Part shown: piece by piece, positions 1 to 64,000 of the stretch
Numbering within the stretch: the stretch's first letter is position 1
Layout of the letters: each line of letters starts with the position of its first letter
Source: Patescibacteria group bacterium
Lineage (GTDB): Bacteria; Patescibacteriota; Patescibacteriia; Patescibacteriales; JAQVLT01
Direction: 5' to 3'
Assembly: GCA_028704015.1 (NCBI GenBank)
Contig: JAQVLT010000006.1
Coordinates: 10,102 to 74,101, forward strand
DNA length: 64,000 nt
Program-made: the position numbers and the translations under genes
Notes under the pieces: generated by a model
Database searches by the model: none
Told to the model about the DNA's origin: nothing
Seen by the model: only the letters and a program-made list of their open reading frames with translations

Positions 1-108
1 ATTTTTACTGTCAATTTTCGCCAGATTGCGAATAAGATAATAGGAATAATATTCCGTTCCTGTTTTTTTATCCCGATTCGCCCGACTGGCGTCAATGCCG
101 ATTAACAT
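1..108 (-). CDS. glycosyltransferase-like protein, N-terminal 36 codons only (gene runs off the left edge)
   Basis: Reverse complement of 1-108 starts at ATG (106-108) and reads MLIGIDASRANRDKKTGTEWYSYYLIRNLAKIDSKN, resembling GT4-type N-termini. It is truncated by the window edge, so it is absent from the ORF track. Confidence 0.4.
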   Translation of the reverse strand, partial: MLIGIDASRANRDKKTGTEYYSYYLIRNLAKIDSKN

Positions 109-209
109 ACAAAGGATAATTAAGATAATTAAGACAATTAAGATCTTTAAGGTGTATTTTTACAATCCCAATAATCTTAAAAATCTTAATGATCCCAAAA
201 ATCATAAAT

Positions 210-1217
210 CTATTTCGTCGCTAAAATGCTCCGCTTATAGCTATCCAGGTTCTCCAAAGCAATGCCTGTGCCTTTGGCCACGCAGAGCAAAGATTCGTCA
301 GCTACATAAGCCGGAACACCGGTTGTGCGAGAAAGAAGTTGGTCAATATTGCGTAAAAGCGAACTGCCGCCAGAAAGAACCATGCCTTTGTCCATAATAT
401 CTGCCGCTAATTCCGGCGGCGTTTGATGCAATACTTTTTTGGCCGCGTTAATTATCGCTTCCAATTCATTTTGTAAAGCTTCGGTCACATCATCACTTGT
501 TACAGTGATACTCCGCGGCAAGCCGGTAATCAAATCGCGGCCACGGATCTCCATGGACAATTTATCTTCTAAATATAGAGCTGAACCAATATTAATTTTG
601 ACATCTTCTGAAGTTCTTTCACCAATCGCTAAATTATATCGGCGCCTAACATATTCCAGAATCGCGGCATCAAATTTGTTACCACCGATACGCACCGAAG
701 TGGAAGCTACAATTCCCCCCAAGGATATCACGGCCATTTCTGCCGTACCGCCGCCAATATCAATAATCATATGTCCGGATGCCGAACCAATCGGAATGTC
801 AGCGCCAATAGCCGCCGCGATTGGTTCTTTTATAATATAAGCCGCTCTTGCTCCGGCGGCAATCGTTGCTTCCGAAACCGCTCTTCTCTCAGTAGAGGTG
901 ATTCCTGCCGGCACGGCAACCATTACCTCTGGACGAAAAAGCCGTACACCGCCCAAAGCTTTATTGATAAAATATCTAAGCATAGCTTCGGTTGTCCGAT
1001 AATCAGCAATTACCCCATCTTTAAGCGGCTTAACTGCCACAATAGTATCAGGCGTTCTACCTAACATATCCTTAGCTTCATTGCCAACAGCCAAAACTTT
1101 TCTATCTTCTATTGATACAGCCACCACGCTCGGTTCATTAATAACAATGCCTCTTTTAGGCAGATGAACTAATGTGTAGGTTGTTCCGAGATCAATCCCG
1201 ATGCGTTTTATAAACAT
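210..1217 (-). CDS. mreB: rod shape-determining actin-like protein MreB
   Basis: 335 aa. Actin-fold phosphate motifs GIDLGTTYT and DIGGGTAE, and typical MreB length and termini. Confidence 0.95.
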   Translation of the reverse strand: MFIKRIGIDLGTTYTLVHLPKRGIVINEPSVVAVSIEDRKVLAVGNEAKDMLGRTPDTIVAVKPLKDGVIADYRTTEAMLRYFINKALGGVRLFRPEVMVAVPAGITSTERRAVSEATIAAGARAAYIIKEPIAAAIGADIPIGSASGHMIIDIGGGTAEMAVISLGGIVASTSVRIGGNKFDAAILEYVRRRYNLAIGERTSEDVKINIGSALYLEDKLSMEIRGRDLITGLPRSITVTSDDVTEALQNELEAIINAAKKVLHQTPPELAADIMDKGMVLSGGSSLLRNIDQLLSRTTGVPAYVADESLLCVAKGTGIALENLDSYKRSILATK

Positions 1218-1287
1218 GATTATAAATTAAAATTAATAATTTGGTTAATTAATCCTAATATCTTAACGATCTTAACAATCATCCAAT

Positions 1288-3306
1288 CTAAAAATCCACT
1301 TCAAATCTCTTATCAACAGATAAATCGCTTTCCCAGCCGATTTCGTTATTCTTTTCTTTACTAACAGAAAATCCAACCGGACTATATGATTTTATCTTAT
1401 TATTGAACTTGAAGTCAACTGTCAACTTCTCTATATTGCTACCAGGTTGTTTCTGAATATACAATCCGTAAATTCCACTTTTGATTTGCGCGCTAATTTT
1501 ATCCGGCAATTTATAAGTAAAAATCAAAGATCCAATATCACCTGGCTCAATTTTTATATAACCGCCAAAATAAGTTTTATTTAATTCCTGGCCAACCGCC
1601 GCTTCGCCGTCACTTATCCCTTCAGCCCTAATTAATTCGCTTCCCAAGGGAACATACAGACGAGTATAGCTTTGATATCTGGTGGTGCGCCAATCAAAAC
1701 CGCCGTGATGGGCATAATTGATTTTTGCGGTAGCAATAATTTCGCCGTTTTTTTCTTCCAAACTGTATTTGATACTTTTGCTCATAACGGCGTCAGTTTT
1801 AAACGCGCCCATATTAGCATCAACGGCCATTAAATAATCACCCGCTGTTTCCTTCACCTCCCCCGCCCAACCTAAATTTTTGGATAAATTTTGAATTTGC
1901 GAATCATTAAAATAAAATAAAATATTTCTTTCGTATAAATTCCGACTGACGATATCAATCAACTTCGGCCATTCGGCAATCGGCAAATTGAATAATTTAA
2001 TTTTTATTTCCTTAAATATTTCGCCAATCACTTCCTTCCGCTGCCAAGAAGGAATGCCTAATTTCACATAGCTCTTCTCAACACGATACTCCAAAAGCTT
2101 GGTAAAATTGTCTTTGTTGTATTCCTCGCCTTCAATAATAATCGGGCCGGTTAAACTCAATAAATCAGAAACTAATTTTGGTGTAATGCCTATTACGCCG
2201 CTAAAATTTCCATCAAATTTATCAATTTTTTCTTTAGCGGGCAAATAGTTGTATTCCATTTGATAAAACCATTCAATATTTTTAGCCGACTCAGGCCAAT
2301 CGGGAGACCAGTTGGCATCGCGCATAAACCATTGATCGTTCAAGTATTTTTTTATTGGCGGCGGCGGCACTATATTCAATCGGTTCTCAACCGGCATATC
2401 CAAATGATAAACGTCATGGGTTGAAAAATTTAAAATATCACCGTTTTTTATGGTTAAATTTCCATAAGTTCCCAGAAATCCTCCGGTCGGCCTTAGCTCA
2501 TCACTATTTTGCAATAACACCAAAAAATTTGACTCATTTGGATAGCCCGCCAAATACGGAAGCATCTCGGCCATAGGAATAATTTCATTAAATGTTTTTT
2601 TCGCCTCATTTAACTGAACTTTGACATTGTCAATTTTATTTTTTAGCGGCCAAAGAAAACCATAAGCTTTTACCTGATTCAAGTTCAAAGCGGCAAGTTC
2701 TAAATTGGCTTTCAGGCCGTTTAATTCTGGTGTTGATTCAAAGACTAATTTAAGGATATTTTTCTTTTCCTCCTCACTGAATTGAGCAAAATTTAAATTT
2801 TTGTTTTGAGATAATAAATTGGTGAATTTTTGTCCAAAAAGAGAACTCTGATCTAAAGCACGACTTAAAGTCGTTCCGGCGTTGGCTAAATATTCCAAAT
2901 CATTAAACTGATATTCCAAAGCGGAAAAACGAGCAATAATAAAATTATTTTTAATCTCCCGAATATTTGAATAAACATTATTAAAATTTTTCTCCGCATT
3001 TTGCGAAAAAATTTGCGACTGATTAAAATTTCCGCTTTGAGCAAAAGCCAAAGCGGTTTCTAAATTATTTTTGCCTTCTATTGCTTGATAGTAAATATCC
3101 CTGAAACTAAAAAATAAAACACTGACTACGATTACAAAAACAGCAAGGGAAATAATAATGCCCAGACTGAAATACTTAAGAAAATTAGCTATTTTATTAC
3201 GCCTCCGTCTTTCTTTTACCAGAGGAATATTAGCTGCAAATTTCTCAATTTTTTCTTCAATTCCAGAAATATTAATACGTTTTTTTCTAGAAAAAATTGG
3301 CGTCAT
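1288..3306 (-). CDS. DUF4012 domain membrane-anchored protein
   Basis: 672 aa. N-terminal TM helix, and the motif LLQNSDELRPTGGFLGTYG characteristic of DUF4012 as I recall it. Confidence 0.75.
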   Translation of the reverse strand: MTPIFSRKKRINISGIEEKIEKFAANIPLVKERRRRNKIANFLKYFSLGIIISLAVFVIVVSVLFFSFRDIYYQAIEGKNNLETALAFAQSGNFNQSQIFSQNAEKNFNNVYSNIREIKNNFIIARFSALEYQFNDLEYLANAGTTLSRALDQSSLFGQKFTNLLSQNKNLNFAQFSEEEKKNILKLVFESTPELNGLKANLELAALNLNQVKAYGFLWPLKNKIDNVKVQLNEAKKTFNEIIPMAEMLPYLAGYPNESNFLVLLQNSDELRPTGGFLGTYGNLTIKNGDILNFSTHDVYHLDMPVENRLNIVPPPPIKKYLNDQWFMRDANWSPDWPESAKNIEWFYQMEYNYLPAKEKIDKFDGNFSGVIGITPKLVSDLLSLTGPIIIEGEEYNKDNFTKLLEYRVEKSYVKLGIPSWQRKEVIGEIFKEIKIKLFNLPIAEWPKLIDIVSRNLYERNILFYFNDSQIQNLSKNLGWAGEVKETAGDYLMAVDANMGAFKTDAVMSKSIKYSLEEKNGEIIATAKINYAHHGGFDWRTTRYQSYTRLYVPLGSELIRAEGISDGEAAVGQELNKTYFGGYIKIEPGDIGSLIFTYKLPDKISAQIKSGIYGLYIQKQPGSNIEKLTVDFKFNNKIKSYSPVGFSVSKEKNNEIGWESDLSVDKRFEVDF

Positions 3307-3446
3307 TGTTTGATTAATTAATTAAACAAAATATGCAAATATTATAACAATAATTTTACTGTTTGACAATCATAAAAATTTGGAGTAAATTATTTTGAAC
3401 AGCGTCCTTTTTATTGCAAAAACTACTCCGACCACATAGGAGAAAA

Positions 3447-3773
3447 ATGATACCCATCGCGATTCTAAAAACCGACAAAGACCCAATCTTCCTTTCTGGT
3501 ATCTTCAAAGGTTGCGATATCAAAATTGGAGGCCAGAAGGCATACGAGGTAATTGAAAGAAAACCGCGTCTGTTTACTTTCACACCTCTTCGTCAAAGAA
3601 CTTATTCGCGGCTGCCCACGGCCGCCATAAGAAACAATCGTGTGTGGTGTGGGAGTAAGGCATACCCCATAGTTAAATTGCTTCTCAAAGAAGCTGGTGT
3701 GAGCTTTGAAAAGGAACTTAGAACTTTTAAAACCCCCCGAGACGTGCTTGAAGCATTTCTCTCACACACATAA
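3447..3773 (+). CDS. hypothetical protein (108 aa; ORF track start 3414, internal ATG 3447 preferred)
   Basis: AGGAG lies 6 nt upstream of ATG 3447. This is a lone plus-strand ORF in a minus-strand block, followed by a hairpin and a T-run. Confidence 0.5.
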   Translation: MIPIAILKTDKDPIFLSGIFKGCDIKIGGQKAYEVIERKPRLFTFTPLRQRTYSRLPTAAIRNNRVWCGSKAYPIVKLLLKEAGVSFEKELRTFKTPRDVLEAFLSHT

Positions 3774-3779
3774 ATTTTA

Positions 3780-3818
3780 AGGGCAAGTTCGCGTATGCGT
3801 CTCCTGCCCTCTTTTTTT
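3780..3818 (+). terminator. putative intrinsic terminator
   Basis: AGGGCA...TGCCCT stem followed by CTTTTTTT. The loop is long, so the call is weak. Confidence 0.4.
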
Positions 3819-3854
3819 ATATGTTATGTGTTACGTGACATATGCTATGTGACG

Positions 3855-5129
3855 CTATTCATTTCTCAGTGCGGTAATCGGATCCAGCTTTGCGGCTTTG
3901 CGCGCCGGATAAAGACCAAAAAATATCCCAAAAATTATTGAAAAAACCAAGGCAACAATATAAGCTTTCAGAGGAATTCCGAAGCGCCAATCAAGCCCGT
4001 ACGCATTTGCCCCCCACGATATTAAAATAGCTATGGCCACGCCAGCAACAATTCCAATGACTCCACCAATCAAAGTAACTAATATTGATTCAATGAGAAA
4101 TTGCAACATAATGTCGTTATATTTCGCGCCGACCGCCTTTCTCAAGCCAATTTCCGCGGTACGCTCGCTTACAACTACATACATAATATTCATAATGCCG
4201 ACACCGCCAACAATCAAAGAAATCGCCACGATCGCCAGAAGCAAAATTGTCAAAGCATTAGTAATAGTGTCAAGCATGCTCAGCATTTCCGCCATTGTTG
4301 TAACGCGAAAATCGTCCTTGCTAAAATCTTTCGGATCAGAAGAAATAATATCATGACGTTCGCGAAGAAGAGCGCGAATTTCTTCGGCCGTATTTTCCGA
4401 ACGGCTTAAATCATTAACCTGATGAATTAAATATAAAACGTAATCCGTGCCTGTAAGACGTTTTTGCAAAGTTCTAACCGGCACATAAACATAATCATCA
4501 AAATTCATTACCATTACCGCGCCGCGTTCTTTCATCACACCAATAACTCTAAATTTTGATTTTCTGATTTTAATTGACTGGCCGATTGGATCTGAATCGC
4601 CGAACAATTTTTCTTTCATTTTTGAACCCAATACCACTACTTGCGACAAAGACTTGTCTTCCGCGTCAGTGAAAAAACGTCCGTATTCAATTTCGCTTTT
4701 ATCAATATCAATATAGCTGGCATTTGTGCCCATTAAAAATGCTTTGCGAAGTTCATTGCCATAACTCACCTGTTCCTGGCTCATCACGCCGGCATAACTG
4801 TCTTTAACATTGGACAATTTATTGATTTCTTCCATATCATCAAGCGTTAGCGTAGTAATCTGCGCGCCCTGCGCCTGAGTCATTGCTCCGCTGGCATCGG
4901 CATTACTGGTAGTTTTATTACCGGTTGGCACTTTAACTTCTGTTTCAATAATATCGGTGCCAAACGACTCAATTTGGCCTAAAATCAAACCTCTGATCCC
5001 TTCGCCGGCGGAAAAAACAATTATCACTGCGGCAATGCCAATCACAATTCCCAAGACGGTGAGTCCTGTTCTTACCAGATTTGACCTCATTGACCGAAAG
5101 GCCATTTGGAACGAAGTGATAATATTCAT
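3855..5129 (-). CDS. ABC transporter permease, MacB/FtsX family
   Basis: 424 aa. N-terminal TM, large periplasmic domain, C-terminal FtsX-type TM bundle, and the GLRKAVGA motif. Confidence 0.85.
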   Translation of the reverse strand: MNIITSFQMAFRSMRSNLVRTGLTVLGIVIGIAAVIIVFSAGEGIRGLILGQIESFGTDIIETEVKVPTGNKTTSNADASGAMTQAQGAQITTLTLDDMEEINKLSNVKDSYAGVMSQEQVSYGNELRKAFLMGTNASYIDIDKSEIEYGRFFTDAEDKSLSQVVVLGSKMKEKLFGDSDPIGQSIKIRKSKFRVIGVMKERGAVMVMNFDDYVYVPVRTLQKRLTGTDYVLYLIHQVNDLSRSENTAEEIRALLRERHDIISSDPKDFSKDDFRVTTMAEMLSMLDTITNALTILLLAIVAISLIVGGVGIMNIMYVVVSERTAEIGLRKAVGAKYNDIMLQFLIESILVTLIGGVIGIVAGVAIAILISWGANAYGLDWRFGIPLKAYIVALVFSIIFGIFFGLYPARKAAKLDPITALRNE

Positions 5130-5289
5130 AAAAATTCTAATTTCTAATATTCTTAAAATCCTAATATCTAAATACTAAACTCTAAACAAATTCAAAATTC
5201 AAATTATCAAAATTAAAAACTGTTTTGAATTTAGGATTTTAATAATTTGAATTTATTTAGGATTTAGTGCTTAGAATTTAGAATTTGCG

Positions 5290-6543
5290 CTATTCATAGC
5301 GTAACGCTTCTACCGGTTCCAACTTTGAAGCTTTCCTTGCTGGATACAAACCAAAAATTAAACCTATAATCATCGCCACAAACAAAGCCAGAAGAATTGA
5401 CCAGATAGACACGGAAAATGTCCAATCATAATCAAGCGCCTGAATGACAATTGCAATCAAAAAAGAAAAAATCACTCCGCTTATTATTCCAATAACTCCG
5501 CCGATAGAAGTAATAATTATTGCTTCTATTAAAAATTGCGTAGTAATATTAGAATTATTCGCTCCAACCGCTTTACGTAAACCAATTTCGCGAGTGCGCT
5601 CGGTCACGGAAACCAGCATAATATTCATAATGCCAATACCCCCGACAAGAAGAGACAACGCGGCCATCGCGGCAAGAAAAAAACGCAAAGCGTCGGTGAT
5701 CGTCGTGATCATATCCAACGCTTCAGCGGCACTACTTATCGTAAAATCATCGCTAGCTCCGCTCTTGTCAGTAATATCATGACGTTCGCGCAAAGTAACC
5801 ACCGCATCTTCCATTGCCTTGTCCATGTTTTCTTCATAATCAACCTTGGCACGAATCAAACCAAGATGATTAATGCCAAACAATAATTTTTGCGCCGTTT
5901 TAATCGGAATAATTATTTGGTCGTCGTAATCCTGAAAAGCGATTTTCCCGCGCTCTTTCATAACACCGATTACTTCAAAAGTATGCTTTTTTATTTTAAT
6001 ACGCTCGCCAACCGCATCTGAATTTCCAAATATTTCATCTTTTGCTTTACTACCCAATACCACTACACGCGCCAAACTATTTTCTTCTTCTTCGGTAAAA
6101 AATCTGCCTTCCGCTACTTCGCCGCCTTCAACCGCCAAATACCCAACCGTTGAACCGCGCAAGGTCGTGTCATATGAGTTTGATTGCCAGCTCGCCGTGC
6201 CGTTGCCCATGCTATAACCGGCAACTTCAACAAAATTCGGGACATTTTTTTTGTCACGTAAAGCCAAGGCATCTTCATAAGTTAATGTTGTGATTACTAC
6301 TCCCATCACAGACGCCGGCGGACCTTTTTCCTCTGATTTCCCCGGCATAATGCCGACTAAATTTGTTCCCAAACTTTTAACTTGCGCCACAATCAAACTT
6401 TGCGCTCCGGCGCCAACCGAAACTATAATAATCACCGCCGCCACGCCAATAATAATCCCGAGCATAGTCAAAAAACTTCTCGCCTTATTAGCCAGAAGCG
6501 CCACCAATGACATTTTAATGGATTGTCTGATTAGAGAAAACAT
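5290..6543 (-). CDS. ABC transporter permease, MacB/FtsX family (paralog)
   Basis: 417 aa. Same architecture as 3855-5129, with the motif REIGLRKAVGA. Confidence 0.85.
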   Translation of the reverse strand: MFSLIRQSIKMSLVALLANKARSFLTMLGIIIGVAAVIIIVSVGAGAQSLIVAQVKSLGTNLVGIMPGKSEEKGPPASVMGVVITTLTYEDALALRDKKNVPNFVEVAGYSMGNGTASWQSNSYDTTLRGSTVGYLAVEGGEVAEGRFFTEEEENSLARVVVLGSKAKDEIFGNSDAVGERIKIKKHTFEVIGVMKERGKIAFQDYDDQIIIPIKTAQKLLFGINHLGLIRAKVDYEENMDKAMEDAVVTLRERHDITDKSGASDDFTISSAAEALDMITTITDALRFFLAAMAALSLLVGGIGIMNIMLVSVTERTREIGLRKAVGANNSNITTQFLIEAIIITSIGGVIGIISGVIFSFLIAIVIQALDYDWTFSVSIWSILLALFVAMIIGLIFGLYPARKASKLEPVEALRYE

Positions 6544-6646
6544 TTAAAAAATTTAAAATGCAAAAATCAAAATGAAAAATTAATGTATTTCGTTCCGCCC
6601 GCAGGCGGGACTCAATATTTTTAATTTTTGATTTTTAAATTTTGAT

Positions 6647-7375
6647 TTATTTTAACATGTCACCATCCTTCGCTTTTCTCTTATTACTCACGGCATAATC
6701 GTCAACAATCAAACCGTCTTTAACTTTAATGATCCGATCAGCATGCTCGGCGGTATAAGTTTCGTGAGTTACAAGAATTATGGTATTTCCGGCATCATTT
6801 AAATCTTGGAGAATTTCCATAATCTGAACGCCGGATTTGGAATCAAGATTGCCGGTTGGCTCGTCGGCGAAAATTACCGACGGCTCATTGACCAGGGCAC
6901 GGGCAATTGCCACCCTCTGCTTCTCGCCGCCTGATATCTGATTGGTAAAAAAATTCAATCGATGGCCAAGGCCGACGCTTTCCAAAACCTTCCTCGCCCG
7001 CTCATCTATTTGTTTCTGATTTTTGGAATACGTCAAAGGCAATTTGACATTTTCCAAGACAGTAGTCCGGGGCAGTAAATTGAATGCTTGAAAAACAAAT
7101 CCAATTTTTTCATTGCGCAAATTTGCCAATTCATCATCGGATAAGGTAGTAACATTTTGTCCTTCCAAATTATAAATGCCGCCACTGGCACGATCCAATA
7201 ATCCCAAAATATGCATTAATGTTGATTTTCCCGAACCGGAAGGACCCATAATGGAAATAAATTCACCTTTTTTAACATTAAAAGAAAGGCCGTGCAAAAC
7301 GCTAGTCACGACCTCCTCATTAACAAATTCTTTAACTAAATCTTTAATCTCAATCAGCATATAAATAAAATTCAA
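6647..7375 (-). CDS. ABC transporter ATP-binding protein (MacB/LolD type)
   Basis: Walker [10 protein letters not shown], signature [14 protein letters not shown], Walker [13 protein letters not shown]. The true start may be the Met at 7360. Confidence 0.9.
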
Positions 7376-7433
7376 AAGTTAAAAATCAAAAATCAAAATT
7401 ACAATTCAAAAATGAAAAAATAATTAGATAAAA

Positions 7434-7967
7434 CTATAAATAACTTTTTATAAATTTAAATCTTTGATTTAATGGCATCTTTTTTACTTCAATTACCGTG
7501 CAGCCTAATTCTTTATAAATATTTTTTACTAGCTTGTTTAATTTTAAAGAATCTTTCTTATTTAATGATCTCCCGGAAAATTCTCTCTCATTAAAATCCG
7601 CCAATGTGTCGCAGACAAAAACGATGTCATAAAAAATATCTGCTAATAAAATCCTTAATGACTCGGGAACGGCTTGTCCGGCCAATTCTAGCATCGCAAT
7701 ATAATCATACACGCCTCGATCAAAAACAATGACTCTATCTTTTAAATTTTGTTCTATCTCTAATTGTTTTCTTATTATTTTTGAATAAAATTCAACGGGA
7801 TTATTTTTTCTGAATTCTTTCTGTTTATTTTTTCCTAATTTTTTATTTAATTCCTTGATAACCTCTAGTCCAACATCTTTAACCGTTTCAAATCCATTTT
7901 CCTTAAATAACTCAACAAGACTTGATTTGCCGGCATACGTTCCTCCAGTGATTACAATTTTTCTCAT
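7434..7967 (-). CDS. P-loop NTPase (AAA_28/NadR-like ATPase)
   Basis: 177 aa with N-terminal P-loop ITGGTYAGKSS. Confidence 0.55.
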   Translation of the reverse strand: MRKIVITGGTYAGKSSLVELFKENGFETVKDVGLEVIKELNKKLGKNKQKEFRKNNPVEFYSKIIRKQLEIEQNLKDRVIVFDRGVYDYIAMLELAGQAVPESLRILLADIFYDIVFVCDTLADFNEREFSGRSLNKKDSLKLNKLVKNIYKELGCTVIEVKKMPLNQRFKFIKSYL

Positions 7968-8027
7968 AAGTAATAAAAAATGCTATTGAAATTTGAAACT
8001 TTAAAATTAAAATTTTATTTAAATTTT

Positions 8028-9854
8028 TTATTTTTGGCTCTCTTTAACGTAAGTAACTACTTCATCGCCTTCGTTCAAGCCTTCAAGTATCTCAATCATG
8101 CCGCTATCGCCCTTAAGTCCGGTCTTTACCGGCACCTCAATTAATTTACCATTTTTTAAAACCCGAGCTAATTTTGTTTTTACGCCGCTGCCGTTGCCGT
8201 TTTTCTCAATTATTGCGCGCGCCGGAGCGAAAAGCGCATTTTCTTTCTTATCTGTAATAATCACCGCGTTAGCCGTCATTCCCGGTTTAATATTATTATA
8301 ATATTCCTCGCTAACTTTTCCGTCATGAACCAGCCTAATTGTCACTTTGTAATAAACCACGTCTTGAATTACGGTTTCCGCTGGCTCAACAAAAGCAACT
8401 TCTCCGGAAAACTTAACATCTTCTCCAAAAGCATCCAATGTTATCTCGGATAAATCGCCAACTTTGACTTTGTAAATATCGGCTTCAGAAATATCAATTT
8501 TTACTTCATAATCATTATTACCAACCATCGCCAACACATTTTCCGTCGCATTAACTTGCTCGCCTATTTTATAATTTGATTCAGTCACCACGCCGTCTAT
8601 CGGCGCTTTAATAATGCTGTCTTCAACTTGTTTTTTGGCAATTTCCCATGCCGCCTCCGCTTGCGTTAATTGCGCTTGATACAAAGAAATATCCTGGCTT
8701 CTGGGCGAAGCTTCTGTTTGATTTAATTGCGCCTTAGCTAAATCCCAAGCTTTCAAGGCGCCATCAACTTGAGTTTGCGCGGTAGACAATTGTTTCTCGC
8801 CGCTTTTTTCCGCTGTCGTTAAACTATTTTTAGCGGTTTTAATAGCATCATCAAGCGCCAAAATAGCATCAGTCAAATTTTGTTTGGCAGACTGCACCGC
8901 TGCTATTGCCGTATTAATACCGTTCTGATTTGTGCTAATTGTAGTTTTATAAACATCAAGTTCTGTTTGCAAAAAAGCGGAAGAAGTAATGCTTTTTTCC
9001 AAAGATTTATAGCAATAATTCAAAGCCTCATAAGTTTTATTTAGCAAAATCACGCAGTCATTAGCGGCTTGATTAATACTTGCTTCGTTTATATTTATTT
9101 CAGCTTTTGCCAGGCTGGATTGTGCCGGACTAATTAATGCCTTAGCGTCATTATAGCTTAATTTGGTGTTAGCTAAATATGAAGTGTCTAAAACACTTAA
9201 AGTATCCTCTGCGTCCGTATCTTTTAAAATAGTATTGATATTATCAAGAGCTGCGTTTGCTTCGTCAATTTTTAGTTCAATAGTAGTTAAAGCATTAGTT
9301 TTTTTATTTTCTACTGCTTGGCGATAAGAACTTTTAATTGGCGATGTGGATTCTAAATCGGCTAATTTATTTTTAGCTTGTTCAATGCTTTCACTAACTG
9401 TTTTTTCAGTTTTATCTTGCTCATCCAAGGCGGAGTAATAAGCGCTTTTTGCCTTGGAAACACTGGTTTGGCTAACTCCCAACTCCTCTACCGTCGCGCC
9501 GGCAAAAAGTTTATTTAAATTTGCCTGAGCAACCAAATAGTTTGCATAAGCCTCTTTCTCTTTTAAAACATACGAACGGTTATCCAACTCGGCTAAAATT
9601 TGATCTTTTATTACCTTGTCACCAATATTAACTGACAACTTCGCCACTTTACCGCTGACTAAAAAATTTAAATCTATTTTTTCCGCCGCCTTAATTGAGC
9701 CGGTCTCACTAACGCTTTGGATTAATTCTCCTTTTTTAACTTTTTCGGTAGTATACTCCTCCTGCGGTTTTTTATTAAAAATAAAATAACCCGCAATAAT
9801 AACTATCAATGCTACCAATATAATTATTATAATTTTTTTCTTTGTTTTTATCAT
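8028..9854 (-). CDS. HlyD/MacA-family periplasmic adaptor with long coiled-coil insert
   Basis: 608 aa. N-terminal TM, lipoyl-like segment VSGKVAKLSVNIGDKV, and a long Ala/Gln/Lys-rich coiled coil. It lies in an operon with MacB-type genes. Confidence 0.8.
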   Translation of the reverse strand: MIKTKKKIIIIILVALIVIIAGYFIFNKKPQEEYTTEKVKKGELIQSVSETGSIKAAEKIDLNFLVSGKVAKLSVNIGDKVIKDQILAELDNRSYVLKEKEAYANYLVAQANLNKLFAGATVEELGVSQTSVSKAKSAYYSALDEQDKTEKTVSESIEQAKNKLADLESTSPIKSSYRQAVENKKTNALTTIELKIDEANAALDNINTILKDTDAEDTLSVLDTSYLANTKLSYNDAKALISPAQSSLAKAEININEASINQAANDCVILLNKTYEALNYCYKSLEKSITSSAFLQTELDVYKTTISTNQNGINTAIAAVQSAKQNLTDAILALDDAIKTAKNSLTTAEKSGEKQLSTAQTQVDGALKAWDLAKAQLNQTEASPRSQDISLYQAQLTQAEAAWEIAKKQVEDSIIKAPIDGVVTESNYKIGEQVNATENVLAMVGNNDYEVKIDISEADIYKVKVGDLSEITLDAFGEDVKFSGEVAFVEPAETVIQDVVYYKVTIRLVHDGKVSEEYYNNIKPGMTANAVIITDKKENALFAPARAIIEKNGNGSGVKTKLARVLKNGKLIEVPVKTGLKGDSGMIEILEGLNEGDEVVTYVKESQK

Positions 9855-10249
9855 ATTGCTATTTTTTCTTTATTATTTATAACTTTTTTAAATCTATAAA
9901 TAAAATCATCAATACTTAATTCATTTTTGATAAAATAATATTTAACACCCAAATTTGCCCCCATGCTTCGGCTATCATTGTCGCTTAAACTGGTGAAAAT
10001 AAAAACCGGAATAGCGGAAGTTTCCAAATCTTCACGCAACGCCTTCGCCATTTTAAAGCCATCAATTTTGGGAAGAATCAAGTCCAAGATTATATAATTT
10101 GGCTTAAACTCTTTTATTTCATATAATGCATTTTCTACCGCCTCACTGCCGTTATTTATTTCCACTTCAAAACCCTCCAGGCTTAATTTCGCCTGCAAAG
10201 CATACAAAATATTAGCGTCATCTTCAATAATGAATACTTTTTTGCGCAT
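9851..10249 (-). CDS. single-domain response regulator (CheY-like receiver)
   Basis: 132 aa with the EDD...DLILP acidic pocket pattern. It overlaps the adaptor gene by 4 nt. Confidence 0.85.
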   Translation of the reverse strand: MRKKVFIIEDDANILYALQAKLSLEGFEVEINNGSEAVENALYEIKEFKPNYIILDLILPKIDGFKMAKALREDLETSAIPVFIFTSLSDNDSRSMGANLGVKYYFIKNELSIDDFIYRFKKVINNKEKIAI

Positions 10250-10360
10250 ATTATAGAATTTAGCTAATCATATTATAGCACAATACATTAAAACACAAAA
10301 GCAATCTTCATGGAAGACTGCTTTTAATACTGTTTTAATGTTTTCATGCTTTAATGATTT

Positions 10361-10972
10361 TTACGCGAATTTTCTAATCACCCCTCTAACCACCCCTTGG
10401 ATCAGCGGATCTTGAACATATATCGGCTGCATTGCAGAATTCGCCGGTTGTAAACGAATGCGATTCGGTTCGCGGTAAAATTTCTTGAGCGTCGCATAGG
10501 CATTATTAAGAAGAGCAACTACCACGTCGCCATTTCTTGGCGAGGGATTACGCTCCACGATAACAAAATCTCCGTTCAAAATTCCTTCTTCAATCATTGA
10601 CTCGCCTTTTACTTTCAAGACATAACTATTAAAACTATCAGTGACAAAATCTGCTGGCACGGCAATAGTCTCTGTATCTTCAACCGCTTCAATCGGCTCA
10701 CCGGCCGTAATCAATCCAGCTAACGGCAACTCAATCGCCTCTGCCCAATTAACCTCAGTTTTAACCAGCTCAATGGAACGCGCCTCGTTAAAAGATTTTT
10801 TTAAAAATCCTTTAGCCTTCAAATTGTCCAAATGTGATTGCACGGTCGCCGGACTGGACAAATCAAAATGCTCGCCGATTTCCCGCACTGTCGGCGCGTA
10901 GCCGTGCTTGCGCGTGAAATCATTGATAAAATCCAAAATTTGTCGTTGGCGTTTGGTGAGATTGTTGGTCAT
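10361..10972 (-). CDS. lexA: LexA repressor
   Basis: 203 aa. N-terminal wHTH (GYAPTVREIGEHF) and S24 peptidase motifs GESM and K in TLKKF. Confidence 0.9.
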   Translation of the reverse strand: MTNNLTKRQRQILDFINDFTRKHGYAPTVREIGEHFDLSSPATVQSHLDNLKAKGFLKKSFNEARSIELVKTEVNWAEAIELPLAGLITAGEPIEAVEDTETIAVPADFVTDSFNSYVLKVKGESMIEEGILNGDFVIVERNPSPRNGDVVVALLNNAYATLKKFYREPNRIRLQPANSAMQPIYVQDPLIQGVVRGVIRKFA

Positions 10973-11004
10973 ATTTTTGAAGTTAGTTATATTTTTGAAA
11001 TAGA

Positions 11005-11610
11005 CGCCCAGCCATAAATGGCCGAGCTACGTTCTTCCGCAAGCCCCATTAATGGGGCTTTGATTTTCTAGCCCAATCCGTTTACGGTTGGGCGATTGGG
11101 ATATATTCCAATATTTTTATAATATTATTTTCACCGTGATGTTTATTTTGATTCTGAATATAACTTTTAATAAATGGCGTCCCATTACTGCTTAAAGTTA
11201 AACCTCCAAATCCTTGTTGCCATTGGATGTATTTTTCTCCAAATATATTATTAATCTCGTGCGCGCTATATCCCTTTATTTGACCAACAAAATCCGATAA
11301 ACTAATTTGTGGCGGGACAGAACATAATAAGTGACAATGATCTAAATAGCTATTGAATTCAATTACTTTACTGCCCAAATTTTCACTTTTTCCGCAAATC
11401 AACCTACTTAATTTTTTGCTTATCTCCTCATCAATCAATCTCTGTCTATTTTTTGTACACCAAATTATATGGTAATATAATTTATAAAAATTATGTGGCA
11501 TATTTTTTCCTTTCACGCCGCCCAGCCATAAATGGCCGGGCTACATTTTTCCGTAAGCCCCATTAATGGGGCTTTTATTTTTATTAGCCCAATCCGTTTA
11601 CGGTTGGGCG
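11005..11610 (-). mobile_element. IS200/IS605-like unit: Y1 transposase gene bracketed by two about 90 bp triple-hairpin repeats in direct orientation
   Basis: Repeats at 11005-11094 and 11519-11610 are near-identical. Each holds three hairpins (GCCCAGCCATAAATGGCCGGGC, AAGCCCCATTAATGGGGCTT, GCCCAATCCGTTTACGGTTGGGC). Confidence 0.75.
11082..11516 (-). CDS. IS200/IS605-family Y1 (HUH) transposase TnpA, RAYT-like
   Basis: 144 aa. YHIIWCTKNR N-terminus, HUH motif DHCHLL, and C-terminal catalytic Tyr context SYIQNQ. The last codons lie inside the flanking repeat. Confidence 0.85.
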   Translation of the reverse strand: MKGKNMPHNFYKLYYHIIWCTKNRQRLIDEEISKKLSRLICGKSENLGSKVIEFNSYLDHCHLLCSVPPQISLSDFVGQIKGYSAHEINNIFGEKYIQWQQGFGGLTLSSNGTPFIKSYIQNQNKHHGENNIIKILEYIPIAQP

Positions 11611-11648
11611 AAGATGGCTAGCAATTCCTAAATCATAAATCTATTTAT

Positions 11649-11677
11649 AGTATACCCGAACAAAAAACGAACGTCAA
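11649..11677 (-). promoter_or_regulatory. sigma70-like promoter (TTGACG-17-TATACT) with a GTTC-N7-GTTC direct repeat in the spacer
   Basis: Minus strand reads cTTGACGTTCGTTTTTTGTTCGGGTATACT. On the plus strand, GAAC is at 11658-11661 and at 11669-11672. Confidence 0.55.
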
Positions 11678-11730
11678 GAAAAAAATAAAACCTTGAAAAC
11701 TTTGGCTAATATTCAAGGTTATTTTGCTAA

Positions 11731-12222
11731 TTATTTACCTAAAAATTTCAACGCTTCTTTGATTACTTTTACGCTATCCACAGAGTTATAAAATTTAATC
11801 TTATCAACCTCACCCAAGTTAATCCATTCTGCGATATCGGCATATCCTTGCTCATCTTCATCTAGATACTCTTTTGATAATTCCCCGCTAACTTTTTCGC
11901 ATAAAAAATACATAAGCTGGCAATTCCAATATCCTTTAACAAAACTCGGCGTAAAAAAAGAACTCTCGCAAACAACCGTCCGGCCGCGTTTTATTTTTAA
12001 TCCGGTTTCTTCCCAAAATTCTCTCTCCAAAGCTTCATTAATTGTTTCAGCAATCTCAACTCCCCCTCCCGGAAAATCATAGCCGTCCCATTGTTTAGAT
12101 AATAAAATTTTTCCGTCCTCAATCAAAATGCCATAAACCGAGGGACGAAAAATAAGTTCGCTCGCATCAACTTCTTTGTTTTCGCCATGCATATCTTGGC
12201 AGATTACTTTTTCTTTTGACAT
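11731..12222 (-). CDS. NUDIX hydrolase
   Basis: NUDIX box GGGVEIAETINEALEREFWEETG. Confidence 0.85.
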   Translation of the reverse strand: MSKEKVICQDMHGENKEVDASELIFRPSVYGILIEDGKILLSKQWDGYDFPGGGVEIAETINEALEREFWEETGLKIKRGRTVVCESSFFTPSFVKGYWNCQLMYFLCEKVSGELSKEYLDEDEQGYADIAEWINLGEVDKIKFYNSVDSVKVIKEALKFLGK

Positions 12223-12569
12223 ATTTTTATCTTCTTAATCATTAAATACACTAAGCAAGAAAAAAGGTAAACAGCAAAAAAGAAAAATAAAGTTTGCAAT
12301 AATCCAAAAATAAATTTTAATATAGCAGACTTAGGGCTGATGGTAGAGCACCATTCAACGAGAGGATTGCACTCACGAGGATTGGTCAGCGTGACAAATA
12401 GCATCGATACGTTTTCGCATTTTTCTTCATATTTTAATTTTCCGGAGACATCTTCCGGAAACACAATGTCGGTCCAGCATTTTTGATAAGCAGGAATAAA
12501 ATATAAAACAACTAATATTATCAAAAAAATACTTATTTTATATTTTGTAGGCCTAAAAAATCTAATCAT
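12204..12569 (-). CDS. hypothetical membrane protein
   Basis: 121 aa, two predicted TM helices, no recognised motif. Confidence 0.45.
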   Translation of the reverse strand: MIRFFRPTKYKISIFLIILVVLYFIPAYQKCWTDIVFPEDVSGKLKYEEKCENVSMLFVTLTNPRECNPLVEWCSTISPKSAILKFIFGLLQTLFFFFAVYLFSCLVYLMIKKIKICQKKK

Positions 12570-12610
12570 AAAAATAATTTAAAATTTATAACAAATTTTA
12601 TCCTATTTTT

Positions 12611-13615
12611 TTATGCTACCCCGTACTGCTTCTCATAATATTTACGATATTCTCCGCTTTTAATCTCCTTCCACCAATCCTGATTTTTCTCATACCACGC
12701 GATTGTGTCTTTGAGGCCGTCGGCTAATTTAATTTTTGGCTCCCAATCCAGTTCGTTTTTCGCTTTGGAATAATCCAGATCATAGCGCAAATCATGACCC
12801 GGCCGATCTTTGACAAACTCCAACATCTCCTCGCCCTTGCCCATCAAATTTAAAATCATTTTGGTTAAATCAATATTGGCGGTTTGATTGTTGCCGCCCA
12901 AACAATAGGTTTCACCAATTTTTCCTTTTTTAATTATCGCCTCCACGCCGGCGTTATGATCGTCAACGTGAATCCAATCGCGAATATTTTTTCCCTCGCC
13001 ATAAACCGGAACTTTTTTTCCTTCTAGTAAATTGGTGATAAAAAGCGGAATGACTTTTTCCGGAAATTGGTATGGCCCATAATTATTTGAACAATTGGAA
13101 ATGGTAATTGGCAAATTGTGCGTATGAAAATAAGCGCACACCAAATGATCGGACGCGGCTTTGGAAGCGCTGTATGGACTGCGCGGTTTGTAAATTGAAT
13201 TTTCATTTGACGCCGCATCACCAGAATTTAACGAACCGAAAACTTCATCCGTAGAAATGTGATGAAATCTGGTGCCATTAATCTTCGCGGCATCAAGGAG
13301 AACGCGCGTACCCTCAACGTTAGTTCGGATAAAATCAGAGCTATCAATGACCGATCGGTCAACATGCGATTCAGCGGCAAAATGCACAATCAAATCAACG
13401 TCTTTCACTAAATTATTAACCAAATCCGCATCGCAAATATCGCCTTTGACAAATTGGTAGTTAGCATTATTTTCAACATCTTTTAAATTTTCCAAATTGC
13501 CAGCATACGTCAAAACATCCAGATTGACAATTTTGTCTTCCGGATATTTCTTTAACCAATAATGAATAAAATTACTGCCGATGAAGCCGGCGCCGCCGGT
13601 GATTAATAATTTCAT
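12611..13615 (-). CDS. rfbB: dTDP-glucose 4,6-dehydratase
   Basis: 334 aa. TGGAGFIGS Rossmann motif, YSASK catalytic motif, typical RfbB termini. Confidence 0.9.
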   Translation of the reverse strand: MKLLITGGAGFIGSNFIHYWLKKYPEDKIVNLDVLTYAGNLENLKDVENNANYQFVKGDICDADLVNNLVKDVDLIVHFAAESHVDRSVIDSSDFIRTNVEGTRVLLDAAKINGTRFHHISTDEVFGSLNSGDAASNENSIYKPRSPYSASKAASDHLVCAYFHTHNLPITISNCSNNYGPYQFPEKVIPLFITNLLEGKKVPVYGEGKNIRDWIHVDDHNAGVEAIIKKGKIGETYCLGGNNQTANIDLTKMILNLMGKGEEMLEFVKDRPGHDLRYDLDYSKAKNELDWEPKIKLADGLKDTIAWYEKNQDWWKEIKSGEYRKYYEKQYGVA

Positions 13616-13680
13616 TTTAGCTTTGAGCTTGAAGCTTTGAGCTTGAAGCTTAAAGATTTTTAAATCTAAAAGCTAACAGC

Positions 13681-13700
13681 CCTGCCTGCCGGTAGACAGG
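13681..13700. repeat. GC-rich palindrome family member (CCTGCCTGCCGGTAGACAGG)
   Basis: Perfect or near-perfect hairpin downstream of the 13718 gene, flanked by AGCTTTGAGCTTGAAGCTT word repeats that recur at 14262-14295. Confidence 0.85.
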
Positions 13701-13717
13701 TAAACACTTAAAGCTAT

Positions 13718-14260
13718 TTACAGTTTACTATTTTTATATAGCAAATATTTATAAAATAAAGAAATAGTGTAGCCACAAGTAATTTTTTGATTTTGAATCA
13801 ACTGTTTAATTTCTGAAACTGTAAATTTTTTAATTTTAAATAATTCTGTAGGGTCGGGATTCTCCTTAACCGATACTAAATCGCTGGCGATAAAAAGATG
13901 GGCTTTTTCCGGCAATAAAAAATTAGCTGCATAAAAAAATCCGATTTTTTTCCATTTTTTAGCGCGCAACCCGGCCTCTTCTTCCAATTCGCGCTTAGCA
14001 GCCTGAAGCGGTGATTCTCCTTTTTCTTTTCCGCCAGCCGGAAATTCCCAAGAAAATTTATTGCCAATCGGATAGCGATATTGTCCAACCAAAAAAATTT
14101 TTCCTTGTTTATCTTCGGCAACAATACCAACACTATCTTGATTATCTACCCAATAATATTTTCCAATATTTCCTCGCGGCGTAATAACATCATCTTCGCG
14201 GTAAATACGCCAAGAGCTCTGGTGAATAATCTTACTTTTTATTTTTTTCCAACCCTTCAT
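13718..14260 (-). CDS. NUDIX hydrolase (ADP-ribose pyrophosphatase-like)
   Basis: NUDIX box GGKEKGESPLQAAKRELEEEAG. Confidence 0.85.
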   Translation of the reverse strand: MKGWKKIKSKIIHQSSWRIYREDDVITPRGNIGKYYWVDNQDSVGIVAEDKQGKIFLVGQYRYPIGNKFSWEFPAGGKEKGESPLQAAKRELEEEAGLRAKKWKKIGFFYAANFLLPEKAHLFIASDLVSVKENPDPTELFKIKKFTVSEIKQLIQNQKITCGYTISLFYKYLLYKNSKL

Positions 14261-14297
14261 ATAGCTTTTAGCTTTGAGCTTGAAGCTTAAAGCTATT

Positions 14298-14693
14298 TTA
14301 AATATTTTTCTTAATCTTCTCCGCTATCTCCGCCATTTCTTCTTTGCTTAAATTTTTAACCGCTTTCAAATCAATAGCTCCGCCATGGTCGTCGTTCGGC
14401 AAGCGCGGCACAAGCCAAACATGCGCGTGCGCCACTTCCTCGCCAAAAACCATCGAAACAACATAGTCAGTATTAAATGCTTGGCGGATCGCATTTGCCA
14501 CTTTACCGACCGCTTCATAATACGCGCCGATATTTTCATGATCCCAAACCCAACGATAATGTTTCTTGGGAATTACCAAAGTGTGCCCGGGATTAAGCGG
14601 ACGAATATCCAAAAACGCCAAAAAATTTTCATCTTCATAAACTTTATAACACGGAATTTCTCCAGCTATGATTTTACAAAAAATACAATCCAT
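14298..14693 (-). CDS. HIT-family nucleotide hydrolase
   Basis: Histidine triad HAHVWLVP, and GHTLVIPKKH. Confidence 0.85.
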   Translation of the reverse strand: MDCIFCKIIAGEIPCYKVYEDENFLAFLDIRPLNPGHTLVIPKKHYRWVWDHENIGAYYEAVGKVANAIRQAFNTDYVVSMVFGEEVAHAHVWLVPRLPNDDHGGAIDLKAVKNLSKEEMAEIAEKIKKNI

Positions 14694-14725
14694 AAATTTA
14701 ATAATAAGTAAACAGTAATAAGTAA

Positions 14726-15052
14726 TTAGGGAATTAATTCAAATATGATAATCTTTACTAAATCTTCACCAGTGATTTCTCTTTTGTAATATTCTGAATA
14801 CGTTTTATACATTATTTCGTCAGACGCAAATCTTTCATGGCCTTGCCAATCGTCATCATTTAAGTCTTTTATTTTCTTCTCAACAACGAAAACAATCTTC
14901 GCTTTAGCAAATTCCTCTTTCGTTTGCTTGTTTATTAAAATCAATTGATCGCCGACGGTTAAATCTTTGTCGTCAAACAATCGCCAGGTATTAGTCTTTT
15001 CACCACGCAGAATTAATTCTACTAATTTATCATCAAATTTTAAAGTTTTCAT
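14726..15052 (-). CDS. ASCH domain protein
   Basis: 108 aa with an N-terminal ...LILRGEKTNTWR pattern typical of ASCH. Confidence 0.65.
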   Translation of the reverse strand: MKTLKFDDKLVELILRGEKTNTWRLFDDKDLTVGDQLILINKQTKEEFAKAKIVFVVEKKIKDLNDDDWQGHERFASDEIMYKTYSEYYKREITGEDLVKIIIFELIP

Positions 15053-15089
15053 ACCTCTTAGTTGTATGTTATATGTTTCGCGCTATGCG

Positions 15090-15542
15090 TTACGCAATTT
15101 TATACGGCGACTCCGGATCTTTTTCCCAACGAATTTCATCAATCTCTTCTTTTTTTCCTTCGCCGCGATAAAGTTTGTCGGGCAAATTGATTGATAATGC
15201 GTCCTTATCGCCTACACATTTGTATCCGTGCACTACTCCCGGCGGCACAAAAACCGCGGCCGGATTATTCTCGCCAAAAACTTCTTTAAAATATTCTCCC
15301 TTGGTTTCCGAATCTTCGCGCCGATCCCAAAGATGCAGTTCAAAACTTCCCGGACCGACAAAAACAAAACAATCAGTCTGTTCTTTGTGTTCATGCGGAC
15401 CGCGAACTACTCCTGGTTTGGTAATACTAACATAAGACATGGCCGGTTGATATTTATCTTCATCAGCGCGATAAATTTCCGCCAGCCAACCGCGCTCATC
15501 TTCAAATTTATTTAATTTTTTAATTATTACGTCTTTGATCAT
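15090..15542 (-). CDS. cupin, dTDP-4-dehydrorhamnose 3,5-epimerase-like
   Basis: 150 aa. FEDERGWLAEIY and RGPHEH motifs resemble the RmlC/WxcM cupin family. It is shorter than canonical RmlC. Confidence 0.6.
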   Translation of the reverse strand: MIKDVIIKKLNKFEDERGWLAEIYRADEDKYQPAMSYVSITKPGVVRGPHEHKEQTDCFVFVGPGSFELHLWDRREDSETKGEYFKEVFGENNPAAVFVPPGVVHGYKCVGDKDALSINLPDKLYRGEGKKEEIDEIRWEKDPESPYKIA

Positions 15543-15556
15543 AAATATAATGCGAA

Positions 15557-15578
15557 CCTGCCTGCCGGTAGGCGGGTC
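15557..15578. repeat. GC-rich palindrome family member (ACCTGCCTGCCGGTAGGCGGGT)
   Basis: Hairpin between the 15610 gene end and the 15542 gene start. Confidence 0.85.
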
Positions 15579-15609
15579 TACAAATTATATGCGAATGCTA
15601 CGAATATGT

Positions 15610-15849
15610 TTATTGCAAATTATTTGCATCATTAGAATTTGAAGAATTTGCATTAATTCGAGGATTTGCATTGTTTATTACTAACAAAACCATAACATCA
15701 ATCAACCAAAAAATCAACACCCAGTTTATATTAACATAAGACAAAACCATACGCTCCCACAACAATTCCATTGCGCAAAAAATTACTAATGCGCCAGTGA
15801 GGATGTAAAATAATTCGGTCGTTATAATTGTAATAATTTGTTTTCTCAT
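15610..15849 (-). CDS. small membrane protein
   Basis: 79 aa, two TM helices. Confidence 0.4.
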   Translation of the reverse strand: MRKQIITIITTELFYILTGALVIFCAMELLWERMVLSYVNINWVLIFWLIDVMVLLVINNANPRINANSSNSNDANNLQ

Positions 15850-15910
15850 TAATTCAAAATGTAAAAATCAAAATGACAATGCAAAATGTAAAATTTTTAA
15901 TTTTAAACTG

Positions 15911-17362
15911 TCATTTTGCATTTTGATTTTTAAATTTTAATTTTTCCGATATTTTCTCCCACAAACTTCTCCCCTCCAATTCAACTTTTATCTCATCAAT
16001 TTCAATATTTCCTTCATTCAACCCCGGAATGGACAAAAGAAAACTGTATTTATAAAATTCCCGATAAGCGTGCTTGGTGTCAAATTCCGCGCTGGCGACT
16101 TTCCATCCGTCAATTTCTTGCGGCGGCGTGTAGCGCGCCAAAATAAAATTTATTCCCTCCGCGTCAGCATCAAAACTTCCGTCCACTTCCCGAAAATCAG
16201 GATTGATTAAACCGCCCTGGTTAAAACTAAATACCCCATTACCGCTCAAAATTATGTCGTCCTTGGCAATTTTTAAAGGCGTAATTTTATCGCTTAATTT
16301 TAAACCAAATTGTTTGTAGGTCTCGCTTAAATCTAACACGCTTTCTCCGGCATAAATCTTTTGCAAGCGTCCCGGGTTAATCGTCTGGGCATTAATCGCG
16401 CGGCTGTCCGTATAAATTGTTAGGTCTTTTTTTTCAGCATCGGCGAGCCAGACGCGATTGATAAACGCGATTTTGGTCTGTTGAGTTTCAATATCTTTTG
16501 TCACGATGTCATCGTTACAGCGCAATTCAACTTTGTACACTCCCTCAGGCAAGTTCGCTTCTTTAAATTCCAAAATTCTGGGCGCGGAGATCTTACCGCC
16601 ATCAGTTTTATCACCGTCATCGTCCAAATGCCGGCTGGAAATTAGCTGACCCTGATAATATAAATTAATATCAATCGGATCGCTATCTTGGTTAATATTT
16701 AAATCTGCAAAATCAAAATTAAAATTCAGCTCTTCACCTTTATTGAGGTAAGTATAAAATTGCCAAGGACCACGTAAACTCAAGGAGCTTAGCTCTTTAT
16801 TATTTACTGATCCGGAGCTTAGCTCTGGGTACCCAGAGCTAAGCTCCAAATTTTTCAAATCCGTGTTATACAAAGCAATCTCATCGCGCTGCGGCAATTT
16901 TTCCTGAAAGTCCGCGATACTGGAAAACTTTTTTTCACGTTGGAGTAACATCAAATTGCCTTCGCGAATCACACTCCATGATTTCAGTAAATTATCCAGA
17001 ATGTCATTTTCCAGCGGCTTCAAATCATAATGCCAAACGGTTTTGTCAGTCAAAACTCCGGCTTCAATAATCGACGCGGCGGAATTATTTTTGTATTTGA
17101 TCGTCACTTTCGTCGTATCAAATGTCCGCGGCGTACGCAGAGAAAAATACGCCGGATCGCCAATAATTTTTTGCGTGCCATTTTCCGGATCCGCTACTCT
17201 CTCTGCCGGAGTCAGCTTCAGAATAAACTCACTCGGCTTGATAAAATCATAAACATAAGTAATATCACCGCCCGGCACAATTGCCAAATAAAAAAGCCAA
17301 GCGACAATGATTGCGAGTATTGACCAAAAAATTAATCTAATTTTTATTTTAAATTTTTTCAT
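15911..17362 (-). CDS. hypothetical membrane-anchored protein (start moved to Met at 17362)
   Basis: The ORF track start 17416 reads through a repeat element (LRRSQRFASRNDK). MKKFKIKI plus a TM helix begins at 17362. Confidence 0.6.
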   Translation of the reverse strand: MKKFKIKIRLIFWSILAIIVAWLFYLAIVPGGDITYVYDFIKPSEFILKLTPAERVADPENGTQKIIGDPAYFSLRTPRTFDTTKVTIKYKNNSAASIIEAGVLTDKTVWHYDLKPLENDILDNLLKSWSVIREGNLMLLQREKKFSSIADFQEKLPQRDEIALYNTDLKNLELSSGYPELSSGSVNNKELSSLSLRGPWQFYTYLNKGEELNFNFDFADLNINQDSDPIDINLYYQGQLISSRHLDDDGDKTDGGKISAPRILEFKEANLPEGVYKVELRCNDDIVTKDIETQQTKIAFINRVWLADAEKKDLTIYTDSRAINAQTINPGRLQKIYAGESVLDLSETYKQFGLKLSDKITPLKIAKDDIILSGNGVFSFNQGGLINPDFREVDGSFDADAEGINFILARYTPPQEIDGWKVASAEFDTKHAYREFYKYSFLLSIPGLNEGNIEIDEIKVELEGRSLWEKISEKLKFKNQNAK

Positions 17363-17375
17363 TAATCTTTTCTGC

Positions 17376-17495
17376 TTGTCATTGCGAGAAGCGAACCGCT
17401 GTGAGCGACGAAGCAATCTTTAATATTTTCCCAGACCAATAAACCCAGTATTATAGATTGCTTCAGCCGGTTGCGACCGGCTTCGCAATGACAAA
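17376..17495. repeat. inverted pair of an about 40 bp element TTGTCATTGCGA-(GC-rich)-GAAGCAATC
   Basis: 17376-17418 and the reverse complement of 17457-17495 share both conserved termini. Confidence 0.8.
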
Positions 17496-17606
17496 ATATA
17501 CTAGTAAATCTTGCCATACTCATTCATTCTGTTATACTAAAATTAGTTTTATTTTACTTTATTTTACATAAAAAAACAACGGGGTTGGATATATAATTTC
17601 AAACAT

Positions 17607-18050
17607 ATGAAAGAGCAAGAAGACATAAAAGGTCATCTAAAATATTTACTACAAAATTGCCAAACCGCTTTCATAGAATTAAAACGTTTAAACAAAGAAT
17701 TAAAAGAAGCCATATCTAAAAACGTCGAAACAAAAGTAGATATAAATCAGCTAGGAGCACTCCATACAATAATTCAAGACTATCTCATAATAAGAAGCGC
17801 GGGGCTCTTTGACTCAAAAAATTATGCTGTTTCTTTTGAACAAGAATTTTCTCAAGAAAAAGAATATAAAAATATTAAAAATGAAGAAATAATAAAATAT
17901 CTACAAAAATTAAGAGGCAACTTTGTTGGGCATAAACATATAAAATCTTCTTTCCCGGAAACTTCTAAAATTTTAAACTCAAATCTTTTAAATATTTTTA
18001 ATAAACTCGATAAAATGTTAACACACAAAATGAGTAATCATGAATGGTAA
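17607..18050 (+). CDS. hypothetical protein, possible HEPN-like (RGNFVGH)
   Basis: 147 aa helical protein. It has an R-x5-H motif near the C-terminal third, which is weak evidence. Confidence 0.5.
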   Translation: MKEQEDIKGHLKYLLQNCQTAFIELKRLNKELKEAISKNVETKVDINQLGALHTIIQDYLIIRSAGLFDSKNYAVSFEQEFSQEKEYKNIKNEEIIKYLQKLRGNFVGHKHIKSSFPETSKILNSNLLNIFNKLDKMLTHKMSNHEW

Positions 18051-18078
18051 ATAAAATTATTTTATAATTTAAAAATTT

Positions 18079-18507
18079 ATGAAAAAAGAAACAATCGAAG
18101 TCTTAAGCGAAACACATCGCGATCAAAGAATAACACCTACTATATGGAAATGGTATTTTGGATGGCATCCACGAATATTATTAACAGTACCAATTTTTAT
18201 ATTTTTTATATACAGCGGACTTTGGTTTATTTGGGCTGAAATAGGTGATGTTATATATTTTTTTCAATCAAAGCCCGTAACATGGGGTGCTATTTTTCTA
18301 ATAATATTCTTAGGCAGTTTTTTACTTACGCTCATTTTAGCGCCAATATATATCTGTTTTCTTTCAATAGGTTGGCTATATGAAATAATAATTGGGGACT
18401 ATGGTGCTTGGAAAAAATTCTTATATACAACAGGAATTATCTTGCTTGTACTAATTGGAACTTCGCTTATAAGATTATTCACTGTTTGGTTCCTTGGTAT
18501 TTTATAA
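18079..18507 (+). CDS. hypothetical membrane protein
   Basis: 142 aa with 3-4 TM helices. Confidence 0.5.
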   Translation: MKKETIEVLSETHRDQRITPTIWKWYFGWHPRILLTVPIFIFFIYSGLWFIWAEIGDVIYFFQSKPVTWGAIFLIIFLGSFLLTLILAPIYICFLSIGWLYEIIIGDYGAWKKFLYTTGIILLVLIGTSLIRLFTVWFLGIL

Positions 18508-18548
18508 TATAAATCTTTTAACAGTGCGTGCGACCTTAACCACCACCT

Positions 18549-18908
18549 ATGAAAATATACATTGGACACTCAAAAGAATTTGATTACAAAAATGATTTAT
18601 ACTCGCCCATCCGAAATAGCGAGCTGAATTCCAAACATGAAATAATTTTTCCGCATGAAACTGATGAGCTTATAATCTCCCGCGATATAATAAAAACCGT
18701 TGATCTCATGATAGCGGAAGTCAGTTATCCGGCGACCGGGATGGGAATTGAGTTGGGCTGGGCGGATTCTTTTGGTCGTCCGATTATTTGTATTTACAAA
18801 AAAGGATCAAAAATATCCAAATCGCTAAAAGCAGTATGCGATAATTTTATAGAATATTCCGACGAAAAAGATTTGGTAGAAAAATTAAAAAAAGTATTAA
18901 ATAACTAA
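18549..18908 (+). CDS. nucleoside 2-deoxyribosyltransferase-like protein
   Basis: 119 aa. Motif ATGMGIELGWA matches the xGxxxExGxA nucleophile loop of the NDT fold. Confidence 0.6.
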   Translation: MKIYIGHSKEFDYKNDLYSPIRNSELNSKHEIIFPHETDELIISRDIIKTVDLMIAEVSYPATGMGIELGWADSFGRPIICIYKKGSKISKSLKAVCDNFIEYSDEKDLVEKLKKVLNN

Positions 18909-18911
18909 CCC

Positions 18912-19334
18912 ATGGCCTACTATAATAAAATTGGCTTATTAATTTTAAGCGATGACAAAACTAAATTTCTGGTTTGCGAGCCGGGTGATAAATACTTGGA
19001 AAAAAGCGTCACGCAATACTTGATGCCCGGCGGCCAGCTGGAAGAAAAATCGGATCTGGAATGTTTAGAACGCGAAATCAAAGAAGAGCTTGACTGCAAA
19101 ATCAAGAAAGATAACATTAATCTTATCGGCGAATACACCGACATCGCCGCCACTCCCGGACGTGATGTGATGATTAGATTATACGCCGGTGAAATTATCG
19201 GCGAGCCAATGCCCAATACGGAAATCGGCGCGCTTCACTGGATTGGCCGGAACGACATTACCAACGAACGCGTCTCACCGATTATCAGAAATAAAATCAT
19301 TCCTGATTTAATAAAAAGAAAAATTTTATTATAA
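18912..19334 (+). CDS. NUDIX hydrolase
   Basis: NUDIX box GGQLEEKSDLECLEREIKEELD. Confidence 0.8.
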   Translation: MAYYNKIGLLILSDDKTKFLVCEPGDKYLEKSVTQYLMPGGQLEEKSDLECLEREIKEELDCKIKKDNINLIGEYTDIAATPGRDVMIRLYAGEIIGEPMPNTEIGALHWIGRNDITNERVSPIIRNKIIPDLIKRKILL

Positions 19335-19338
19335 AAAT

Positions 19339-19587
19339 ATGTTAAATGACATCATTGGATATCTTGGCGGAATTTTTACTACAATAAGCTTTCTCCCACA
19401 AGTTATTAAATCATACCGAACAAAAAGCGCCAACGACCTATCATCGGGGATGATTTTTGCCACCTTAATAGGAACCGCTTTTTGGATAATTTATGGTTTC
19501 TTAATTAATAGTGTGCCCATCATTATAATGAACGTTATCTTTGAAATTATCGTTTTATTTCAATTATTTTTCAAGATTAAATATTAA
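19339..19587 (+). CDS. SemiSWEET / PQ-loop transporter
   Basis: 82 aa, 3 TM helices, with the PQ motif FLPQVIKSYRTKS. Confidence 0.75.
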   Translation: MLNDIIGYLGGIFTTISFLPQVIKSYRTKSANDLSSGMIFATLIGTAFWIIYGFLINSVPIIIMNVIFEIIVLFQLFFKIKY

Positions 19588-19616
19588 TATTAACAAAAAT
19601 ATTTTATTATCATAAT

Positions 19617-19763
19617 ATGCTTGATAAAGATGTTCCAGAATTAATTATTTACTCAATAATTATTTCCGATGTATTAATCGCTATCAGTATTACCCTTTAT
19701 CACCTGATTGATAATGGAATTTTTTACAATCTAAATAATATAACTCTCTCGGTAAATTGGTAA
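19617..19763 (+). CDS. small hydrophobic protein (48 aa)
   Basis: ATG at 19617 and an in-frame TAA at 19761 (MLDKDVPELIIYSIIISDVLIAISITLYHLI...). It is below the ORF-track cutoff. Confidence 0.3.
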   Translation: MLDKDVPELIIYSIIISDVLIAISITLYHLIDNGIFYNLNNITLSVNW

Positions 19764-19766
19764 AAA

Positions 19767-19802
19767 ACAAAGAGAGCTCGCCATTTGGCGGGCTCTCTTT
19801 GT
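19767..19802. terminator. bidirectional intrinsic terminator
   Basis: ACAAAGAGAGCtcGCC-ATTTG-GCGGGCTCTCTTTGT flanked by an A-run and a T-run. It sits between convergent genes (the plus-strand island and rpoC). Confidence 0.75.
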
Positions 19803-19812
19803 TTTTCTGATT

Positions 19813-22800
19813 CTAATATTTTACTCTTTCTTTATTCTTCCTATATCCAGTACCTGCCGGAATCAATCGTCCGATGATTACATTTTCTTTAAGGCCATCT
19901 AAATAATCAATTTTACCGTTTACGGCCGCGTCAATCAAAACGCGAGAAGTATCTTGGAACGAAGCGGCTGACAAGAAACTATCGGTAGTAAGAGAAGATT
20001 TGGTAATACCAAGAAACAAACGCTCTTCTTTGGCTGGTTTAGCCGCATTTTTATTGGCGCGAGCTAAAACCGCTTCTTCAACAATTTCCCCTGGCAAAAG
20101 TTCGGTATCTCCCGATTCAACAATAAAGTGTCGGGAAAACATCTGGCGAGCAATAATTTCCACATGCTTATCATTAAGCGGCTGTCCTTGCGAGGAATAT
20201 ACATATTGAATTTCTTTGATAATATATTTCTGCACGGCCAATTTATTTTTTAACTTATAAAGTTGCTGCAAATCAACGCTGCCTTCGGTTAATTGATCGC
20301 CCTTTTCAACCTTATCGCCATCGCTAACCATGATTGAAGTTCCTTTTGGTATTATATATTCTCTTATTTTATCCGCTTCACTGGACACCTTGATATATTT
20401 TGATTCAATTGACACGACGCCAGCCTTCTCGGCTTTTACAATTTTTTTATCAATAGAAAAAAGTTCTGCTCCTTTTTTCACATCCTCGCCGTCTTTCACT
20501 GAAATCTTCGGTTCTAATTTTTTGCCGCTCAAACCCTTTTCCAACTTCACTTCATTAGCGGCTTCGGCAAAATAATATTTTTCCGAATCAATGCCGCGAT
20601 ATTTAATCTTGAGAACTTTTTCTTGTTGGTTCGCAACAACGATTGTGCTGCCGTCTTCTTGCGTAATTGTCCTCTGGGCTGTCTCTATCTGCACAGTGCC
20701 TGATGATTCGGCAATTAAAGCTTTTCTTTTTGGCGGACGCGCTTCAAAAATTTCTTCCACGCGCGGCAAACCCTGGGTAATATCTTCTTGGCCGGCAACA
20801 CCACCAGTGTGGAAAGTTCTCATAGTAAGCTGGGTGCCAGGTTCGCCAATTGACTGAGCGGCAATGATGCCAACGGCCGTCCCCAATTTGACCGGCTTGT
20901 TGTAACCCAAATCATAGCCGTAACATTTAGCACAGGTACCGCGAGACAATTTGCAGCTCAAAACAGATCTAATGCATACTTCTGTAATTTCTTCATTCTT
21001 GATTTTGTTAGCGATTTCTTCGCTTATTAATTCGCCAGCGGCTAAAAACACTTTGCCATTTTTATCTTTTACATCTTGAGCGGCAAACCTGCCGGTAATT
21101 TTTTTGAAGAAATCTTCGCCGATTTTATCACTATCTTTTTTGTAAAGCACTACACCTTCTTTATCGCCGCAATCTTCTTCAAAAATAATCATATCCTGAG
21201 CCACATCCACGAGACGGCGGGTCAGATAACCGGCGTTAGCGGTACGCAAAGCTGTATCGGACAAACCTTTACGCACGCCGTGAGTGGAAATAAAGTAACC
21301 CAATACGTCAAATCCCTCTTTAAAATTACCTTTTACAGGCAATTCAATAATATCGCCGGAAGGAGAAGTCACTAAACCTTTCATGCCGATAATCTGCGTA
21401 AGTTGCGCCCAACTGCCACGAGCGCCGGATTCAATCATTGAATAAATCGGACTTTCTAATTTTAAACCAACTTTGCAAATACCAGTAACTTTTTCTTTAG
21501 TATTAGTCCAAGCTTCAATAACCTTGCTGTAACGTTCACTTTCAGTTAAAAGACCATCGTCATATTGTGATTGGATGTTTTCTACTTCTTTTACGGAGTT
21601 AGCAATCAGCTTGTCTCTTTCTTCCAAGTGCGGCAAATCACCAAAACTCCAAGACAAACCGCTTTTGGTAATAAAATTAAAACTGGTATTTTTGAGATGA
21701 TCAAGAAACTCTACCGTCATCTCTTCACCATAATGCCCTAAACATTCCTTAATCAATCCTTTCAATTTGCTTTTACCGACAACTTCATTGATGTAGCGCA
21801 ACTTTTCCGGCAATACATCATTAAATAACACTCGGCCGACAGTAGTTTGCAATAACGAGCCATTTATTCTTACTCTGATCGGTTCATGGAGAGTAATAGC
21901 TTTTGCCGCGTAAGCATATTTCGCATCCGCAATACTAGCAAAAGCTCTTAAATCTTTTTCTTCTTTTTCGGTTTTTTCTTCCGAGGTCATGTGATAAGCT
22001 CCCCAAACAATATCCTGTCCTGGCGCAACTACCGGATCTCCGGTCGCCGGTTTCAAAAGATTATGAGAAGCAAGCATTAAATCGCGCGCCTCGGCAACTG
22101 CTTCCTTGGTAAGCGGTACATGCACGGCCATTTGGTCACCATCAAAGTCAGCATTAAAAGCGGTACAAACTAAAGGATGTATCTGAATGGCTTTACCCTC
22201 AATCAAAATTGGTTTAAACGCCTGAATACCAAGACGGTGTAAGGTCGGAGCGCGGTTGAGCAAAACATAAGCCCCTTGAACTATCTCTTCCAAAATATCC
22301 CACACTTCTTCATGGCCAGCTTCAATATAGCGGGAAGCGCTGCGAACATTATGAACTATTTCTTGTTTAATTAATTTTGAAATTACAAATGGCTTGAATA
22401 ATTCAAGAGCCATTATTTTGGGTAAACCGCATTGATCCAGCTTTAATCTCGGATTAACGACGATGACACTTCTACCTGAGTAATCAATTCTTTTACCCAA
22501 AAGATTCTGGCGGAAGCGCCCTTGCTTGCCTTTCAGCGAATCAGCCAAAGACTTTAACATTCTCTTTTGACCGGTAGACGCGGTGACAGTTTTTCCATGA
22601 CGCGCGGAATTGTCCAGAAGCGCGTCAACCGCCTCTTGAAGCATTCTTTTTTCATTACGGCAAATAACTTCCGGCGCATTCAATTCAATCAATTGTTCTA
22701 AACGATTATTTCTATTTATCACGCGACGGTAAAGGTCATTCAAATCAGAAGTGGCAAAACGACCGCCATCCAAAGCTACCATTGGGCGCAAATCAGGAGG

Positions 22801-23757
22801 AATAACCGGAACCTGAGTAAGAATCATCCATTCCGGCCTAATATTATTTGCTCTAAGACTTTTTAATAATTTTAAACGCTTGGTGATTTTTTCTTTTTTT
22901 GCATCAGTCGCGCCAGGAAGAAAAGTTTCCAATTCATTGATGGTTTTATTCAGATTAATTCTTTCTAATAATTTTCTGATGGCTTCGGCGCCAATTCCAG
23001 CTTCAAAAATATGACCATATTTCAAGCTCAAATTTTGATAAACATTCTCGGAAATTATTAAAAGCGGTTTTAAATCTTTAAGTTCTTTTTGCGCTTGTTC
23101 AAAGGCGCGCATTAAATTTTCCATCTTCTCATCTTTGACCTTGGTGAGCGCTCCAATTTCTGACAATATTCCTTCTTCCACATCGCTTTTTTCCTTGCCG
23201 TCCTGAAGCATTTTTCCTTTGCTATTTTTGATTTCATCAACCTGTTTTTTATATTCGCCTTCAATATTCTTCTTTTTTTGTTTAAGCTCCTGTTTAATTT
23301 GTTCTATAGTCGCGTTTTTTAAATCATCATCAACGTCAGTGACAACAAAACTCGCAAAATAAACTACTTTTTCCATCGCTTGCATGGAAAGATCCAGGAT
23401 CAAACCAATCTTTGAAGAAATACCGCGCAAAAACCAGATATGCGAGCAAGGCGATTGCAAGCTAATATGGCCCATGCGTTCACGGCGTACAATGGAACGA
23501 GTTACTTCCACTCCGCATTTATCGCAGATAATTCCTTTATAGCGAATCTTTTTGTACTTTCCGCAATAGCATTCCCAGTCCTTTGAGGGGCCAAAAATTC
23601 GCTCGCAAAACAAACCGTCTTTCTCCGGTTTTTGCGTGCGATAGTTTATGGTCTCGGGACGAGTTACCTCGCCGTGCGACCAACGCAAAATATCATCAGG
23701 AGAAGCTAATTTTAATTTAATGGCGTCAAAATCTGTTGTTTTTATTGGAATAAGCAT
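19813..23757 (-). CDS. rpoC: DNA-directed RNA polymerase subunit beta'
   Basis: 1314 aa with the NADFDGDQM catalytic motif and zinc-binding cysteines near the N-terminus. Confidence 0.98.
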   Translation of the reverse strand: MLIPIKTTDFDAIKLKLASPDDILRWSHGEVTRPETINYRTQKPEKDGLFCERIFGPSKDWECYCGKYKKIRYKGIICDKCGVEVTRSIVRRERMGHISLQSPCSHIWFLRGISSKIGLILDLSMQAMEKVVYFASFVVTDVDDDLKNATIEQIKQELKQKKKNIEGEYKKQVDEIKNSKGKMLQDGKEKSDVEEGILSEIGALTKVKDEKMENLMRAFEQAQKELKDLKPLLIISENVYQNLSLKYGHIFEAGIGAEAIRKLLERINLNKTINELETFLPGATDAKKEKITKRLKLLKSLRANNIRPEWMILTQVPVIPPDLRPMVALDGGRFATSDLNDLYRRVINRNNRLEQLIELNAPEVICRNEKRMLQEAVDALLDNSARHGKTVTASTGQKRMLKSLADSLKGKQGRFRQNLLGKRIDYSGRSVIVVNPRLKLDQCGLPKIMALELFKPFVISKLIKQEIVHNVRSASRYIEAGHEEVWDILEEIVQGAYVLLNRAPTLHRLGIQAFKPILIEGKAIQIHPLVCTAFNADFDGDQMAVHVPLTKEAVAEARDLMLASHNLLKPATGDPVVAPGQDIVWGAYHMTSEEKTEKEEKDLRAFASIADAKYAYAAKAITLHEPIRVRINGSLLQTTVGRVLFNDVLPEKLRYINEVVGKSKLKGLIKECLGHYGEEMTVEFLDHLKNTSFNFITKSGLSWSFGDLPHLEERDKLIANSVKEVENIQSQYDDGLLTESERYSKVIEAWTNTKEKVTGICKVGLKLESPIYSMIESGARGSWAQLTQIIGMKGLVTSPSGDIIELPVKGNFKEGFDVLGYFISTHGVRKGLSDTALRTANAGYLTRRLVDVAQDMIIFEEDCGDKEGVVLYKKDSDKIGEDFFKKITGRFAAQDVKDKNGKVFLAAGELISEEIANKIKNEEITEVCIRSVLSCKLSRGTCAKCYGYDLGYNKPVKLGTAVGIIAAQSIGEPGTQLTMRTFHTGGVAGQEDITQGLPRVEEIFEARPPKRKALIAESSGTVQIETAQRTITQEDGSTIVVANQQEKVLKIKYRGIDSEKYYFAEAANEVKLEKGLSGKKLEPKISVKDGEDVKKGAELFSIDKKIVKAEKAGVVSIESKYIKVSSEADKIREYIIPKGTSIMVSDGDKVEKGDQLTEGSVDLQQLYKLKNKLAVQKYIIKEIQYVYSSQGQPLNDKHVEIIARQMFSRHFIVESGDTELLPGEIVEEAVLARANKNAAKPAKEERLFLGITKSSLTTDSFLSAASFQDTSRVLIDAAVNGKIDYLDGLKENVIIGRLIPAGTGYRKNKERVKY

Positions 23758-23806
23758 AGTATTTAGTAATTAGTAAATAGTAATTTGTAATTTGAAAAGA
23801 AAGTTT

Positions 23807-26800
23807 TTATTTTTCTTCTATATTAGCATCCTTATTTTTTTCTTCGCCGCCGTCTTGTGTCTTTTTCTCTTCAAATTTCTCGCCATATTCATCCGTCTTC
23901 TCGCCGCCCAAAAGTTCAACATCCAAACAAAGCCCTTTTAACTCGCGCACCAAAACGTTAAACGATTCCGGAACATTTAATTTTCTAATAGTCTCACCCT
24001 TAATGATTGATTCATACGCCTTGCTTCTACCCGGCACGTCATCGGATTTGATTGTTAAAATTTCTTGAAGACAATGAGCCGCGCCATAGCCTTCCAATGC
24101 CCAGACTTCCATTTCACCGAAACGTTGTCCGCCGAATTGCGCCTTGCCACCCAGAGGCTGTTGAGTGATTAATGAGTATGGACCAATTGAGCGCTGATGC
24201 ACCTTGTCTTCCACCATGTGGTTGAGTTTTAACATATATTTGATTCCCACGGTAATTCTATTATCATAAGGTTCGCCGGTTTTTCCATCATAAAGCACGG
24301 CTTTACCATCTTCGGGTAATCCGGCTTTTTTTAGTTCGTCTTTTATTTGTTCTTCTGTCACGCCATGCAAAACCGGAGTGGCTATACGATAACCCAAACG
24401 TTTAGCGGCAAAACCTAAGTGAGTTTCCAGGAGTTGGCCCAAGTTCATACGAGAAATAATACCCAAAGGAGACAAAATAATATCAATCGGAGTACCGTCA
24501 GCCAAATAAGGCATATCTTCGGCTGGAACAATTTTTGAAATAACGCCTTTGTTGCCATGTCGGCCGGCCATCTTGTCGCCTGCCTGTATTTTTCTCAAAT
24601 TCGCAACTGAAACTTGAATTGTTTTAATTACGCCAGCCGACAATTTATCGCCGTCTTCGCGGGAAAAAGTCTTAATATCAACTACTCTACCATGTTCGCC
24701 ATGCTCAAGATACAACGAAGAATCGCGCACGTCCTTGGCTTTTTCACCGAAAATGGCGCGCAATAATTTTTCTTCCGCGGATAATTCAGTCTCGCCTTTT
24801 GGCGTGATTTTACCAACCAAAATATCACCCGAAGAAATTTCAGCGCCAATGCGGATTATTCCGTTTTCATCAAGATCTTTTAATTTTTCTTCACCAATAT
24901 TCGGAATGTCATTGGTAATAATTTCCGGACCAAGCTTAGTATCGCGTACGTCAATTTTGTACTCTTCTATATGAATTGAGGAATAAGCGTCATTTCTTAC
25001 CAGCCGCTCGGAAATTATAATCGCGTCTTCATAGTTAAATCCTTCCCAAGTCATAAAAGCGACTAAAATATTTTTACCCAATGCCAATTCACCTTTGTCA
25101 ATCGCCGGACCATCAGTTAACACCTGTCCTTTTTTTACTTCATCTCCGATATTTACTATCGGTCTTTGGTTAATGCAGGTAGAAGAGTTGGAGCGTAAAT
25201 ATTTAATTAGCCGATATGATTTGGTTTTTTCTTTAAATTTTATTTCAATGGAAAATGAATCAACTTTTGTGACTATTCCATCATCTTCAGCGACGATTAC
25301 ATGTCCGGAATCTTTAGCGGCACGCGCCTCTACGCCAGTGCCGATAATCGGCGCTTCCGGATTAACAATCGGGACTGCCTGACGTTGCATGTTCGTTCCC
25401 ATGAGAGCGCGCTGTCCATCATCGTGTTCCATGAACGGAATCAAAGAAGTCGCTACGGAAATAATCTGATTAGCCGCAATGCCAAAAAGATCAATTTTTG
25501 TTATCTCTTGCGTAGCCGGCTGGCCATATTTTCTAGCTTCGCATTTTTCAACCAAAAAATATCCGTTACTATCAATAGGCGTAGTAGAAGCGGTAGAAAT
25601 ATATTTTTCTTCTTCAAAAGCGTCTAAATAAATTATTTCGTCGGTAACCACCGGCTTAATAGGTATTAAAGCGTGGCGGTCAACTTTCTTCGTCAATTCT
25701 TCAGCCGCAGATTTATCAATAACTTCTCCGGCTTTGACTATAACTTTTCCTTTTTTATCATCATCAGCTTCGCTATACAAAATGCGCCATTCATTTTTGT
25801 CGCTTATCAATCCTTTGGTTAAATCAGGCACATAATCTCGACTTAAATCTTTTACTTCGCAAATATCTTCGCGCGCAATTTTTCCTGTGGTAATTTTGGG
25901 ATTATTCTCAATATCGTGTAAAACTACGCGATAAGGCGCTTCAATAAAACCATATTTATTCAATCGCGCGTAGCTGGCTAAATGGCCGACTAAACCGATA
26001 TTCGGACCTTCCGGAGTAGCAATTGGACAAATTCTGCCGTAGTGAGTGGTGTGCACGTCGCGCACGTCAAATCCGGCGCGTTCGCGCGTCAAACCGCCCG
26101 GACCCATCGCCGACAATCTTCTTTTGTGCTCCAATTCGGCTAACGGATTGGTTTGATCCATGAATTGCGACAACTGAGAAGACATAAAAAATTCTTTTAC
26201 AACACTGATAACCGGACGAGCATTTATCAATTTATTCGGGGTCAAAGTATTAATATCTCCGGTACTCATTCTGTCTTTGATGATGCGTTCCATGCGCGCT
26301 AAGCCAACGCGGAATTTATTTTGAATAAGCTCACCAATAGCCCGAACACGGCGGTTTCCCAAATGATCAATATCGTCTTCTTTTCCCTGAGTTATGTTCA
26401 AGCGTATCACTTCCTTGATGATAGAAACTAAATCTTCTATTTTTAAAATTCTATTTTCTTTATTAATCGGGGTGTTTAATTTAAAACGTCTATTCAATTT
26501 GTAGCGACCGACTCTGTCAAAATCATAGCGATCAAAACGAAAAAACATAGAATGAATCAATTGGCGGGCATTATCAGTTGTCGCCAAGTCTCCCGGACGA
26601 ATTCTCTTGTACACTTCTTTTAAGCCCTCAGCTTCATTCTTGGCAACATCTTTGGAAATAGTCGCGTCAATATAACCGCTTTCCTCTTCGTTTTTAGTCA
26701 AATCAATATCTTTGAACAATGTTCTAATTTCTTCGTCGGTAGAAATCCCAAAAGCGCGCAATAACGAAGTTATTGCCACTTTTCTTTTGCGGTCAATGCG

Positions 26801-27340
26801 CACCCAAACAACTTTGTTCAAGTCGGTTTCAATCTCCAGCCAAGCGCCGCGGTTTGGAATAATTTTCGCGCCGTAATATTTCTTTCCTTTAATAAATTCG
26901 GAAGTAAAAATTACACCGGCGCTTCTGATTAGCTGTGAAACTACTACTCTTTCTATGCCGTTAATAATAAAAGTGCCGTTCTTGGTCATTAAAGGGAAAT
27001 CTCCCAAAAATACTTCTTGCGTTGAAGTTTCATTTAAACGCTTATTTACCAAACGCGCTTTTACTCTAAGTGGTGCTTCAAAAGTGGCATTTTTAGCCTT
27101 GCTTTCCAATTCATCAAATTTTGGCTCGTCCAAATAATAATCGTCAAAATATAATTCCAAATCACGACCGATAAAATCAGTTATCGGGGAAACCTCTTCA
27201 AAAAGTTCTTTCAGTCCCTCTTCCAAAAACCATTTATAAGAATCTTTCTGAATTTCTATCAAGTCCGGCATAGGCATTATCTCCCGGCTTTCGGAAAAAT
27301 ATTTTCTTTCACTATTTTTAGCGCGCATGGTATTAGACAT
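23807..27340 (-). CDS. rpoB: DNA-directed RNA polymerase subunit beta
   Basis: 1177 aa with conserved [13 protein letters not shown] and [10 protein letters not shown] motifs. Confidence 0.98.
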
Positions 27341-27548
27341 ATTTTTAAATATTATAATTTATAATTATTTAAAGTTTTTAAGCTGGGGTTTTGGCAAAGA
27401 CAACAAAAAATCTCAATCCGAACGAGAATTGAGTTAAATTAACTGTTAATTATTCAGTTTAGACAAGCGGAAGAAGATTGCCACAGATTGTTTAAAGGCT
27501 AAAATAATTTAAAAGCATGGGTGATACTTTTACTTTTAAAACAAAAAA

Positions 27549-27595
27549 ACGGGAGTATTGCGCATTTACTGAAAACGCAGATTATCCGTTTTTAA
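27549..27595 (-). terminator. hairpin plus T-run inside the rpoB leader (attenuator-like)
   Basis: Minus strand reads ACGGATAATCTGCG-loop-CGCAATACTCCCGT followed by TTTTTTTG. It lies between the predicted promoter (27644-27672) and the rpoB ATG (27340). Confidence 0.4.
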
Positions 27596-27643
27596 ATTTT
27601 TTCTTTTCTTCCACAGAAAAATTCAGTTTCTTTATTTCCTCTT

Positions 27644-27672
27644 ATATTAACAATAATTTTGAGTATTGTCAA
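27644..27672 (-). promoter_or_regulatory. sigma70-like promoter TTGACA-17-TAATAT upstream of rpoB
   Basis: Minus strand reads TTGACAatactcaaaattattgtTAATAT, about 300 nt upstream of the rpoB start. Confidence 0.6.
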
Positions 27673-27820
27673 GCAAAATGGCCTTAAAAATCTAAAAATC
27701 TAAAAATCTAAAAAATTTTAGCTAACATTAAATAAAATATAAACTAAAAAATATTAGTAAATTTGACAAAAAAATCTCTCCGCCGATTTATACACAGCCG
27801 ATCTAACATAATAAAATGTA

Positions 27821-27955
27821 ATTGTTAATTGTTAATTGTTAATTGTTAATTGTTAATTGTTAATTGTTAATTGTTAATTGTTAATTGTTAATTGTTAATT
27901 GTTAATTGTTAATTGTTAATTGTTAATTGTTAATTGTTAATTGTTCTCTTACCAC
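27821..27955. repeat. tandem octamer AATTGTTA x about 17
   Basis: Perfect head-to-tail repeats read directly. They overlap the last codons and the stop of the Mur-ligase gene (..LTINN*). Confidence 0.95.
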
Positions 27956-29329
27956 CCTTCTATCATCCCAAGGAATTTTCTCGCCATTAGCCACGCAAAT
28001 CGCCTGCTCGCTCCCCTTGCCGGTAATCAAAACAATATCGCCGGTTTCGGCCAAAGACAAAGCTTTTTTAATCGCTTCGCGACGATCCAAAATATTAAAA
28101 AGGTTTTCATTCTTCTTTTTTCCCGCGTGTTCGGCGCCAACTTCCACTTGATCAATGATAATTTGCGGATCGTCATCGTAAGGATCTTCGTTGGTTACAA
28201 TAACATAATCGGCATTGGCGCCGGCAACTTTTCCCAATATCGGCCGGCGCGCCACATCACGTCCCCCGCCCGCCGAACCCAGGACATGAATAATTTTATT
28301 GTGCGGAATAAATTTTACCGTCTCATACAATTTTTCCACTGCCTTTGGCTCAAAAGCGTAATCAACAATAACAACGAATTTTTGCCCCTCATCAATCTTC
28401 TCCAACCTACCGGGAATTCCCGAGACGCTTTCCAAACCTAATTTTATTTTTTCTCGCGCTATTTCCTGCGCTTCGCCCACGCAATACGCCGCCATGGCAT
28501 TTGTCGCGTTAAATTCACCGAGCAGCTGCAAAGCAATTTTATTATCCCCAACTTGAAAACTTGTACCCTTTTCGGACGCAACAATATCACTGTACTCAAT
28601 TATTTTAATATTACTAAATAAATCTTGTTTCTTGTTTCTTGTTTCTTGTTTCTTTGCATAGCCATATTTTTCTTCCGCCCAAAAATCCAAAAAATATTCC
28701 GCGTTATCGTCATCCAAATTGGCAATGATGGTTTTTTTAACGCGCTTCAAATCTAATTTACGAATATTGCTTAGCCCTGTATGCACCGCTCTATTGTCGT
28801 CGGCGTATTTTGTTTTGCATCGTTTCAGATGAGCGAACAATTCACCCTTGGTTTTCTTGTAATTAAGAAAGCTGCCATGCGATTCAATATGCTCCGGATA
28901 CAAACCGGGAAAAACCAAAATATCATAATTAATAAAACGGTGGCGATATTGCCTAATACCTTCGGAAGTAGTTTCGATAATCGCGTACTGGCAGCCGTTC
29001 TTGATCATTTTGCGTAAAATTCCCTGGGTGAAAAATCTGCCCATCATGGTCATTTTTTTATCATTCAGCCATTCTTTATTTCCATCACCGAACATTGCCG
29101 TGGAAGTATAGCCGACTTTGTAGCCGGAATTCGCAAACATCTTAGCGACCAAATAAGTGATCGTGGTTTTTCCGGTGGTGCCAGTCACGCCGATAACAAT
29201 TAAATTATCACTCGGCCAGCGATAAACGACCGAAGCAATCCAACTCATTAGAAAATGATAGACCGGCTGGAGCGCTTTGAATAGTTTTCTGGGTAGTAAT
29301 TTTTTAATTTTAACTAATATTTTATCCAT
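27923..29329 (-). CDS. Mur ligase family protein (MurE-like)
   Basis: 468 aa with P-loop GVTGTTGKTT and Mur ligase middle and C-terminal domain patterns. It contains a CTTGTTT x4 tandem at 28624-28651. Confidence 0.7.
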   Translation of the reverse strand: MDKILVKIKKLLPRKLFKALQPVYHFLMSWIASVVYRWPSDNLIVIGVTGTTGKTTITYLVAKMFANSGYKVGYTSTAMFGDGNKEWLNDKKMTMMGRFFTQGILRKMIKNGCQYAIIETTSEGIRQYRHRFINYDILVFPGLYPEHIESHGSFLNYKKTKGELFAHLKRCKTKYADDNRAVHTGLSNIRKLDLKRVKKTIIANLDDDNAEYFLDFWAEEKYGYAKKQETRNKKQDLFSNIKIIEYSDIVASEKGTSFQVGDNKIALQLLGEFNATNAMAAYCVGEAQEIAREKIKLGLESVSGIPGRLEKIDEGQKFVVIVDYAFEPKAVEKLYETVKFIPHNKIIHVLGSAGGGRDVARRPILGKVAGANADYVIVTNEDPYDDDPQIIIDQVEVGAEHAGKKKNENLFNILDRREAIKKALSLAETGDIVLITGKGSEQAICVANGEKIPWDDRRVVREQLTINN

Positions 29330-29426
29330 AATATATAATAATAATTTCTAATGCCTAAATTATAATTTCTAATAAATTTACTAATGACCAATGAACTAAT
29401 TTTTTAACATTTAATCATTTATTAGA

Positions 29427-29447
29427 TCTGCCTGCCGGCAGGCAGGA
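29427..29447. repeat. GC-rich palindrome family member (TCTGCCTGCCGGCAGGCAGGA)
   Basis: Hairpin between the FemAB-family gene end and the Mur ligase start, flanked by AT-rich inverted words (ATAATTTCTAAT / ATTAGAAATTGT). Confidence 0.85.
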
Positions 29448-29469
29448 ATTAGAAATTGTAATTTAGAAA

Positions 29470-30546
29470 TTAAACGGCTCTCCTTATTTTTCTCAACAAC
29501 CCGTAAATTCCATACCATCCTCTACTAAACACCGCGTCAAACGTCCCCGGATAATCATATTCAAATCCGGCGAAGCCTTTTTTGAACCGCGTTACGCCCG
29601 GCCATTTCGTTTCGCTGATACCATAAAAATCATAATATTTATAACCCAACTCTTTGGCTAATTTAATGCAGTGCCATTGCAAGGCGTATGGCGCCATTAA
29701 ATTTCTGAATTCGTTGGAAGACGCACCGTGCATATAAGTAACCGTGTCGCCAAAAAACGCCACAATATTTCCGGAAATTATTTTCCCTTGATACTTCGCG
29801 AGAAATAATTTTACATTTAATTCAGAATTTGTAATTCGTAACCTGCCTGCCGGTAGGCAAGGTTGATAATTCGTAATTGATAATTGCTTTTGATAATATT
29901 CTTTCTCATGTAATCTAAATTTATCGCGTGTCTTGGTTTGCTCCATGATCTTCCACCACTCATCAAAATCAGCGCTCCCCTCTCCTTGAGCTTTGTCCTC
30001 CCTCCTTACGAAGGAGGGAGATAGAGGGAGGTCCTGGGGTGAGGTTATTATCTCAATTCCCTTTTTCTCCGCCAACCGGATATTATATCTCGTCTTTTCA
30101 TGCATATCTTTCAATAATTCTTCCTCGGACTTAGACAAATCAAGAAGTAAAGTTTTAGATGGCTGAATGTCAATTGTGCGCGTAACGCGTAACGCATAAC
30201 GCGTAACGTCAAATGTTGGCTCAAAACGTAAAAAAATAATTTTCTCTTTCTTAGCTTTTTTATTAATTTCATTAAAGAAAAAAGTTATATGTTCTACGTT
30301 ATGCGTTATGCGAAAGATTGGTCCGCGTGGCGAATACCAATACTTCATTCCGAGCGGCAATCGCTTCTCAATTAAAGTCGCAGCCGCCATGAACTCTCCT
30401 TTATCTTCTACGCCAAAACGCAAAACTTTATTCCCCGCGCTTGCCTGAAATTCACCCCATTCATAGGACTCCAAAAACGCGCTATGCTCCTCGGCACTTA
30501 CAAATTTATTCAATTCTTCTTTATTTTTTATTTCAACTAAATTCAT
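29470..30546 (-). CDS. FemAB-family peptidoglycan interpeptide-bridge aminoacyltransferase
   Basis: 358 aa with the N-terminus ...FLESYEWGEFQ and the C-terminal GVTRFKKGFAG pattern. It carries at least 4 in-frame repeat-derived inserts (see findings). Confidence 0.7.
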   Translation of the reverse strand: MNLVEIKNKEELNKFVSAEEHSAFLESYEWGEFQASAGNKVLRFGVEDKGEFMAAATLIEKRLPLGMKYWYSPRGPIFRITHNVEHITFFFNEINKKAKKEKIIFLRFEPTFDVTRYALRVTRTIDIQPSKTLLLDLSKSEEELLKDMHEKTRYNIRLAEKKGIEIITSPQDLPLSPSFVRREDKAQGEGSADFDEWWKIMEQTKTRDKFRLHEKEYYQKQLSITNYQPCLPAGRLRITNSELNVKLFLAKYQGKIISGNIVAFFGDTVTYMHGASSNEFRNLMAPYALQWHCIKLAKELGYKYYDFYGISETKWPGVTRFKKGFAGFEYDYPGTFDAVFSRGWYGIYGLLRKIRRAV

Positions 30547-30689
30547 ATTATTTATCTTAGCATTTTAAAGAATAATTGCAAAAATTTATCCAAACCTGAT
30601 AATTGTTAAATTGCTTGCATGCACTAATAATTTATTGCTATAATATAAATAATAATAGGGAGGAAATTTATAAACTAACCAATAAAATT

Positions 30690-31013
30690 ATGTTTCAACC
30701 AGACGGAGTTAAACCAACTAATAAACACGAGGATCAGTCGGACCAAAGCAAAGAAACTACTATTGAGCAAGCTCTAATGAATTTTGGTAAAATACTGGAA
30801 TGGCACAAGGCAGACCCAAAATTAATTGAGCAAATAAACACATTAATAAAAAAACTGGGAGAAAACGCAAATCCAGAAGAATTAATTTCTCTTAAAAATG
30901 AAATTTTAACATCAGTATCATCACTTCAAAAAGATCTGAATTTTAATGGAGAAAGTCCTGAACTAGACGAACAACTTAGCGCATTAGCGCAGACGTTAAA
31001 GGCACAATTGTAA
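30690..31013 (+). CDS. hypothetical protein (107 aa; ORF track start 30603)
   Basis: ATG at 30690 lies downstream of a TGcTATAAT extended -10 (30636-30644). No recognised motif. Confidence 0.4.
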   Translation: MFQPDGVKPTNKHEDQSDQSKETTIEQALMNFGKILEWHKADPKLIEQINTLIKKLGENANPEELISLKNEILTSVSSLQKDLNFNGESPELDEQLSALAQTLKAQL

Positions 31014-31078
31014 TAATTTTTAAAGTAAAATTATACGGACATAAGCCTGCAAGGGTTCAATTTCAAATAAACTCATAA

Positions 31079-31897
31079 TTACAACGGACTTTTGATATTT
31101 TTTAAACTTGGTTTTGTCACCTGCGTATAAATTTGAGTAGTCCTGATATTGCAATGACCCAAGAGCTCCTGCACATATCTCACGTCTGTGCCGTTTTCTA
31201 AAAGATGCGTAGCAAAACTATGACGCAATGAATGGAAAGTTGCGTCTTTTTTTATTTTAGCTTTGGTCAAGGCATTTTCAAAAATCTTCTGCGCCGTTCT
31301 GTCGGTTAGCTTGCCGCCTTGATTACTTTCAAAAACCAAATCTTCGCCTCGCCTTCCCGCCAAATAATTTTTTAATTCTTCCCGCAATTTCTCCGGCAGA
31401 AGCGTAACCCGATCTTTTTTTCCTTTAGCTTCTTTCAAGTGAATAAAATTATTGGCGAAATCGACATCTTTTACTTTTAAATTTATGGCCTCGCTCACTC
31501 GGAAGCCAGCACCGTAAGATAAGGCAACCAATAGTTTGTGTTTGCCATTGCTTATCGCACCAATCACTTCTTCAATTTCCTCGCGCGACAAAACCACCGG
31601 CAATTTTTTGGAAGTCTTGGCAAATTTTAAATCAATCGCCACCGCGCTTTTAAAAATTTCCCGGTAAAGATGTTTAATGGCGTTGAGATGAAGATTTATC
31701 GTCTGCGACGACAAACCGCGTTCTTGTTTTTTCAGCAAATATTTTTTTATCAACTCAATCTCCGGATCTTTTTTGACTACTTTAATAAATTTAAAATAAT
31801 CAACCAAGCAACCAAGGTAGCTCTTAATCGTTTGCCGGCTGTAATTCCGCAGTTTTAATTCATTCTCAATTTTTACCAACAACTCTTTAAATTCCAT
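31079..31897 (-). CDS. tyrosine recombinase, integron-integrase-like but lacking the IntI-specific insertion
   Basis: 272 aa. Box I GAGFRVSEAINLKVKDVDF, KGKKDR, box II HSLRHSFATHLLENGTDVRYVQELLGHCNIRTTQIYTQV (R..H-x-x-R..H..Y). N-terminal SAM-like RNYSRQTIKSYL. Confidence 0.9.
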   Translation of the reverse strand: MEFKELLVKIENELKLRNYSRQTIKSYLGCLVDYFKFIKVVKKDPEIELIKKYLLKKQERGLSSQTINLHLNAIKHLYREIFKSAVAIDLKFAKTSKKLPVVLSREEIEEVIGAISNGKHKLLVALSYGAGFRVSEAINLKVKDVDFANNFIHLKEAKGKKDRVTLLPEKLREELKNYLAGRRGEDLVFESNQGGKLTDRTAQKIFENALTKAKIKKDATFHSLRHSFATHLLENGTDVRYVQELLGHCNIRTTQIYTQVTKPSLKNIKSPL

Positions 31898-32007
31898 ATT
31901 ATTATGTTATACTTAACAACAAGAGTGCTGTTACTAACAAAATACCAAAATTTCGCATAATATACAACGACAAGTAGTTAATTAACATAAAATTCGTATA
32001 AAAACTA

Positions 32008-32186
32008 GTTCCGCCGAAATCGCTCGCTTACGCTCGCTCCTTTTCGGCGGAACGGCTTCGGAATCCTTCCTCGTCCCGCTCAGTCGCTCGCTCACGCTCG
32101 CGACATCGCGGAACTCGGAATACGCGAAATTGCCTTTCGTCCCGAAGCGTCGGGACTCCGGCAACTTCGCTTATTCCGAAGCCGTT
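32008..32186 (+). repeat. 179-bp GC-rich ORF-less element, copy E1 (at the attI-like junction)
   Basis: GTTCCGCCGAAA...TTTCGGCGGAAC hairpin, then a GGCTTCGGAAT...ATTCCGAAGCC long stem, bounded by GTT on both sides. Identical to E2 and E3 by eye. Confidence 0.95.
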
Positions 32187-32290
32187 ATACGCCATAATAA
32201 AAAGCCTCTTTTATTTTTAGTAATAATTTTGGCAATTTATTTTGTGAGGTCGACGTATAATTTTTTAAGTAATATTAATTAACAAAAAAT

Positions 32291-32581
32291 ATGCGAGACA
32301 AAATTACATTTACACAAAACAACCCAGGAGGACAAACTGGATTTGACAGATTCGAAGAAATTATTACGACATTAAACCCCGATCTTCAGGCCATCCTGAA
32401 GAGAATTCCTGAAGAAAAAATTGCACAAATGCTTAAAACATTCGGTGAAGCCGGAATAACGCCTGATAAAATAAATTTCACATCTGCTCTACCTAACTTT
32501 TCTTCTAAAGATAATAATGTTATTTTTACTGGGACCAAGGCCGACGGCGAAGAAGTTAAATATGGTATTGATGTGGCTTAG
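32291..32581 (+). CDS. hypothetical protein (cassette C1)
   Basis: 96 aa. The ORF is bracketed by an about 45 bp inverted repeat (32193-32243 / 32586-32631). Confidence 0.55.
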   Translation: MRDKITFTQNNPGGQTGFDRFEEIITTLNPDLQAILKRIPEEKIAQMLKTFGEAGITPDKINFTSALPNFSSKDNNVIFTGTKADGEEVKYGIDVA

Positions 32582-32631
32582 GATAAATTAAATTGCCAAA
32601 ATTATTTTATTAATAGAGGCTTTTTATTACA

Positions 32632-32833
32632 GCGTATAACAACGCATATCTGGCTACGGAAATTGTGCATTAATAGAAACCTTGAGGTGGCACAATTTCC
32701 TCCGCCCAAATCCCGCACTAATTTTTGTGGGATTTGGATGGAGTTAAGCATTTAAAGAAGTTTGCATTAATTTATTGCTTGTTTAAGAAACAACGAAAAA
32801 TTAGCGCGGGACTTCAGATGATGCGTAAACGTT
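32632..32833 (+). other. attC-like site 1
   Basis: GCGTATAAC-AA-CGCATATCTGG ... CTTCAGATGATGCG-TAAAC-GTT. Confidence 0.65.
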
Positions 32834-33009
32834 CCGCCGAAATCGCTCGCTTACGCTCGCTCCTTTTCGGCGGAACGGCTTCGGAATCCTTCCTCGTCCC
32901 GCTCAGTCGCTCGCTCACGCTCGCGACATCGCGGAACTCGGAATACGCGAAATTGCCTTTCGTCCCGAAGCGTCGGGACTCCGGCAACTTCGCTTATTCC
33001 GAAGCCGTT
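32831..33009 (+). repeat. 179-bp element copy E2
   Basis: Identical to E1 by eye. It starts at the GTT of attC-like site 1. Confidence 0.95.
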
Positions 33010-33089
33010 AGGCGACATATTTTAAAAACGATTCCAAAAACTTTTTTTATCGCCTTCGGCGATTTGGGGGCGAAAACTTTTTTTATTTT

Positions 33090-33098
33090 TGTTATAAT
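33090..33098 (+). promoter_or_regulatory. extended -10 element TGTTATAAT, 6 nt before ATG 33105 (possible leaderless transcript)
   Basis: Sequence tttTGTTATAATgaatacATG. No convincing -35. Confidence 0.4.
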
Positions 33099-33104
33099 GA
33101 ATAC

Positions 33105-33335
33105 ATGAATACTAAACCTTACTACAAATACAAAGATTTTTCTCTTTTTCACGGCAACTGCCTTGATATTTTAGCTAAAATTCCAGAAAATTCGGTTGAT
33201 ATGATCTTCGCCGATCCACCCTACCTACTCTCAAATGGCGGTTTTACCTGTCATGCTGGTCAAATGGTTAGCGTAAATAAAGGCCAGTGGGATGTAAGCA
33301 ACGGCCTAAAGAAAGATTTTGAATTTCATCTATGA
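33105..33335 (+). pseudogene. 5' fragment of a DpnA-like (beta-class, DPPY) N6-adenine DNA methyltransferase
   Basis: 76 aa. TKPYYKYKDF...SVDMIFADPPYLLSNGGF...VSVNKGQWD closely parallels the N-terminus of M2.DpnII (DpnA) as I recall it. It stops after about 25 percent of the expected length, and its TGA overlaps the next ATG. Confidence 0.7.
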
Positions 33336-34099
33336 AAATAATTTTTAATACAGCTCTTGCAAATAAATATACTAGCTTATCTCAAAAAGCCAGAGTTTTA
33401 ACTGAAACATGGGTTGACAATGAAATATTTTGTCCGAGTTGTGGGACAAATATTGAAAATTATGAAAATAATCGTCCAGTAGCTGATTTTTATTGCCCAA
33501 ATTGCAAAGAGGAATATGAATTAAAAAGCAAAAAAGATGGTTTGTCTAAAAAAATTGTTGATGGAGCTTATAAAACAATGCTTGAGAGATTAAAAAGCAA
33601 TAATAATCCGAACTTTTTTTTCTTAAATTACAATCCGATAAAATATGAGGTTTTAAACTTCTTGGTTATCCCAAAACATTTTTTTGTCCCTGATATCATC
33701 GAGAGAAGAAAACCATTATCAGAAAACGCTAGACGAGCTGGCTGGATAGGTTGTAATATCTTGCTTCAAGCTATTCCGCAAAGCGGAAAAATATTTTATA
33801 TAAAAAATGGAAATATTGAGAGCAAAGAGGATGTCTTAAAAAATTGGCAAAAAACTTTATTTTTAAGAGACTCAGACAAAGCTGAATTAAAAGGCTGGAT
33901 TTTAGATATAATGAGTTGTATTGATAAATTGAATAAAATAGAATTCTCTCTCGATGAAATTTATAATTTTGAAAACATTTTAAGCAAAAAACATCCGGAA
34001 AATAGACACATCAAAGATAAAATAAGGCAGCAACTACAATTTCTGAGAGACAAGGGGTATTTGAAATTTTTAGACAGAGGAAAATATAAATTAGTTTAA
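33332..34099 (+). CDS. DpnI-like methyl-directed (type IIM) restriction endonuclease
   Basis: 255 aa, collinear with remembered DpnI. SQKARVLTETWV, CPSC...NNRPVADFYCPNC zinc ribbon, EYELKSKK (D-EXK), NNPNFFFL, ARRAGWIGCNI, and the C-terminal wH IRQQLQFLRDKGYL..GRGKYKL. Confidence 0.8.
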   Translation: MKIIFNTALANKYTSLSQKARVLTETWVDNEIFCPSCGTNIENYENNRPVADFYCPNCKEEYELKSKKDGLSKKIVDGAYKTMLERLKSNNNPNFFFLNYNPIKYEVLNFLVIPKHFFVPDIIERRKPLSENARRAGWIGCNILLQAIPQSGKIFYIKNGNIESKEDVLKNWQKTLFLRDSDKAELKGWILDIMSCIDKLNKIEFSLDEIYNFENILSKKHPENRHIKDKIRQQLQFLRDKGYLKFLDRGKYKLV

Positions 34100-34301
34100 A
34101 ATTATGGAAATCAACATCAGCCCTTTACTGGCAAAAAATATTTTACGAATTAATTTTCTCACAAGAATAAAAATTATGTGCCGCGGATATAGTGAAGATA
34201 AAAAAAATTTCACCGAGCTTGTTTGGCCAGACGACAAAGATCTTGATTTTTACAACAAGAAAGATTATCCGCAATTTCAACTTTGGTTTATTTGAATTTA
34301 A

Positions 34302-35144
34302 ATGAAATATTCTATGGAAACTAATCATATTGCTATTTTTAAAGGCAAATCAATTAGAAAAACTATTTTTCATAACGAGTGGTGGTTTTCGGTAATTGAC
34401 GTTGTCGAAGCTCTAACCGGTACGGGCAGACCTAGAAAATATTGGAATGATTTAAAGAAAAAGCTACTAAGCGAAGGATTTTTTGAAGTGTCCGAAAAAA
34501 TCGGACAGTTTAAATTAATGGCTTCAGACGGCAAAATAAGAGAAACTGACTGCGCCGATACCGAGACAATGTTTCGTATTATTCAATCTATTCCATCACC
34601 AAACGCCGAACCATTTAAGCGCTGGCTAGCTAAAGTTGGTTACGAAAGAACCCAAGAAATTGAGAATCCTGAGCTGGGAATTAAAAGAACAAAGACTCTT
34701 TACAAACTTAAAGGATATTCTGAGGACTGGATTGAAAAGCGCATGCGTGGTATTACTATACGTGAAGAATGGACCGATGAATGGAAAAAACGAGGCGTTA
34801 AGGAAAATATCGAGTTTGCTATCTTAACCGCCGAAATATCAAAAGCAACTTTCGGCATGACACCAAGCCAATACAAAAAATTTAAAGGCTTAAAACGAGA
34901 AAATTTGCGAGACCACATGGACGACCTTGAATTAATTTTTTCTATGCTCGGCGAAGCTTCAACTACAAAGATTACTAGAAGCAAAAATGCAAATGGTTTT
35001 ATCGAGAATAAAACTGCCGCCCAGAAAGGCGGAAAAATCGCGGGTGATGCCAGGCGAAAACTTGAGGTTGAATCCGGCGACAAGGTTATTACTAGAAAAA
35101 ATTATTTAATAGGCGCTCAAAATCTTAAAAAACTAAAAAAATAA
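34302..35144 (+). CDS. Bro-N domain protein (antirepressor/DinD-like)
   Basis: 280 aa with the N-terminus IAIFKGKSIRKTIFHNEWWFSVIDVVEAL, typical of Bro-N. Confidence 0.65.
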   Translation: MKYSMETNHIAIFKGKSIRKTIFHNEWWFSVIDVVEALTGTGRPRKYWNDLKKKLLSEGFFEVSEKIGQFKLMASDGKIRETDCADTETMFRIIQSIPSPNAEPFKRWLAKVGYERTQEIENPELGIKRTKTLYKLKGYSEDWIEKRMRGITIREEWTDEWKKRGVKENIEFAILTAEISKATFGMTPSQYKKFKGLKRENLRDHMDDLELIFSMLGEASTTKITRSKNANGFIENKTAAQKGGKIAGDARRKLEVESGDKVITRKNYLIGAQNLKKLKK

Positions 35145-35250
35145 AAAAATTTTCGCCCCAAATCTAATTCGCTTCGCGAATTATAAAAAAAGTTTTTGGA
35201 ATCGTTTTTAAAATACGCTAAAGCCACGCTGCGCTCTCGCTATCGCTCGG

Positions 35251-35348
35251 GTCGCCTAACAACCGATATCCGGTTCGGGGCTCAGCTCGCCCCTCTCCCA
35301 TATTTTTGCTCCCGTTGGTCGCAAAAACATCGGATATCGCGAAACGTT
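35251..35348 (+). other. attC-like site 2
   Basis: GTCGCCTAAC-AA-CCGATATCCGG ... CATCGGATATCG-CGAAAC-GTT. Its R'' is the exact reverse complement of GTTAGGCGAC at 33007. Confidence 0.7.
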
Positions 35349-35524
35349 CCGCCGAAATCGCTCGCTTACGCTCGCTCCTTTTCGGCGGAACGGCTTCGGA
35401 ATCCTTCCTCGTCCCGCTCAGTCGCTCGCTCACGCTCGCGACATCGCGGAACTCGGAATACGCGAAATTGCCTTTCGTCCCGAAGCGTCGGGACTCCGGC
35501 AACTTCGCTTATTCCGAAGCCGTT
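35346..35524 (+). repeat. 179-bp element copy E3
   Basis: Identical to E1 by eye. Confidence 0.95.
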
Positions 35525-35544
35525 ATATGACATTTTAAAAAAAT

Positions 35545-35922
35545 ATGAATACGGAGCAATTGAAAAACAACAAATATTTTCTAGGATGCTATACAGACCC
35601 CGGAGCGTTTAACGGGTGGCAAATTGGGTCATTTTTTCCTGAAAACCATCCGTGCAGAACTGACATGGTTGAATTATTGTATAAAGAGCATGCCGCCGGA
35701 GATACAGAAAAGCCCCATTACCACAAACAAAAAATTGAATTAATAATCATGCTCGAGGGACAAGCCAAGTATAACGTAAACGGAAAAGATGTTCTGTTAG
35801 AAAACAGCAATTTTTTATTTGTAGATACAAACAATGTTATTTACGGGGAATTTCTAAAGCCTTCGAAAATATTTGTAGTGCACACACCTAGCCTGCCTAA
35901 GGATAAAACTTTAATTGAGTAG
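35545..35922 (+). CDS. cupin-fold protein (cassette C3)
   Basis: 125 aa with the HYH..E..LEG cupin-like motif PHYHKQKIELIIMLEG. Confidence 0.55.
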   Translation: MNTEQLKNNKYFLGCYTDPGAFNGWQIGSFFPENHPCRTDMVELLYKEHAAGDTEKPHYHKQKIELIIMLEGQAKYNVNGKDVLLENSNFLFVDTNNVIYGEFLKPSKIFVVHTPSLPKDKTLIE

Positions 35923-35938
35923 AAATTTTTTTAAAACA

Positions 35939-36058
35939 TCATATAACAAAGAATATCTGGTTCAAGAATTTTTCTTGTTAATGTATAAGGAGTAAAAATT
36001 CTTTCACCCAAATTTTATTTCACTACGTTCAATAAAACTTCAGATATTCTTATACGTT
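35939..36058 (+). other. attC-like site 3
   Basis: TCATATAAC-AAA-GAATATCTGG ... TTCAGATATTC-TTATAC-GTT. Confidence 0.65.
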
Positions 36059-36232
36059 CCGCCGAAATCGCTCGCTTACGCTCGCTCCTTTTCGGCGGAA
36101 CGGCTTCGGAATCCTTCCTCGTCCCGCTCAGTCGCTCGCAAGCTCGCGACATCGCGGAACTCGGAATACGCGAAATTGCCTTTCGTCCCGAAGCGTCGGG
36201 ACTCCGGCAACTTCGCTTATTCCGAAGCCGTT
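36056..36232 (+). repeat. 177-bp element copy E4 (short variant GCTCGCAAGCTCGC)
   Basis: Same as E1 except for a 2-nt shorter inner hairpin. Confidence 0.95.
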
Positions 36233-36376
36233 AGCTGAAATATATATTTTTCTTTTGCCCTGCGGGGCAACTCTTAAAAAGAATTCAATTTTTGTTTTTT
36301 TATTAATTAGAAAGGGGTAATAAGTGTTTTCTTCGCTACGCTACAAAAACGATTTATTAATTAATCCAAAAAATAT

Positions 36377-38548
36377 ATGAAGAAACAATTAACAATTCTA
36401 CTAATTCTAACTTTTATTTTAGGGTTAGTGCCTTTCAATTTTTCAGAGGCGATTACTCAAAATCAAATTAGTGCCGAGGTTCAAATTGTTTGCCCGGACA
36501 ACTACGGAAATTGGTATAGCGGTTCGGGAACAATCATTGATCCTAAAGGAATTATTTTGACAAATAAGCACGTGGTATCCGACCAATATGGCGGAATTAT
36601 AAAAACCTGCTTTATTGGCTTTACGGAATCCATAAGCCAAGAACCAAATTTTGGTACTGAAACAAACCCAAATTTGGCAGAGGTAAAGTATTATACGACT
36701 GCAAATGATATGGATGCGGCTATCTTGTATCTCAATAATCTAACAAATAAAAGCTACGCTTATGTTGATATATGGAATTCCAACTCAAACGCTTTGCAAT
36801 TCGGCCACAAAATTGAAGCTATTGGTTTTCCCGGTATTGGCGGCTCGACAATAACTTATACTTCTGGCGATTTTAGTGGTTTTGGTAGTACGTCAGACGG
36901 AACACAAAATTACCTAAAGGCCACAACTCCACTCGAACATGGCAACTCTGGTGGTGCGGCATATAATCCAACAGGGCAATTTATCGGCATTCCAACAATG
37001 GTGGTTGCTGGCACTTTAAATTCTTTAAGTTATATCTTATCCGTCAATAGTATTAAAAGTTGGTTGTCTGGGATTTTAGGAAATAATTATCAACAAGAGG
37101 TTATCGAGCAAAAACCAATCGTAGAAAAACCAAAAGTCAGCGTGCAGAACGATATCACGCCGCCCGACATTAGTAAGTATAAACCAATTGCTACATGGAA
37201 TACGTTTATTTATTATGATTTATATAATAAAAATAATGAAACAATAAAAATGGGTCAATCAATAGATAATAAAATTATTCAAACTGGCATTTCTAACAAA
37301 ATTTCCTTATACACAAGCTACTCAGGAGATAAGACTTGGAATAAAACTATGGGTTATGACGTGGTTGAAAGTGAAAGCGGACTTTACAGTGTTTATTATA
37401 AATTCTCAAATAGTTTATCAGGATTAAACGATAAACCTTATGAAGAACAGGTGTTAAAATTAGATCTTGGCAGAACTGCAATTACTCCAATAATTGAATT
37501 ACCCGATAAAGAAGGCAGTTATTATTTTTCAATTAAATTTAAAGATAACGCAGGGAATGTTTCAAATGAATACATTTTAACGTATACATATTTAAAAGAG
37601 CATTATAAAGAATTAAAAACTTTGTATTTTTATTCTGATAAAAATTATAAAAATCTAATTGGTAGTTACGACATGAACTTTCTCTTTGATGGTTTTGATT
37701 ATTTGCGATGTATCACAAAATATAATACTGTCTATGTTCGATGGAAATATGATGATGACGATCAATTTCCTGGTTATGTAGCGAGAATCTTCCCTGACGA
37801 TATGTACGCGCTCAACCCTTCGGATACTATCAATAATAAAAACCTATCTTTAATAACAAATAATAAAATTCCCGTATATAATATAAATAAGTCAACAAAA
37901 GACGATCATGTATCCGATCTAAAAATATGCATGGATAAAAACGATACTCTGTGCAATTTAAGTGGCCAGGTAACATCGCTTTTGCTAAAACCAGTTGCAA
38001 ATAAGGACCTTTTTTTGGAAGGCAAAAATACTGTTGTAAAATTTCATTACAATTCAAATTTTGATCAAGGGTTTATGTGTGGATATCCTGATATAGAAAA
38101 TGAAAGTAAGCGCAATGCCATAGGAGAACCAAATTATTATATTCTAACTCAAGGTAATACTAATGCATCTAATGATTTATCGGAAAAGTTAAGCGGCCGC
38201 ATATTATTGCAAGTTGAAGCTCATGGTGAAGCTTATTATGTATATCCTAAAGACGGCAAAAGATACTATATGGCCAACGGTAATGAAGCATACAGAATAA
38301 TGAGATATTTAGGTGTTGGTATAACCAACAACGATTTGAATAAAATCAAAAATGATAAAAATTTCGCTAAAAAACACAGCGGAAAAATATTTTTGCAGGT
38401 TGAATCTCGTGGCGAAGCCTATTATATAGACTTTAACGGCAACGCCCATTATCTAAAGGATGGCGCCGCTGCATATACCGCCATGAGAGAATTAGGGCTT
38501 GGGATTACTAATAATAATTTAAATAAAATTCCAGAAGGAAGATTGTGA
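36377..38548 (+). CDS. secreted trypsin-like (S1/S1C-type) serine peptidase with large C-terminal extension and two terminal repeats
   Basis: 723 aa. Signal peptide or TM, TNKHV (His), DMDAAIL (Asp), GNSGGAAY (Ser). Two about 55-aa C-terminal repeats (LQVEaHGEAYY...GITNNdLNKI). Confidence 0.7.
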   Translation: MKKQLTILLILTFILGLVPFNFSEAITQNQISAEVQIVCPDNYGNWYSGSGTIIDPKGIILTNKHVVSDQYGGIIKTCFIGFTESISQEPNFGTETNPNLAEVKYYTTANDMDAAILYLNNLTNKSYAYVDIWNSNSNALQFGHKIEAIGFPGIGGSTITYTSGDFSGFGSTSDGTQNYLKATTPLEHGNSGGAAYNPTGQFIGIPTMVVAGTLNSLSYILSVNSIKSWLSGILGNNYQQEVIEQKPIVEKPKVSVQNDITPPDISKYKPIATWNTFIYYDLYNKNNETIKMGQSIDNKIIQTGISNKISLYTSYSGDKTWNKTMGYDVVESESGLYSVYYKFSNSLSGLNDKPYEEQVLKLDLGRTAITPIIELPDKEGSYYFSIKFKDNAGNVSNEYILTYTYLKEHYKELKTLYFYSDKNYKNLIGSYDMNFLFDGFDYLRCITKYNTVYVRWKYDDDDQFPGYVARIFPDDMYALNPSDTINNKNLSLITNNKIPVYNINKSTKDDHVSDLKICMDKNDTLCNLSGQVTSLLLKPVANKDLFLEGKNTVVKFHYNSNFDQGFMCGYPDIENESKRNAIGEPNYYILTQGNTNASNDLSEKLSGRILLQVEAHGEAYYVYPKDGKRYYMANGNEAYRIMRYLGVGITNNDLNKIKNDKNFAKKHSGKIFLQVESRGEAYYIDFNGNAHYLKDGAAAYTAMRELGLGITNNNLNKIPEGRL

Positions 38549-38605
38549 TAGCAAAATAGAAACGATAAATATAAATTTTAAAAAATTAGCCTTAAACAAA
38601 AAACA

Positions 38606-39811
38606 ATGATTAGTTTTGAAGTTAAAAATAATTTTCTTATACTTATCTACAATGCAGAGAGCGAAAACAATGAATGGGTTTTTAATAAAATAAAAGAGTC
38701 TGGTAAAGTTACACTCAGACAAACTTTTACTTTCACCGAGGAAGATTTACATAACATTAATCTAAAATCAGTAGATGAAAATGATTATGAAAAACCAATA
38801 AAATTTTCACTTGCGAAATTAGCAGATGGCTATTTTAAAATTGAAAAAAGAATATTACTAATAGATTATTTTGTATTTATATATAAAGACGTAAAAATAT
38901 CATTAAATTTTTTTATGTCAACAAAAAACATCTCAATATTTAAAATAATAAATAAACTAACAAGCGAAGATGTTTACATTGGGGGTAATAGCCCTGATGC
39001 CATACCCAAAAAAGTTTTTTTTGAACTTATTGAAAATTTTCCCAATAATTATGAGGTAGCTAAATACGTTAACGCACGTATTAGCTCCATTTTAAGAGAC
39101 TATTTTGACTCAACAATCGATAGCGAAAAAGAATACAATCAATACATGAATAAAAAAATAAGTCATAGGGGAAAAAATTTATCAATCCTATTTGTGGATA
39201 ATGAACTAAATAAATATAAAATCATTTTAGATAAACTCAGGGAGATGCTAAAAGATGAAGATAAATATAACGAAAAACAATGGCAAGAAGAAATCATACA
39301 AATAATATTATTTATATTTCCCAAATATATTAGAGTTTTTAACGAAGCTCCTGTAAGGGACACATACAACAACAAAACAAGACTTATTGATTACTTATTA
39401 ATTGATTCAAATGGAAATACTGATATTATTGAAATAAAAAAACCCTTTAGTCATTGTATTGTAACAAAAACCGTATACAGAGATAACTACATCCCCTTAA
39501 GAGAATTATCTGGTACCGTTATGCAAATCGAAAAATATATTTTCTATCTGAATAAATGGGGAAAAAAGGGTGAAAATAAATTAACAAATAAATATAAAAA
39601 CGAGCTTCCAAACAAATTTCAAATAAAAATTACAAACCCTGGCGGTATTATAATTATGGGTAGAGAAGATAAACTATCAACAGCTCAAAAACATGACTTT
39701 GAAGTAATAAAAAGAAAATATAAAAATATTATTGATATTATAACTTATGATGATTTACTGAAAAGATTGCAATTTATTATAGATCGATTAGAAAATTTAT
39801 CCAAAAAATAA
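38606..39811 (+). CDS. Shedu-like (DUF4263) PD-(D/E)xK nuclease
   Basis: 401 aa. C-terminal LIDYLLIDSNGNTDIIEIKKP (D...ExK), QIEKY, PGGIIIMGR, ITYDDLL, as in SduA-family proteins from memory. Confidence 0.6.
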   Translation: MISFEVKNNFLILIYNAESENNEWVFNKIKESGKVTLRQTFTFTEEDLHNINLKSVDENDYEKPIKFSLAKLADGYFKIEKRILLIDYFVFIYKDVKISLNFFMSTKNISIFKIINKLTSEDVYIGGNSPDAIPKKVFFELIENFPNNYEVAKYVNARISSILRDYFDSTIDSEKEYNQYMNKKISHRGKNLSILFVDNELNKYKIILDKLREMLKDEDKYNEKQWQEEIIQIILFIFPKYIRVFNEAPVRDTYNNKTRLIDYLLIDSNGNTDIIEIKKPFSHCIVTKTVYRDNYIPLRELSGTVMQIEKYIFYLNKWGKKGENKLTNKYKNELPNKFQIKITNPGGIIIMGREDKLSTAQKHDFEVIKRKYKNIIDIITYDDLLKRLQFIIDRLENLSKK

Positions 39812-39830
39812 TTAATTAAAATGCTATAAT

Positions 39831-39896
39831 GAGTTTTAGATTATGGGCATTCACCCCTAACCCCTCTGCCCAAAATCTAAAACGAAAAAAACAAAA
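39831..39896 (+). repeat. conserved hairpin with C-rich loop (TTTTAGATTaTGGGCA-TTCACCCCTAACCCCTC-TGCCCAAAATCTAAAA), copy 1
   Basis: A near-identical copy lies at 47763-47825. Both sit after the last ORF of a cassette. Confidence 0.85.
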
Positions 39897-39954
39897 CTGA
39901 ATTCTTTTTGCGAGTAATCCCAATAGCTATCGGGATTAAAGAAAAATATATACA

Positions 39955-40054
39955 TCAGCTAACACGGCATATCCGGTTGCGGCTTTTATACAAAAGCCTA
40001 CACCCACATTTGCCTCCGCTACGCTACGGCAAACATCAGATATGCCGAAACGTT
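39955..40054 (+). other. attC-like site 4
   Basis: TCAGCTAAC-AC-GGCATATCCGG ... CATCAGATATGCC-GAAAC-GTT. Its R'' is the reverse complement of GTTAGCTGA at 36230. Confidence 0.7.
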
Positions 40055-40228
40055 CCGCCGAAATCGCTCGCTTACGCTCGCTCCTTTTCGGCGGAACGGC
40101 TTCGGAATCCTTCCTCGTCCCGCTCAGTCGCTCGCAAGCTCGCGACATCGCGGAACTCGGAATACGCGAAATTGCCTTTCGTCCCGAAGCGTCGGGACTC
40201 CGGCAACTTCGCTTATTCCGAAGCCGTT
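40052..40228 (+). repeat. 177-bp element copy E5 (short variant)
   Basis: Identical to E4 by eye. Confidence 0.95.
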
Positions 40229-40420
40229 ATACGCAATTCAAAAAATATTTTTCTTTTAATAAGGAATTTTGACAGGCTTTTTAAAAAGGGGAATAAATTT
40301 GTTTTTTTATTTATTAGAAAGGGGTAATATTGTGTTTTTTCTGCTTTTGGAGGCGCAGAAAAAACGATTTACTTACAAGGGGAAAACGGGTACTATACAA
40401 TTACTTATTAGGAATAAACT

Positions 40421-41614
40421 ATGGCAAATAAAAATCTTACAAATGCTAAAAAGGCAAAGAATGATGAATTTTATACTCAATTTTCAGATATTCAAAAAGA
40501 AGTTGAGTCCTATCTTGAATATGACGCTAACACTTTCAAAGGGAAAGTAGTTTATAGCAACTGCGACGACCCATTTGAGAGTAATTTCTTCCGCTATTTT
40601 GTCCTAAATTTTAAAAGACTAGGGATGAAAAGACTTATTGCAACTAGTTACAAACCGTCACCAGTTGCGAATACTCAATTAGAGCTTTTTGGAAATGATA
40701 CTACTCTTAAACCCATGAAAGGACGCCCGAAAATAACTGCTAATAAATTCATTATTAACGAAGTTGGTGATGTGAATGGCGACGGTTCTTTTACGCTAGA
40801 AGATATTGCCCTACAACTTAAAGCAAACAAAAACAACGAATGGTCTCCGCTTGAGGGTGATGGTGACTTCAGGAGTGATGAGTGTGTCGAGTTACTCAAG
40901 CAATCTGATATTGTCGTCACTAATCCTCCGTTTAGTTTATTTCGTGAATATATAACTCAACTCTTTGAACATAAAAAACAATTTCTAATCATCGGAAATC
41001 TCAATGCAATAACTTACAAGGAAATTTTTCCAATGATCAAAGCGAATAAAGTTTGTTTGGGAAATAATGCAAGAGTTAATGGTGGTGCAATGTTTTATGA
41101 GATTCCAGAAGCTGTTGCAAACTTGGATCAAGTTCGTGAAATCAAAACGGATGAAAAAGGTAAAAAGGTATATATAACAAGAGTCCAGGGAGTTCGTTGG
41201 TTTACAAACCTTGACCACGGACGACTACACCAACCTATTCCCCTAATGAGTCATGCCGACGTCTTAAAGTTCAGTACAAATAAGCCATTCGTACACTATG
41301 ACAATTATGATGCTATTGAAATTGCTTTAGTAAAAAATATTCCTAAAGACTACAACGGCGTTATGGGCGTACCAATCAGTTTTTTAGATAAGTATTCACC
41401 CGATCAATTTGAGATTTTAGGGACAAGCGATAACGGTCTCGTAGATGACAAGTACAAAACATCGCTAGGTTTAAAAAAACAATTTGTAGAAGACTACTAC
41501 AAAGCTGGGGGCACTGGTGCCTACAAAGAAGGTAATCCAACAGCGGGTTTTTACGAAGACGGCATCGCAAAAATGGCTTACAAGCGAATTTTTATAAAAC
41601 ACAAGAAAAACTAA
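40421..41614 (+). CDS. N6-adenine DNA methyltransferase, EcoRI-methylase-like family
   Basis: 397 aa with N-terminal NDEFYTQ and catalytic VVTNPPFSLF (NPPF). Confidence 0.75.
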   Translation: MANKNLTNAKKAKNDEFYTQFSDIQKEVESYLEYDANTFKGKVVYSNCDDPFESNFFRYFVLNFKRLGMKRLIATSYKPSPVANTQLELFGNDTTLKPMKGRPKITANKFIINEVGDVNGDGSFTLEDIALQLKANKNNEWSPLEGDGDFRSDECVELLKQSDIVVTNPPFSLFREYITQLFEHKKQFLIIGNLNAITYKEIFPMIKANKVCLGNNARVNGGAMFYEIPEAVANLDQVREIKTDEKGKKVYITRVQGVRWFTNLDHGRLHQPIPLMSHADVLKFSTNKPFVHYDNYDAIEIALVKNIPKDYNGVMGVPISFLDKYSPDQFEILGTSDNGLVDDKYKTSLGLKKQFVEDYYKAGGTGAYKEGNPTAGFYEDGIAKMAYKRIFIKHKKN

Positions 41615-41615
41615 C

Positions 41616-42878
41616 ATGAAAAAAGTTAAAGTTTCAATTCAAGATGAAAACACGTTGGTTTTATTAGAAGATGGATCAAGGGGTGATTTAATTGACCTCA
41701 GGTCCATACATGAAGCTGATATTGATAAAACAACCATTACAAATGTGGTTAACTCCATAAAACGTGATGTTTTTAATGCTGAACTCCAAAAAGAAAAAAA
41801 TGTCATTAAGCGTGAAAATGAATTAAAGCTTGAACTCAAGGAAAAAGAGTTCAAAAGCCGCGCAAAAGAAGATTTAATGGAGAAAGACAAGGAAATTATT
41901 GCACTTAATTCAGAACTAAAAAATATCGCTGAGAAAACAGAATCAGCTATAAAACTTAAAGATATTCAAGAGAAGCAAAAGATAGAGGAGGAATACAGAG
42001 AAAAGTTGAACGAGAAAGAAATTGAGATAAATAACATCAAGCACGAGAAAGAATTAAGCGAGGAAAAACTAAAAGAACAAATCAAGTCAACAGAGACAGC
42101 TCTTGTTTCACTAAAGGAAATGCGCACCAAGATGAGTACTAAGATGATTGGTGAGTCTCTTGAAGTACACTGCGAAAATGAATTTAATCGTATTCGTCAT
42201 ATAGCATTTCCTAATGCAAAGTTTGGTAAAGATAATGCCGTATCAGAATCTGGTTCAAAGGGAGACTACGTTTATCGCGAAGTTGATGAAGATGGCAATG
42301 AGATTTTGTCCATTATGTTTGAAATGAAGAACGAGGATGACATTACCGCTACAAAGAAAAAGAATAAAGATTTCTTTAAGGAACTAGATAAAGATCGTCA
42401 GGAGAAAAAATGTGAATATGCTGTCTTGGTAAGTCTCCTTGAAAAAGATAATGAATATTATGATGACATTGTTCCTGTTTATGAATATAAACTTATGTAT
42501 GCTATCCGCCCCCAGCATTTCATTACTATCATTGGATTTCTACGACAAGCAAATATAAAATCACAGCACCTCAAGCGTGAAATTCACATACTTAACAATC
42601 AAAATGTTGACGTTTCAAACTTTGAAGCAAACATGAATGCATTTAAGGAGGCATTCTCAAGAAATTTCAGTTTGGCATCAACACAATTCTCTAACGCTAT
42701 TGCAGAGATAGATAAAACCATTGACCATTTAAATAAAGTCAAAGAAAATCTTCTAAAATCTGATAACAACCTACGACTTGCAAATAATAAGGCCACCGAC
42801 TTATCTATAAAGAAACTAACCTCCAATAGTCCAAGCGTAGCCAAAGCATTCGAAGAAATTAATAATGAAAATAAATAA
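41616..42878 (+). CDS. DUF2130 protein (coiled coil plus C-terminal PD-(D/E)xK-like module)
   Basis: 420 aa. [47 protein letters not shown] match the DUF2130 pattern from memory. Confidence 0.7.
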
Positions 42879-42880
42879 TT

Positions 42881-44044
42881 ATGAAAACCACACTAAAAAA
42901 TGACATCACGATAAAAGAAGTTTGCGATGGTTTTGTATATAATGAACTTGAAGGCAAAGGGCTGTTCGGTCTCTCGGGCAAACTAACTATTCAGCCAGAG
43001 TATCAGCGTAATTACATTTACGCTGACGGCAAATGTGACGTTGCTGTAATTGACTCAATTTTAAAAGGTTACCCAATAGGTTTAATTTATTTCAACCATG
43101 TTAGCACTGATAAATTTGAAGTGCTCGACGGACAGCAACGCATCACTAGTATTGGTCGGTTTGTGACAGGCAAGTTTGCCGTCAAAGATAAAAATGGACA
43201 TGAACAATATTACAGTGGCATGGCTACCAGTCAACGCGAGCAAATAATGAACGCTAAATTGTTAGTGTATTTGTGTAAAGGTGATGAGCTTGAGATTAAG
43301 GATTGGTTTAAAACTATCAATATCGCCGGAGTACCATTAACCGAACAAGAGATTCTCAATGCAGTATATTCTGGAACATTTGTTACTCGCGCTCGCGAAG
43401 AATTCAGTAATAGCCAAAATACCAACATTCAGAAATGGAGTACCTATATTGCAGGTGATATCAAACGCCAAGCATATTTAGAACGGGCTTTAGATTGGGT
43501 TTCTGGTGGAGAAATCGATAGCTACATGAGTAAACATCGGAACGATAAAAACATCACTGAACTGAAAAAGCATTTCGATACTGTCATTGACTGGGTTTCA
43601 ACCACCTTCACGGACGTTGAAAGTGAAATGAAGGGTCTTGAGTGGAACAGGCTTTACCAAACTTACCACAAGAAAAAATACAACCCAGCAATAGTTTCTG
43701 CTAAGGTTCAGAAACTCTATGCTGACGGCTTTGTAAAAAGTCGTAAAGGCATTTTTGAATATGTTTTAGGTGGAGAAGTAGAAACAAAACTGCTTGAAGT
43801 TCGAGTATTTGAAGACCCGACAAAACGTTCAGTGTATGAAGCTCAAACTTCCGCCGCAAAAAATAAAGGCATTTCAAATTGCTCGCATTGCGCGATTGGT
43901 CACGATGCGAACAAAACGAAAATTTGGGGTTTGAGCGATATGGATGCCGATCATGTTTCGGCTTGGAGCAAGGGCGGTGCAACAGATGTAAAAAATTGTG
44001 AGATGTTGTGTAAGACGCACAATCGAGCAAAGGGAAATCGTTAA
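42881..44044 (+). CDS. DUF262 (ParB/GmrS-like, DGQQR) plus C-terminal HNH endonuclease
   Basis: 387 aa. [19 protein letters not shown], and C-terminal [32 protein letters not shown]. Confidence 0.75.
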
Positions 44045-44145
44045 CCAAATAATTAAAATCAGTATGGAAAATGCTTAAAAAATAAATTGAGGATATAATG
44101 GAGAAAGTGAAATGTACATATATAATTTAGGCTAAAGACAGCAAT

Positions 44146-44173
44146 AAAAAACGCCTACCGGGGGCGTTTTTTG
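44146..44173 (+). terminator. intrinsic terminator
   Basis: AAAAAACGCC-TACCGGG-GGCGTTTTTTG. Confidence 0.75.
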
Positions 44174-44247
44174 TATTAATAGAGTTAAATACAGAAAGGT
44201 AAAGCATAAAAGAAAATGATAATTATTTGTTTTTGTGTCCCATTTTG

Positions 44248-44276
44248 TTGCGCTGGTGTCCCAAATATGCTAATAT
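44248..44276 (+). promoter_or_regulatory. promoter TTGCGC-17-TAATAT flanked and overlapped by a GTGTCCCA direct repeat
   Basis: tttGTGTCCCAttttgTTGCGCtgGTGTCCCAaatatgcTAATAT. It lies 40 nt upstream of the AAA ATPase gene. Confidence 0.5.
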
Positions 44277-44316
44277 ATTAAGTGTGGATAAAATAAATTC
44301 ATTTCATTTAAAATAA

Positions 44317-45363
44317 ATGTATATGCGCAAAAAAAACATTTTAAATTTAATTAAATATCATGCCGAAAAAAATGAGGCGGGTTTTAAAAATGAAGCCTAT
44401 GACATAGCAAGATATTTCGATTCTACTGGTGACTCTGAATTGGCTCAATATATTATGGCCTTACTGTCTGGCGCTAATACTTTTGTGCCGCAGGACAACG
44501 AATACAATCTTCCATTTTTTATGAAAGCAAATTTAGATAGTAGCAAATCCTTCCCACTTCCCACTCTTATAACAAACGATATAGTGGGCATTATAAATTC
44601 AATTGGACATAAGATTGGGGTTAACAAATTCTTATTTGAGGGTGATCCTGGAACAGGCAAAACTGAAACAGCAAAACAAATTGCTCGTATTCTTGAACGA
44701 GATTTATATGTGATAGATTTTGATAGTGTTATAGATAGCAAGCTTGGTCAAACGTCCAAAAACATTGCTTCCGTTTTTACAGAGTTACAAAGATTGCCTC
44801 ACCCAGAAAAAGTCATTATTTTATTTGACGAGATAGACGCAATAGCTTTAGATAGAATTAACTCTAACGATTTACGAGAAATGGGGAGAGTAACTTCTTC
44901 TGTTTTAAAAGGGTTGGATGGATTAAATGATGAAGTTGTTCTTATAGCCACCACTAATCTTTTTGGGCAATTCGATAAGGCTTTACTTAGAAGATTTGAT
45001 TCAATTATAAATTTTAATAGGTATAACAAAGAAGAATTGATTGAAGTCGCAGAATCTATGTTAAATGAGTTTTTAACAAAATTTAAATTTGCTAGTCGTA
45101 ATATGAGGCTTTTTAAAAAAATATTTTTAACATTAGACCATATTCCTTATCCTGGTGATTTGAAAAATATAATTAAAACCGCACTAGCATTTAGTGATCC
45201 AAATAATGAATATGATTACTTAAAAAAATTATATGAATCTATACAACCTAAAGACAAAAAGATAGATTTAAAAAAATTACAGTACAGCGGTTTTACGGTT
45301 AGAGAAATAGAAATATTAACAGGAGTTTCTAAAAGCCAAGTGTCGAGAGAACTAAATGTCTAA
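44317..45363 (+). CDS. AAA+ ATPase, IetA-like, with C-terminal HTH
   Basis: 348 aa. Walker A GDPGTGKTE, Walker B VIILFDEIDA, ATTN sensor. C-terminal FTVREIEILTGVSKSQVSREL. Confidence 0.75.
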   Translation: MYMRKKNILNLIKYHAEKNEAGFKNEAYDIARYFDSTGDSELAQYIMALLSGANTFVPQDNEYNLPFFMKANLDSSKSFPLPTLITNDIVGIINSIGHKIGVNKFLFEGDPGTGKTETAKQIARILERDLYVIDFDSVIDSKLGQTSKNIASVFTELQRLPHPEKVIILFDEIDAIALDRINSNDLREMGRVTSSVLKGLDGLNDEVVLIATTNLFGQFDKALLRRFDSIINFNRYNKEELIEVAESMLNEFLTKFKFASRNMRLFKKIFLTLDHIPYPGDLKNIIKTALAFSDPNNEYDYLKKLYESIQPKDKKIDLKKLQYSGFTVREIEILTGVSKSQVSRELNV

Positions 45364-47611
45364 AATTATGAACAATATTCTTCAATTAAAAGGTGTCCTT
45401 CAAGAACGTTCGCATATTGGCCGGCCAAGCTCTCGTAATGTTCCAAAAAATTCCCCAACTATAAATTCTGATAAACTAAAAAATTTGGTTAGACAGCTCC
45501 AGGATCTTGCTGATTATTGGACTAGGCAAAATATTATTAAGGGTTGCTTAGTTGATGTTTGTTATATCGACGTCATCGCTAAGAGTAATAGAATTAGTGG
45601 GTTATTATCAAGTAGTGGCTCTGTAAATGACTCTGTTGTTGGTGCAAGATTTGCTAATGAAGAGACAAGAAAACATGTGATTACGCATCATGTCAGCGAA
45701 AAAGTAATTCAGGATACAATTAAAAAATTAGAAGGCTGTATAAAGCTATTAGATGAAATATTTAGCGGAAAGATAACCCATGATTTGATTGGTGGTTTAA
45801 ATGATAAAAATATAAAGTATGAAAAATATGGGGTAACAAAAACAAATTTTCGAAATATAATTGTAGATTCACATTATGTAGAAGGTTTTACGGTTCCAAA
45901 TAACAGTGCAAACACAAATAATAGATCAATAATTACAATATATAAAACTAATGTTGGTTTAACTGAATTAATGAAAGATATCGGTATAAACGTTCAGCCT
46001 GATAAAATACTAAGTGAAACCACCTTGCTTTTATACCCAGATGAAATCAAACTCTTGTCAGACAAGGCACCATATCTAATTGCAATGTCGACAGAAGATA
46101 TATCTAAACTAAGTTTTAAAGATATTGTTGATGGCGCAAACAGCGAATCTGCTATAAAAACAATAGGATCACCCAAAGACGAACCTATTGTTGGCGTAAT
46201 AGATACTTTATTTGATGAATCAGTGTATTTTTCTGAATGGGTGGATTTTAGAAAAATGATCAATAAAGAAATACCTACGGAATCCAAAGATTATGTTCAC
46301 GGAACATCGGTAAGTTCAATTATTGTTGATGGGCCAACTATTCACCCAGAGCTAGATGATGGGTGTGGCAGATTCAGAGTTAGGCATTTTGGTGTAGCCG
46401 CACAAGGACAGTATAGCGCCTTTTCTATTATGAAAGCCATAAAAGAGATAGTTACTTCAAATCCAGATATAAAGGTATGGAATCTGTCTTTGGGATCCGA
46501 CAGAGAAATTAATCCCAATTTTATATCACCAGAAGCAGCTATACTAGATGAAATTCAATATGAAAATAATGTTATTTTTGTAATAGCAGGCACTAATAAA
46601 CGCGACGATGAAAGTAGGGTAGAAAAAATGATTGGCTCGCCCGCCGATTCAATTAATGCTATAGTTGTAAATTCGGTAAATAGTAAGGGATCTCCAGCAA
46701 CCTATTCCAGAAAGGGGTTAGTTTTATCATTTTTTAATAAACCAGACGTTAGTAGTTATGGAGGTGATAATGGCGATTATCTTAGGGTGTGTACACCAAC
46801 TGGCGAAGGTTTGTGCAGTGGTACTTCATACGCAGCTCCATGGGTAACTCGAAAAATTGCTTACTTGATAGAAGTACTCGGACTTAATCGAGAAGTCGCA
46901 AAAGCGCTAATTGTAGACGCTGCTGCTGGGTGGAATAGTATTGGCAATAATACTAAATTAGCACCCTTTGTGGGCCATGGGGTAGTACCTAAAAATATAG
47001 AAAACATTATAAAAGCGGATAATGATGAAATAAAGTTTATCATAAGTGGTATCTCTGAGAAATGGGATACATATGCTTATAATTTACCTGTTCCAACACA
47101 TAATAATAAACACCCTTTTGTTGCCAAAGCTACCTTATGTTATTTTCCCGGCTGCTCTATTAATCAAGGAGTTGATTACACAAACACAGAACTAGATATA
47201 TATTTTGGTAGAATTAAAGACAAGGGTATTAAGTCTATAAACAAGAATTGTCAAAATAATGATGACGGCGAAAAACATTATATATACGAAGGTAATGCCA
47301 GGGAATTTTACCGAAAATGGGACAACACTAAACATATAAATGAAATTCTTACAGATAGAGTTCATGCACGCGACGTTTACGATAAAGGCATGTGGGGACT
47401 AAGTATTAAATCAAAAGAAAGATTGAGTAGGCGTAGCAATGGTATTAATTTTGGTTTAGTTGTGACATTAAAGGAGATTTATGGAGTTAATAGAATTAAT
47501 GATTTTGTACATCAATGCGAATTACTTGGCTGGTTGGTAAATCGTGTAGATATAGATAATAAAATTGATATCTATAACAAGGCTCAGGAAATAGTTACAT
47601 TTGATAAGTAA
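45356..47611 (+). CDS. S8 subtilisin-like serine peptidase, IetS-like
   Basis: 751 aa with triad contexts VGVIDTLFD, HGTSVSSII, GTSYAAPWV. It overlaps the ATPase gene by 8 nt. Confidence 0.75.
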   Translation: MSKIMNNILQLKGVLQERSHIGRPSSRNVPKNSPTINSDKLKNLVRQLQDLADYWTRQNIIKGCLVDVCYIDVIAKSNRISGLLSSSGSVNDSVVGARFANEETRKHVITHHVSEKVIQDTIKKLEGCIKLLDEIFSGKITHDLIGGLNDKNIKYEKYGVTKTNFRNIIVDSHYVEGFTVPNNSANTNNRSIITIYKTNVGLTELMKDIGINVQPDKILSETTLLLYPDEIKLLSDKAPYLIAMSTEDISKLSFKDIVDGANSESAIKTIGSPKDEPIVGVIDTLFDESVYFSEWVDFRKMINKEIPTESKDYVHGTSVSSIIVDGPTIHPELDDGCGRFRVRHFGVAAQGQYSAFSIMKAIKEIVTSNPDIKVWNLSLGSDREINPNFISPEAAILDEIQYENNVIFVIAGTNKRDDESRVEKMIGSPADSINAIVVNSVNSKGSPATYSRKGLVLSFFNKPDVSSYGGDNGDYLRVCTPTGEGLCSGTSYAAPWVTRKIAYLIEVLGLNREVAKALIVDAAAGWNSIGNNTKLAPFVGHGVVPKNIENIIKADNDEIKFIISGISEKWDTYAYNLPVPTHNNKHPFVAKATLCYFPGCSINQGVDYTNTELDIYFGRIKDKGIKSINKNCQNNDDGEKHYIYEGNAREFYRKWDNTKHINEILTDRVHARDVYDKGMWGLSIKSKERLSRRSNGINFGLVVTLKEIYGVNRINDFVHQCELLGWLVNRVDIDNKIDIYNKAQEIVTFDK

Positions 47612-47762
47612 CCGTTAGTTTACAATTCCATCGGAGCTGTGTAAAAACAAAAGTACGTTTAATAGTATCACCAAAAAGTTTTAGGGATCAAACCCAAATA
47701 AAAGACAAAAATTCCCTCCCCTTAAACCCCTTCCTTTTTGCCTTTTATTTGAAAAGAATAAG

Positions 47763-47825
47763 GAGTTTTAGATTTTGGGCATTCACCCCTAACCCCTCTG
47801 CCCAAAATCCAAAACAAAAAACAAA
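47763..47825 (+). repeat. conserved hairpin with C-rich loop, copy 2
   Basis: Matches 39831-39896. It is preceded by a second AT-stem/C-rich-loop hairpin at about 47697-47755. Confidence 0.85.
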
Positions 47826-47879
47826 TTTATTATTAAGTAGCCTATCAAAATATTATTTTATTTAAAATATTTTTGAACA

Positions 47880-48005
47880 GCGTATAACACGGCATAATCT
47901 GGTTCCAGAATTTTTCATTAACAGTTAATAATAAGGAGTAAAAAATTCTTACACCCATATTTGCCTCCGCTACGCTACGGCAAACATCAGATATGCCGAT
48001 ACGTT
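47880..48005 (+). other. attC-like site 5
   Basis: GCGTATAAC-AC-GGCATAATCTGG ... CATCAGATATGCC-GATAC-GTT. Its R'' is the reverse complement of GTTATACGC at 40226. Confidence 0.7.
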
Positions 48006-48181
48006 CCGCCGAAATCGCTCGCTTACGCTCGCTCCTTTTCGGCGGAACGGCTTCGGAATCCTTCCTCGTCCCGCTCAGTCGCTCGCTCACGCTCGCGACA
48101 TCGCGGAACTCGGAATACGCGAAATTGCCTTTCGTCCCGAAGCGTCGGGACTCCGGCAACTTCGCTTATCCCGAAGCCGTT
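48003..48181 (+). repeat. 179-bp element copy E6
   Basis: As E1 with one substitution (TTATCCCGAAG). Confidence 0.95.
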
Positions 48182-48219
48182 AGACGAAATTTTTCAAAGC
48201 TACTAACAAAAATGAATAT

Positions 48220-48531
48220 ATGAAAAAAATTATTATCATTTCAACAATTATTATTCTGATTCTAGTAACTATTACTGGATTTATTTATTTTTATATGAAC
48301 CAAGGGTCTGATATTTCCGGGTTTCCAGATTATTATAAAAATTTAGCCAAAGAATGTGAATTAAAGCTAAGTCATGATTGTTGCATGTCTTCAGTAAACA
48401 TAATGACTAATGGAAATTATCAATTAGCTCCTGGCAAAACATTAGCAGAAAGCGGCTGCCCGGAAGGATATCAACCAAATATGTTAAAATGTATTGATAG
48501 CTTCAGATGGTGTGAGCCAATAAAACGGTAG
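48220..48531 (+). CDS. small secreted/membrane-anchored Cys-rich protein (cassette C6)
   Basis: 103 aa with an N-terminal TM helix and 7 Cys in the ectodomain. Confidence 0.55.
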   Translation: MKKIIIISTIIILILVTITGFIYFYMNQGSDISGFPDYYKNLAKECELKLSHDCCMSSVNIMTNGNYQLAPGKTLAESGCPEGYQPNMLKCIDSFRWCEPIKR

Positions 48532-48543
48532 TTTTGAAAAACA

Positions 48544-48595
48544 TCACTTAACACGCAATAAGCGACATTAAAACAATCGCTTATTGCGGGACGTT
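48544..48595 (+). other. attC-like site 6 (compact, no 179-bp element)
   Basis: TCACTTAAC-AC-GCAATAAGCGA-CATTAAAACAA-TCGCTTATTGC-GGGAC-GTT. Confidence 0.75.
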
Positions 48596-48660
48596 ATCGG
48601 AATTGCTCTTTTACAAAATACTTTTTAGGGGCTACATAACACGAAAAAAAGGAGGACAAG

Positions 48661-48903
48661 ATGGCCATCCAAGTCACAAGTTGGCAAGATCTAGCCGAGA
48701 AAACGTTCTTTAGCGGCTTAACTGCCCAAGAAGTTAAGGAAATGGGACTAACTTACAAACCAGGGAAAAGCTTTTCAACCCTGGCACAGACAATCAATAC
48801 TACAGGACCTCGTCCACCTTACAGTTACTGGGCAGTATTAGCCGGAAGGGAGGATGTTCTTCGAGAACATCTCGAAGGCAATCTTACAAACGACCGTGAT
48901 TAA
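48661..48903 (+). CDS. hypothetical protein (cassette C7)
   Basis: 80 aa with a strong SD, AAAGGAGGacaagATG. Confidence 0.55.
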   Translation: MAIQVTSWQDLAEKTFFSGLTAQEVKEMGLTYKPGKSFSTLAQTINTTGPRPPYSYWAVLAGREDVLREHLEGNLTNDRD

Positions 48904-48999
48904 CAGGGCTCCTTGGGGACATAAGCATGTCCCCGCCCCTAAAAAGCATTTTGTATTTTGGCTAATCGCCAAAAGGCTATCGCCTAAAAGAGCAATACA

Positions 49000-49121
49000 T
49001 CCGATAACACGGCATATCCAGCTCGGACTTTTCCGAAAGTCCTCACGCAAATTTTTGTTTCTCTTTACTTTATAATAAATAAAGGTGGAGAAACAAAATC
49101 TTCGGATGATGCCGAAACGTT
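49000..49121 (+). other. attC-like site 7
   Basis: TCCGATAAC-AC-GGCATATCC ... GGATGATGCC-GAAAC-GTT. Its R'' is the reverse complement of GTTATCGGA at 48593. Confidence 0.7.
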
Positions 49122-49315
49122 CCGCCGAAATCGCTCGCTTACGCCTGCCTACCGGCAGGCAGGCTCGCTCTTTTTCGGCGGAACGGCTTCGGAATTCTTC
49201 CTCGTCCCGCTCAGTCGCTCGCAAGCTCGCGACATCGCGTAACTCGGAATAAGCGAAATTGCCTTTCGTCCCGAAGCGTCGGGACTCCGGCAACTTCGCT
49301 TATTCCGAAGCCGTT
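49119..49315 (+). repeat. 197-bp element copy E7 (divergent; carries a nested GC-rich palindrome)
   Basis: Short variant with several substitutions. CCTGCCTACCGGCAGGCAGG (49143-49164) is inserted in the first hairpin loop. Confidence 0.95.
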
Positions 49316-49349
49316 GTACGAAATATCATTCACCTTTAATTCGTAAAAT

Positions 49350-49769
49350 ATGAAAACTGCCTACATATTCGGGCCAATTCATTTATTCGGACAAGATTAT
49401 TTACCCGTCTATAAACATCTCATGAAACTTTGTGAGCCGTATTTTGATAAAGTCATTGGCACTTATCCCGATTTTTGGGATAGTAAAGAAACTCCGCGTG
49501 AATTTTATGACCGCACCTACCAAGTTATTACTAAATGCCAGCTTTTTATCGGCGAGGTCTCAAGTCCTTCGATGGGTGTTGGCATGGAATTTCAAATGGC
49601 GCAGGAAAACAATATCCCATGTATAGCGCTTTGCAAAAAAGGAGTTGAGCCGTCGATGATGATCGCTGGCATACCTTGTACTAAAAAAGTTGTTTATTAT
49701 GAAGACTTCGCCGACTTGTCCGAACAAATGAATGAGATATTAAAAGATACGAGCTGGTTAAACGGGTGA
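49350..49769 (+). CDS. nucleoside 2-deoxyribosyltransferase-like protein (cassette C8)
   Basis: 139 aa with the SMGVGMEFQMA nucleophile-loop pattern. It differs at 2 aa from the 59818-60237 copy. Confidence 0.6.
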   Translation: MKTAYIFGPIHLFGQDYLPVYKHLMKLCEPYFDKVIGTYPDFWDSKETPREFYDRTYQVITKCQLFIGEVSSPSMGVGMEFQMAQENNIPCIALCKKGVEPSMMIAGIPCTKKVVYYEDFADLSEQMNEILKDTSWLNG

Positions 49770-49777
49770 ACGATACA

Positions 49778-49828
49778 TCGTACAACACGCGATATCCAAA
49801 ATTAGAACTTCAAATATGCCGAAACGTT
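49778..49828 (+). other. attC-like site 8 (compact)
   Basis: TCGTACAAC-AC-GCGATATCC-AAAATTAGAAC-TTCAAATATGCC-GAAAC-GTT. Confidence 0.7.
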
Positions 49829-49853
49829 ATCTGAAATTTCACCCCTCCTCACT

Positions 49854-50501
49854 ATGGTAGATAAAAAAACTTTTGAATTAGCAAACAAGTTGTGGGACTA
49901 CCACCATGTTAATCAATCTCTTGAAAAATCTGATTGCATTTTAGTTCTGGGTAGCCATGATTTGAGGGTCGCCGAAAGAGGCGCGGAATTATATCTTGAA
50001 AAATGGGCACCGCTTATTATTTTTTCCGGCGGACTCGGCAACTTAACCAAAGGTATTTGGGGTGAAGCTGAAGCTGACAAGTTCGCAGCTGTTGCTCAAA
50101 AAATGGGTATTCCTAAAAAAAATATTTTGATTGAAAATAAATCAACTAACACCGGTGAAAACATATTATTTACGCAACGGCTGCTACGTGAAAAAAATCT
50201 AGACTTTCAATCTTTCATCGTTGTTCAAAAACCATATATGGAGCGTAGAAGCTATGCAACCTTTAAAAAACATTGGCCAAATAAAAAACTAATCGTAACT
50301 TCCCCCCAAATACCTTTTCTGGAATACTATAACGATGAGATTCCGCTCGAGAAAGTAATTAACATAATGGTCGGCGACTTACAAAGAATTAAAATATACC
50401 CTGATAAAGGCTTTCAGATTTTTCAAGAGATTCCCACGGACGTATGGGAAGCGTACGAGCAACTTGTTGAGTTAGGCTATGATAAACATTTAGTGCGTTG
50501 A
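49854..50501 (+). CDS. YdcF/DUF218 family protein (cassette C9)
   Basis: 215 aa with the CILVLGSHD...FSGG...STNTGEN pattern of DUF218. Confidence 0.7.
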   Translation: MVDKKTFELANKLWDYHHVNQSLEKSDCILVLGSHDLRVAERGAELYLEKWAPLIIFSGGLGNLTKGIWGEAEADKFAAVAQKMGIPKKNILIENKSTNTGENILFTQRLLREKNLDFQSFIVVQKPYMERRSYATFKKHWPNKKLIVTSPQIPFLEYYNDEIPLEKVINIMVGDLQRIKIYPDKGFQIFQEIPTDVWEAYEQLVELGYDKHLVR

Positions 50502-50518
50502 ACCGGAGGGGCAAAACA

Positions 50519-50686
50519 TCACCTAACACCGCGATAAGCGGCTACAGAAAAGTTTCTTAATTAATATAATAATGAGTAAACTTTTCTTCCGGCCCAAATT
50601 TTGCAGATGAATAATAATTATAATAATGTATCTGCAAAACTTCGCTTATTCCGAAGCCGTTAAAACATCGCATACGCCGAAACGTT
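50519..50686 (+). other. attC-like site 9 (compound: two GTT ends, contains the 3' 25 nt of the 179-bp element)
   Basis: TCACCTAAC-AC-CGCGATAAGCGG ... ACTTCGCTTATTCCGAAGCC-GTTAAAAC-ATCGCATACGCC-GAAAC-GTT. Confidence 0.6.
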
Positions 50687-50753
50687 AGCTGAAATATTAT
50701 TCGGGGAGCGCCCCGCAAAAAAATTTATATAATTCTTAATCAATCAAAATAAT

Positions 50754-51383
50754 ATGCAACCTGATTACAACCTTGAATTCGCTCATATTTATGCAGATGA
50801 AGAATTTGGATTAGAACAACTCAAAAGTTTGGAGGTTTTGAAGAAAGTCATTTCAAAATTAAAAAAAGAAAATAAAACTTTCGTTACTTCTATTTTGATT
50901 GACGAATTTCATCCCGTAGTTTTCAGACTCGATGAAAATAAGATTATCGAAGAATTCAAAAAACATGGCATTGTTGTGGATTTTATCGGTTATGAATCAA
51001 AACTTGGAATTATAGCTGATAAAATTCTAAAAGAACTTCCAAAATCAATGTTAAAACTTGAACATTTTCATAAACCGGAGAAAGAAATTTTGATGTTAAA
51101 AGAAAATAATAAAAAAATTGGTTTAAAAGAAGACTTTGCGTTTATGTATAGACATACTTGTGCATTATTAAGTTGCTCTTGGTCACTTTGTAGATTAGGA
51201 ATTTTTAAAATTCCCAAAGATGCCATCAGAAACTTAAGCAATGCAAATTTTGATGCCAAACGAATAATCACGATTCTCCCCGAAAAATATCGTGTAGTTG
51301 AAGATAAAATCATTGAGATAATAAAATCATCAAAATACAAAAAGGCCGTACAAAATATAGAATATGAATTCTTCGAAATTTAA
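50754..51383 (+). CDS. hypothetical protein (cassette C10)
   Basis: 209 aa, no recognised motif. Confidence 0.55.
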   Translation: MQPDYNLEFAHIYADEEFGLEQLKSLEVLKKVISKLKKENKTFVTSILIDEFHPVVFRLDENKIIEEFKKHGIVVDFIGYESKLGIIADKILKELPKSMLKLEHFHKPEKEILMLKENNKKIGLKEDFAFMYRHTCALLSCSWSLCRLGIFKIPKDAIRNLSNANFDAKRIITILPEKYRVVEDKIIEIIKSSKYKKAVQNIEYEFFEI

Positions 51384-51446
51384 CTCAGCGCTCCCTGCGT
51401 CATACTGTCGCTTCGTTTCGCTCTACTCATTCGCCTTACAGGTTCA

Positions 51447-51533
51447 CCACATAACACGGCTTAAACGGAAATTTCTTACAAAAATTAACTAAATGCTCGG
51501 CTAACGCCTCGCACTTCGTTAAGCCGAAACGTT
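51447..51533 (+). other. attC-like site 10
   Basis: CCACATAAC-AC-GGCTTAAACGG ... CGTTAAGCC-GAAAC-GTT. Confidence 0.7.
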
Positions 51534-51557
51534 AGGCTAAATATTTTTTTAAATACT

Positions 51558-52187
51558 ATGAAAACATTAATTCTCGCTTCGAGCGGACAGTTTATAACCA
51601 ATAACAATGTTGATAATTTTTTGCCTAAAAAAATAGCTGATTGCAAAATCGCATATATTATAACCGCTTCAAAAAAGACTTCAGATACCGGATATATAGA
51701 CAAGCATCGACAAAAAATGGACGAATTAAATTTCTACTACGACGAAATAGACATTGCCGGTATGCATGAAAGCGAATTGAAAAAGGCACTTGACGGGCAT
51801 GATATTATTATGGTTGAGGGTGGTAACGCATTTTATTTGTTGAAAGCTATAAGAGAAAGCGGCTTTGATAATGTTATAAAAAAGTTAATTGATAACGGCG
51901 TAGTTTATATTGGCTCAAGCGCCGGTTCTTATGTTGCGTGCCCATCAATAATTGTATCAACCTATACTAATAAACAAAGAGATAGATGCGGTATTACCGA
52001 TTTTACTGGAATGAACTTAGTGCCTTTTTTAATCAAAGCACATTACACGCCAGACATGTTGCCAGACATGAAGGATCTTAGAAAAAACGTGGAATACCCG
52101 TTGCATATTTTAAATGACCAACAAGCACTATTGATTAGAGACGGAGAATTTCAACTCTTAGGTAGCGGTAAAGAAATAATATTATAA
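51558..52187 (+). CDS. peptidase S51 (dipeptidase E-like) (cassette C11)
   Basis: 209 aa with the nucleophile-elbow context VYIGSSAGS. Confidence 0.65.
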   Translation: MKTLILASSGQFITNNNVDNFLPKKIADCKIAYIITASKKTSDTGYIDKHRQKMDELNFYYDEIDIAGMHESELKKALDGHDIIMVEGGNAFYLLKAIRESGFDNVIKKLIDNGVVYIGSSAGSYVACPSIIVSTYTNKQRDRCGITDFTGMNLVPFLIKAHYTPDMLPDMKDLRKNVEYPLHILNDQQALLIRDGEFQLLGSGKEIIL

Positions 52188-52217
52188 GTATATTTATCAC
52201 GACGAAAAAAATTAAAT

Positions 52218-52340
52218 CACACAACACTATATATCTAGTTCAGAAATTTTACATTAATAAAGAGTAAAAATTTATTAATACTATATTTTATATTTTTTCT
52301 CATTTGAATAAGCAAACAAGATAAAAATATCAGACATTTT
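52218..52340 (+). other. terminal, degenerate attC-like half-site
   Basis: TCACACAAC-AC-TATATATCTAG and the shared inner module (TTCAGAAATTTT..AAGAGTAAAAATTT) are present. No matching L'-GAAAC-GTT is found. Confidence 0.45.
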
Positions 52341-52348
52341 TAAATATT

Positions 52349-52381
52349 AAAAAAAGTGTCGCCGGTTAAACCGTGCGACAC
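52349..52381 (-). terminator. intrinsic terminator of the 52388-52606 gene
   Basis: Minus strand reads GTGTCGCACGG-TTTAA-CCGGCGACAC followed by TTTTTTT. Confidence 0.8.
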
Positions 52382-52387
52382 ATTGCT

Positions 52388-52606
52388 TTACTCGCCGAAC
52401 AGACCATCATCATAACCCATGGCAAAGGTCGTCGGCTTTTTAAACACGAGGCTTTCGCCGCCGCTCCCCCTGTCCAACCTCCCTTTTTGTAAGCCTTGGT
52501 TATAAAGCTTGATCCGCCGCTCCCTCTCCCCACCTTCAACACTCATGGGACAGAGAGGATCATGGCCTTGCCCTTTTTCCCAATTGCAATACTTGCATTT
52601 GTCCAT
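52388..52606 (-). CDS. small Cys-containing protein
   Basis: 72 aa with a strong SD (AAGGAGGAT) and its own promoter and terminator. It has two Cys pairs (CKYC...C). Confidence 0.6.
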   Translation of the reverse strand: MDKCKYCNWEKGQGHDPLCPMSVEGGERERRIKLYNQGLQKGRLDRGSGGESLVFKKPTTFAMGYDDGLFGE

Positions 52607-52643
52607 ATACCTATCCTCCTTGGTATTTAAAAAGCATCAAATT

Positions 52644-52672
52644 AACATAACAGAAAATATTCTTACTGTCAA
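52644..52672 (-). promoter_or_regulatory. promoter TTGACA-17-TATGTT
   Basis: Minus strand reads TTGACAgtaagaatattttctgtTATGTT, upstream of the 52606 start. Confidence 0.55.
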
Positions 52673-52839
52673 GCAAACAAGGTAATGTGCGCATACACTC
52701 CAAGATTGATAGCCAGAACATTGTTCAAAAAATATGATAAATATTATATAATACATCGGAAGCGATTAAACACATTAAACAATACAAAAAAATAAATAAC
52801 CATAGCTAAATAAAATTTAATTACAATAAACTCAATTAA

Positions 52840-53523
52840 ATGATCAACGAAATAAAAGATGACCTAAGACGTCGGATGCAAAAAGCGCAAGAAAGTTTGC
52901 AGTCTGACAAAAAAATTGGAGTTAAACATTTGGAGCAACTAGGCGACGAAATAATGTCAGCCTTCGATCGGGCGATCGGCTCGCTTGATTTTAAAATCAA
53001 TATTTTTGAAGAACTGAAAAAAAGACGCGAGGACCTAAAAAATTGGAAAATAAGCTGGCGCAAAACTTTTTTTCCGATCAATTTCAAATATCTTCTTAGC
53101 GCTCCTTTTATTTACGGTATGATTATACCCGGAGTATTTTTTCATATTACACTAGAAATCTATCACCAAGTTTGTTTCCGATTTTACGGTATTCCTCGAG
53201 TAAAACCTGGGGACTATTTTATTTACGATCGACGTCTCCTGCCATATCTCAATTGGTTTGAAAAGCTAAATTGCATATATTGCAGTTACTTTAATAATCT
53301 ATTACAATACGCCGTTGAGATAGCGGGACGAACGGAACGTTTTTGGTGTCCAATTAAATACGCCAAACGAGTAACAAAAACTCATTCTCAGTATAACAAA
53401 TTCGTAGATTATTTGGATGCCAAAAACTTCCGCGAAAAATGGCAAGAATTGAGAGGCTTTTCTGATATTAAGCAGCTCGAAGAAAAAAAATGTGATTTTG
53501 ATAAAAATAAAGAGAAAAAATAA
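52840..53523 (+). CDS. conserved hypothetical membrane protein
   Basis: 227 aa. The central YGIPRVKPGDYFIYDRRLLPYLNWFEKLNCIYCSY...ERFWCPIKYA segment resembles a widespread uncharacterised family. Confidence 0.55.
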   Translation: MINEIKDDLRRRMQKAQESLQSDKKIGVKHLEQLGDEIMSAFDRAIGSLDFKINIFEELKKRREDLKNWKISWRKTFFPINFKYLLSAPFIYGMIIPGVFFHITLEIYHQVCFRFYGIPRVKPGDYFIYDRRLLPYLNWFEKLNCIYCSYFNNLLQYAVEIAGRTERFWCPIKYAKRVTKTHSQYNKFVDYLDAKNFREKWQELRGFSDIKQLEEKKCDFDKNKEKK

Positions 53524-53528
53524 TTTTC

Positions 53529-53846
53529 ATGATAACGCCAATACATCTTATTTTTGATTTCGGAATTTATTCCTTAGCTAATTCAGCCGGCATCATCCAC
53601 GCAAATAGCACTGATCTACTGCTTCTTTTTTCATCCGAGCTGATTGATCTGGATCACTTATTTTCTCACCCAATTTATCATCCGCGCCGCAATCCTTTCA
53701 CAACGCATTTTCTGCATAAAAATTGGAGAATTTTATTAATAATATCTATTTTAATAATTTTCTATCGACCGTTAACATTTTTCGGCATTGGCATTTTATC
53801 CCATTTTCTCTTGGATTATTTGTATAATAAAATTTATAAATTATAA
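53529..53846 (+). CDS. small polytopic membrane protein (possibly YdjM/DUF457-like)
   Basis: 105 aa, 3 TM helices, with several His. The family call is weak. Confidence 0.4.
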   Translation: MITPIHLIFDFGIYSLANSAGIIHANSTDLLLLFSSELIDLDHLFSHPIYHPRRNPFTTHFLHKNWRILLIISILIIFYRPLTFFGIGILSHFLLDYLYNKIYKL

Positions 53847-53872
53847 AAAACTCCGGATGTCCGGAGTTTTTT
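53845..53872. terminator. bidirectional intrinsic terminator
   Basis: AAAAAACTCCGG-ATGT-CCGGAGTTTTTT between convergent genes. Confidence 0.8.
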
Positions 53873-53882
53873 ATAATTTATT

Positions 53883-54455
53883 TTATCTTCCAATTGTTTT
53901 CAATGCCTCTCTAATTCTCTCGCCGCTATCTTTTATTTTTGGGTCAACGAGCTTTAAGGCCTCGCGCGCCTGCGGCATGGAATAACCCAGTGCCATCAAG
54001 GCATCAATCTCATCGGACGCAAAATTTTGCGTCCCTACTCTATTGCCATCTGCCAACTTCCCAATTTTTTCTCTTAATTCCAACACCACTCTTTCGGCGG
54101 TCTTGCGGCCGATGCCGGATACCTTTGTCAGAAGCGCTGAGTCGCCGCGCGCTATTGATTCTTTTATATCTTCAATGCTGGCAACTGACAATACCCCCAG
54201 AGCAGACTTCGGTCCGATGCCGGAAATAGTCAAAAGCAACTCAAAAAATTCTAATCCTTCAATATTTTTAAAACCGTATAAATCAAGCGCATCCTCGCGC
54301 ACTTGCTGATGCGTATAGATTTCCACTTCACTCTTCAAAGCCAAATCAGCAAAAAATGACGGGGCAACAAAAACTTGATAACCGACACCGACGGTTTCAA
54401 TAATAATATAACCTTTGCTTTTATTTATAATTTTACCTTTGAGATAACTGATCAT
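53883..54455 (-). CDS. ruvA: Holliday junction branch-migration complex subunit RuvA
   Basis: 190 aa with N-terminus MISYLKGKI...VGVGYQV and HhH motifs ISGIGPKSA / VSGIGRKTAERV. Confidence 0.9.
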   Translation of the reverse strand: MISYLKGKIINKSKGYIIIETVGVGYQVFVAPSFFADLALKSEVEIYTHQQVREDALDLYGFKNIEGLEFFELLLTISGIGPKSALGVLSVASIEDIKESIARGDSALLTKVSGIGRKTAERVVLELREKIGKLADGNRVGTQNFASDEIDALMALGYSMPQAREALKLVDPKIKDSGERIREALKTIGR

Positions 54456-54496
54456 AAACGTAGTATAAAGTAAAAAGGTAAAAATTAAAAGACTTT

Positions 54497-55846
54497 CTAC
54501 TTTCTACTTTCTACTTTTCGCCTCAGTACGCTGTATTCCGGCACGCTCTCGCCGACCTCCAAAATCACTGTTTGGCCGCCGCTACCGCCGTGCGCTTCGC
54601 TAATTTCCTTATTATTTTTAATATCAACCAATTTTTCCACCCTCATTTTTATTATATCATAAAACGGCCGGACAATCTCAATCTCATCCCCCACTTTTAC
54701 GGTATTGTGTACTTTAACTAAAATTCTGTTACGTGCTATGTGATATGTGCTATGTGAAATAACTTGTCCGCAAAACTCCCATTTACTCGACTGATGTGAC
54801 AGCTTTAGCTCTTGGTCCGCCTTGCCACCCAAAAGAAAGCCGGTAGTATAACCGCGATGCACTAATTTTTTATCCAATTCATTATAAAAATAATCCAAAT
54901 CTTTTTTTGTTATGTGTTTTATGTTATGTGTTACGTGAGAATAAATTCCATTAACCATCGCCTCATAATAAACGCTCTTGGCCCGCCCTTCGATTTTAAA
55001 GCTAGTTACACCGGCGTCAACTAATTTATCCAAATATTTTATCAAACATAAATCTTTTGAATTCAAAATATAACTTCCATGCTCCTCTTCCACAATCTCC
55101 AAGGGCTGATCAAATCTTTTTTCTTCTGCAATAAAATATTCTTTACTTTCTACTTTCAACTTCTTGTCCGCCGAAGCTTTAGCGAAGGCAGATCTACTTT
55201 CAACTCCGTAAGGCCACCGGCATGGCTGTGTGCAATCGCCTAAATTAGCGCTCCGATCATTAAAATATTTAGAAAGAAAACAACGTCCCGAATATGCCAT
55301 ACACATCGCGCCATGGACAAAATATTCCAATTCCATTTCCGGCGCGCGCCGATGAATTTCTTTAATTTCATCAAGCGTCGTTTCCCGGCCCAAGATAATC
55401 CTCTTTACTCCGGCTTTCCGCCAAAATTTAACCGCCTGCCAATTTGTGCAATTCGCCTGCGTGGAAAGATGAATTTCGCAAGCCGGCCATATTTTTTTTG
55501 CCAAAACTAAAACTCCAGGGTCAGAAATAATTAAGGCGTCAACTTTTATCTTTTTAAGCTCTTTTAAATAAGGCGGCAATTTATCAAGATGTTTGTTGTG
55601 CGCAAAAATATTTATTGTCACATAAACTTTCTTGCCTAATTCATGGGCATATTTCACCGCCTCTTTCACTCCGGCTAAATCAAAATCATTAATCCGCACA
55701 CGCAAAGAAAAATCAGGAATGCCCAGATAAATCGCGTCGGCGCCAAAAGCGAAAGCGGTTTTCATTTTTTCCAAATTCCCTGCTGGTGCGAGTAACTCAA
55801 TTTTTTTTATTTTTAATTTTTTCATAATAACCTCGTTAAAAAACAC
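54497..55846 (-). CDS. U32 family peptidase
   Basis: N-terminal ELLAPAGN..AFAFGADAIYLG pattern. The likely start is Met 55825. It contains two in-frame GTTAYGT heptad arrays. Confidence 0.8.
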   Translation of the reverse strand: MFFNEVIMKKLKIKKIELLAPAGNLEKMKTAFAFGADAIYLGIPDFSLRVRINDFDLAGVKEAVKYAHELGKKVYVTINIFAHNKHLDKLPPYLKELKKIKVDALIISDPGVLVLAKKIWPACEIHLSTQANCTNWQAVKFWRKAGVKRIILGRETTLDEIKEIHRRAPEMELEYFVHGAMCMAYSGRCFLSKYFNDRSANLGDCTQPCRWPYGVESRSAFAKASADKKLKVESKEYFIAEEKRFDQPLEIVEEEHGSYILNSKDLCLIKYLDKLVDAGVTSFKIEGRAKSVYYEAMVNGIYSHVTHNIKHITKKDLDYFYNELDKKLVHRGYTTGFLLGGKADQELKLSHQSSKWEFCGQVISHSTYHIARNRILVKVHNTVKVGDEIEIVRPFYDIIKMRVEKLVDIKNNKEISEAHGGSGGQTVILEVGESVPEYSVLRRKVESRK

Positions 55847-55921
55847 TCAAATCTACAAATGCATACAAATCTACAAATACTAATAAATTCGTAGATTTGA
55901 AAATATTTGCAAATTTGAGTG

Positions 55922-56305
55922 TTATTCGCCTAATTCTTCTCTAATTTTTTCTATTATTTCTTCGGTGGTAAAATGCGCTTTAACCAAATAATTATTCGCG
56001 CCAAATTCCATGGCTTTTTTAATATCAGTTTCTTCACCCAGATTTGAGAGCATTATTACCGGCACTTTCTTGGCGTTTTCGTCTTCTAGGGAACGTATTT
56101 TTTGCAGAACTTCAAAACCATTAATACTGGGAAGCAAAATGTCTAATAAAATTAAATCAAATTTTTCTTTGTCTACTGCCAATAACGCTTTCTCTCCGTC
56201 TTCCGCTTCTGTCACTACAAATCCTTCTTTGGCTAATCTTTTAAAAATTATTTCTCGCAAAAATGAGTCGTCCTCCACTAATAATATTTTTTTGTCTTTA
56301 GCCAT
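55922..56305 (-). CDS. single-domain response regulator
   Basis: 127 aa with the VEDD...DLILLDILLP receiver pattern. Confidence 0.85.
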   Translation of the reverse strand: MAKDKKILLVEDDSFLREIIFKRLAKEGFVVTEAEDGEKALLAVDKEKFDLILLDILLPSINGFEVLQKIRSLEDENAKKVPVIMLSNLGEETDIKKAMEFGANNYLVKAHFTTEEIIEKIREELGE

Positions 56306-56315
56306 ATTTTTAAAA

Positions 56316-58160
56316 TTATTTACTTAATGATATATCAAAAATAAATTCCGATCCCTTGCCTTCCTCGCTTGAAAAAGAAATGCTGCCGCCGTGTTTTATA
56401 ATAATATTTTTAGCGATAAACAACCCCAAGCCAGTACCCTCGGTTTCCATGCGCAAAACCTTATCGCTGCGGAAAAATTTAGAAAACAATTTTTCTTGAT
56501 CTTTCGGCGGAATGCCGATGCCGCTGTCCTTAATACTTACATAAAACCTATCACCCGCCGTCTTAAAAGTCAACTCAATTTTACCGCCAAGCGGCGTATA
56601 TTTAACAGCGTTATCAAGAAGATTCTGCATCACCATGCCGATTTTATCTTTATCAATATACACCCTGGGCAATTCTTGATTTTTTTCTATAATTAATTTT
56701 ATTTTCTTTTTCTTAATTGTCGCCTCCAAATTTTCAACCGCAATTTCCAAAATATCCGCAAATTTATAATTATTAAAATTATAGCCGAAACGGCCTTCTT
56801 CAATACGGGAAACATTCAATAAATCATCAACCAATTTTATCATTCTTTCATTGCTTTTGTAACCTTTTTTCAAAAGATCTATTTGTTCAGCATCAATTTT
56901 CCCTTTATTTTCCTTAATTACCAAATCAATAGACCATTTAATAGCGGCAAGCGGGGTGCGCAATTGATGCGCGGCCACAGTGATAAATTCCGATTTCATT
57001 TTATCAATGGTTTTTTCCCGAGTCAAATCATAAAATATTTTCATAACACCCAGATATTCGTCATCATCGCCTCGCACTTCGGAAGTAATCACCTTATAAT
57101 AGCGCGCTTCATTTTGAATTTTTAAATCCATCTCTTCAATTCCCAAATTATTATTGTTTTCCTCAACTGATTTGGCATAATTAAAATCGGCGCTAATTAT
57201 AGTTTTGAATTTGTCCAAAGAAAAATCATTTCCATCTAATACTTTTTTGCCAATATCAGAAAATTTAACTCCTAAAATTTCTTTACTGGCGTGATTGTAA
57301 ATCGCCAATTTGTTTTCATTGTCCAAAACAATAATCGGATCGGAAAAATTGGAAATAATCGCCAAGGTTTTGTATTTTTCATCTTCGGATTTTTCTTTTT
57401 CTTTTTCCAGCGCTTTGATCGTGCGATTTAATTCTGAATCGCGCTTGACTAGAAGTTTAGCAGTCCTATCCAGTTGTTTTAATTCATGAAGGCGCTTCTC
57501 CGTCTCGGCATTTAGCTTTTGCGTCTGTTCTCCCAGAAGCTCCTCGCGCCGAAAAAGCATATTGATTCCATAGCCGCTAAGAATTGCCACGATAATAAAG
57601 GCCGTGGAAATAGTTATAGATTTGGCCAAACCAACTGATAAAACTAAATAATCAACCGTCGGAACATTAAAGCGCCCGGCGTGGGGAATTATTTTATAAT
57701 ATTCCGCCAGTACCAAACCATTAACTAACAAAGAGGAGAGAATACTAGTGGACAGGGATCCTCTCAGCCCAAAAATAAGGGCGGCGGAAACAATAGAAAA
57801 AAAATAAAAAAAATGTATTATACTCTCCGCGCCGCCGGTATAATGCATAATCAAGGTAAGCGCAATTAATTCTGACCCAACTTGCCACCAGCTTAAAATT
57901 TCCAAATTTATCGCCGATTTATCCTTCTTTATATACTGCAAATACAAGTAAAAAATAAAATTTATTGCAATATAAAATAAATAAAGGATCGCCATTGTGA
58001 CCAGCGGAAAATTGACGCTGGAATAACTAAAAAACTTAGTATACAACCCAAGCACAAGAATAGCTGAGGCATAAAACCACCTGGCCTTGATAATCAAACC
58101 ATTAAATTCTATTTTTCGTTCAATCACTCTAATATTTTCCATAATAAAATTATAACACAA
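56316..58160 (-). CDS. sensor histidine kinase (polytopic N-terminus, PAS-like, HisKA, HATPase_c)
   Basis: H-box AAHQLRTPL, N-box LLDNAVKYT, G-boxes DSGIGI and GTGLGL. The likely start is Met 58142. Confidence 0.9.
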   Translation of the reverse strand: MCYNFIMENIRVIERKIEFNGLIIKARWFYASAILVLGLYTKFFSYSSVNFPLVTMAILYLFYIAINFIFYLYLQYIKKDKSAINLEILSWWQVGSELIALTLIMHYTGGAESIIHFFYFFSIVSAALIFGLRGSLSTSILSSLLVNGLVLAEYYKIIPHAGRFNVPTVDYLVLSVGLAKSITISTAFIIVAILSGYGINMLFRREELLGEQTQKLNAETEKRLHELKQLDRTAKLLVKRDSELNRTIKALEKEKEKSEDEKYKTLAIISNFSDPIIVLDNENKLAIYNHASKEILGVKFSDIGKKVLDGNDFSLDKFKTIISADFNYAKSVEENNNNLGIEEMDLKIQNEARYYKVITSEVRGDDDEYLGVMKIFYDLTREKTIDKMKSEFITVAAHQLRTPLAAIKWSIDLVIKENKGKIDAEQIDLLKKGYKSNERMIKLVDDLLNVSRIEEGRFGYNFNNYKFADILEIAVENLEATIKKKKIKLIIEKNQELPRVYIDKDKIGMVMQNLLDNAVKYTPLGGKIELTFKTAGDRFYVSIKDSGIGIPPKDQEKLFSKFFRSDKVLRMETEGTGLGLFIAKNIIIKHGGSISFSSEEGKGSEFIFDISLSK

Positions 58161-58226
58161 ATTATCATAATATAAAAATCCGCCTCAAATACTCAAGACG
58201 GATTTTTATTTAAATTTTTCTTTAAA

Positions 58227-59654
58227 TTAATTCTCAAAAAATGCTTTATAGCCAAGATAGGCGCAATAGAGATCTGCCTTGGAAGCGATTTCCAGCGGCG
58301 CGTGCATATTAAAAAGCGGCACGCCCATATCAACGATGTCCATATCACGGTTAGCCATAAACATCGCAATCGTTCCGCCACCGCCCAAATCAACCTTCGC
58401 TCCCAAATTACCGCTAACTTGATAAATAATATTTTTATTTTTATTTAAAATGTCTTTTATTTCTCTAACAAATTTAGCTGATGCCTCGGAAGTGTGAACT
58501 TTACCGCCCGCTCCGGTATATTTTTCCATTACTGCGCCAGCACCCAATCGCGGAGCACTGCGTAAATCAAATACATCTTTGTAGTCCGGATCAACTCCGG
58601 CGCAGACATCCGCTGAGATTGCTTTGGCATTTGAAAACGCGGCATAAACATTTTTTATTTTGCCTTCTTCACCGGATAGCTCCAGGAGATTGGCAATAAA
58701 ATTCTCTATAAAAATTGATTGCGCGCCGGTTGCGCCTTCGGAGCCGATTTCCTCGCGATCAATCCAAACGCATATTTTTGTAATCTCATTATTTTTTGAA
58801 TCTGCCAGGGCTTTAATAGCGGCAAATGAACAGATGCTATCGTCATGGCCATAGGCGCAAATTAATGATCGATCAAAACCCAAATCACGCGCTTTTTCAC
58901 AAGGCACGGCCTCAAGTTCGGCGCTCGCGAAATCATCTTCTTTGATGCCATATTTATTAAATAAATATTCAAGTACCGCTAATTTAACTTTTTCTTTGAC
59001 ATTTTTTTCATTCACTGGGATTGAACCAATGAGCAGGTTGAGATCTTCGCCCTGCACTTCCCGTTTTCTTATCTCTCCGCCCGGACCGGTCGGCCGATCA
59101 AGATGAGGAAGCAAATCAGTTATCATAAAAACCGGATCATTTATATCTTCACCAATATTTATTTCCATTTCTTTTCCGCCGGCAAGATAAACCACGCCAT
59201 GCAAAGCCAAGGCGATCGTCGGCCATTGGTATTTCTTGATACCACCGTAGTAATGAGTTTTAAAAAATGCTAAATTTTCTTCTTCATAAAGCGGAGTCAC
59301 TTTTAAATCCAGATGCGGCGAATCAATATGCGACATAATAAATCTAAAACCGTTGCTTATTTTTTCTTTGCCAATGGTGGCTAAAATCAAACTGCGATTA
59401 CGATGAGCGTAATACACCTTGTCGCCGAATTTTAAATTTTTTACTTCGGCAATATTCTTGAAACCATTTTGCTTAGCAATCAAAATTCCGGCGCGCGTCG
59501 CCTCTCTCTCGGTCTTTGCTTGATTTAAAAATTCCTTATACCCCTCGGCAAAAGAAAAAGCTTCTTTCTTTGTTTTATCATCCCAAACCTCCCAAATATT
59601 TTTTTTCTTCAAGGTTAATTGTTCCTCCAATTTTTTGTAATTTTTTTTAGCCAT
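58227..59654 (-). CDS. M18 family aminopeptidase
   Basis: 475 aa with SHIDSPHLDLK and the typical M18 length and pattern. Confidence 0.8.
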   Translation of the reverse strand: MAKKNYKKLEEQLTLKKKNIWEVWDDKTKKEAFSFAEGYKEFLNQAKTEREATRAGILIAKQNGFKNIAEVKNLKFGDKVYYAHRNRSLILATIGKEKISNGFRFIMSHIDSPHLDLKVTPLYEEENLAFFKTHYYGGIKKYQWPTIALALHGVVYLAGGKEMEINIGEDINDPVFMITDLLPHLDRPTGPGGEIRKREVQGEDLNLLIGSIPVNEKNVKEKVKLAVLEYLFNKYGIKEDDFASAELEAVPCEKARDLGFDRSLICAYGHDDSICSFAAIKALADSKNNEITKICVWIDREEIGSEGATGAQSIFIENFIANLLELSGEEGKIKNVYAAFSNAKAISADVCAGVDPDYKDVFDLRSAPRLGAGAVMEKYTGAGGKVHTSEASAKFVREIKDILNKNKNIIYQVSGNLGAKVDLGGGGTIAMFMANRDMDIVDMGVPLFNMHAPLEIASKADLYCAYLGYKAFFEN

Positions 59655-59680
59655 ATTTATTATTTTTAATTCGTAATTAT

Positions 59681-60274
59681 AACGTATCCAAATATCTGAA
59701 GTTTGTTGGAGTGAAACGAAAGCAAATTTGGGTTGAAAAAGTTTTTCACTCCTTAATTTAAAAATCTAATAAGGCAAAACTTTTGAGCCAGCTATTTGGT
59801 GTTGTACGATGTATCGTTCACCCGTTTAACCAGCTCGTATCTTTTAATATCTCATTCATTTGTTCGGACAAGTCGGCGAAGTCTTCATAATAAACAACTT
59901 TTTTAGTACAAGGTATGCCAGCGATCATCATCGACGGCTCAACTCCTTTTTTGCAAAGCGCTATACATGGGATATTGTTTTCCTGCGCCATTTGAAATTC
60001 CATGCCAACGCCCATTGAAGGACTCGAGACCTCGCCGATAAAAAGCTGGCATTTAGTAATAACTTGGTAGGTACGGTCATAAAATTCACGCGGAGTTTCC
60101 TTGCTATCCCAAAAATCGGGGTAAGTACCAATGACTTTATCAAAATACGGCTCACAAAGTTTCATGAGCTGTTTATAGACGGGCAAATAATCTTGCCCGA
60201 ACAAATGAATTGGTCCAAATACGTAGGCAATTTTCATAATTTACGGATTAAGGGTGAATGATATTTCGTACAAC
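59681..60274 (-). mobile_element. orphan integron-type cassette (NDT-like gene plus its own attC-like site) inserted between core genes
   Basis: Minus strand reads G|TTGTACGAA...CDS...TCGTACAAC-AC-CAAATAGCTGG...CTTCAGATATTTGG-ATAC-GTT. Homology to array cassette C8 begins exactly at GTT. Confidence 0.7.
59818..60237 (-). CDS. nucleoside 2-deoxyribosyltransferase-like protein (inverted duplicate of 49350-49769)
   Basis: 139 aa, differing from 49350-49769 at 2 residues. The 3' half of the gene is identical at the DNA level by eye. Confidence 0.6.
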   Translation of the reverse strand: MKIAYVFGPIHLFGQDYLPVYKQLMKLCEPYFDKVIGTYPDFWDSKETPREFYDRTYQVITKCQLFIGEVSSPSMGVGMEFQMAQENNIPCIALCKKGVEPSMMIAGIPCTKKVVYYEDFADLSEQMNEILKDTSWLNG

Positions 60275-60285
60275 TCTGAATTATT

Positions 60286-61170
60286 TTACCAACTCCCGCT
60301 AGATCCTCCGCCCCCCGAACCGCCACCGCCAAAACCACCAAACCCTCCACCGCCAAAACCACTGCCGCCTCGCCCACCGCCAATCCACCATGGGATAGGT
60401 CCGCCAGCTTTGTGCTTAGCATAACTCCTAGATACCACAAAATCAAACAACAAGCCAAGCGGTATTAAAATGACGATGGAAGCAATGCCGAAATATAAAA
60501 AACCTTTAATAACACCAATAATTACACCGATTATCCCACCTATAACACCACCGGCCCACCAAGACTTGCTTCTACCTAATATACTAGCTAACCACAAAAT
60601 AACAAATATTACAACCCAAAATATAAATTCCCAATTACTGTTACTCAAACCACTTGCTAGTTTTTCTTCTGGCACATATTCGCCCTTAGTCGCGGCAATA
60701 ATTTTATCAACGGCGCCGTCAATCCCGCCGTAATAATTATTTTCGCGAAATGCCGGCTTCATTATGTCATTAATAATCCAATAGCTCTGCGCGTCAGTTA
60801 AAGCGCCTTCCAGGCCATAGCCGACTTCAATGCGCATCTGCCGATCATTAATAGCGACCAAAAGCAAAACGCCATTATCTTTATTTTTCTTGCCAATTCC
60901 CCAATCCTTAAATAATTCCACGGCAAAATTTTCAATAGTGTCGCCGTCCAGGCTCGCAATTGTCACAATAGAAATTTCATTACTGGTATCTTTCTCAAAT
61001 TGTACTAATTTATTTTCCAGCGCCTGTTTTTGGTCAGCCGCCAACACTCCGGCAAAATCATTAGCATAACCAGTCGGCTGGCCAGGATTGGTATAAGCAA
61101 AAACGGGAAAAACAAGAAAACAAGAAAACAAGAAAACAAGAAAACAATTTTTTAGTAAACTTTTTTTCAT
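60286..61170 (-). CDS. TPM-domain protein with Gly-rich C-terminus
   Basis: 294 aa with signal peptide, NDFAGVL...QFEKDTSNEISIVTI (TPM), C-terminal TMs, and a GGGSGFGGGGFGG tail. AACAAGAA x4 lies in the signal-peptide codons. Confidence 0.8.
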   Translation of the reverse strand: MKKSLLKNCFLVFLFSCFLVFPVFAYTNPGQPTGYANDFAGVLAADQKQALENKLVQFEKDTSNEISIVTIASLDGDTIENFAVELFKDWGIGKKNKDNGVLLLVAINDRQMRIEVGYGLEGALTDAQSYWIINDIMKPAFRENNYYGGIDGAVDKIIAATKGEYVPEEKLASGLSNSNWEFIFWVVIFVILWLASILGRSKSWWAGGVIGGIIGVIIGVIKGFLYFGIASIVILIPLGLLFDFVVSRSYAKHKAGGPIPWWIGGGRGGSGFGGGGFGGFGGGGSGGGGSSGSW

Positions 61171-61192
61171 TCTTAAATCTTAATTCCTAATT

Positions 61193-61235
61193 CCCTGCCT
61201 GCCGCCTGCCTGTCCGGTAGGCAGGGCAGGCAGGT
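61193..61235. repeat. GC-rich palindrome family member (double-length)
   Basis: CCCTGCCTGCCGCCTGCCTGTCCGGTAGGCAGGGCAGGCAGGT. Confidence 0.85.
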
Positions 61236-61240
61236 TAAAT

Positions 61241-61810
61241 CTAAAATTTCACCGCTGGTGCATTTTCCGCTCCGGCAGCCGCTTCAAAATATGCTTTTTC
61301 ATTAAAGCCAAACCAACCAGCAAGAATATTCGCCGGCACGCGTTTGATCATAGTATTGAATGCCTGAACTTGATCATTAAATCTTTTTCTTTCTACACTG
61401 ACTCTGTTTTCCGTGCCTTCCAATTGCGCCATTAAAGTCTGGACAGTATCAACCGATTTTAATTGCGGATAATTTTCCATAACCACTAGCAATCTTGACA
61501 ATGCGCCCTCAACTTCTGTCGCCGCTTCTGCTTTTTCATTTACAGTCGCAGCGCCGGCATAACGAGTACGCGCTTCGGCTAAATCTCCAAAAACTTTAGT
61601 TTCCTGCGCCATTGCGCCCTTTACTGATTCTACTAAATTTGGAATTAAATCAAAACGCCTTTGATATTGCGTTTCTACCTGCGCCCATTGACCGGTAACT
61701 GCCTGATCAGCGGCAACCATTTTGTTATAAACGCTCCAAGCGTAGATGCCCACGACAACAACGAGGGCAAAAATGATAATAAGAGCTTTTTTCATAAAAC
61801 TTTTTCGCAT
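61241..61810 (-). CDS. lemA: LemA family protein
   Basis: 189 aa with N-terminal TM and the QYQRRFDLIPNLV and ENRVSVERKRFN motifs. Confidence 0.9.
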   Translation of the reverse strand: MRKSFMKKALIIIFALVVVVGIYAWSVYNKMVAADQAVTGQWAQVETQYQRRFDLIPNLVESVKGAMAQETKVFGDLAEARTRYAGAATVNEKAEAATEVEGALSRLLVVMENYPQLKSVDTVQTLMAQLEGTENRVSVERKRFNDQVQAFNTMIKRVPANILAGWFGFNEKAYFEAAAGAENAPAVKF

Positions 61811-61876
61811 AACGCGTAACGTAAAACGTATAACGCATTATGAAAATTTTTAATTTTGTAATTTTTAAATAATATC

Positions 61877-62227
61877 TTAATTTTTATTAACAACTTTGAC
61901 ATTATTCAAATCAAAAACTTCTTTGATTATAACTAAAATAGCATTTTTTGGCGGATATGTCATATCGCTATGAAAACATAAATCAAAATATTTTCCCTCG
62001 GAAAAAATTTCCGCCTCTCCTTTGATCCTAAAATAACCACCTATAATACAAATATTTTTATTACTTTGCAAATTCTTAAGCGTGGTGTTCATCTGAGAAT
62101 CTTTTATTAACAATTTGCCATCAACAAAACCTAATGAAGTAACTATATTCGCGTTTGGTATTCCGTCAGGCGAAACAGTTGCCAGAATAATTTCCTTTTC
62201 TTTTTGAAAATTTTCTTGCCAACCCAT
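61877..62227 (-). CDS. pyridoxamine 5'-phosphate oxidase-like FMN-binding split-barrel protein
   Basis: 116 aa with LATVSPDGIPNANIV, typical of the PNPOx-like fold. Confidence 0.5.
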   Translation of the reverse strand: MGWQENFQKEKEIILATVSPDGIPNANIVTSLGFVDGKLLIKDSQMNTTLKNLQSNKNICIIGGYFRIKGEAEIFSEGKYFDLCFHSDMTYPPKNAILVIIKEVFDLNNVKVVNKN

Positions 62228-62238
62228 ATTTATAATTT

Positions 62239-63387
62239 TTAATTGATAACCTGCCTGCCGGTAGGCAAGGTTTTTAGTTGAAAATTAACTTCCCTACCTC
62301 TCGCTTTCGGCGCATGATAACCAGCGAGGAGACAAGCGGACTTTAAAATTTCTTCTTCGCTTTTATTCTCACTTAATTTTAAATTTTCTATATTTAGCTC
62401 CTTCGGAATTTGTAATTTAAAATTTGATAATTCATTTAAAACCTGCCTGCCCTGCCTGCCGGACAGGCAGGCGGTAGGCAAGGTTGAAAATTGAAAATTG
62501 AAAATTCTAACAACAGTCAGCGGTCCTACTTCGTTCTTTAATTCTACCACAATATCTCCCTTTTTTGCCAATTTTTCTAATGCTTCATTATCTCTTTTAT
62601 CTCTACCCACTATAATTAATATATATTTTTTATCCATCTTTGCCCAAAAAGGCCGTCCATATTTAAGCAACTCTACATCTTTAGGCCCACACTCCGGCCA
62701 ATTCTTTATCATCTCTCGTAATTTATCACAAAATTGCGCTTCAGTTAGCAAACATCCGCCAGCAGGAGCAGGATATTTTTTGATGCCAAATTTTTTTGCG
62801 AGTTTCATCTGCCTTTCCCGGCCGCGGCCTTCAATGTCCAATAATTTTTTTCTGTTTATCAAGCCTATTTTTTCATAAATTGTCTCTGGCAATAATTTCG
62901 CGGAAAGTGGACGCAAAACTTCCACCCCGGCTAATTTTTCCACTCGTCCAAGCGACTGTTTATTTTGCGACATCGGACGCTGGCCCAAAACTTCACCCGT
63001 AGCAATAACCTCTCCCGCCCCCTCTCTCCTGCCTCTCCCCGACTCGCTATCGCTCGTCACCCCTCTCCTAATTAGGAGAGGGGTCGGGGGAGAGGTGAGG
63101 ACGGACGCTTTTTTTATCATGAACGCATGGCAATCAATACAAGGATTTAGACATTTGCCATGTCCACACTTGGGATTTTTTACTATTTCCAAAAGTTCTT
63201 TACTAATATTAATAACTTCCAATGGAACTTTAAGTTCTTCAACCGCTTCACGCGCTTTATTGGCGTTAAAAAAATTACTCTCAAAAGCAACCGCGGTCAC
63301 ATCAATTCCTTGCGCTTGTAAAATTTTTACCGCGAGCATTGAGTCCAATCCGCCGGATAATAAAACTAGAGCTTTAATCTTTTTCAT
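62239..63387 (-). CDS. PP-loop ATP pyrophosphatase (ThiI/MnmA-like tRNA thiolation-type) carrying three in-frame repeat inserts
   Basis: N-terminal SGGLDS PP-loop and CIDCH Cys pair. Inserts lie at 62248-62272, 62441-62485 and 63009-63100. Confidence 0.6.
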   Translation of the reverse strand: MKKIKALVLLSGGLDSMLAVKILQAQGIDVTAVAFESNFFNANKAREAVEELKVPLEVINISKELLEIVKNPKCGHGKCLNPCIDCHAFMIKKASVLTSPPTPLLIRRGVTSDSESGRGRREGAGEVIATGEVLGQRPMSQNKQSLGRVEKLAGVEVLRPLSAKLLPETIYEKIGLINRKKLLDIEGRGRERQMKLAKKFGIKKYPAPAGGCLLTEAQFCDKLREMIKNWPECGPKDVELLKYGRPFWAKMDKKYILIIVGRDKRDNEALEKLAKKGDIVVELKNEVGPLTVVRIFNFQFSTLPTACLSGRQGRQVLNELSNFKLQIPKELNIENLKLSENKSEEEILKSACLLAGYHAPKARGREVNFQLKTLPTGRQVIN

Positions 63388-63454
63388 ATTTAAACTTTTG
63401 ACAAGCGTGGTGGGGGCTAAGACTGCTAGCCCCCGATTTATTTATCCTCTCCTC

Positions 63455-63670
63455 TTAATAATAGAGGTATACAACCTCCGCGGCATACCATGGAACAAAC
63501 AACATACTCATGGTAATTTTAAAAGATTTTTTGACCTTACAATGATCGGGGTTAACAAGATACCCCCGCGTTTCCCCCATCGAACCAGCGACGGCATAGA
63601 GTATCGGGTAGCCCGCCACTCCCTTGAGTTGGATCAGAAATAAACTCACGTTCCCCTCCTTTCTCTTCAT
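63455..63670 (-). CDS. possible small protein (65-71 aa) in a GC-rich intergenic block
   Basis: AAGGAGG lies 6 nt before GTG at 63649, and the ORF runs to TAA at 63455. There is no recognisable family, so the region could instead be structured RNA. Confidence 0.3.
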   Translation of the reverse strand: MKRKEGNVSLFLIQLKGVAGYPILYAVAGSMGETRGYLVNPDHCKVKKSFKITMSMLFVPWYAAEVVYLYY

Positions 63671-63696
63671 CTGAAGAAATTTGAAGGAACAATATC

Positions 63697-64000
63697 TTAA
63701 ACTCGCTTAATCCCCAAAATACATTTCTCGCCATTCACATTAACTTCTTTCTTATTCTCTCCGCCCTCGCCTTGAGTTAAACTAACCGATAGAGTATCTT
63801 TTAATATTTCATCTTTAAATAATTCAAATGCCTCTTTCACGCCCGCGCCATCACTCTGCCAATAGATTTCCACGCGATCTTGAATTGATAATCCAGCATC
63901 TTTGCGCAAAGCATTGACAAAGCGAACAATTTCGCGCTTCACGCCTTCCAATTTTAATTCTTCGGAAATCTCCGTGTTCAGTTCAACCGCAATCTCTCCG
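63697..64000 (-). CDS. class I aminoacyl-tRNA synthetase C-terminus (IleS-like), partial (continues right of window)
   Basis: The frame is open to the window edge (..GEIAVELNTEISEELKLEGVKREIVRFVNALRKDAGLSIQDRVEIYW..), resembling IleRS C-terminal domains. Confidence 0.5.
   Translation of the reverse strand, partial: GEIAVELNTEISEELKLEGVKREIVRFVNALRKDAGLSIQDRVEIYWQSDGAGVKEAFELFKDEILKDTLSVSLTQGEGGENKKEVNVNGEKCILGIKRV

Follow-up and report, generated by a model that had tools for sequence, protein, structure and literature searches.

Classical integrons, such as IntI1 with attI1 and VchIntIA with its VCR arrays, comprise a recombinase gene that diverges from a one-directional cassette array, together with an attI beside this gene, which carries direct repeated motifs and a core ending in AAAC-N2|GTTRRRY. 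In attI1, the core reads AAAC-AAA|GTTAGGC. Their attC sites join an R'' box ending in AAC and an R' box starting with GTT through L''/L' stems, and crossover at this GTT leaves the cassettes circularly permuted. All these features recur at a locus within a 64,000-nt stretch of Patescibacteria DNA (hereafter the window, meaning the whole stretch analysed), with the permutation deduced from sequence. Further likenesses are defence-rich cassettes, a solitary cassette at a secondary GTT site and, as in sedentary chromosomal integrons, attCs that are homogeneous within the array. Unlike in classical integrons, the window recombinase lacks the IntI additional domain; the unpaired spacer of the attCs measures 1 x 4 nt (A versus AAAC) instead of approximately 5 x 5–6 nt; the R box is longer (ATCnnnnAAC/GTTnnnnGA, with four freely varying positions); the L boxes share a semi-conserved core, ATAT, that is similar to the attI motif; several genes lie in some of the cassettes, which reach up to 7.8 kb; and the host is a bacterium of the candidate phyla radiation (CPR).

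Archaeal integrons (Ghaly et al. 2022, PMC9668308) were likewise found by MAG mining outside the classical hosts, with a semi-conserved putative attI beside the integrase gene. The archaeal IntIs were reported to keep the IntI-specific additional domain (PMC9668308), whereas the CPR proteins lack it. Single-Xer systems (XerA, XerS/difSL, XerH/difH) resemble the locus in that the window protein matches XerA in size and fold class, with a score at the threshold of the XerA model, and in that the site adjoins the gene; IMEX and Acinetobacter pdif modules also accumulate at recombinase sites. In contrast to these Xer systems and modules, the window sites are long folded palindromes with covariation rather than a 28-bp duplex, the cassettes are circularly permuted at GTT, the sites share the same orientation, and a distinct attI delimits one side of the array. 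Smyshlyaev, Barabas and Bateman (bioRxiv 10.1101/542381) describe the 'Cand' subgroup of simple tyrosine recombinases, a clade related to Xer and restricted to candidate phyla. They regard its members as putative enzymes of dimer resolution and report neither cassette arrays nor attI or attC sites. The window protein is probably a member of this subgroup. Finally, ORF-less integron cassettes and attC parasites (IS1111-attC and group IIC-attC introns) resemble a 179-bp element of the window in being non-coding, junction-bounded, repeated and located at att sites. It differs from them in being itself a cassette that owns an attC together with a conserved extra hairpin and long-range stem, and in being devoid of transposase, reverse transcriptase and terminal inverted repeats. 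It also stands out by its seven near-identical copies in one array and by its recurrence in several CPR lineages with covarying boxes. No published description of such a system was found in the literature on integrons or attC in CPR, Patescibacteria and Parcubacteria, on integron-like recombinases or on CALIN.

The best explanation for positions 31898–32010, with a probability of roughly 0.8, is that they form the attI of a cassette platform resembling an integron, in a genome of the Patescibacteria (CPR). The features of the site and of the adjoining gene are as follows.

31079–31897, minus strand: gene for a 272-aa tyrosine recombinase related to Xer and IntI that lacks the IntI-specific insertion (Pfam, NCBIfam, structure alignments)
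31898–31915, minus strand: block next to the recombinase start codon (tatgYtata), including GTTATAC (alignment of 18 loci; L047)
31952–31967, plus strand: attI site A, TTCGCATAATATACAA, a direct motif copy that includes TATACAAC and the TAATAT of a previously proposed Pc; TYCGY in 17 of 20 loci
31974–31991, no strand assigned: position of attI site B, found as the inverted copy tATTATACGAAAAC in 9 of 20 loci
31993–32007, plus strand: attI site C, TTCGTATAAAAACTA, the left arm of the core; consensus across the family TTCGYATAWAAACGA, with the motif abutting the junction GTT on its 5' side in 16 of 20 loci
32008–32010, plus strand: junction GTT, putative crossover point; homology of the first element copy (E1) sets in at G32008, and GTT is present in 20 loci

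A common architecture was found upstream of the recombinase gene in 20 related loci, whose recombinases are 50–86% identical and nearly all derive from Patescibacteria/CPR MAGs. It consists of TTCGYATAW (site A), approximately 41 bp, and TTCGYATAWAAACGA|GTT (site C). As in integrons, an attI with conserved A/(B)/C elements ending at GTT lies directly upstream of the recombinase gene, diverges from the array and is specific to the lineage of its recombinase. The A–C spacing was 40–42 bp in all 13 loci measured and exactly 41 bp in nine of them; in the window, the direct TTCGYATAW copies start at 31952 and 31993. Site C resembles the L'-spacer end of the attC sites, which end in CTTCGCATATnnnnnAAC|GTT. 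The first-pass annotation had read the junction as an attI-type site at a bare GTT created by site-specific cassette insertion, and this is well supported. Its proposed comparison of related contigs gave a positive answer, because the relatives keep attI and GTT but carry different cassettes thereafter: the junction GTT is followed by 18 different 12-mers across the 20 loci. The junctions in relatives were listed by pattern search and the list is possibly incomplete. L047, the closest relative with genomic context (recombinase 86% identical), has a near-identical attI with a methyltransferase cassette after the GTT, and in another sample of the same strain the attI-element junction is unchanged; this strain is present in sample SRR22315503.

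The half-sites proposed in the same annotation fared differently. The four words it quoted are present, namely GTTATAC at 31906–31912, TTAACAAC at 31913–31920, GTTACTA at 31930–31936 and TATACAAC at 31961–31968, but only TATACAAC falls within a conserved motif, at the tail of site A; the other three are not conserved in relatives as half-sites. The counts of GTTAY and GTTRRRY words in the 113-bp stretch are at chance level, with GTTAY found twice versus 0.43 expected, a number reached in 7% of stretches of equal length in this AT-rich sequence. The conserved repeat of the site, judged from the aligned loci, is TTCGYATAW and not GTTAYxx. Across the window, TTCGYATAW is not enriched (9 matches versus 5 expected), so its significance comes only from cross-genome conservation. 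A promoter scan with the sigma-70 consensus returned nothing above noise; the Pc candidate CTAACA-16-CATAAT (31934–31961) scores 9/12, and four consensus matches were counted versus 1.7 in shuffles. A TAtAAT-like word within site A is conserved and may belong to the binding motif.

For the recombinase, Pfam returned PF00589 at 1e-42 and PF13495 at 2e-9, and HxxR and C-terminal Y motifs were seen in the translation. As expected for an integron, it has the catalytic domain of a tyrosine recombinase and an N-terminal SAM-like domain. In NCBIfam, it scored 218.9 bits against XerA_Arch (NF040815; cutoff 220, i.e. 1.1 short) and 216.4 bits against the integron integrase TIGR02249 (cutoff 265), the latter match being split in two pieces; it fell far under the cutoffs of the XerC and XerD equivalog models. 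In structure-based comparisons, XerA (4a8e) aligned end to end with it, and residues ~212–243 of VchIntIA (2a3v) had no counterpart. Approximately 42 residues were gapped against positions 194–248 of IntI1. The IntI-specific additional domain near patch III (intI_Cterm of IntegronFinder), comprising some 35–40 residues, is absent from the window recombinase, which on these alignments is no IntI. The system is therefore not a canonical integron, and the likening of the site to the IntI-binding sites of attI1 is an analogy rather than membership. According to Messier and Roy (2001), as relayed by PMC9668308, and to an eLife paper (PMC7790495), attC recombination requires the additional domain (I2 helix region). 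The absent I2 helix region counts against an integron-like reading of the window system.

The proposed link between the recombinase and the sites comes from their conserved adjacency. In the proposed mechanism, the recombinase would bind the TTCGYATAW sites beside its own divergent gene and, as integron integrases do, would carry out strand exchange at G|TT, with attI and a circular cassette's folded attC as the partners; by the same analogy, crossover would fall at the G|TT of the 32008 junction. The block at 31898–31915 is kept in the closest relatives of the window locus, and the TATAAC on its minus strand, at about 31906–31911, is a candidate -10 of a leaderless recombinase transcript.

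The array spans 32008 to ~52200 and holds approximately 11 gene cassettes (C) in addition to copies of the 179-bp element (E). Its parts, and a solitary cassette outside it, are listed below.

32008–32186, plus strand: E1, first cassette of the array (176-bp unit plus shared GTT; copy alignment)
32105–32190, plus strand: E1's own attC, with a layout that parallels the gene-cassette attCs
32185–32833, plus strand: cassette C2, with an ORF at 32291–32581 (96 aa)
32831–33009, plus strand: E2, identical to E1, after the attC of C2
35251–35524, plus strand: attC of C3, junction G35346, then E3 (35346–35524)
35938–36232, plus strand: attC of C4, R'' ATCATATAAC, junction G36056, then E4
39954–40228, plus strand: attC of C5, R'' ATCAGCTAAC, junction G40052, then E5
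47879–48181, plus strand: attC of C6, R'' AGCGTATAAC, junction G48003, then E6
48543–48602, plus strand: short attC without element, junction G48593, dividing C7a from C7b (nhmmer half-site profiles; sequence)
48999–49315, plus strand: attC of C7b, junction G49119, then E7
49777–49832, plus strand: 'empty' attC of C8 without an element, junction G49826; R'' ATCGTACAAC matches GTTGTAC, the start of C8
50518–50690, plus strand: attC of C9 with its junction at G50659, followed by a 25-bp remnant (L' only) and a second junction, G50684
51446–51537, plus strand: 'empty' attC of C10, GCCGAAAC|GTTAGGC, junction G51531
51558–52187: last cassette, S51 peptidase, after the attC of C10
59681–60274, minus strand: solitary copy of C8 outside the array, with a full attC; homology starts exactly at GTTGTACGAAAT

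The cargo is rich in defence genes (DpnI, Shedu SduA, GmrSD, EcoRI methylase), and integron cassettes have been reported as defence-rich (bioRxiv 10.1101/2024.07.02.601719). The solitary C8 copy at 59.7 kb, ~96% identical to C8 as estimated from the alignment, breaks exactly at GTT, and its left flank is the end of an unrelated ORF. Filled and empty attCs coexist in the array. A match at 50641–50661 that had been taken for a truncated element is actually the L'-R' end of C9's own attC, and a claim of perfect alternation of elements and gene cassettes (P = 1/3432) was withdrawn because the hidden attC at 48543–48602 breaks it. Rfam at gathering thresholds and a tRNA scan gave no matches in the whole window.

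The gene-cassette attCs have the form R''(ATCnnnnAAC)-A-L''...L'-AAAC-G|TT and, as in integrons, are imperfect palindromes (R''-L''...L'-R') in which AAC/GTT is conserved and structure is kept over sequence. In C2, R''-L'' occupies 32633–32654 (GCGTATAAC, complementary to its own start GTTATACGC) and L' 32814–32830; the R'' of C3, GTCGCCTAAC, is the reverse complement of its own start GTTAGGCGAC, and that of C7b, ATCCGATAAC, matches its own start GTTATCGG. Over 31 distinct cassettes from 11 arrays, R'' agreed with its own start at 6/6 positions in 16 and with the next start in three. Mean R'' scores were 5.10 for own starts, 3.23 for next starts and 3.18 for unrelated starts. When R'' was picked by L-box pairing alone, the own start was matched 6/6 in 10 of 18 cases and the next start in one of 18. 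The R helix was 90.7% paired with four covarying pairs when closed on the own start, versus 71% paired when closed on the next start; the L helix was 92.4% paired, with compensatory changes at eight of 11 pairs. None of 500 shuffles matched the observed covariation score, the sites having been preselected for at least nine of 11 L pairs. In three to four cassettes (C7a, C9, C10), R'' is mismatched to the own start. In integrons, attC recombines as a folded single (bottom) strand and is resolved by replication; in the array, the covariation shows no more than selection for pairing within a strand. Circular permutation at G|TT, another integron hallmark, is seen both in the pairing of R'' with the own 5' end and in the occurrence of the same cassette behind different left neighbours: in the window the leader of C6 lies next to the element, in L018 it adjoins attI, and in L047 its neighbour is the attC of a gene cassette.

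The alternative that survives best, albeit an unlikely one, takes the recombinase as the housekeeping single Xer of CPR bacteria, the site as its dif, as in XerS/difSL and XerH/difH, and the array as a pile-up of Xer-exploiting modules (IMEX/pdif-like) joined by double-stranded exchange rather than by the folded single-strand reaction of integrons. The end-to-end alignment with XerA and the near-cutoff score of the XerA model speak for it, as do the great abundance of the family in CPR, with members annotated as XerD, and the placement by Smyshlyaev et al. of the 'Cand' subgroup, as a putative dimer-resolution enzyme, next to Xer. At one locus (L060), the gene sits amid the housekeeping genes def and fmt, and in relatives the arms A/B and C/R' are paired in inverted orientation, much like core sites. 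A duplex dif site has two inverted arms of ~11 bp around a centre of 6–8 bp. The inverted pairs A/B and B/C occur in nine of 20 relatives, but B is degenerate in the window genome and in L047; the loss of inverted site B from the window genome counts against this alternative. Covarying L and R stems and an R'' that pairs with its own cassette start are a signature of circular cassettes with folded sites and are unexpected for duplex dif sites, and one MAG holds two such recombinases, each with its own attI (L001, L011), subject to possible binning errors. Modules of the pdif type alternate in orientation, unlike the array sites, which all point the same way. A dual role in dimer resolution and cassette capture is conceivable.

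The attI of an integron-like platform remains the preferred reading, and the 179-bp element bears on it directly. Its seven GC-rich copies lie at 32008–32186, 32831–33009, 35346–35524, 36056–36232, 40052–40228, 48003–48181 and 49119–49315. E1 is identical to E2 and E3 over 179/179 positions, and E7 is the most diverged copy, with five substitutions, a 2-nt deletion and a 20-nt palindromic insert; the copies diverge more with greater distance from attI. Upstream of E1 stands AAAAACTA, and upstream of every other copy the conserved block AAACATCAGATATGCCGAAAC, so E1 lacks their upstream partner. The earlier observation that this copy begins at GTT 32008 with no R''/L'' before it was thus borne out, similarity to the other copies starting exactly at G32008. 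E1 contains a hairpin, GTTCCGCCGAAA..TTTCGGCGGAAC, at 32008–32053, and a long-range stem, GGCTTCGGAAT/ATTCCGAAGCC. Its own attC consists of R'' ATCGCGGAAC (32105–32114), T, L'' CGGAATACGCGAA (32116–32128), a loop, L' TTCGCTTATTCCG (32166–32178), the spacer AAGCC and G|TT (32184), with an R'' complementary to GTTCCGC, with which the element itself starts.

The element is not the attC of the neighbouring cassettes, and the first-pass annotation needs correction on this point: the cassettes own attCs upstream of it and 'empty' attCs without element are found at 48593, 49826, 50684 and 51531. The element is instead a separate ORF-less cassette, comprising ~100 nt of structured GC-rich 'cargo' and its own ~80-nt attC. 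Like other ORF-less cassettes, it has GTT junctions on both sides, its own R''/L''/L', and indels among copies; these 2- and 20-nt indels exclude a coding function. Minus-strand ORFs of 55–60 aa inside it were rejected as genes, as their start codons fall in the variable neighbouring cassette and the copies differ by the 2-nt and 20-nt indels. The element occupies attI once (E1) and follows the attCs of six gene cassettes, behaving like a selfish or accessory cassette that colonises att sites. Its insertion at attI shows that a single recombination system treats the GTT of attI and those of the attCs as equivalent targets. E1 thus lies closer to attI than any other cassette, and it is probably the most recent insertion. 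A circular or tandem junction of the element would read ATTCCGAAGCC-GTT-CCGCCGAAATCGC, and an 'empty attI' junction GTATAAAAACTA-GTT-ATACGCCATAAT.

Five related loci (L003, L012, L013, L014 and L015) contain elements of the same architecture with covarying boxes, which in four of these loci take the first cassette position next to attI; in L012, L013 and L014, the elements were recognised by architecture and not by sequence. An nhmmer search of the related loci with E1 returned only partial copies, at contig ends of L003 and L015. A scan of the metagenome_contigs set with the first 20 nt of the element gave 11 loci, all of them chance matches in genomes of 53–73% G+C, and no element.

It is very improbable that the element is a non-autonomous transposon (MITE or IS-derived, cf. 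IS1111-attC and group IIC-attC) that inserts at GTT with a 3-bp target duplication, served by a transposase encoded elsewhere, in which case E1 would be uninformative about attI. Filled sites with GTT on both sides and empty sites with one GTT formally equal a 3-bp target-site duplication, near-identical copies would fit a recent burst, and some elements are known to target attC sites specifically. However, the terminal inverted repeats and cognate transposase of a MITE or IS derivative were not found in the 179-bp repeat: its left end, CCGCCGAAAT, does not correspond to the reverse complement of its right end, GGCTTCGGAA, and the ORF lists of the 64 kb contain no transposase or second recombinase. 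The element also has a full attC; AAC, the complement of the 'duplicated' GTT, is part of its R'', and this R'' fits the start of the element. The gene cassettes break at the same GTT. The left flanks, ACTA at attI versus AAAC at attC, misfit a model with a 5' target word, and insertion of the IS200/IS605 type 3' of a fixed target word was rejected because of this difference. That there is no discrete site, E1 being merely a longer or truncated repeat copy and the attI likeness an AT-rich chance effect, is practically untenable: GTTAY at chance level and TTCGYATAW without enrichment when taken alone (9 versus 5 expected) would suit it, but it is already contradicted by the attI architecture conserved in 20 loci with the element present or absent, no relative shows the upstream extension of the element that the first-pass annotation had set against an insertion, and E1 breaks exactly at the G common to all other junctions.

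Beyond the window, we lean slightly towards the view that CPR/Patescibacteria carry a widespread, undescribed integron class, with an Xer-like ('Cand'-type) integrase without the I2/additional domain and with arrays in which ORF-less cassettes that propagate themselves live as additional parasites. In that case, the complete integron scheme of attI, folded attC, G|TT circles and defence arrays can do without the I2/additional domain, to which the rise of single-strand attC recombination has been ascribed; the class would either represent a state ancestral to I2 or have arisen independently. Integron-type capture by an Xer-like enzyme would then reach a very large radiation of reduced genomes, whose defence and accessory genes are poorly understood. 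The I2 insertion as the innovation permitting attC recombination would become directly testable with a natural enzyme that seemingly acts on attC-like sites without it. Likewise, the attI, with its clear three-motif layout, would be usable for binding and recombination assays, and the element would provide a clean case of a selfish cassette that is little beyond a recombination site. The IntI-specific domain is the basis for defining and searching integrons; therefore, IntegronFinder would score the CPR loci at best as integrase-less attC clusters. As a point for annotation, many CPR contigs break exactly at the attI-element junction because the element is repeated.

The 110 bp separating the recombinase start codon (minus-strand gene, 31079–31897) from position 32008 are AT-rich and terminate in ..TTCGTATAAAAACTA|GTT, where the GC-rich element E1 begins (G32008–32186). 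The element is present seven times in the window in uniform orientation; E1, E2 and E3 are identical across 179 nt, and the copies farther from the recombinase carry 1–5 substitutions and a 2-nt deletion, to which the last copy adds a palindromic insertion of 20 nt. In a multiple alignment, likeness between E1 and the other copies starts precisely at the G of GTT; upstream, E1 has unrelated sequence, whereas all other copies are preceded by a conserved block of consensus AAACATCAGATATGCCGAAAC. Because this upstream difference is confined to E1 and the break falls at GTT, the main observation of the first-pass annotation is correct, namely that E1 abuts the recombinase upstream region at a bare GTT and, unlike the other copies, lacks an upstream partner block. 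We read region 31898–32010 as the attI of an integron-like platform and E1 as an ORF-less cassette inserted there, with a probability of roughly 0.8. This reading builds on the observed junction, a conserved attI architecture, the structure and covariation of the attC sites, a circular-permutation signature and modular breaks at GTT.

At 49826, 50684 and 51531 the conserved block stands by itself, with no element behind it, and abuts GTTRRRY directly (..GCCGAAAC|GTTAGGC); a fourth element-free site lies at 48593. With the sequence upstream of each block included, the order is R'' (ATCnnnnAAC), one A, L'' (e.g. CGGCATATCCGG), a variable region with internal hairpins, L' (CAGATATGCCG), the 4-nt spacer AAAC and GTT, and this arrangement, R''-A-L''...L'-AAAC-GTT, is the integron attC layout. 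The element is placed between the attC spacer and the R' half, with a GTT at either side. The idea that the element itself is the attC of the gene cassettes was rejected, as the cassette attC block exists at the four element-free sites.

A scan of one genome per species returned 24 recombinase relatives at 50–72% identity, nearly all from Patescibacteria/CPR MAGs, and a protein search yielded hundreds more homologues of ~273 aa. The attI comparison was made on the 20 loci having enough upstream sequence.

Conserved attI motifs between the recombinase start and the junction GTT, with their occurrence among the 20 loci.
Site A: TTCGYATAW..., 17 of 20 loci
Site B: inverted copy of the motif, 9 of 20 loci (about half)
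Site C: TTCGYATAWAAACGA, with GTT directly 3', 16 of 20 loci

The A-to-C spacing was 40–42 bp in all 13 loci measured (41 bp in nine), and 18 different 12-mers followed the junction GTT across the 20 loci, each consistent with GTTRnnnGAAAT, the cassette-start consensus. Among relatives with context, the closest is locus L047 (protein 86% identical). Its attI is almost identical (..tactaacaaaataccaaaaTTTCGCATAAGATACAA..GTTCGTATAAGAACGA|GTT) and is followed by a methyltransferase cassette, the R'' of which (ATCCGATAAC) agrees with that cassette's own start. Related contigs can thus carry other cassettes behind the same GTT, the comparison proposed in the first-pass annotation, and this supports a discrete insertion site; the scenario named there as refuting, with the element extended upstream, was seen in none of the relatives compared. 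The attI–element junction is identical for the same strain in a second sample, in which the contig stops 32 nt inside the element. On a 107-kb Moranbacteria contig, the homologous recombinase adjoins def and fmt, and attI and array are flanked by the recombinase on one side and housekeeping genes on the other, which makes the platform chromosomal.

The four short words previously picked out in the window's attI region were all found in place, yet the proposed GTTAYxx half-sites do not rise above chance: GTTAY occurs twice against 0.43 expected, and 7% of equal-length windows reach two. Among those words, TATACAAC falls within a conserved motif (the tail of site A) and none of the others is so placed. 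GTTATAC lies within a block adjoining the start codon that is kept in close relatives and may hold the -10 of a leaderless recombinase transcript.

Integron crossover at G|TT implies that R'' pairs, as it would in the circle, with the first bases of its own cassette rather than those of the one that follows. Of 17 window units, 12 had an exact 7-mer complement of the own start in their attC region, and none had a complement of the next start. Across 31 distinct cassettes from 11 arrays, with the junction lists of relatives taken from pattern searches, the six variable or adjacent positions gave 16 perfect matches to the own start and 3 to the next, with mean match scores of 5.10 (own), 3.23 (next) and 3.18 (unrelated starts). 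When R'' was picked by L-box pairing alone, independently of R', perfect matches numbered 10/18 for the own start and 1/18 for the next. In an alignment of 18 sites, preselected at ≥9 of 11 L pairs, the L helix was 92.4% paired, 8 of its 11 pairs showing compensatory changes; the R helix was 90.7% paired with four covarying pairs when closed on own starts, and 71% paired with variable columns mostly unpaired when closed on the next start. The observed covariation was reached by 0 of 500 shuffles, and sliding the partners by 1–3 columns lowered pairing to 17–37%. Two apparent exceptions were settled by profile scan: R''–L'' of cassette C2 was located at 32633–32654 and matches its own start, and the former "C7" consists of two cassettes, the second of which matches its own start.

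Modules also change neighbours at GTT. Cassette C6 has a 5' leader (GTTATACGCAATTCAAAAAATATTTTTC...) that stands behind the element in the window, behind attI in L018 and behind a gene-cassette attC in L047 (92% identity across 163 nt). Cassette C8 (139-aa ORF) has a solitary second copy outside the array (59681–60274, minus strand; ORF at 59818–60237), ~96% identical over the shared stretch as estimated from the alignment. Homology begins exactly at GTTGTACGAAAT, and an unrelated Gly-rich ORF ends next to it. The attC is full-length in the solitary copy and a shortened hybrid in the array copy. Lying in inverted orientation between two unrelated genes, 7.5 kb past the array, the solitary copy looks like a secondary-site insertion. 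Such insertions are known for integron cassettes.

The recombinase combines the catalytic domain of tyrosine recombinases with a SAM-like domain at its N-terminus, and scored almost the same on two models, 218.9 bits on the archaeal XerA model (cutoff 220) and 216.4 bits on the integron-integrase model (cutoff 265), the latter match being in two pieces. Its alignment with the XerA structure is unbroken, whereas that with VchIntIA consists of two segments that skip ~residues 212–243, and a pairwise comparison with IntI1 leaves ~42 gapped residues within IntI1 194–248; the IntI-specific domain is therefore absent. This domain defines integron integrases (PMC9668308; PMC4889954) and is described as the acquisition enabling single-strand recombination (PMC7790495). 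Among Xer-related recombinases, the window protein is probably a member of the 'Cand' subgroup, known only from candidate phyla and presumed to resolve chromosome dimers (bioRxiv 10.1101/542381).

The main rival explanation, that the enzyme is a housekeeping Xer, the site its dif and the modules exchanged as duplex DNA, would suit the Xer-like protein and the abundance of its family, but we consider it unlikely in view of the covarying stems, the pairing of R'' with the own start and the uniform site orientation. A dual role of the recombinase is possible. Under the integron-like reading, the window recombinase would catalyse the cassette reaction, with cleavage at G|TT and a folded single strand as the substrate. 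No published integron-type arrays in CPR, or with such a recombinase, were found in the open-access literature and bioRxiv; an earlier description of this system may exist elsewhere in the literature.

Two loci from one MAG (CAYTIK01) labelled Bdellovibrionales, L001 and L011, carry paralogous recombinases that share 72% and 61% identity with that of the window, and both have an attI and cassettes of their own. Several other matches are labelled Gammaproteobacteria or Saccharibacteria. For such short contigs bounded by repeats, either the taxonomic labels or the binning seem unreliable.

The element owns an attC of the same design, comprising R'' ATCGCGGAAC (32105–32114), T, L'' CGGAATACGCGAA, L' TTCGCTTATTCCG, the spacer AAGCC and G|TT at 32184, and is thus formally a cassette without a gene. 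Some 100 nt of structured sequence lie 5' of this attC; they include a perfect 12-bp hairpin, in which the start of the cassette (GTTCCGCCGAAA) pairs with another R''-like box, and a long-range stem (GGCTTCGGAAT/ATTCCGAAGCC). It is non-coding, since its copies tolerate 2-nt and 20-nt indels and minus-strand ORFs over it begin in variable neighbouring sequence. That it is a transposon is highly improbable, as it has no terminal repeats, no transposase is encoded in the window, and the element carries a complete attC. ORF-less GC-rich units were also found in L013 (complete, first cassette at attI), in L003, L012 and L015 (first cassette, contig stopping inside) and in L014 (two copies, both behind gene-cassette attC). 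They have in common the start hairpin, second R'' box, long-range stem and attC, and their boxes covary between genomes (CCGC/GCGG in the window; AGGC/GCCT, GTGC/GCAC and AGAC/GTCT elsewhere), which identifies the element as a cassette lineage travelling with the system. It is often the attI-proximal cassette across loci, where it would be the most recent arrival, and its behaviour suggests a selfish unit.

The 20-nt palindromic insert (GCCTGCCTACCGGCAGGCAG) occupies a hairpin loop of the most distal copy (49143–49162), and a similar palindrome (CCTGCCTGCCGGTAGGCAAGG) occurs within a 59-nt repeat outside the array (29820–29878 and 62228–62286); both may represent a small REP-like mobile palindrome. 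Many contigs (L002, L003, L004, L012, L015, L017, L023 and L063) stop within ~100–250 bp upstream of the recombinase start, several of these inside an ORF-less element. The repeats seem to break assemblies systematically at attI, so such arrays are probably under-represented in MAGs.

The cassette set is defence-rich, as recently reported for integron cassettes (bioRxiv 10.1101/2024.07.02.601719).

Products of cassettes in the window array.
DpnI-type endonuclease behind a truncated methyltransferase ORF
Bro-N protein
Cupin
Trypsin-like protein with Shedu SduA nuclease
40226–48003, five-gene cassette: EcoRI-type methylase, DUF2130, GmrSD (GmrSD/HNH), AAA ATPase, subtilase
Small unknown proteins
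DUF218
S51 peptidase

The 76-aa product of the ORF at 33105–33335 has a DNA-methyltransferase motif (FADPPY) in its N-terminal part. This ORF stops early, overlapping the beginning of a complete gene for a methyl-directed endonuclease of the DpnI family (33332–34099), and looks like a truncated methylase beside an enzyme cutting methylated DNA. The five-gene cassette is unusually large (7.8 kb); a half-site profile scan detected no internal attC, and several cassettes may have fused or decayed to give this unit. A conserved ~160-nt 5' leader with a stem-loop (40226–40400; ..AAAGGGGTAATATTGTGTTTTTTCTGCTTTTGGAGGCGCAGAAAAAACGATTT..) is common to different-gene cassettes, being found in first or third cassettes of L018, L047, L005 and L010, and may be a regulatory leader or promoter module. 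In cassettes C5 and C6, the stretch from the last ORF to the attC contains a hairpin repeat of 64 nt (GTTTTAGATTTTGGGCA..CACCCCTAACCCCTC..TGCCCAAAATCTAAAAC; 39826–39889 and 47758–47821); it recurs in an L047 cassette (~2980–3010, minus strand) and represents a conserved 3' module of cassettes.

Two junction GTTs enclose a 25-bp unit (50659–50686) that has an L'-spacer half site only (TTAAAACATCGCATACGCCGAAACG) and was probably left behind when a cassette was deleted. Past the S51 peptidase, the last cassette gene, a left half resembling R''–L'' (ATCACACAACACTATATATCTAGTT) with no good L'–R' end occupies 52205–52340, and the array seems to terminate in this degenerate attC; in L016, the gene standing first behind attI encodes a homologous S51 peptidase. 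Finally, ~20 tandem TAATTGT heptamers (27791–27979) lie at and just past the 3' end of ORF 27923–29329 (minus strand), overlapping its last few codons.

Follow-up and report, generated by a model that had tools for sequence, protein, structure and literature searches.

How does a short GC-rich sequence without an open reading frame come to lie seven times within an array of gene cassettes, and what might move it? The window analysed here is a stretch of 64,000 nucleotides from a Patescibacteria group bacterium (contig JAQVLT010000006.1). From the letters alone, the repeated sequence, hereafter E, had been described as a minimal 'empty' cassette or an attC-targeting selfish element, with an insulator, a terminator or a structured RNA as further options. 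Computational follow-up of this sequence-only reading leads us to consider it likely that E is a mobile, site-only cassette which the adjacent recombinase moves via a folded single strand and which is probably selfish.

An ORF-less element interleaved with gene cassettes

BLASTN of the reported interval against the window returned exactly seven full-length copies, all on the plus strand (E = 1e-68 to 1e-91), and no copy within the window outside the array. Counted with both GTT triplets, as in the sequence-only reading, they start at 32008, 32831, 35346, 36056, 40052, 48003 and 49119; these positions were recovered, whereas the spans given with them take in both triplets, and in the cassette convention (TT...G) E is 174-194 nt long between its G|TT boundaries. 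The GC content of E is 60%, against 37% for the window. Comparison of the copies agreed with what had been noticed by eye: E1, E2 and E3 are identical, E6 differs from E1 by one substitution, E4 and E5 are identical to each other and differ from E1 in the inner hairpin, by one substitution and a deletion of 2 nt, and E7, the divergent copy, has the same indel together with four substitutions and a 20-nt hairpin insertion in the first loop. An eighth, partial match is a 24-nt fragment of the 3' end of the element (50638-50661). The similarity between copies ends abruptly at GTT on both sides, as had been claimed, and no extension of the repeat into the flanks was detected, so that the concern that E might belong to a longer repeat does not hold. 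The copies and the array in which they lie are as follows.

32009 to 32184, plus strand: E1, full element; first cassette, at attI
32832 to 33007, plus strand: E2, identical to E1; after the attC of cassette c1
35347 to 35522, plus strand: E3, identical to E1; after the attC of c2 (DpnI / Bro-N cassette)
36057 to 36230, plus strand: E4, hairpin 2 shorter by 2 nt; after the attC of c3 (cupin)
40053 to 40226, plus strand: E5, identical to E4; after the attC of c4 (trypsin-like protease and Shedu SduA)
48004 to 48179, plus strand: E6, one substitution, T to C in L'; after the attC of c5 (7.8-kb defence-type cassette)
49120 to 49313, plus strand: E7, most divergent copy; 20-nt CCTGCC..GGCAGG mini-hairpin inserted in the hairpin-1 loop
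50638 to 50684, plus strand: E-type 24-nt 3' half (50638-50661), forming the attC end of gene cassette c9, then an orphan gene-type L'-R' half-site of 25 nt, which ends in a second G|TT
32185 to 51531, plus strand: cassette array interleaved with E; junction G's at 32831, 35346, 36056, 40052, 48003, 48593, 49119, 49826, 50659/50684 and 51531

E contains no ORF and shows no codon-like substitution pattern, the copies differing by 2-nt and 20-nt indels; minus-strand ORFs of 55 aa over E rely on flanking ATGs, which only three copies have. The array has a single orientation, and some 110 nt separate its beginning from the start codon of a tyrosine recombinase of 272 aa that points away from it. 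Gene cassettes end in sites of a hairpin type, TAAC-AC-GGCATATC...GATATGCC-GAAAC-G|TTA, and the next cassette starts with TTAnnnGAAAT. The array map bears out the alternation of E with gene cassettes near the recombinase: each of the gene cassettes c1 to c5 of the window has E on both sides, and the junctions at 48593, 49826 and 51531 are without E. All copies had been thought to abut attC-like sites. This is true of E2-E7, each of which follows a gene-cassette attC, but the upstream neighbour of E1 is an attI-like site. Nor are the abutting attCs all different from each other, as had been supposed, since the ones preceding E5 and E6 hardly differ and the 3' motif AAACATCAGATATGCCGAAAC recurs in most of them.

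The cargo of the array is of an accessory and defence type and comprises DpnI, Bro-N, a cupin and a trypsin-like protease with Shedu SduA, as well as a five-gene block with an EcoRI-like methylase, DUF2130, GmrSD/HNH, an AAA ATPase and a subtilase. Core genes restart at ruvA beyond the array.

The recombinase and the attI-like site

Two sites and one gene lie at the proximal end of the array.

31079 to 31897, minus strand: tyrosine recombinase, 272 aa, Xer/IntI-like (Pfam Phage_integrase and Phage_int_SAM_4), divergent from the array
31951 to 31962: second copy of TTTCGCATAATA near attI
31993 to 32020, plus strand: attI-like core, TTCGTATAAAAACTAG|TT plus the first bases of E1; dif-like, with left arm, 7-nt centre and right arm

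The recombinase scored 218.9 against the NCBIfam model XerA_Arch/integron integrase, just below the cut-off of 220, and 216 against TIGR02249 (integron integrase), well below the cut-off of 265 and with the match in two stretches. Its best PDB match is VchIntIA (2a3v), in an alignment that skips VchIntIA residues ~212-243, and archaeal XerA (4a8e) matches equally well, in one stretch. The IntI-specific insertion with its I2 helix is located in these skipped residues. Judged by its alignments, the recombinase is without this IntI-specific additional domain. The I2 region of IntI is treated in published work as key to single-strand attC recombination (PMC7790495).

The family of this recombinase is very large, with more than 7,000 matches at E <= 1e-30. 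The best 120 of these matches are 68-86% identical to it and mostly 272-278 aa long; relatives are named XerD or "tyrosine recombinase/integron integrase" in their sources and come from Parcubacteria, Moranbacteria, Paceibacterota and others. The recombinases of the E-bearing lineages share only 42-67% mutual identity. Each sampled locus of the family adjoins an array of this kind.

In recombinase-anchored loci with a readable junction, the attI-like site is found upstream of the recombinase, at a distance of 93-115 nt from its start. From 21 attI junctions we derived the consensus aanTTCGcATAtaAACgAG|TTATGccgAAaT and aligned it by eye with E. coli dif (the dif sequence was confirmed in the literature): the arms match at 8/11 and 10/11 positions around a 7-nt centre. 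Cassette starts, like attI, resemble dif arms. Identity of attI with the chromosomal dif at the terminus, the dimer-resolution site, was ruled out, since the GC skew is negative on both sides of the array and does not switch sign at attI, which is thus not positioned like a terminus dif. The flanking skew and the gene orientation suggest, if weakly, that lagging-strand synthesis has the bottom strand as its template at this place, a situation that would promote folding of the bottom strand.

Distribution and independence of the element

A scan of species-representative genomes with the outer-stem pattern as query matched 18 loci, eight of which hold full-length homologues of E and ten unrelated sequences. 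The reference MAGs with homologues are labelled Buchananbacteria, Falkowbacteria, Saccharibacteria and Patescibacteria, besides a few low-GC MAGs labelled otherwise. A second scan, of metagenomes, was anchored on the inner L'' region and left the outer stem and hairpin 1 unforced; about 87 of the 92 contigs found have the complete E architecture, and five are unrelated. These matches come from groundwater-type samples. In these scans, close homologues of E are confined to MAGs of CPR type, the few low-GC MAGs with other labels and metagenomes of groundwater type. Divergent relatives escaped a sequence profile (nhmmer), and the element of locus L123 has a divergent sequence in the layout of E. 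On viral contigs no E was found with two patterns, one of which gave no matches and the other two unrelated GC-rich coding matches, so that no phage origin of E is visible.

Among 60 complete copies examined, the left flank is an attI-like site or the 3' end of an attC in every case, and the right flank across loci agrees with the cassette-start consensus. In other genomes E lies always at attC or attI junctions, and its boundaries there are (G/A)TT; copies outside such junctions or with other boundaries, which would have spoken against the sequence-only reading, did not turn up. The orientation of E relative to the recombinase is constant in all loci with both on one contig. Contigs elsewhere carry two to three copies, compared with seven here. 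Dispersed repeats of the MITE/REP type occupy varied intergenic contexts with target-site duplications; E copies lie at attI- and attC-like junctions. A repeat of this type was ruled out, given the 60 examined copies at array junctions and none outside the array in the window.

A further reading is that E does not exist as a unit of its own and is a 3' extension of the upstream attC or a 5' leader of the downstream cassette, copied along with it. Such a view could draw on the five window cassettes with E before and after them, on the conserved motif that the upstream flanks have in common and on E-type half-sites that are at times fused to gene cassettes (at 50638 in the window, and in L095 and L101). 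However, E1 is preceded by attI and not by an attC, and the shared upstream motif is that of common attC 3' halves, present also at junctions without E. Moreover, each neighbour occurs with and without E elsewhere. The same attI is followed by E in L033 and by a gene cassette in L037, L045 and L050; identical left flanks of E occur with differing right flanks and vice versa; the leader of cassette c5 of the window stands after E in five loci and after a plain attC in three; and the c5-type attC is followed by E6 in the window and directly by a gene cassette in L107. E thus belongs neither to the upstream attC, as an extension, nor to the downstream cassette, as a leader, as judged from presence and absence between genomes rather than within one population. 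These E-less versions of the same flanks largely refute the reading, which we regard as hardly credible. The minimal 'empty' cassette is supported in this respect: E has cassette boundaries, lies at attI and attC junctions and is separable from both neighbours.

A covarying fold with two site modules

The segments of E1 are arranged as follows.

32009 to 32052, plus strand: hairpin 1, TTCCGCCGAAA / TTTCGGCGGAA around a 22-nt loop
32051 to 32064, plus strand: outer 5' arm, AACGGCTTCGGAAT, outer R''-spacer-L''; its partner strand is 32173-32186
32067 to 32104, plus strand: decoy segment, TTCCTCGTCCCGC, pairing with inner R''/L''; then hairpin 2, GTCGCTCGC..GCTCGCGAC
32107 to 32134, plus strand: inner R''-TC-L'' module, CGCGGAAC-TC-GGAATACGCGAAATTGCC, with the layout of gene-cassette attC 5' halves (TAAC-AC-GGCATATC)
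32160 to 32186, plus strand: L'-spacer-R', GGCAACTTCGCTTATTCC-GAAGCC-G|TT

The 5' arm of hairpin 1 of E1 agrees with the cassette-start (right-arm) consensus, and the L'-spacer-R' 3' half of E1 can be aligned by eye with gene-cassette attC 3' halves (AAACATCAGATATGCC-GAAAC-G|TT). Each E contains an inner R''-spacer-L'' module, ACWTC-nnn-TAAC-AC-GGAATACGCG, which resembles gene-cassette attC 5' halves in layout and sequence.

Single sequences of E fold far better than their shuffles, with z = -5.4 for top-strand and z = -7.4 for bottom-strand DNA. The conserved arrangement, which we call conformer A, combines hairpin 1 and the outer stem with hairpin 2, an L''/L' stem and the pairing of the decoy with inner R''/L''. 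Across 24 distinct variants, 93.8% of its cells are paired and 17 pairs covary; shuffles gave a mean of 5.9 covarying pairs, none of 500 reached 17, and slid controls reached at most 5. The covariation across variants that had been named as a test of the fold is therefore present. In hairpin 1, 7/9 pairs covary across the family. The outer stem (13-14 bp), which closes the branched core and has AAC/GTT at its base, is 100% paired in the 24 variants, with compensations at the crossover pair (C:G to T:A in four variants), matched 1-bp deletions in two variants and several compensated changes in L048. Helix P3, which contains the decoy, is 91% paired with four covarying pairs. The 3'-terminal G/A of E covaries with its own outer AAC/AAT in 4/4 variants; hence this base is part of E, and the crossover is to be placed 3' of it. 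Loop length varies freely.

The two strands are not equivalent. At 11 pairs, 45 cells form G:T only on the bottom strand (A.C on top), compared with six cells at four pairs in the reverse case, and in 43/43 variants the bottom strand folds more stably, with a mean advantage of 7.5 kcal/mol. As the members of the family are related, neither the covariation nor the 43/43 count represents independent events.

Joining of the 3' end of E to its 5' end yields a perfect 23-bp palindrome around G|TT. In the computed circular fold of single-stranded DNA, hairpin 1 and the outer stem abut without an unpaired base and form one continuous helix of ~23 bp (P1+P2), so that a dumbbell is predicted in which a loop of 22-70 nt closes one end, the branched core the other, and G|TT lies in the middle. 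Hairpin 1 thereby prolongs the outer stem up to the loop, at the place where other cassettes have genes. This corresponds to what the sequence-only reading had drawn for the circularised element, an R''/L''...L'/R' hairpin closed by a 22-nt loop.

The internal decoy GGTTATGC occupies the inner R''-L'' module in conformer A. The start of E, outer R'', decoy and inner R'', four R-box segments, covary as a set and fall into three sequence classes, with a fourth in L123. Inner R'' is complementary to G plus the first bases of E itself, and this pairing requires a circle or a tandem. For the canonical inner fold (conformer B), the paired share is 91%, with weaker covariation support than for conformer A. 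Its inner site has an asymmetric spacer of 2 vs 6 nt and a conserved C/T mismatch; the spacer of gene-cassette attCs is 2 vs 5. The two conformers differ by 0.6-2.5 kcal/mol, out of ~60, in 22/24 variants (family mean 1.7). The inner canonical attC as the sole conserved fold was ruled out, as it is the outer AAC, not the inner one, that compensates for the change from G to A at the crossover, and L009 retains the decoy pairing but breaks the inner L box. We take conformer A to be the conserved fold and conformer B to be a plausible alternative substrate.

The fold itself could in principle serve at the RNA level, as a small RNA gene, a processing or stabilising element or a terminator, with the DNA-level repeats being secondary. 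E is indeed a GC-rich island in an AT-rich genome with covarying helices, and its predicted RNA fold is very stable (-89 kcal/mol, z = -7.4). On the other hand, Rfam was empty for E at gathering and at permissive thresholds, and no promoter- or terminator-like site was recognised in the four copies scanned with an E. coli-type consensus, a weak criterion for CPR bacteria, nor does a T-run follow the stems. The strand antisense to the cassette genes pairs systematically better than the other, and the ends of E coincide exactly with recombination junctions while its loop lengths are free. E thus shows neither the family match nor the signals of its own nor the strand preference of a structured non-coding RNA, and we consider an RNA function very improbable; the insulator, terminator and structured-RNA options of the sequence-only reading find no support for the same reasons.

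Position of the element in arrays

In loci chosen because they contain E, it follows attI in 13 of 16 distinct attI junctions. This frequent first place at attI means that E has no specificity for attC, and the description as an attC-targeting element had to be dropped. Eight loci were chosen for the recombinase only; five of them begin with a gene cassette and two to three with an E-type ORF-less element (L116 and L123/124 are clear, L126-128 runs into the contig end). A universal first place of E at attI was accordingly ruled out. Several of the recombinase-chosen contigs stop 140-250 nt from the recombinase.

Alternation of E with cassettes recurs in other arrays (L044, in the order E-c-E-c-E, L027, L091 and L077). 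In L072, two different ORF-less subfamilies lie in tandem, and a shortened copy there retains only the leader and the inner site, still between two G|TT junctions. Solo 5' modules of E occur at array ends, adjoining secE-nusG-rplK in L018 and in a similar way in L098 and L075.

E might be a domesticated component of the array and not a parasite. It could offer a preferred landing pad or a partner for recombination, provide 176 bp of portable homology on either side of each cassette for RecA-mediated deletion, duplication and shuffling, serve as a structural insulator against mispairing of similar attC arms or, by means of its two folds, switch between an active and a masked site. The regular alternation here and in the four other arrays would fit such a role, as would the E-type element that comes first at attI in two to three of the eight unbiased platforms, the solo 5' modules beside core genes, the small energy difference between the two conformers and the conservation of motifs which a simple attC does not need (TCGCTCGCT repeats, decoy and hairpin 2). 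Nevertheless, an ordinary gene cassette is first in five of these eight platforms and the window has its three junctions without E, which indicates that E is dispensable; moreover, all the features named are equally expected of an efficient selfish cassette. We consider domestication unlikely, if less so than an RNA function. The near-perfect alternation, the strong sequence conservation among lineages whose recombinases have diverged to 42-67% identity and the solo 5' modules are observations that could also mean a function in the array.

A proposed site-only cassette and how it may move

The preferred reading, a site-only mobile cassette, assigns a role to each part of E. The last ~80 nt make up a recombination site of the gene-cassette attC type, and the first ~100 nt, which are gene-free, are composed of segments complementary to the ends of E itself (hairpin 1, outer arm and decoy). 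When single-stranded, preferably as the bottom strand, E would fold into hairpin 1 and the outer stem of 13-14 bp around the branched core, and upon joining of the ends these two would stack into the helix of ~23 bp, with a left arm, a paired centre and a right arm and with G|TT at the centre. The neighbouring Xer/IntI-like recombinase would then excise E and reinsert it at attI and attC junctions. If resolution needs replication, as it does in integrons, excision would copy E instead of moving it. A tiny, cost-free and efficiently folding cassette would be expected to multiply and to become interleaved with gene cassettes, most simply as a selfish passenger. The data show the boundaries of E, its independence from its neighbours, its distribution and its covarying fold with the strand bias; catalysis by the recombinase of the array, single-stranded intermediates, replicative spread and selfishness are what we infer.

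As the recombinase is without the I2 region of IntI, the single-strand mechanism rests on analogy. It is made plausible by CTXphi, in which Xer recombines a folded single-stranded dif-like hairpin (PMC3442271, PMC3089051). Gene-cassette attCs are bulged, in contrast to the outer stem, which is paired throughout its centre and may therefore not be the form that the enzyme uses.

Relation to known systems and significance

Paralogous non-coding cassettes, several to dozens per array, have been described in the chromosomal integrons of Vibrio (Boucher et al. 2006, PMC1382264), where they are highly conserved among related species and absent outside the clade, and the authors proposed a selfish element or a promoter/RNA function. 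The concept of a non-coding cassette is therefore not new. E resembles these cassettes in being ORF-less, present in multiple copies per array and limited to a clade. It differs from them in phylum, so that a sequence relationship is not expected, in a cargo that is only a loop of 22-70 nt, in that the whole of E is a covariation-supported fold with two alternative R''-L'' modules and in a recombinase without the IntI insertion.

With integrons in general, the system shares the layout of a divergent recombinase, an attI and a same-orientation array, as well as accessory and defence cargo. E is, like an integron cassette, a GTT-bounded unit at attI or between cassettes, in one orientation; like attC, both its outer and its inner module are imperfect R''-L''...L'-R' palindromes with a bias towards folding of the bottom strand. 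In contrast to integrons, the recombinase of the array stays under the TIGR02249 cut-off and is without the VchIntIA ~212-243 stretch, that is, without an IntI-specific I2 domain. Moreover, attI and cassette starts are dif-arm-like here, and the outer stem of E has no unpaired central spacer.

Elements of the CTXphi type use Xer at dif. In CTXphi attP(+), two inverted dif-like sequences fold in single-stranded DNA and mimic a duplex core site, and one strand pair is exchanged by Xer and integration is completed by replication (PMC3442271, PMC3089051, PMC5357621). The parallels with E are an Xer-type enzyme that has no IntI insertion, the accumulation of copies in tandem at the site and two inverted dif-like sequences that fold in single-stranded DNA, the last being for E a matter of architecture, as seen in the circular fold. 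In contrast, E is no phage, is gene-free and was absent from the viral contigs searched; its site is not at a GC-skew switch, and the array to which it belongs is ordered as in integrons and holds many unrelated cassettes.

Xer-type sites also bound the pdif modules of Acinetobacter plasmids, gene modules that are shuffled between replicons. These modules are flanked by inversely oriented double-stranded XerC/XerD sites and are not known to have an adjacent dedicated recombinase, hairpin-type sites or gene-less, site-only members.

In the literature searched, nothing relevant was found on CPR bacteria, Patescibacteria or Parcubacteria in combination with integrons, Xer/dif or cassettes, or on E. 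Within these limits, the E family, its reduction to a self-complementary fold with two site modules and its host system are new. E appears as a cassette stripped to the part that the recombinase must see, and its natural variants map the recombination substrate by way of compensated crossover pairs, shortened copies with only the inner site and divergent subfamilies of the same shape.

The setting may matter more than E itself, as it combines a very large and conserved CPR recombinase family with a dif-like attI, and this family is without the insertion that is held to have turned Xer-like enzymes into integron integrases. A more far-reaching view, which we put forward tentatively and regard as possible though doubtful, is that the platform is an undescribed, CPR-wide proto-integron and E its minimal unit. 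An I2-less Xer-type recombinase with a dif-like attI would capture cassettes via folded single-stranded sites, as a living intermediate between Xer/dif and integrons; the 5' module of E would be the native right half of attI, hence its solo copies at array ends, and the two folds would be a DNA switch, duplex-like or bulged and attC-like, which gates behaviour as attI or attC. Provided that the arrays function in the way they seem to, both gene capture in ultra-small bacteria and the origin of integrons would become directly testable.

The public assembly of the source organism breaks inside the array, and many of the metagenome copies of E lie at contig ends. Since E repeats break assemblies at the arrays, the defence cargo is probably under-counted in CPR genomes.

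The integron-like platform and array ends

The recombinase, the attI site and a divergently oriented cassette array form a platform (window 31079-32020; loci L113-L130) that recurs at all recombinase-anchored loci sampled. The core genes beyond it vary by locus (def-fmt, scpAB, mnmA-alaS, lepA, miaA). Its recombinase is without the IntI insertion and its attI is dif-like. The platform looks like a CPR-wide integron-like system, of which no description was found in the literature searched.

Solo copies of the 5' module of E, the gene-less GC-rich cassette, were found at array ends, where they consist of hairpin 1 and an R''-L''-type half, and where the array directly adjoins core genes (secE-nusG-rplK in L018):

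L018:3726-3790, solo E 5' module
L098, reverse strand, solo E 5' module
L075, reverse strand, solo E 5' module

The native right half of attI may therefore be this 5' module.

Atypical sites and shortened cassettes

Departures from the regular cassette structure were observed both in the window and in other loci:

50524-50684, end of gene cassette c9: hybrid site and orphan half-site
59683 (about 59680-59760), minus strand: solitary attC-type 3' half, CAACCCAAATTTGC...AACAAACTTCAGATATTTGGATACG|TTATAATTACGAAT
L072:498-788 in reversed coordinates, reverse strand: two tandem ORF-less structured cassettes

At the end of c9, which carries a DUF218 protein, an E-type 3' half is paired with a gene-type 5' half. 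A 25-nt orphan L'-R' half-site comes next; it has a G|TT of its own and resembles a scar left by aberrant recombination. Comparable fusions were found at L101:1234-1353 and L095:4735-4761. The solitary 3' half is inverted and sits about 7 kb past the array. One of the tandem cassettes of L072 belongs to another subfamily (outer stem AACGGCCGCGCC/GGCGCGGCCGTT), and the second is an E shortened by a deletion between repeated TCGCTCGCT motifs.

E is also a break point of assemblies: the public contig of the source organism (L001; GCA_028707515.1, JAQWAV010000007.1) stops inside E4, and many metagenome contigs have E at one or both ends. The array content of CPR MAGs is therefore probably under-recovered.

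Leaders and other repeats

Further repeated elements were seen in the window:

36231-36370 and 40227-40350: conserved non-coding leader (120-140 nt) at the starts of cassettes c4 and c5
39826-39889 and 47758-47821: 64-nt hairpin repeat TTTTAGATTATGGGCATTCACCCCTAACCCCTCTGCCCAAAATCTAAAA, two copies 94% identical
29431-29446, 49144-49163, 61205-61225 and 62451-62471: GC-rich palindrome CCTGCC..GGCAGG, four small copies

The leader, which contains ...TTGTTTTTTTATTwATTAGAAAGGGGTAATA..., also heads cassettes in many other loci (80-93% identity). It is possibly a portable module that supplies a promoter or 5' UTR. The 64-nt repeat, positioned about 130-170 nt upstream of the c4 and c5 attCs, was seen again in many metagenome loci. 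The palindrome (four sites in the window versus 0.01 expected by chance) is a separate mini-hairpin repeat, since one of its copies constitutes the 20-nt insertion in the E7 loop. Two more repeats were seen in a palindrome scan alone (27649-27879 and 30180-30311; also near 61820): AATTAAC heptamers arrayed in tandem downstream of the Mur ligase gene, and GCGTAAC/GCATAAC repeats that cluster, together with an inverted partner, within the FemAB ORF region.

Follow-up and report, generated by a model that had tools for sequence, protein, structure and literature searches.

Integron integrases use the IntI helix to handle single-stranded attC sites. In Vibrio VCR arrays, near-identical recombination sites accompany unrelated cargo, with site conservation downstream of the gene only. 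Rolling-circle plasmid single-strand origins and the ssDNA promoters of filamentous phages and conjugative leading regions are long imperfect hairpins that exist only in ssDNA and present a duplex recognized by host enzymes. CTX-phi is reportedly integrated by XerCD via a folded single-stranded attP(+) hairpin, in work attributed to Val et al. in 2005. The IntI insertion is held, in a passage of PMC7790495, to have permitted the shift from double-stranded to single-stranded substrates. Archaeal integrons described so far carry canonical IntI, and our literature search found no account of integron-like arrays in Patescibacteria or the CPR.

Here we analyzed a 64,000-nucleotide stretch of DNA from a Patescibacteria (CPR) bacterium (the window), which holds an integron-like array of 11 gene cassettes, C1–C11, apparently served by an Xer-type tyrosine recombinase. 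Like an integron, it is a unidirectional cassette array beside a divergent tyrosine recombinase gene, with an attI-like junction; its junctions follow the layout R''(..AAC)-L''...L'-R'(GTT..), and the first bases of a cassette complement the cassette's own R''. Better folding of the bottom strand, solitary cassettes at secondary sites, and adaptive or defense-related cargo are also common to both. Unlike an integron, it has a recombinase without the IntI-specific domain, R'/R'' pairing of 25–110 bp rather than the 4–12 nt of a class 1 control, stems with a fixed 2-nt mismatch at positions 10–11, and multi-hairpin attC cores to which a conserved 177-nt element is often appended. Its cassettes are also sometimes multigene (up to 7.6 kb), several apparently have promoter-like elements of their own, and the frame sequence is conserved on both sides of the cargo.

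The sedentary chromosomal integrons of Vibrio resemble the CPR arrays in having near-identical recombination sites attached to unrelated cargo, an arrangement that implies local cassette construction; on what is generally known of the VCRs, they differ in that the CPR frame is conserved on both sides and is self-complementary. The CTX-phi/XerCD system, as reported, likewise combines an Xer-family recombinase without the IntI insertion, a long ssDNA hairpin that mimics a duplex site, and unpaired stem positions. It differs in being a phage genome that integrates at dif with one type of site, whereas the CPR loci are cassette arrays in which the stem differs for each cassette. No dif-like 11-6-11 site (28 bp) was seen by eye at the window junctions, and the junction ATATGCCGAAAC|GTTAnnnGAAAT, taken as double-stranded DNA, is at most a loose palindrome. 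Single-strand origins and ssDNA promoters share the long imperfect hairpins, and a priming or transcription role for the CPR arms is speculative. Finally, inverted repeats also bracket the mobile segment of TIR transposons, MITEs, and foldback elements, but the CPR repeats vary between cassettes of one array and their ends coincide with GTT/AAC boxes of the tyrosine-recombinase type. We rejected a TIR transposon or MITE because the arms are not the same from one cassette of the array to the next, a search of the cargo proteins turned up no transposase, and no target-site duplication surrounds the solitary second copy of C8.

Results and Discussion

The recombinase gene (positions 31079–31897, minus strand) is divergent from the array, and its 272-aa Xer-type product (Pfam Phage_integrase, 1e-42) is presumably the cassette integrase. 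This protein scores 218.9 against NCBIfam XerA/integron integrase (cutoff 220) and 216 against TIGR02249 IntI (cutoff 265), the latter in a match split into two pieces. XerA (4a8e) aligns with it colinearly. An alignment to VchIntIA (2a3v) showed that the IntI-specific additional domain (I2 helix, near patch III) is missing, as about 35 residues of VchIntIA (2a3v 212–243) have no counterpart in the CPR protein. Because the recombinase lacks this domain, we describe the element as integron-like rather than as a canonical integron.

The gene layout of the window places the array next to the recombinase gene in the opposite orientation, with an attI-like site between them. This junction, read from the sequence, marks the start of the array (31990–32010, plus strand; ...CGTATAAAAACTA|GTT). 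Related loci have TTCGCATATAAACGA|GTT at the equivalent place beside the recombinase gene, and in nine loci that gene has the first R' box immediately upstream of it. All cargo ORFs of the array lie on one strand; they include DpnI, Shedu, and a methyltransferase-containing cluster of defense-related appearance. Several genes share some of the cassettes, whose size reaches 7.6 kb, and the G+C content of the region is ~36%. An Rfam search in E-value mode over 27–53 kb returned no attC match. Its only hit, to glmS, was set aside as chance, with 25.4 bits falling under the 37-bit threshold. Array contigs often stop next to the recombinase gene, and this array is interrupted by a break of the source assembly; such arrays are therefore probably under-reported in metagenome-assembled genomes.

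The attC-type layout R''-L''...L'-R' with AAC/GTT occurs at 11 window junctions, and 108 more validated cores with the R''/L''/L'/GTT layout were found at other loci; in both sets the boxes are asymmetric, by 1 nt versus 4 nt. In the example at 35261–35345 (plus strand), an A is followed by L'' (nnnnATATCYGG), variable hairpins, L' (CRGATATnnnn), and AWAC. Further cores lie at 32641–32830, 35948–36055, 39964–40051, 47889–48002, 48553–48592, and 49009–49118 and, more distally, at 49787–49825, 50528–50683, and 51456–51530. Between the example core and the next cassette sits a conserved GC-rich element of 177 nt (35346–35522, plus strand; G|TTCCGCCGAAA...CCGAAGCCG|TT), copies of which end at 32184, 33007, 35522, 36230, 40226, 48179, and 49313, with a fragment at 50659. 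A Wolfebacteria locus (L012) carries an element of this architecture with a different sequence.

We fixed the cassette ends without reference to the arms, as the G of G|TT after the junction and the C of ...AAC before the attC core, and locally aligned the first 130 nt of each cassette with the reverse complement of the last 130 nt. For 8 of the 11 cassettes, what follows G|TT reads as the reverse complement of what precedes the cassette's own ...AAC, over arms of about 20–110 bases. Cognate ends scored 33.8 (C1), 42.0 (C2), 18.0 (C3), 28.8 (C4), 29.5 (C5), 21.5 (C7), 17.8 (C8), and 19.5 (C9), which is 7–26 sd over the scores of 110 non-cognate end pairs (mean 8.4, sd 1.3, max 12.0). The initial annotation of this DNA had claimed long inverted repeats at the cassette ends, and these scores bear it out. 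It had also named the result that would undo the claim, namely that the arms are only low-complexity AT-rich matches. A chance origin of that kind could draw on the AT-richness of the region and on lenient alignments that over-extend into A/T runs; it is already refuted by the cognate versus non-cognate scores, and with the pattern replicated at 66 of 98 validated sites (see below) we assign it practically no probability. C6 is marginal (11.5), and local alignment detects no arm repeat in C10 (8.0) or C11 (9.0), both of which are complete cassettes. Such fading at the distal end of the array is expected if arms are kept only while cassettes stay mobile.

The arms, all given on the plus strand, differ in length and embellishment. 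In C1, the left arm (32184–32243) consists of R' GTTATACGCCAT plus an extension and the right arm (32585–32640) of an extension plus R'' ACAGCGTATAAC; a repeat finder places the cores at 32184–32213/32611–32640 (30 nt, 90%) and 32222–32243/32585–32606. The left arm of C2 (33007–33090) has its own small hairpin, CGCCTTCGGCG, and the right arm (35137–35260) has another, AATTCGCTTCGCGAATT, together with a 34-nt insert between the paired block and R'' GTCGCCTAAC; the repeat core (33018–33050/35183–35215) is 33 nt long and 100% identical. The arms of C3 coincide with the repeat core (35522–35544/35925–35947), the left one touching the ATG at 35545 and the right one starting just 3' of the stop codon at 35920–35922. 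In C4, the left arm (36230–36320) contains block 1, the hairpin TTGCCCTGCGGGGCAA, block 2, and a distal motif, AGAAAGGGGTAATAAGTG, while the right arm (39826–39963) contains a conserved hairpin (39826–39889) and its own hairpin, TAATCCCAATAGCTATCGGGATTA; the repeat cores are 36230–36255/39938–39963 and 36270–36300/39885–39915. C5 has a left arm of ~100 nt (40226–40325) and a right arm (47758–47888) that begins with a second copy of the conserved hairpin (47758–47821) and pairs over 47792–47888. The remaining arms are those of C7 (48593–48632 and 48935–49008, the latter with a 31-nt insert; repeat core 48612–48632/48935–48955), C8 (49313–49340 and 49757–49786), and C9 (49826–49848 and 50505–50527). 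In C9, the variable R-box positions are mismatched and the extension is paired. The coordinates given in the initial annotation were right to within a few bases, except that it put the C5 arms at 20 nt; it also missed the insertion before GTCGCCTAAC in the right arm of C2 and left out the arms of C8 and C9.

The design recurs beside homologous recombinases in Paceibacteria, Moranbacteria, Saccharibacteria, Magasanikbacteria, Peregrinibacteria, and Wolfebacteria loci. A common anatomy runs through many Patescibacteria genomes as well as metagenome contigs, with a 9-bp R box, a nearly invariant 2-nt mismatch at positions 10–11, and a paired block at positions 12–22, often followed by arm-specific small hairpins and then a second paired block. 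Positions 10–11 are almost never paired, with AA opposite CA in 55/64 cassettes. Positions 12–22 include 54 distinct 11-mers among 64 cassettes and yet are perfectly complementary within 43 of them, indicating that the arm matches are not low-complexity; in a position profile from cassettes chosen for pairing, these positions are paired 92–99% despite their diverse sequence.

We took 98 attC cores from genome and metagenome contigs, each validated independently; an upstream partner with a score of at least 16 exists for 66 of them, compared with 11.5 ± 2.0 for a reversed-sequence null. Scores above every null score were obtained for 36 of these 66, and 55 of the alignments begin exactly at the R'-box GTT. 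About one-third of the validated sites have no detectable partner, and many of those contigs are incomplete. In a class 1 integron control, pairing extended over only 4–12 nt from GTT, in agreement with the earlier proposal that the stem is much longer than that of canonical attC. Long complementarity of the cassette ends is real, common in Patescibacteria, and absent from a class 1 integron.

These data bear on the possibility that the arms are double-stranded boundary elements, that is, inward-facing terminators, insulators, or protein-binding sites that look alike because of a shared job and not because they pair. Many arms, read inward from either end, do present an A/T tract, a small GC hairpin, and a T-rich block; one left-arm hairpin, in C2 (33050–33073), has a terminator-like score; and the second paired block, TTTGGGGCTATTTTTT or TTTTGGCAATTTATTT, occurs repeatedly 5' of −10-like elements. 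A shared function, however, needs no exact match between the arms of one cassette that differs from all other cassettes of the array, and the most diverse positions, 12–22, are also the best paired. Promoter and terminator consensus scans of the array gave counts near shuffled expectation, and for this reason such matches were not used as evidence. We regard boundary elements as improbable.

The arms were initially described as private. They are so only inside a single array; other genomes have unrelated proteins set within identical arms and attC cores. Four cassettes, for example, have the R box and both arm blocks in common, along with 83–93% identical attC cores, and their proteins have no detectable similarity. 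ORF-less hairpin cassettes of ~40, 49, and 112 nt, found at nine loci, retain the same stems, and at L012 another attC hairpin, whose stems are 24 nt long, has a gene in its loop. We observe cognate-specific complementarity, conserved geometry, spread across CPR lineages, and conservation of the frame around unrelated cargo.

Shared frames, empty cassettes, and the gene in a hairpin loop would all be accommodated if the arms were a relic of construction with little or no present function, left behind when an ORF-less palindromic cassette received a gene in its loop or when the cargo of such a frame was exchanged. A functionless relic would decay, as the arms of C10 and C11 do, so the perfect pairing of diverse 12–22 blocks in about two-thirds of cassettes counts against this account, and the fixed register and fixed 2-nt mismatch point to a recognized structure. 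A relic explains the origin of the arms and is compatible with their acting as an outer stem; it competes only as a claim of no function, in which form we consider it unlikely, though it deserves some weight.

A solitary second copy of C8, complete with both arms, lies outside the array (59801–60274, minus strand). The two copies are ~95% identical from GTT to AAC+AC and unrelated beyond, their cores differ, and that of the array copy is a short hybrid. The armed cassette C8 has moved to a second chromosomal site. The two copies suggested a mobile unit made up of the GTT...AAC body alone. This idea is weakened by the loci L119 and L156, where homology comprises the cassette body and the downstream core, which travels with it, and excludes the upstream flank; the pattern fits crossover at G|TT, and the R' variable bases differ. 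We also inspected the window cassettes by eye for the possibility that the R-box variable bases are part of the upstream attC, with crossover after position 8, and rejected it because these bases fit neither the R'' before them nor the one after. In 12/64 cassettes, the R box is mismatched at variable positions beside a perfect extension, and judging from these sequences crossover does not always appear to occur at G|TT.

In predicted folds of the joined ends as ssDNA, the arms seal the entire junction into a single long stem that includes GTT/AAC, and cognate arms add 10–32 kcal/mol for C1–C5, C7, and C8 (DNA parameters). When 1.1 kb of array context was folded, the minimum-free-energy structure paired the arms across the cassette for C1, C3, C7, C8, and C9. 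The initial annotation had placed the crossover point inside the stem; the predicted folds agree, with the reservation that the crossover seems not to be fixed at G|TT. In 79 of 94 cases, folding of the attC cores is predicted to favor the bottom (antisense) strand, an excess over composition-matched shuffles (p = 1.6e-6); this preference would suit, indirectly, recombination of a folded bottom strand with replicative resolution as in integrons. Arms outside positions 1–11 show no strand bias (37 vs 29, p = 0.35), and the apparent bias of whole arms is attributable to the conserved 10–11 mismatch. Mismatches of the G·T and A·C types number 78 and 71, both counts being inflated by lenient alignments that run on into A/T runs. 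Given unbiased arms and equal mismatch counts, the extension does not show which strand folds or whether it does so as DNA or RNA.

It had also been proposed that the arms clamp the cassette transcript. Pairing in read-through transcripts could lead to RNase III processing of the polycistronic transcript or to end protection, which would suit arms that bracket coding regions tightly (abutting the start and stop codons in C3), cargo ORFs that all share one strand, arm folds that are stable under RNA parameters, and the lack of strand bias in the arms alone. For both the attC cores and the conserved 10–11 mismatch, however, the less stable strand is the one that the sense transcript represents, G·U-compatible mismatches are not in excess on the top strand, and G..A-type loops are found in 8/20 small arm hairpins on the bottom strand and in 0/20 on the top. 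Candidate −10-like elements, identified by eye, lie downstream of the left arm (TGTTATAAT in C2; TATAAT in C1 and the shared-arm family), so that the cassette's own transcript would lack this arm. The same stems are present, moreover, in cassettes without an ORF. The clamp thus gains no support from the antisense preference of the cores and the unbiased arms, and we judge an RNA-level role hardly less improbable than boundary elements.

Our preferred reading, which we give about an even chance, is that the recombination site folds from a single strand with the arms as its outer stem, the cassette frames that carry these arms being reusable. The frame is palindromic, with R' GTTnnnnGAAAT and the left arm at the 5' end, the right arm and R'' ACATCnnnnAAC at the 3' end, and then the attC core, A-L''...L'-AWAC. 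The two arms would anneal when the cassette is in single-stranded form or has been excised as a circle, and would continue the 9-bp R box across the fixed 2-nt mismatch by 15–100 more base pairs. Such an outer stem could keep the weak, AT-rich R box in register, let the cassette's own ends outcompete neighboring ends, and present a recombinase lacking the IntI helix with an almost perfect DNA duplex. Within the array, arm pairing would loop out the whole cassette and join its two flanking attC cores. We infer that the arms pair in vivo, in ssDNA, and promote recombination. A cassette of 4–8 kb in the chromosome would probably not be single-stranded over its full length, and near-perfect arms could be maintained by copying or repair instead of by selection for function.

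Conclusions

A broader interpretation, which we hold tentatively and at clearly less than an even chance, is that these arrays represent an undescribed, widespread CPR cassette system parallel to integrons. An Xer-type recombinase without the IntI helix would move the cassettes, a frame-specific long stem would complete the site, and the frames (arms plus attC core) would serve as reusable shells for unrelated genes, which might enter, for instance, through the loop of a hairpin cassette that has no ORF. If this interpretation is true, the arrays preserve visible intermediates of cassette birth, a problem unsolved for integrons.

The long private stems provide a lead on how CPR cassettes are built and moved. 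With regard to movement, they bear on how a tyrosine recombinase without the IntI-specific helix could use folded single-stranded sites, as the site itself may supply a long near-perfect duplex. With regard to construction, identical self-complementary frames around unrelated genes and empty hairpin cassettes are concrete sequence intermediates in the making of cassettes. The CPR arrays carry DpnI, Shedu, and other defense-like genes in organisms with tiny genomes.

Organization of the Cassette Array

The integron-like locus spans 31079-52340 of the window. A tyrosine recombinase gene (31079-31897, minus strand; 272 aa; Pfam Phage_integrase, 1e-42) faces an array of 11 cassettes, C1-C11, numbered from the recombinase side, in which every ORF lies on the plus strand. 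Each inter-cassette junction consists of R'' (consensus ACATCnnnnAAC), an attC core (A, L'' (nnnnATATCYGG), one or two variable hairpins, L' (CRGATATnnnn), and AWAC), and the GTT of the next R' (consensus GTTnnnnGAAAT). Among the cargo are DpnI, a Bro-N protein, a cupin, a trypsin-like protease with a Shedu SduA protein, and DUF218, and one 7.6-kb cassette codes for an EcoRI-type methyltransferase, DUF2130, a GmrSD/HNH nuclease, an AAA ATPase, and a subtilase. The first ORF of C2 (33105-33335, 76 aa), which ends at the start of the DpnI gene, resembles an N-terminal DNA methyltransferase stub as judged from its FADPPY motif; a Pfam search with this ORF gave no match. In the Patescibacteria metagenome-assembled genome matching the window (GCA_028707515.1), the assembly break falls inside the array. 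Outside the locus, about 18 tandem copies of a 7-nt unit, TAATTGT, occupy an intergenic stretch (27819-27951) upstream of a Mur ligase gene.

At seven junctions, near-identical copies of a GC-rich 177-nt element (G/TTCCGCCGAAA...CCGAAGCCG/TT, slashes marking boundaries) lie between the core and the next cassette (32008-32184, 32831-33007, 35346-35522, 36056-36230, 40052-40226, 48003-48179, and 49119-49313). A fragment ends at 50659, and the distal junctions of the array have no copy. From its initial G/TTCCGCCGAAA, the element runs through its own 12-bp stem ending in CGGCGGAAC and a long hairpin, GGCTTCGGAAT...ATTCCGAAGCC, to a point just before G/TT, and in this layout it looks like an ORF-less mini-cassette. 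The Wolfebacteria array (L012, CP011209.1) has a counterpart with the same architecture and a different sequence. A sub-threshold Rfam glmS ribozyme match (39966-40143, minus strand; 25.4 bits versus a gathering score of 37), which overlaps an attC core and the 177-nt element, is most likely due to chance.

Cognate Arms Are Complementary in Most Cassettes

The initial annotation described inverted repeats at the cassette ends, here called arms: a left arm after R' and a right arm before R''. We set the cassette ends from junction anatomy alone, before arm alignment. The opening 130 nt of each cassette were then aligned to the reverse-complemented final 130 nt of all 11 cassettes, its own included. 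Cognate arms, both from one cassette, scored 33.8 (C1), 42.0 (C2), 18.0 (C3), 28.8 (C4), 29.5 (C5), 21.5 (C7), 17.8 (C8), and 19.5 (C9), compared to a mean of 8.4 (sd 1.3, maximum 12.0) for the 110 non-cognate pairs. C6 is marginal (11.5), and C10 (8.0) and C11 (9.0) show no complementarity. The inverted repeats are thus borne out in C1-C5 and C7-C9, and the non-cognate mean and maximum refute the view that the arms pair no better than random cassette ends. The annotated arm positions were correct, except that the C5 arms, at about 100 nt, are longer than first described. The right arm of C2 contains a 34-nt insert adjoining R''.

As a control, we used a class 1 integron with five cassettes on plasmid NZ_CP041734.1 (blaVIM-4, aac(6')-Il, dfrA1, aadA1, and smr). 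No comparable extension was found: perfect complementarity from GTT reaches only 11, 12, 7, 4, and 12 nt, and cognate scores under the same scoring are 6-12, indicating that the long extension is not general to integron cassettes.

Counted from the G of GTT, arm positions 1-9 are the R box, and positions 10-11 are almost never complementary, with 55 of 64 cassettes having AA in R' versus CA in R''. In a position-wise profile drawn from cassettes selected for pairing, positions 12-22 pair at 92-99%, and in-register pairing falls off past about position 25. The variable R-box bases form a small repertoire (24 five-mers). Diversity is high at positions 12-22 (54 eleven-mers among 64 cassettes). 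Farther out, many cassettes carry a small GC hairpin in each arm, at matching places and with differing sequences, followed by a second paired block; annealing of the arms would therefore produce a four-way junction. The paired length past position 11 has a median of 48 nt and a maximum of 90 nt, values somewhat inflated by lenient alignment.

Distribution and Relationship to Integrons

The recombinase family is very large and well conserved, with more than 7000 homologues at E < 1e-30, the best 120 of which are 68-86% identical and about 273 aa long. They come from Parcubacteria, Moranbacteria, Pacebacteria, and relatives, and are named XerD or "site-specific tyrosine recombinase/integron integrase". 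Among species-representative genomes, many contigs stop just upstream of the recombinase gene, within a few hundred bases in L003, L005, L006, L009, L011, L014, L016, and others. Because so many metagenome-assembled contigs stop here, we suggest that assemblies routinely break at the repeat-rich arrays and that these genomes under-represent them.

Where contigs run on, arrays of the same design start at an attI-like TTCGCATATAAACGA/GTT, and long-range inverted repeats, sought with GTT...AAC as anchors, placed cassette-specific arms next to the recombinase in eight loci (L008, L010, L012, L013, L014, L023, L034, and L057). Scanning metagenomes with the R''-L'' consensus yielded 120 further contigs. 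L''/L' pairing validated 108 attC cores, 98 with enough upstream sequence to test. An upstream partner scored at least 16 in 66 of these 98 (reversed-sequence null, 11.5 ± 2.0) and above every null score in 36, many of the negative cores being on truncated contigs; in 55 of the 98, the alignment starts exactly at the GTT of the R' box. The inverted repeats are confirmed, and the long-arm pattern extends across a large bacterial group.

Locus architecture and site layout are like those of integrons, but the recombinase lacks a defining integron feature: it aligns with VchIntIA (2a3v) in two pieces, skipping about 35 residues of the IntI-specific domain, and is colinear with archaeal XerA (4a8e). 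In NCBIfam, its scores reach the cutoff of neither the XerA nor the IntI model. Archaeal integrons described previously carry canonical IntI (PMC9668308), and a classification of tyrosine recombinases has a "Cand" subgroup, Xer-related and from candidate phyla, to which no cassette arrays were assigned (PMC8138268). In our literature search, we found no account of arrays like these from Patescibacteria. We regard the locus as a variant of the integron kind, outside the integron family if the integrase is taken as the defining feature.

Predicted Folding and Strand Preference

Using DNA parameters, we folded the joined 3' and 5' ends against a reference of the same attC with the neighboring cassette's arm. 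Cognate ends were 10-32 kcal/mol more stable for C1-C5, C7, and C8, in line with the longer stem initially proposed; for C6, C9, and C10, the gain was about 0 to 7 kcal/mol. When 1.1-kb single-stranded stretches were folded in array context, cognate arms paired across the full cassette in the minimum-free-energy structure for C1, C3, C7, C8, and C9.

The bottom strand gives the more stable fold in 79 of 94 distinct attC cores, and base composition accounts for roughly half of the 1.8 kcal/mol difference, the rest being significant relative to shuffles (p = 1.6e-6). It also turns the conserved mismatch at positions 10-11 into a T.G wobble and a T.T mismatch, and G..A-type loops of the small arm hairpins occur in 8 of 20 cases on this strand and 0 of 20 on the top strand, in a small, non-independent sample. 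Through these preferences, the modeled site as a whole indicates the bottom strand, a parallel with integrons. Without positions 1-11, the arms show no strand bias (37 versus 29), and their G.T and A.C mismatches are balanced; the extension is therefore silent on strand and on DNA versus RNA. An mRNA clamp, the role first suggested for transcribed arms, is a less likely reading, as is that of boundary elements.

Evidence for Cassette Movement and Persistent Frames

Two loci, L119 and L156, hold the same cassette, with cargo 94% and downstream core 91% identical and unrelated upstream flanks, a homology pattern that fits an integron-type unit. C8 has a second, solitary copy with both arms (59801-60274, minus strand; 59683-60274 including the core). 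Identity to the array copy is about 95% from GTT to AAC+AC, and the sequences beyond are unrelated. The second copy lies far from the array between housekeeping-type genes, at ...TTCAGA/GTT, and resembles a secondary-site insertion. The solitary copy has an intact 115-nt attC core, and the array copy a short hybrid.

In 12 of 64 cassettes, the variable R-box bases are mismatched beside a perfect extension, which a single crossover at G/TT does not predict, and L119 and L156 differ exactly in these bases. R boxes appear to have been exchanged between cassettes; one possibility, by analogy with classical tyrosine recombination, is a heteroduplex overlap region and a second exchange point at a distance of about 7 nt. 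At bases 4-8, R boxes frequently fail to match the cassette's own R'' next to a perfect extension, as in C6 (48179), C9 (49826), and C10 (50684), and in L119, L124, L132, L137, L151, and L186.

The arms were initially called private. They are cassette-specific within the array, but elsewhere the same arm pair encloses unrelated cargo. The pair GTTATGTGAAAT-AGCCAGAAATTTCT...TTTTGGCAATTTATTT is common to L023, L057, L110, and L173, whose cargo (216, 153, 282, and 172 aa) has no detectable similarity, and also to L115 and L159; the cores of L023, L057, L110, L115, and L173 are mostly 83-93% identical (lowest pair, 77%). C1 has a related frame whose first block differs. The long arms of C4 and C5, including a hairpin with loop TTCACCCCTAACCCCTC, recur with other cargo in L008, L012, and L025, and first-block differences across these loci are mirrored in both arms. 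In several multi-gene cassettes, this conserved long hairpin (39826-39889 and 47758-47821) lies at the 3' end. A corresponding leader at the 5' end (36290-36375 and 40290-40370) consists of AGAAAGGGGTAATAAGTG, a GTTTTC...GAAAAC hairpin, and AACGATTTAT, and may harbor a short upstream ORF with a stop codon that overlaps the main ATG; hairpin and leader recur, with different cargo, in the distant CPR lineages of L008, L012, and L025. ORF-less cassettes, with only a stem and short loop, are common. In L012, an opposite-strand gene sits within the hairpin loop of an attC core (7985-8447, plus-strand coordinates; 24-nt stems, 96% complementary), so genes can occupy loops besides that of the main cassette stem.

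Shared arms and cores around unrelated cargo, ORF-less cassettes, and the L012 loop gene point to palindromic frames that persist while cargo changes. The strongest rival explanation, that the arms are mainly an inherited by-product of cassette construction, accounts for their origin and can coexist with function. The best-supported reading, which we hold with about even confidence, is that the arms, carried on conserved cassette frames, would form the outer stem of a recombination site made of folded, probably single-stranded DNA.
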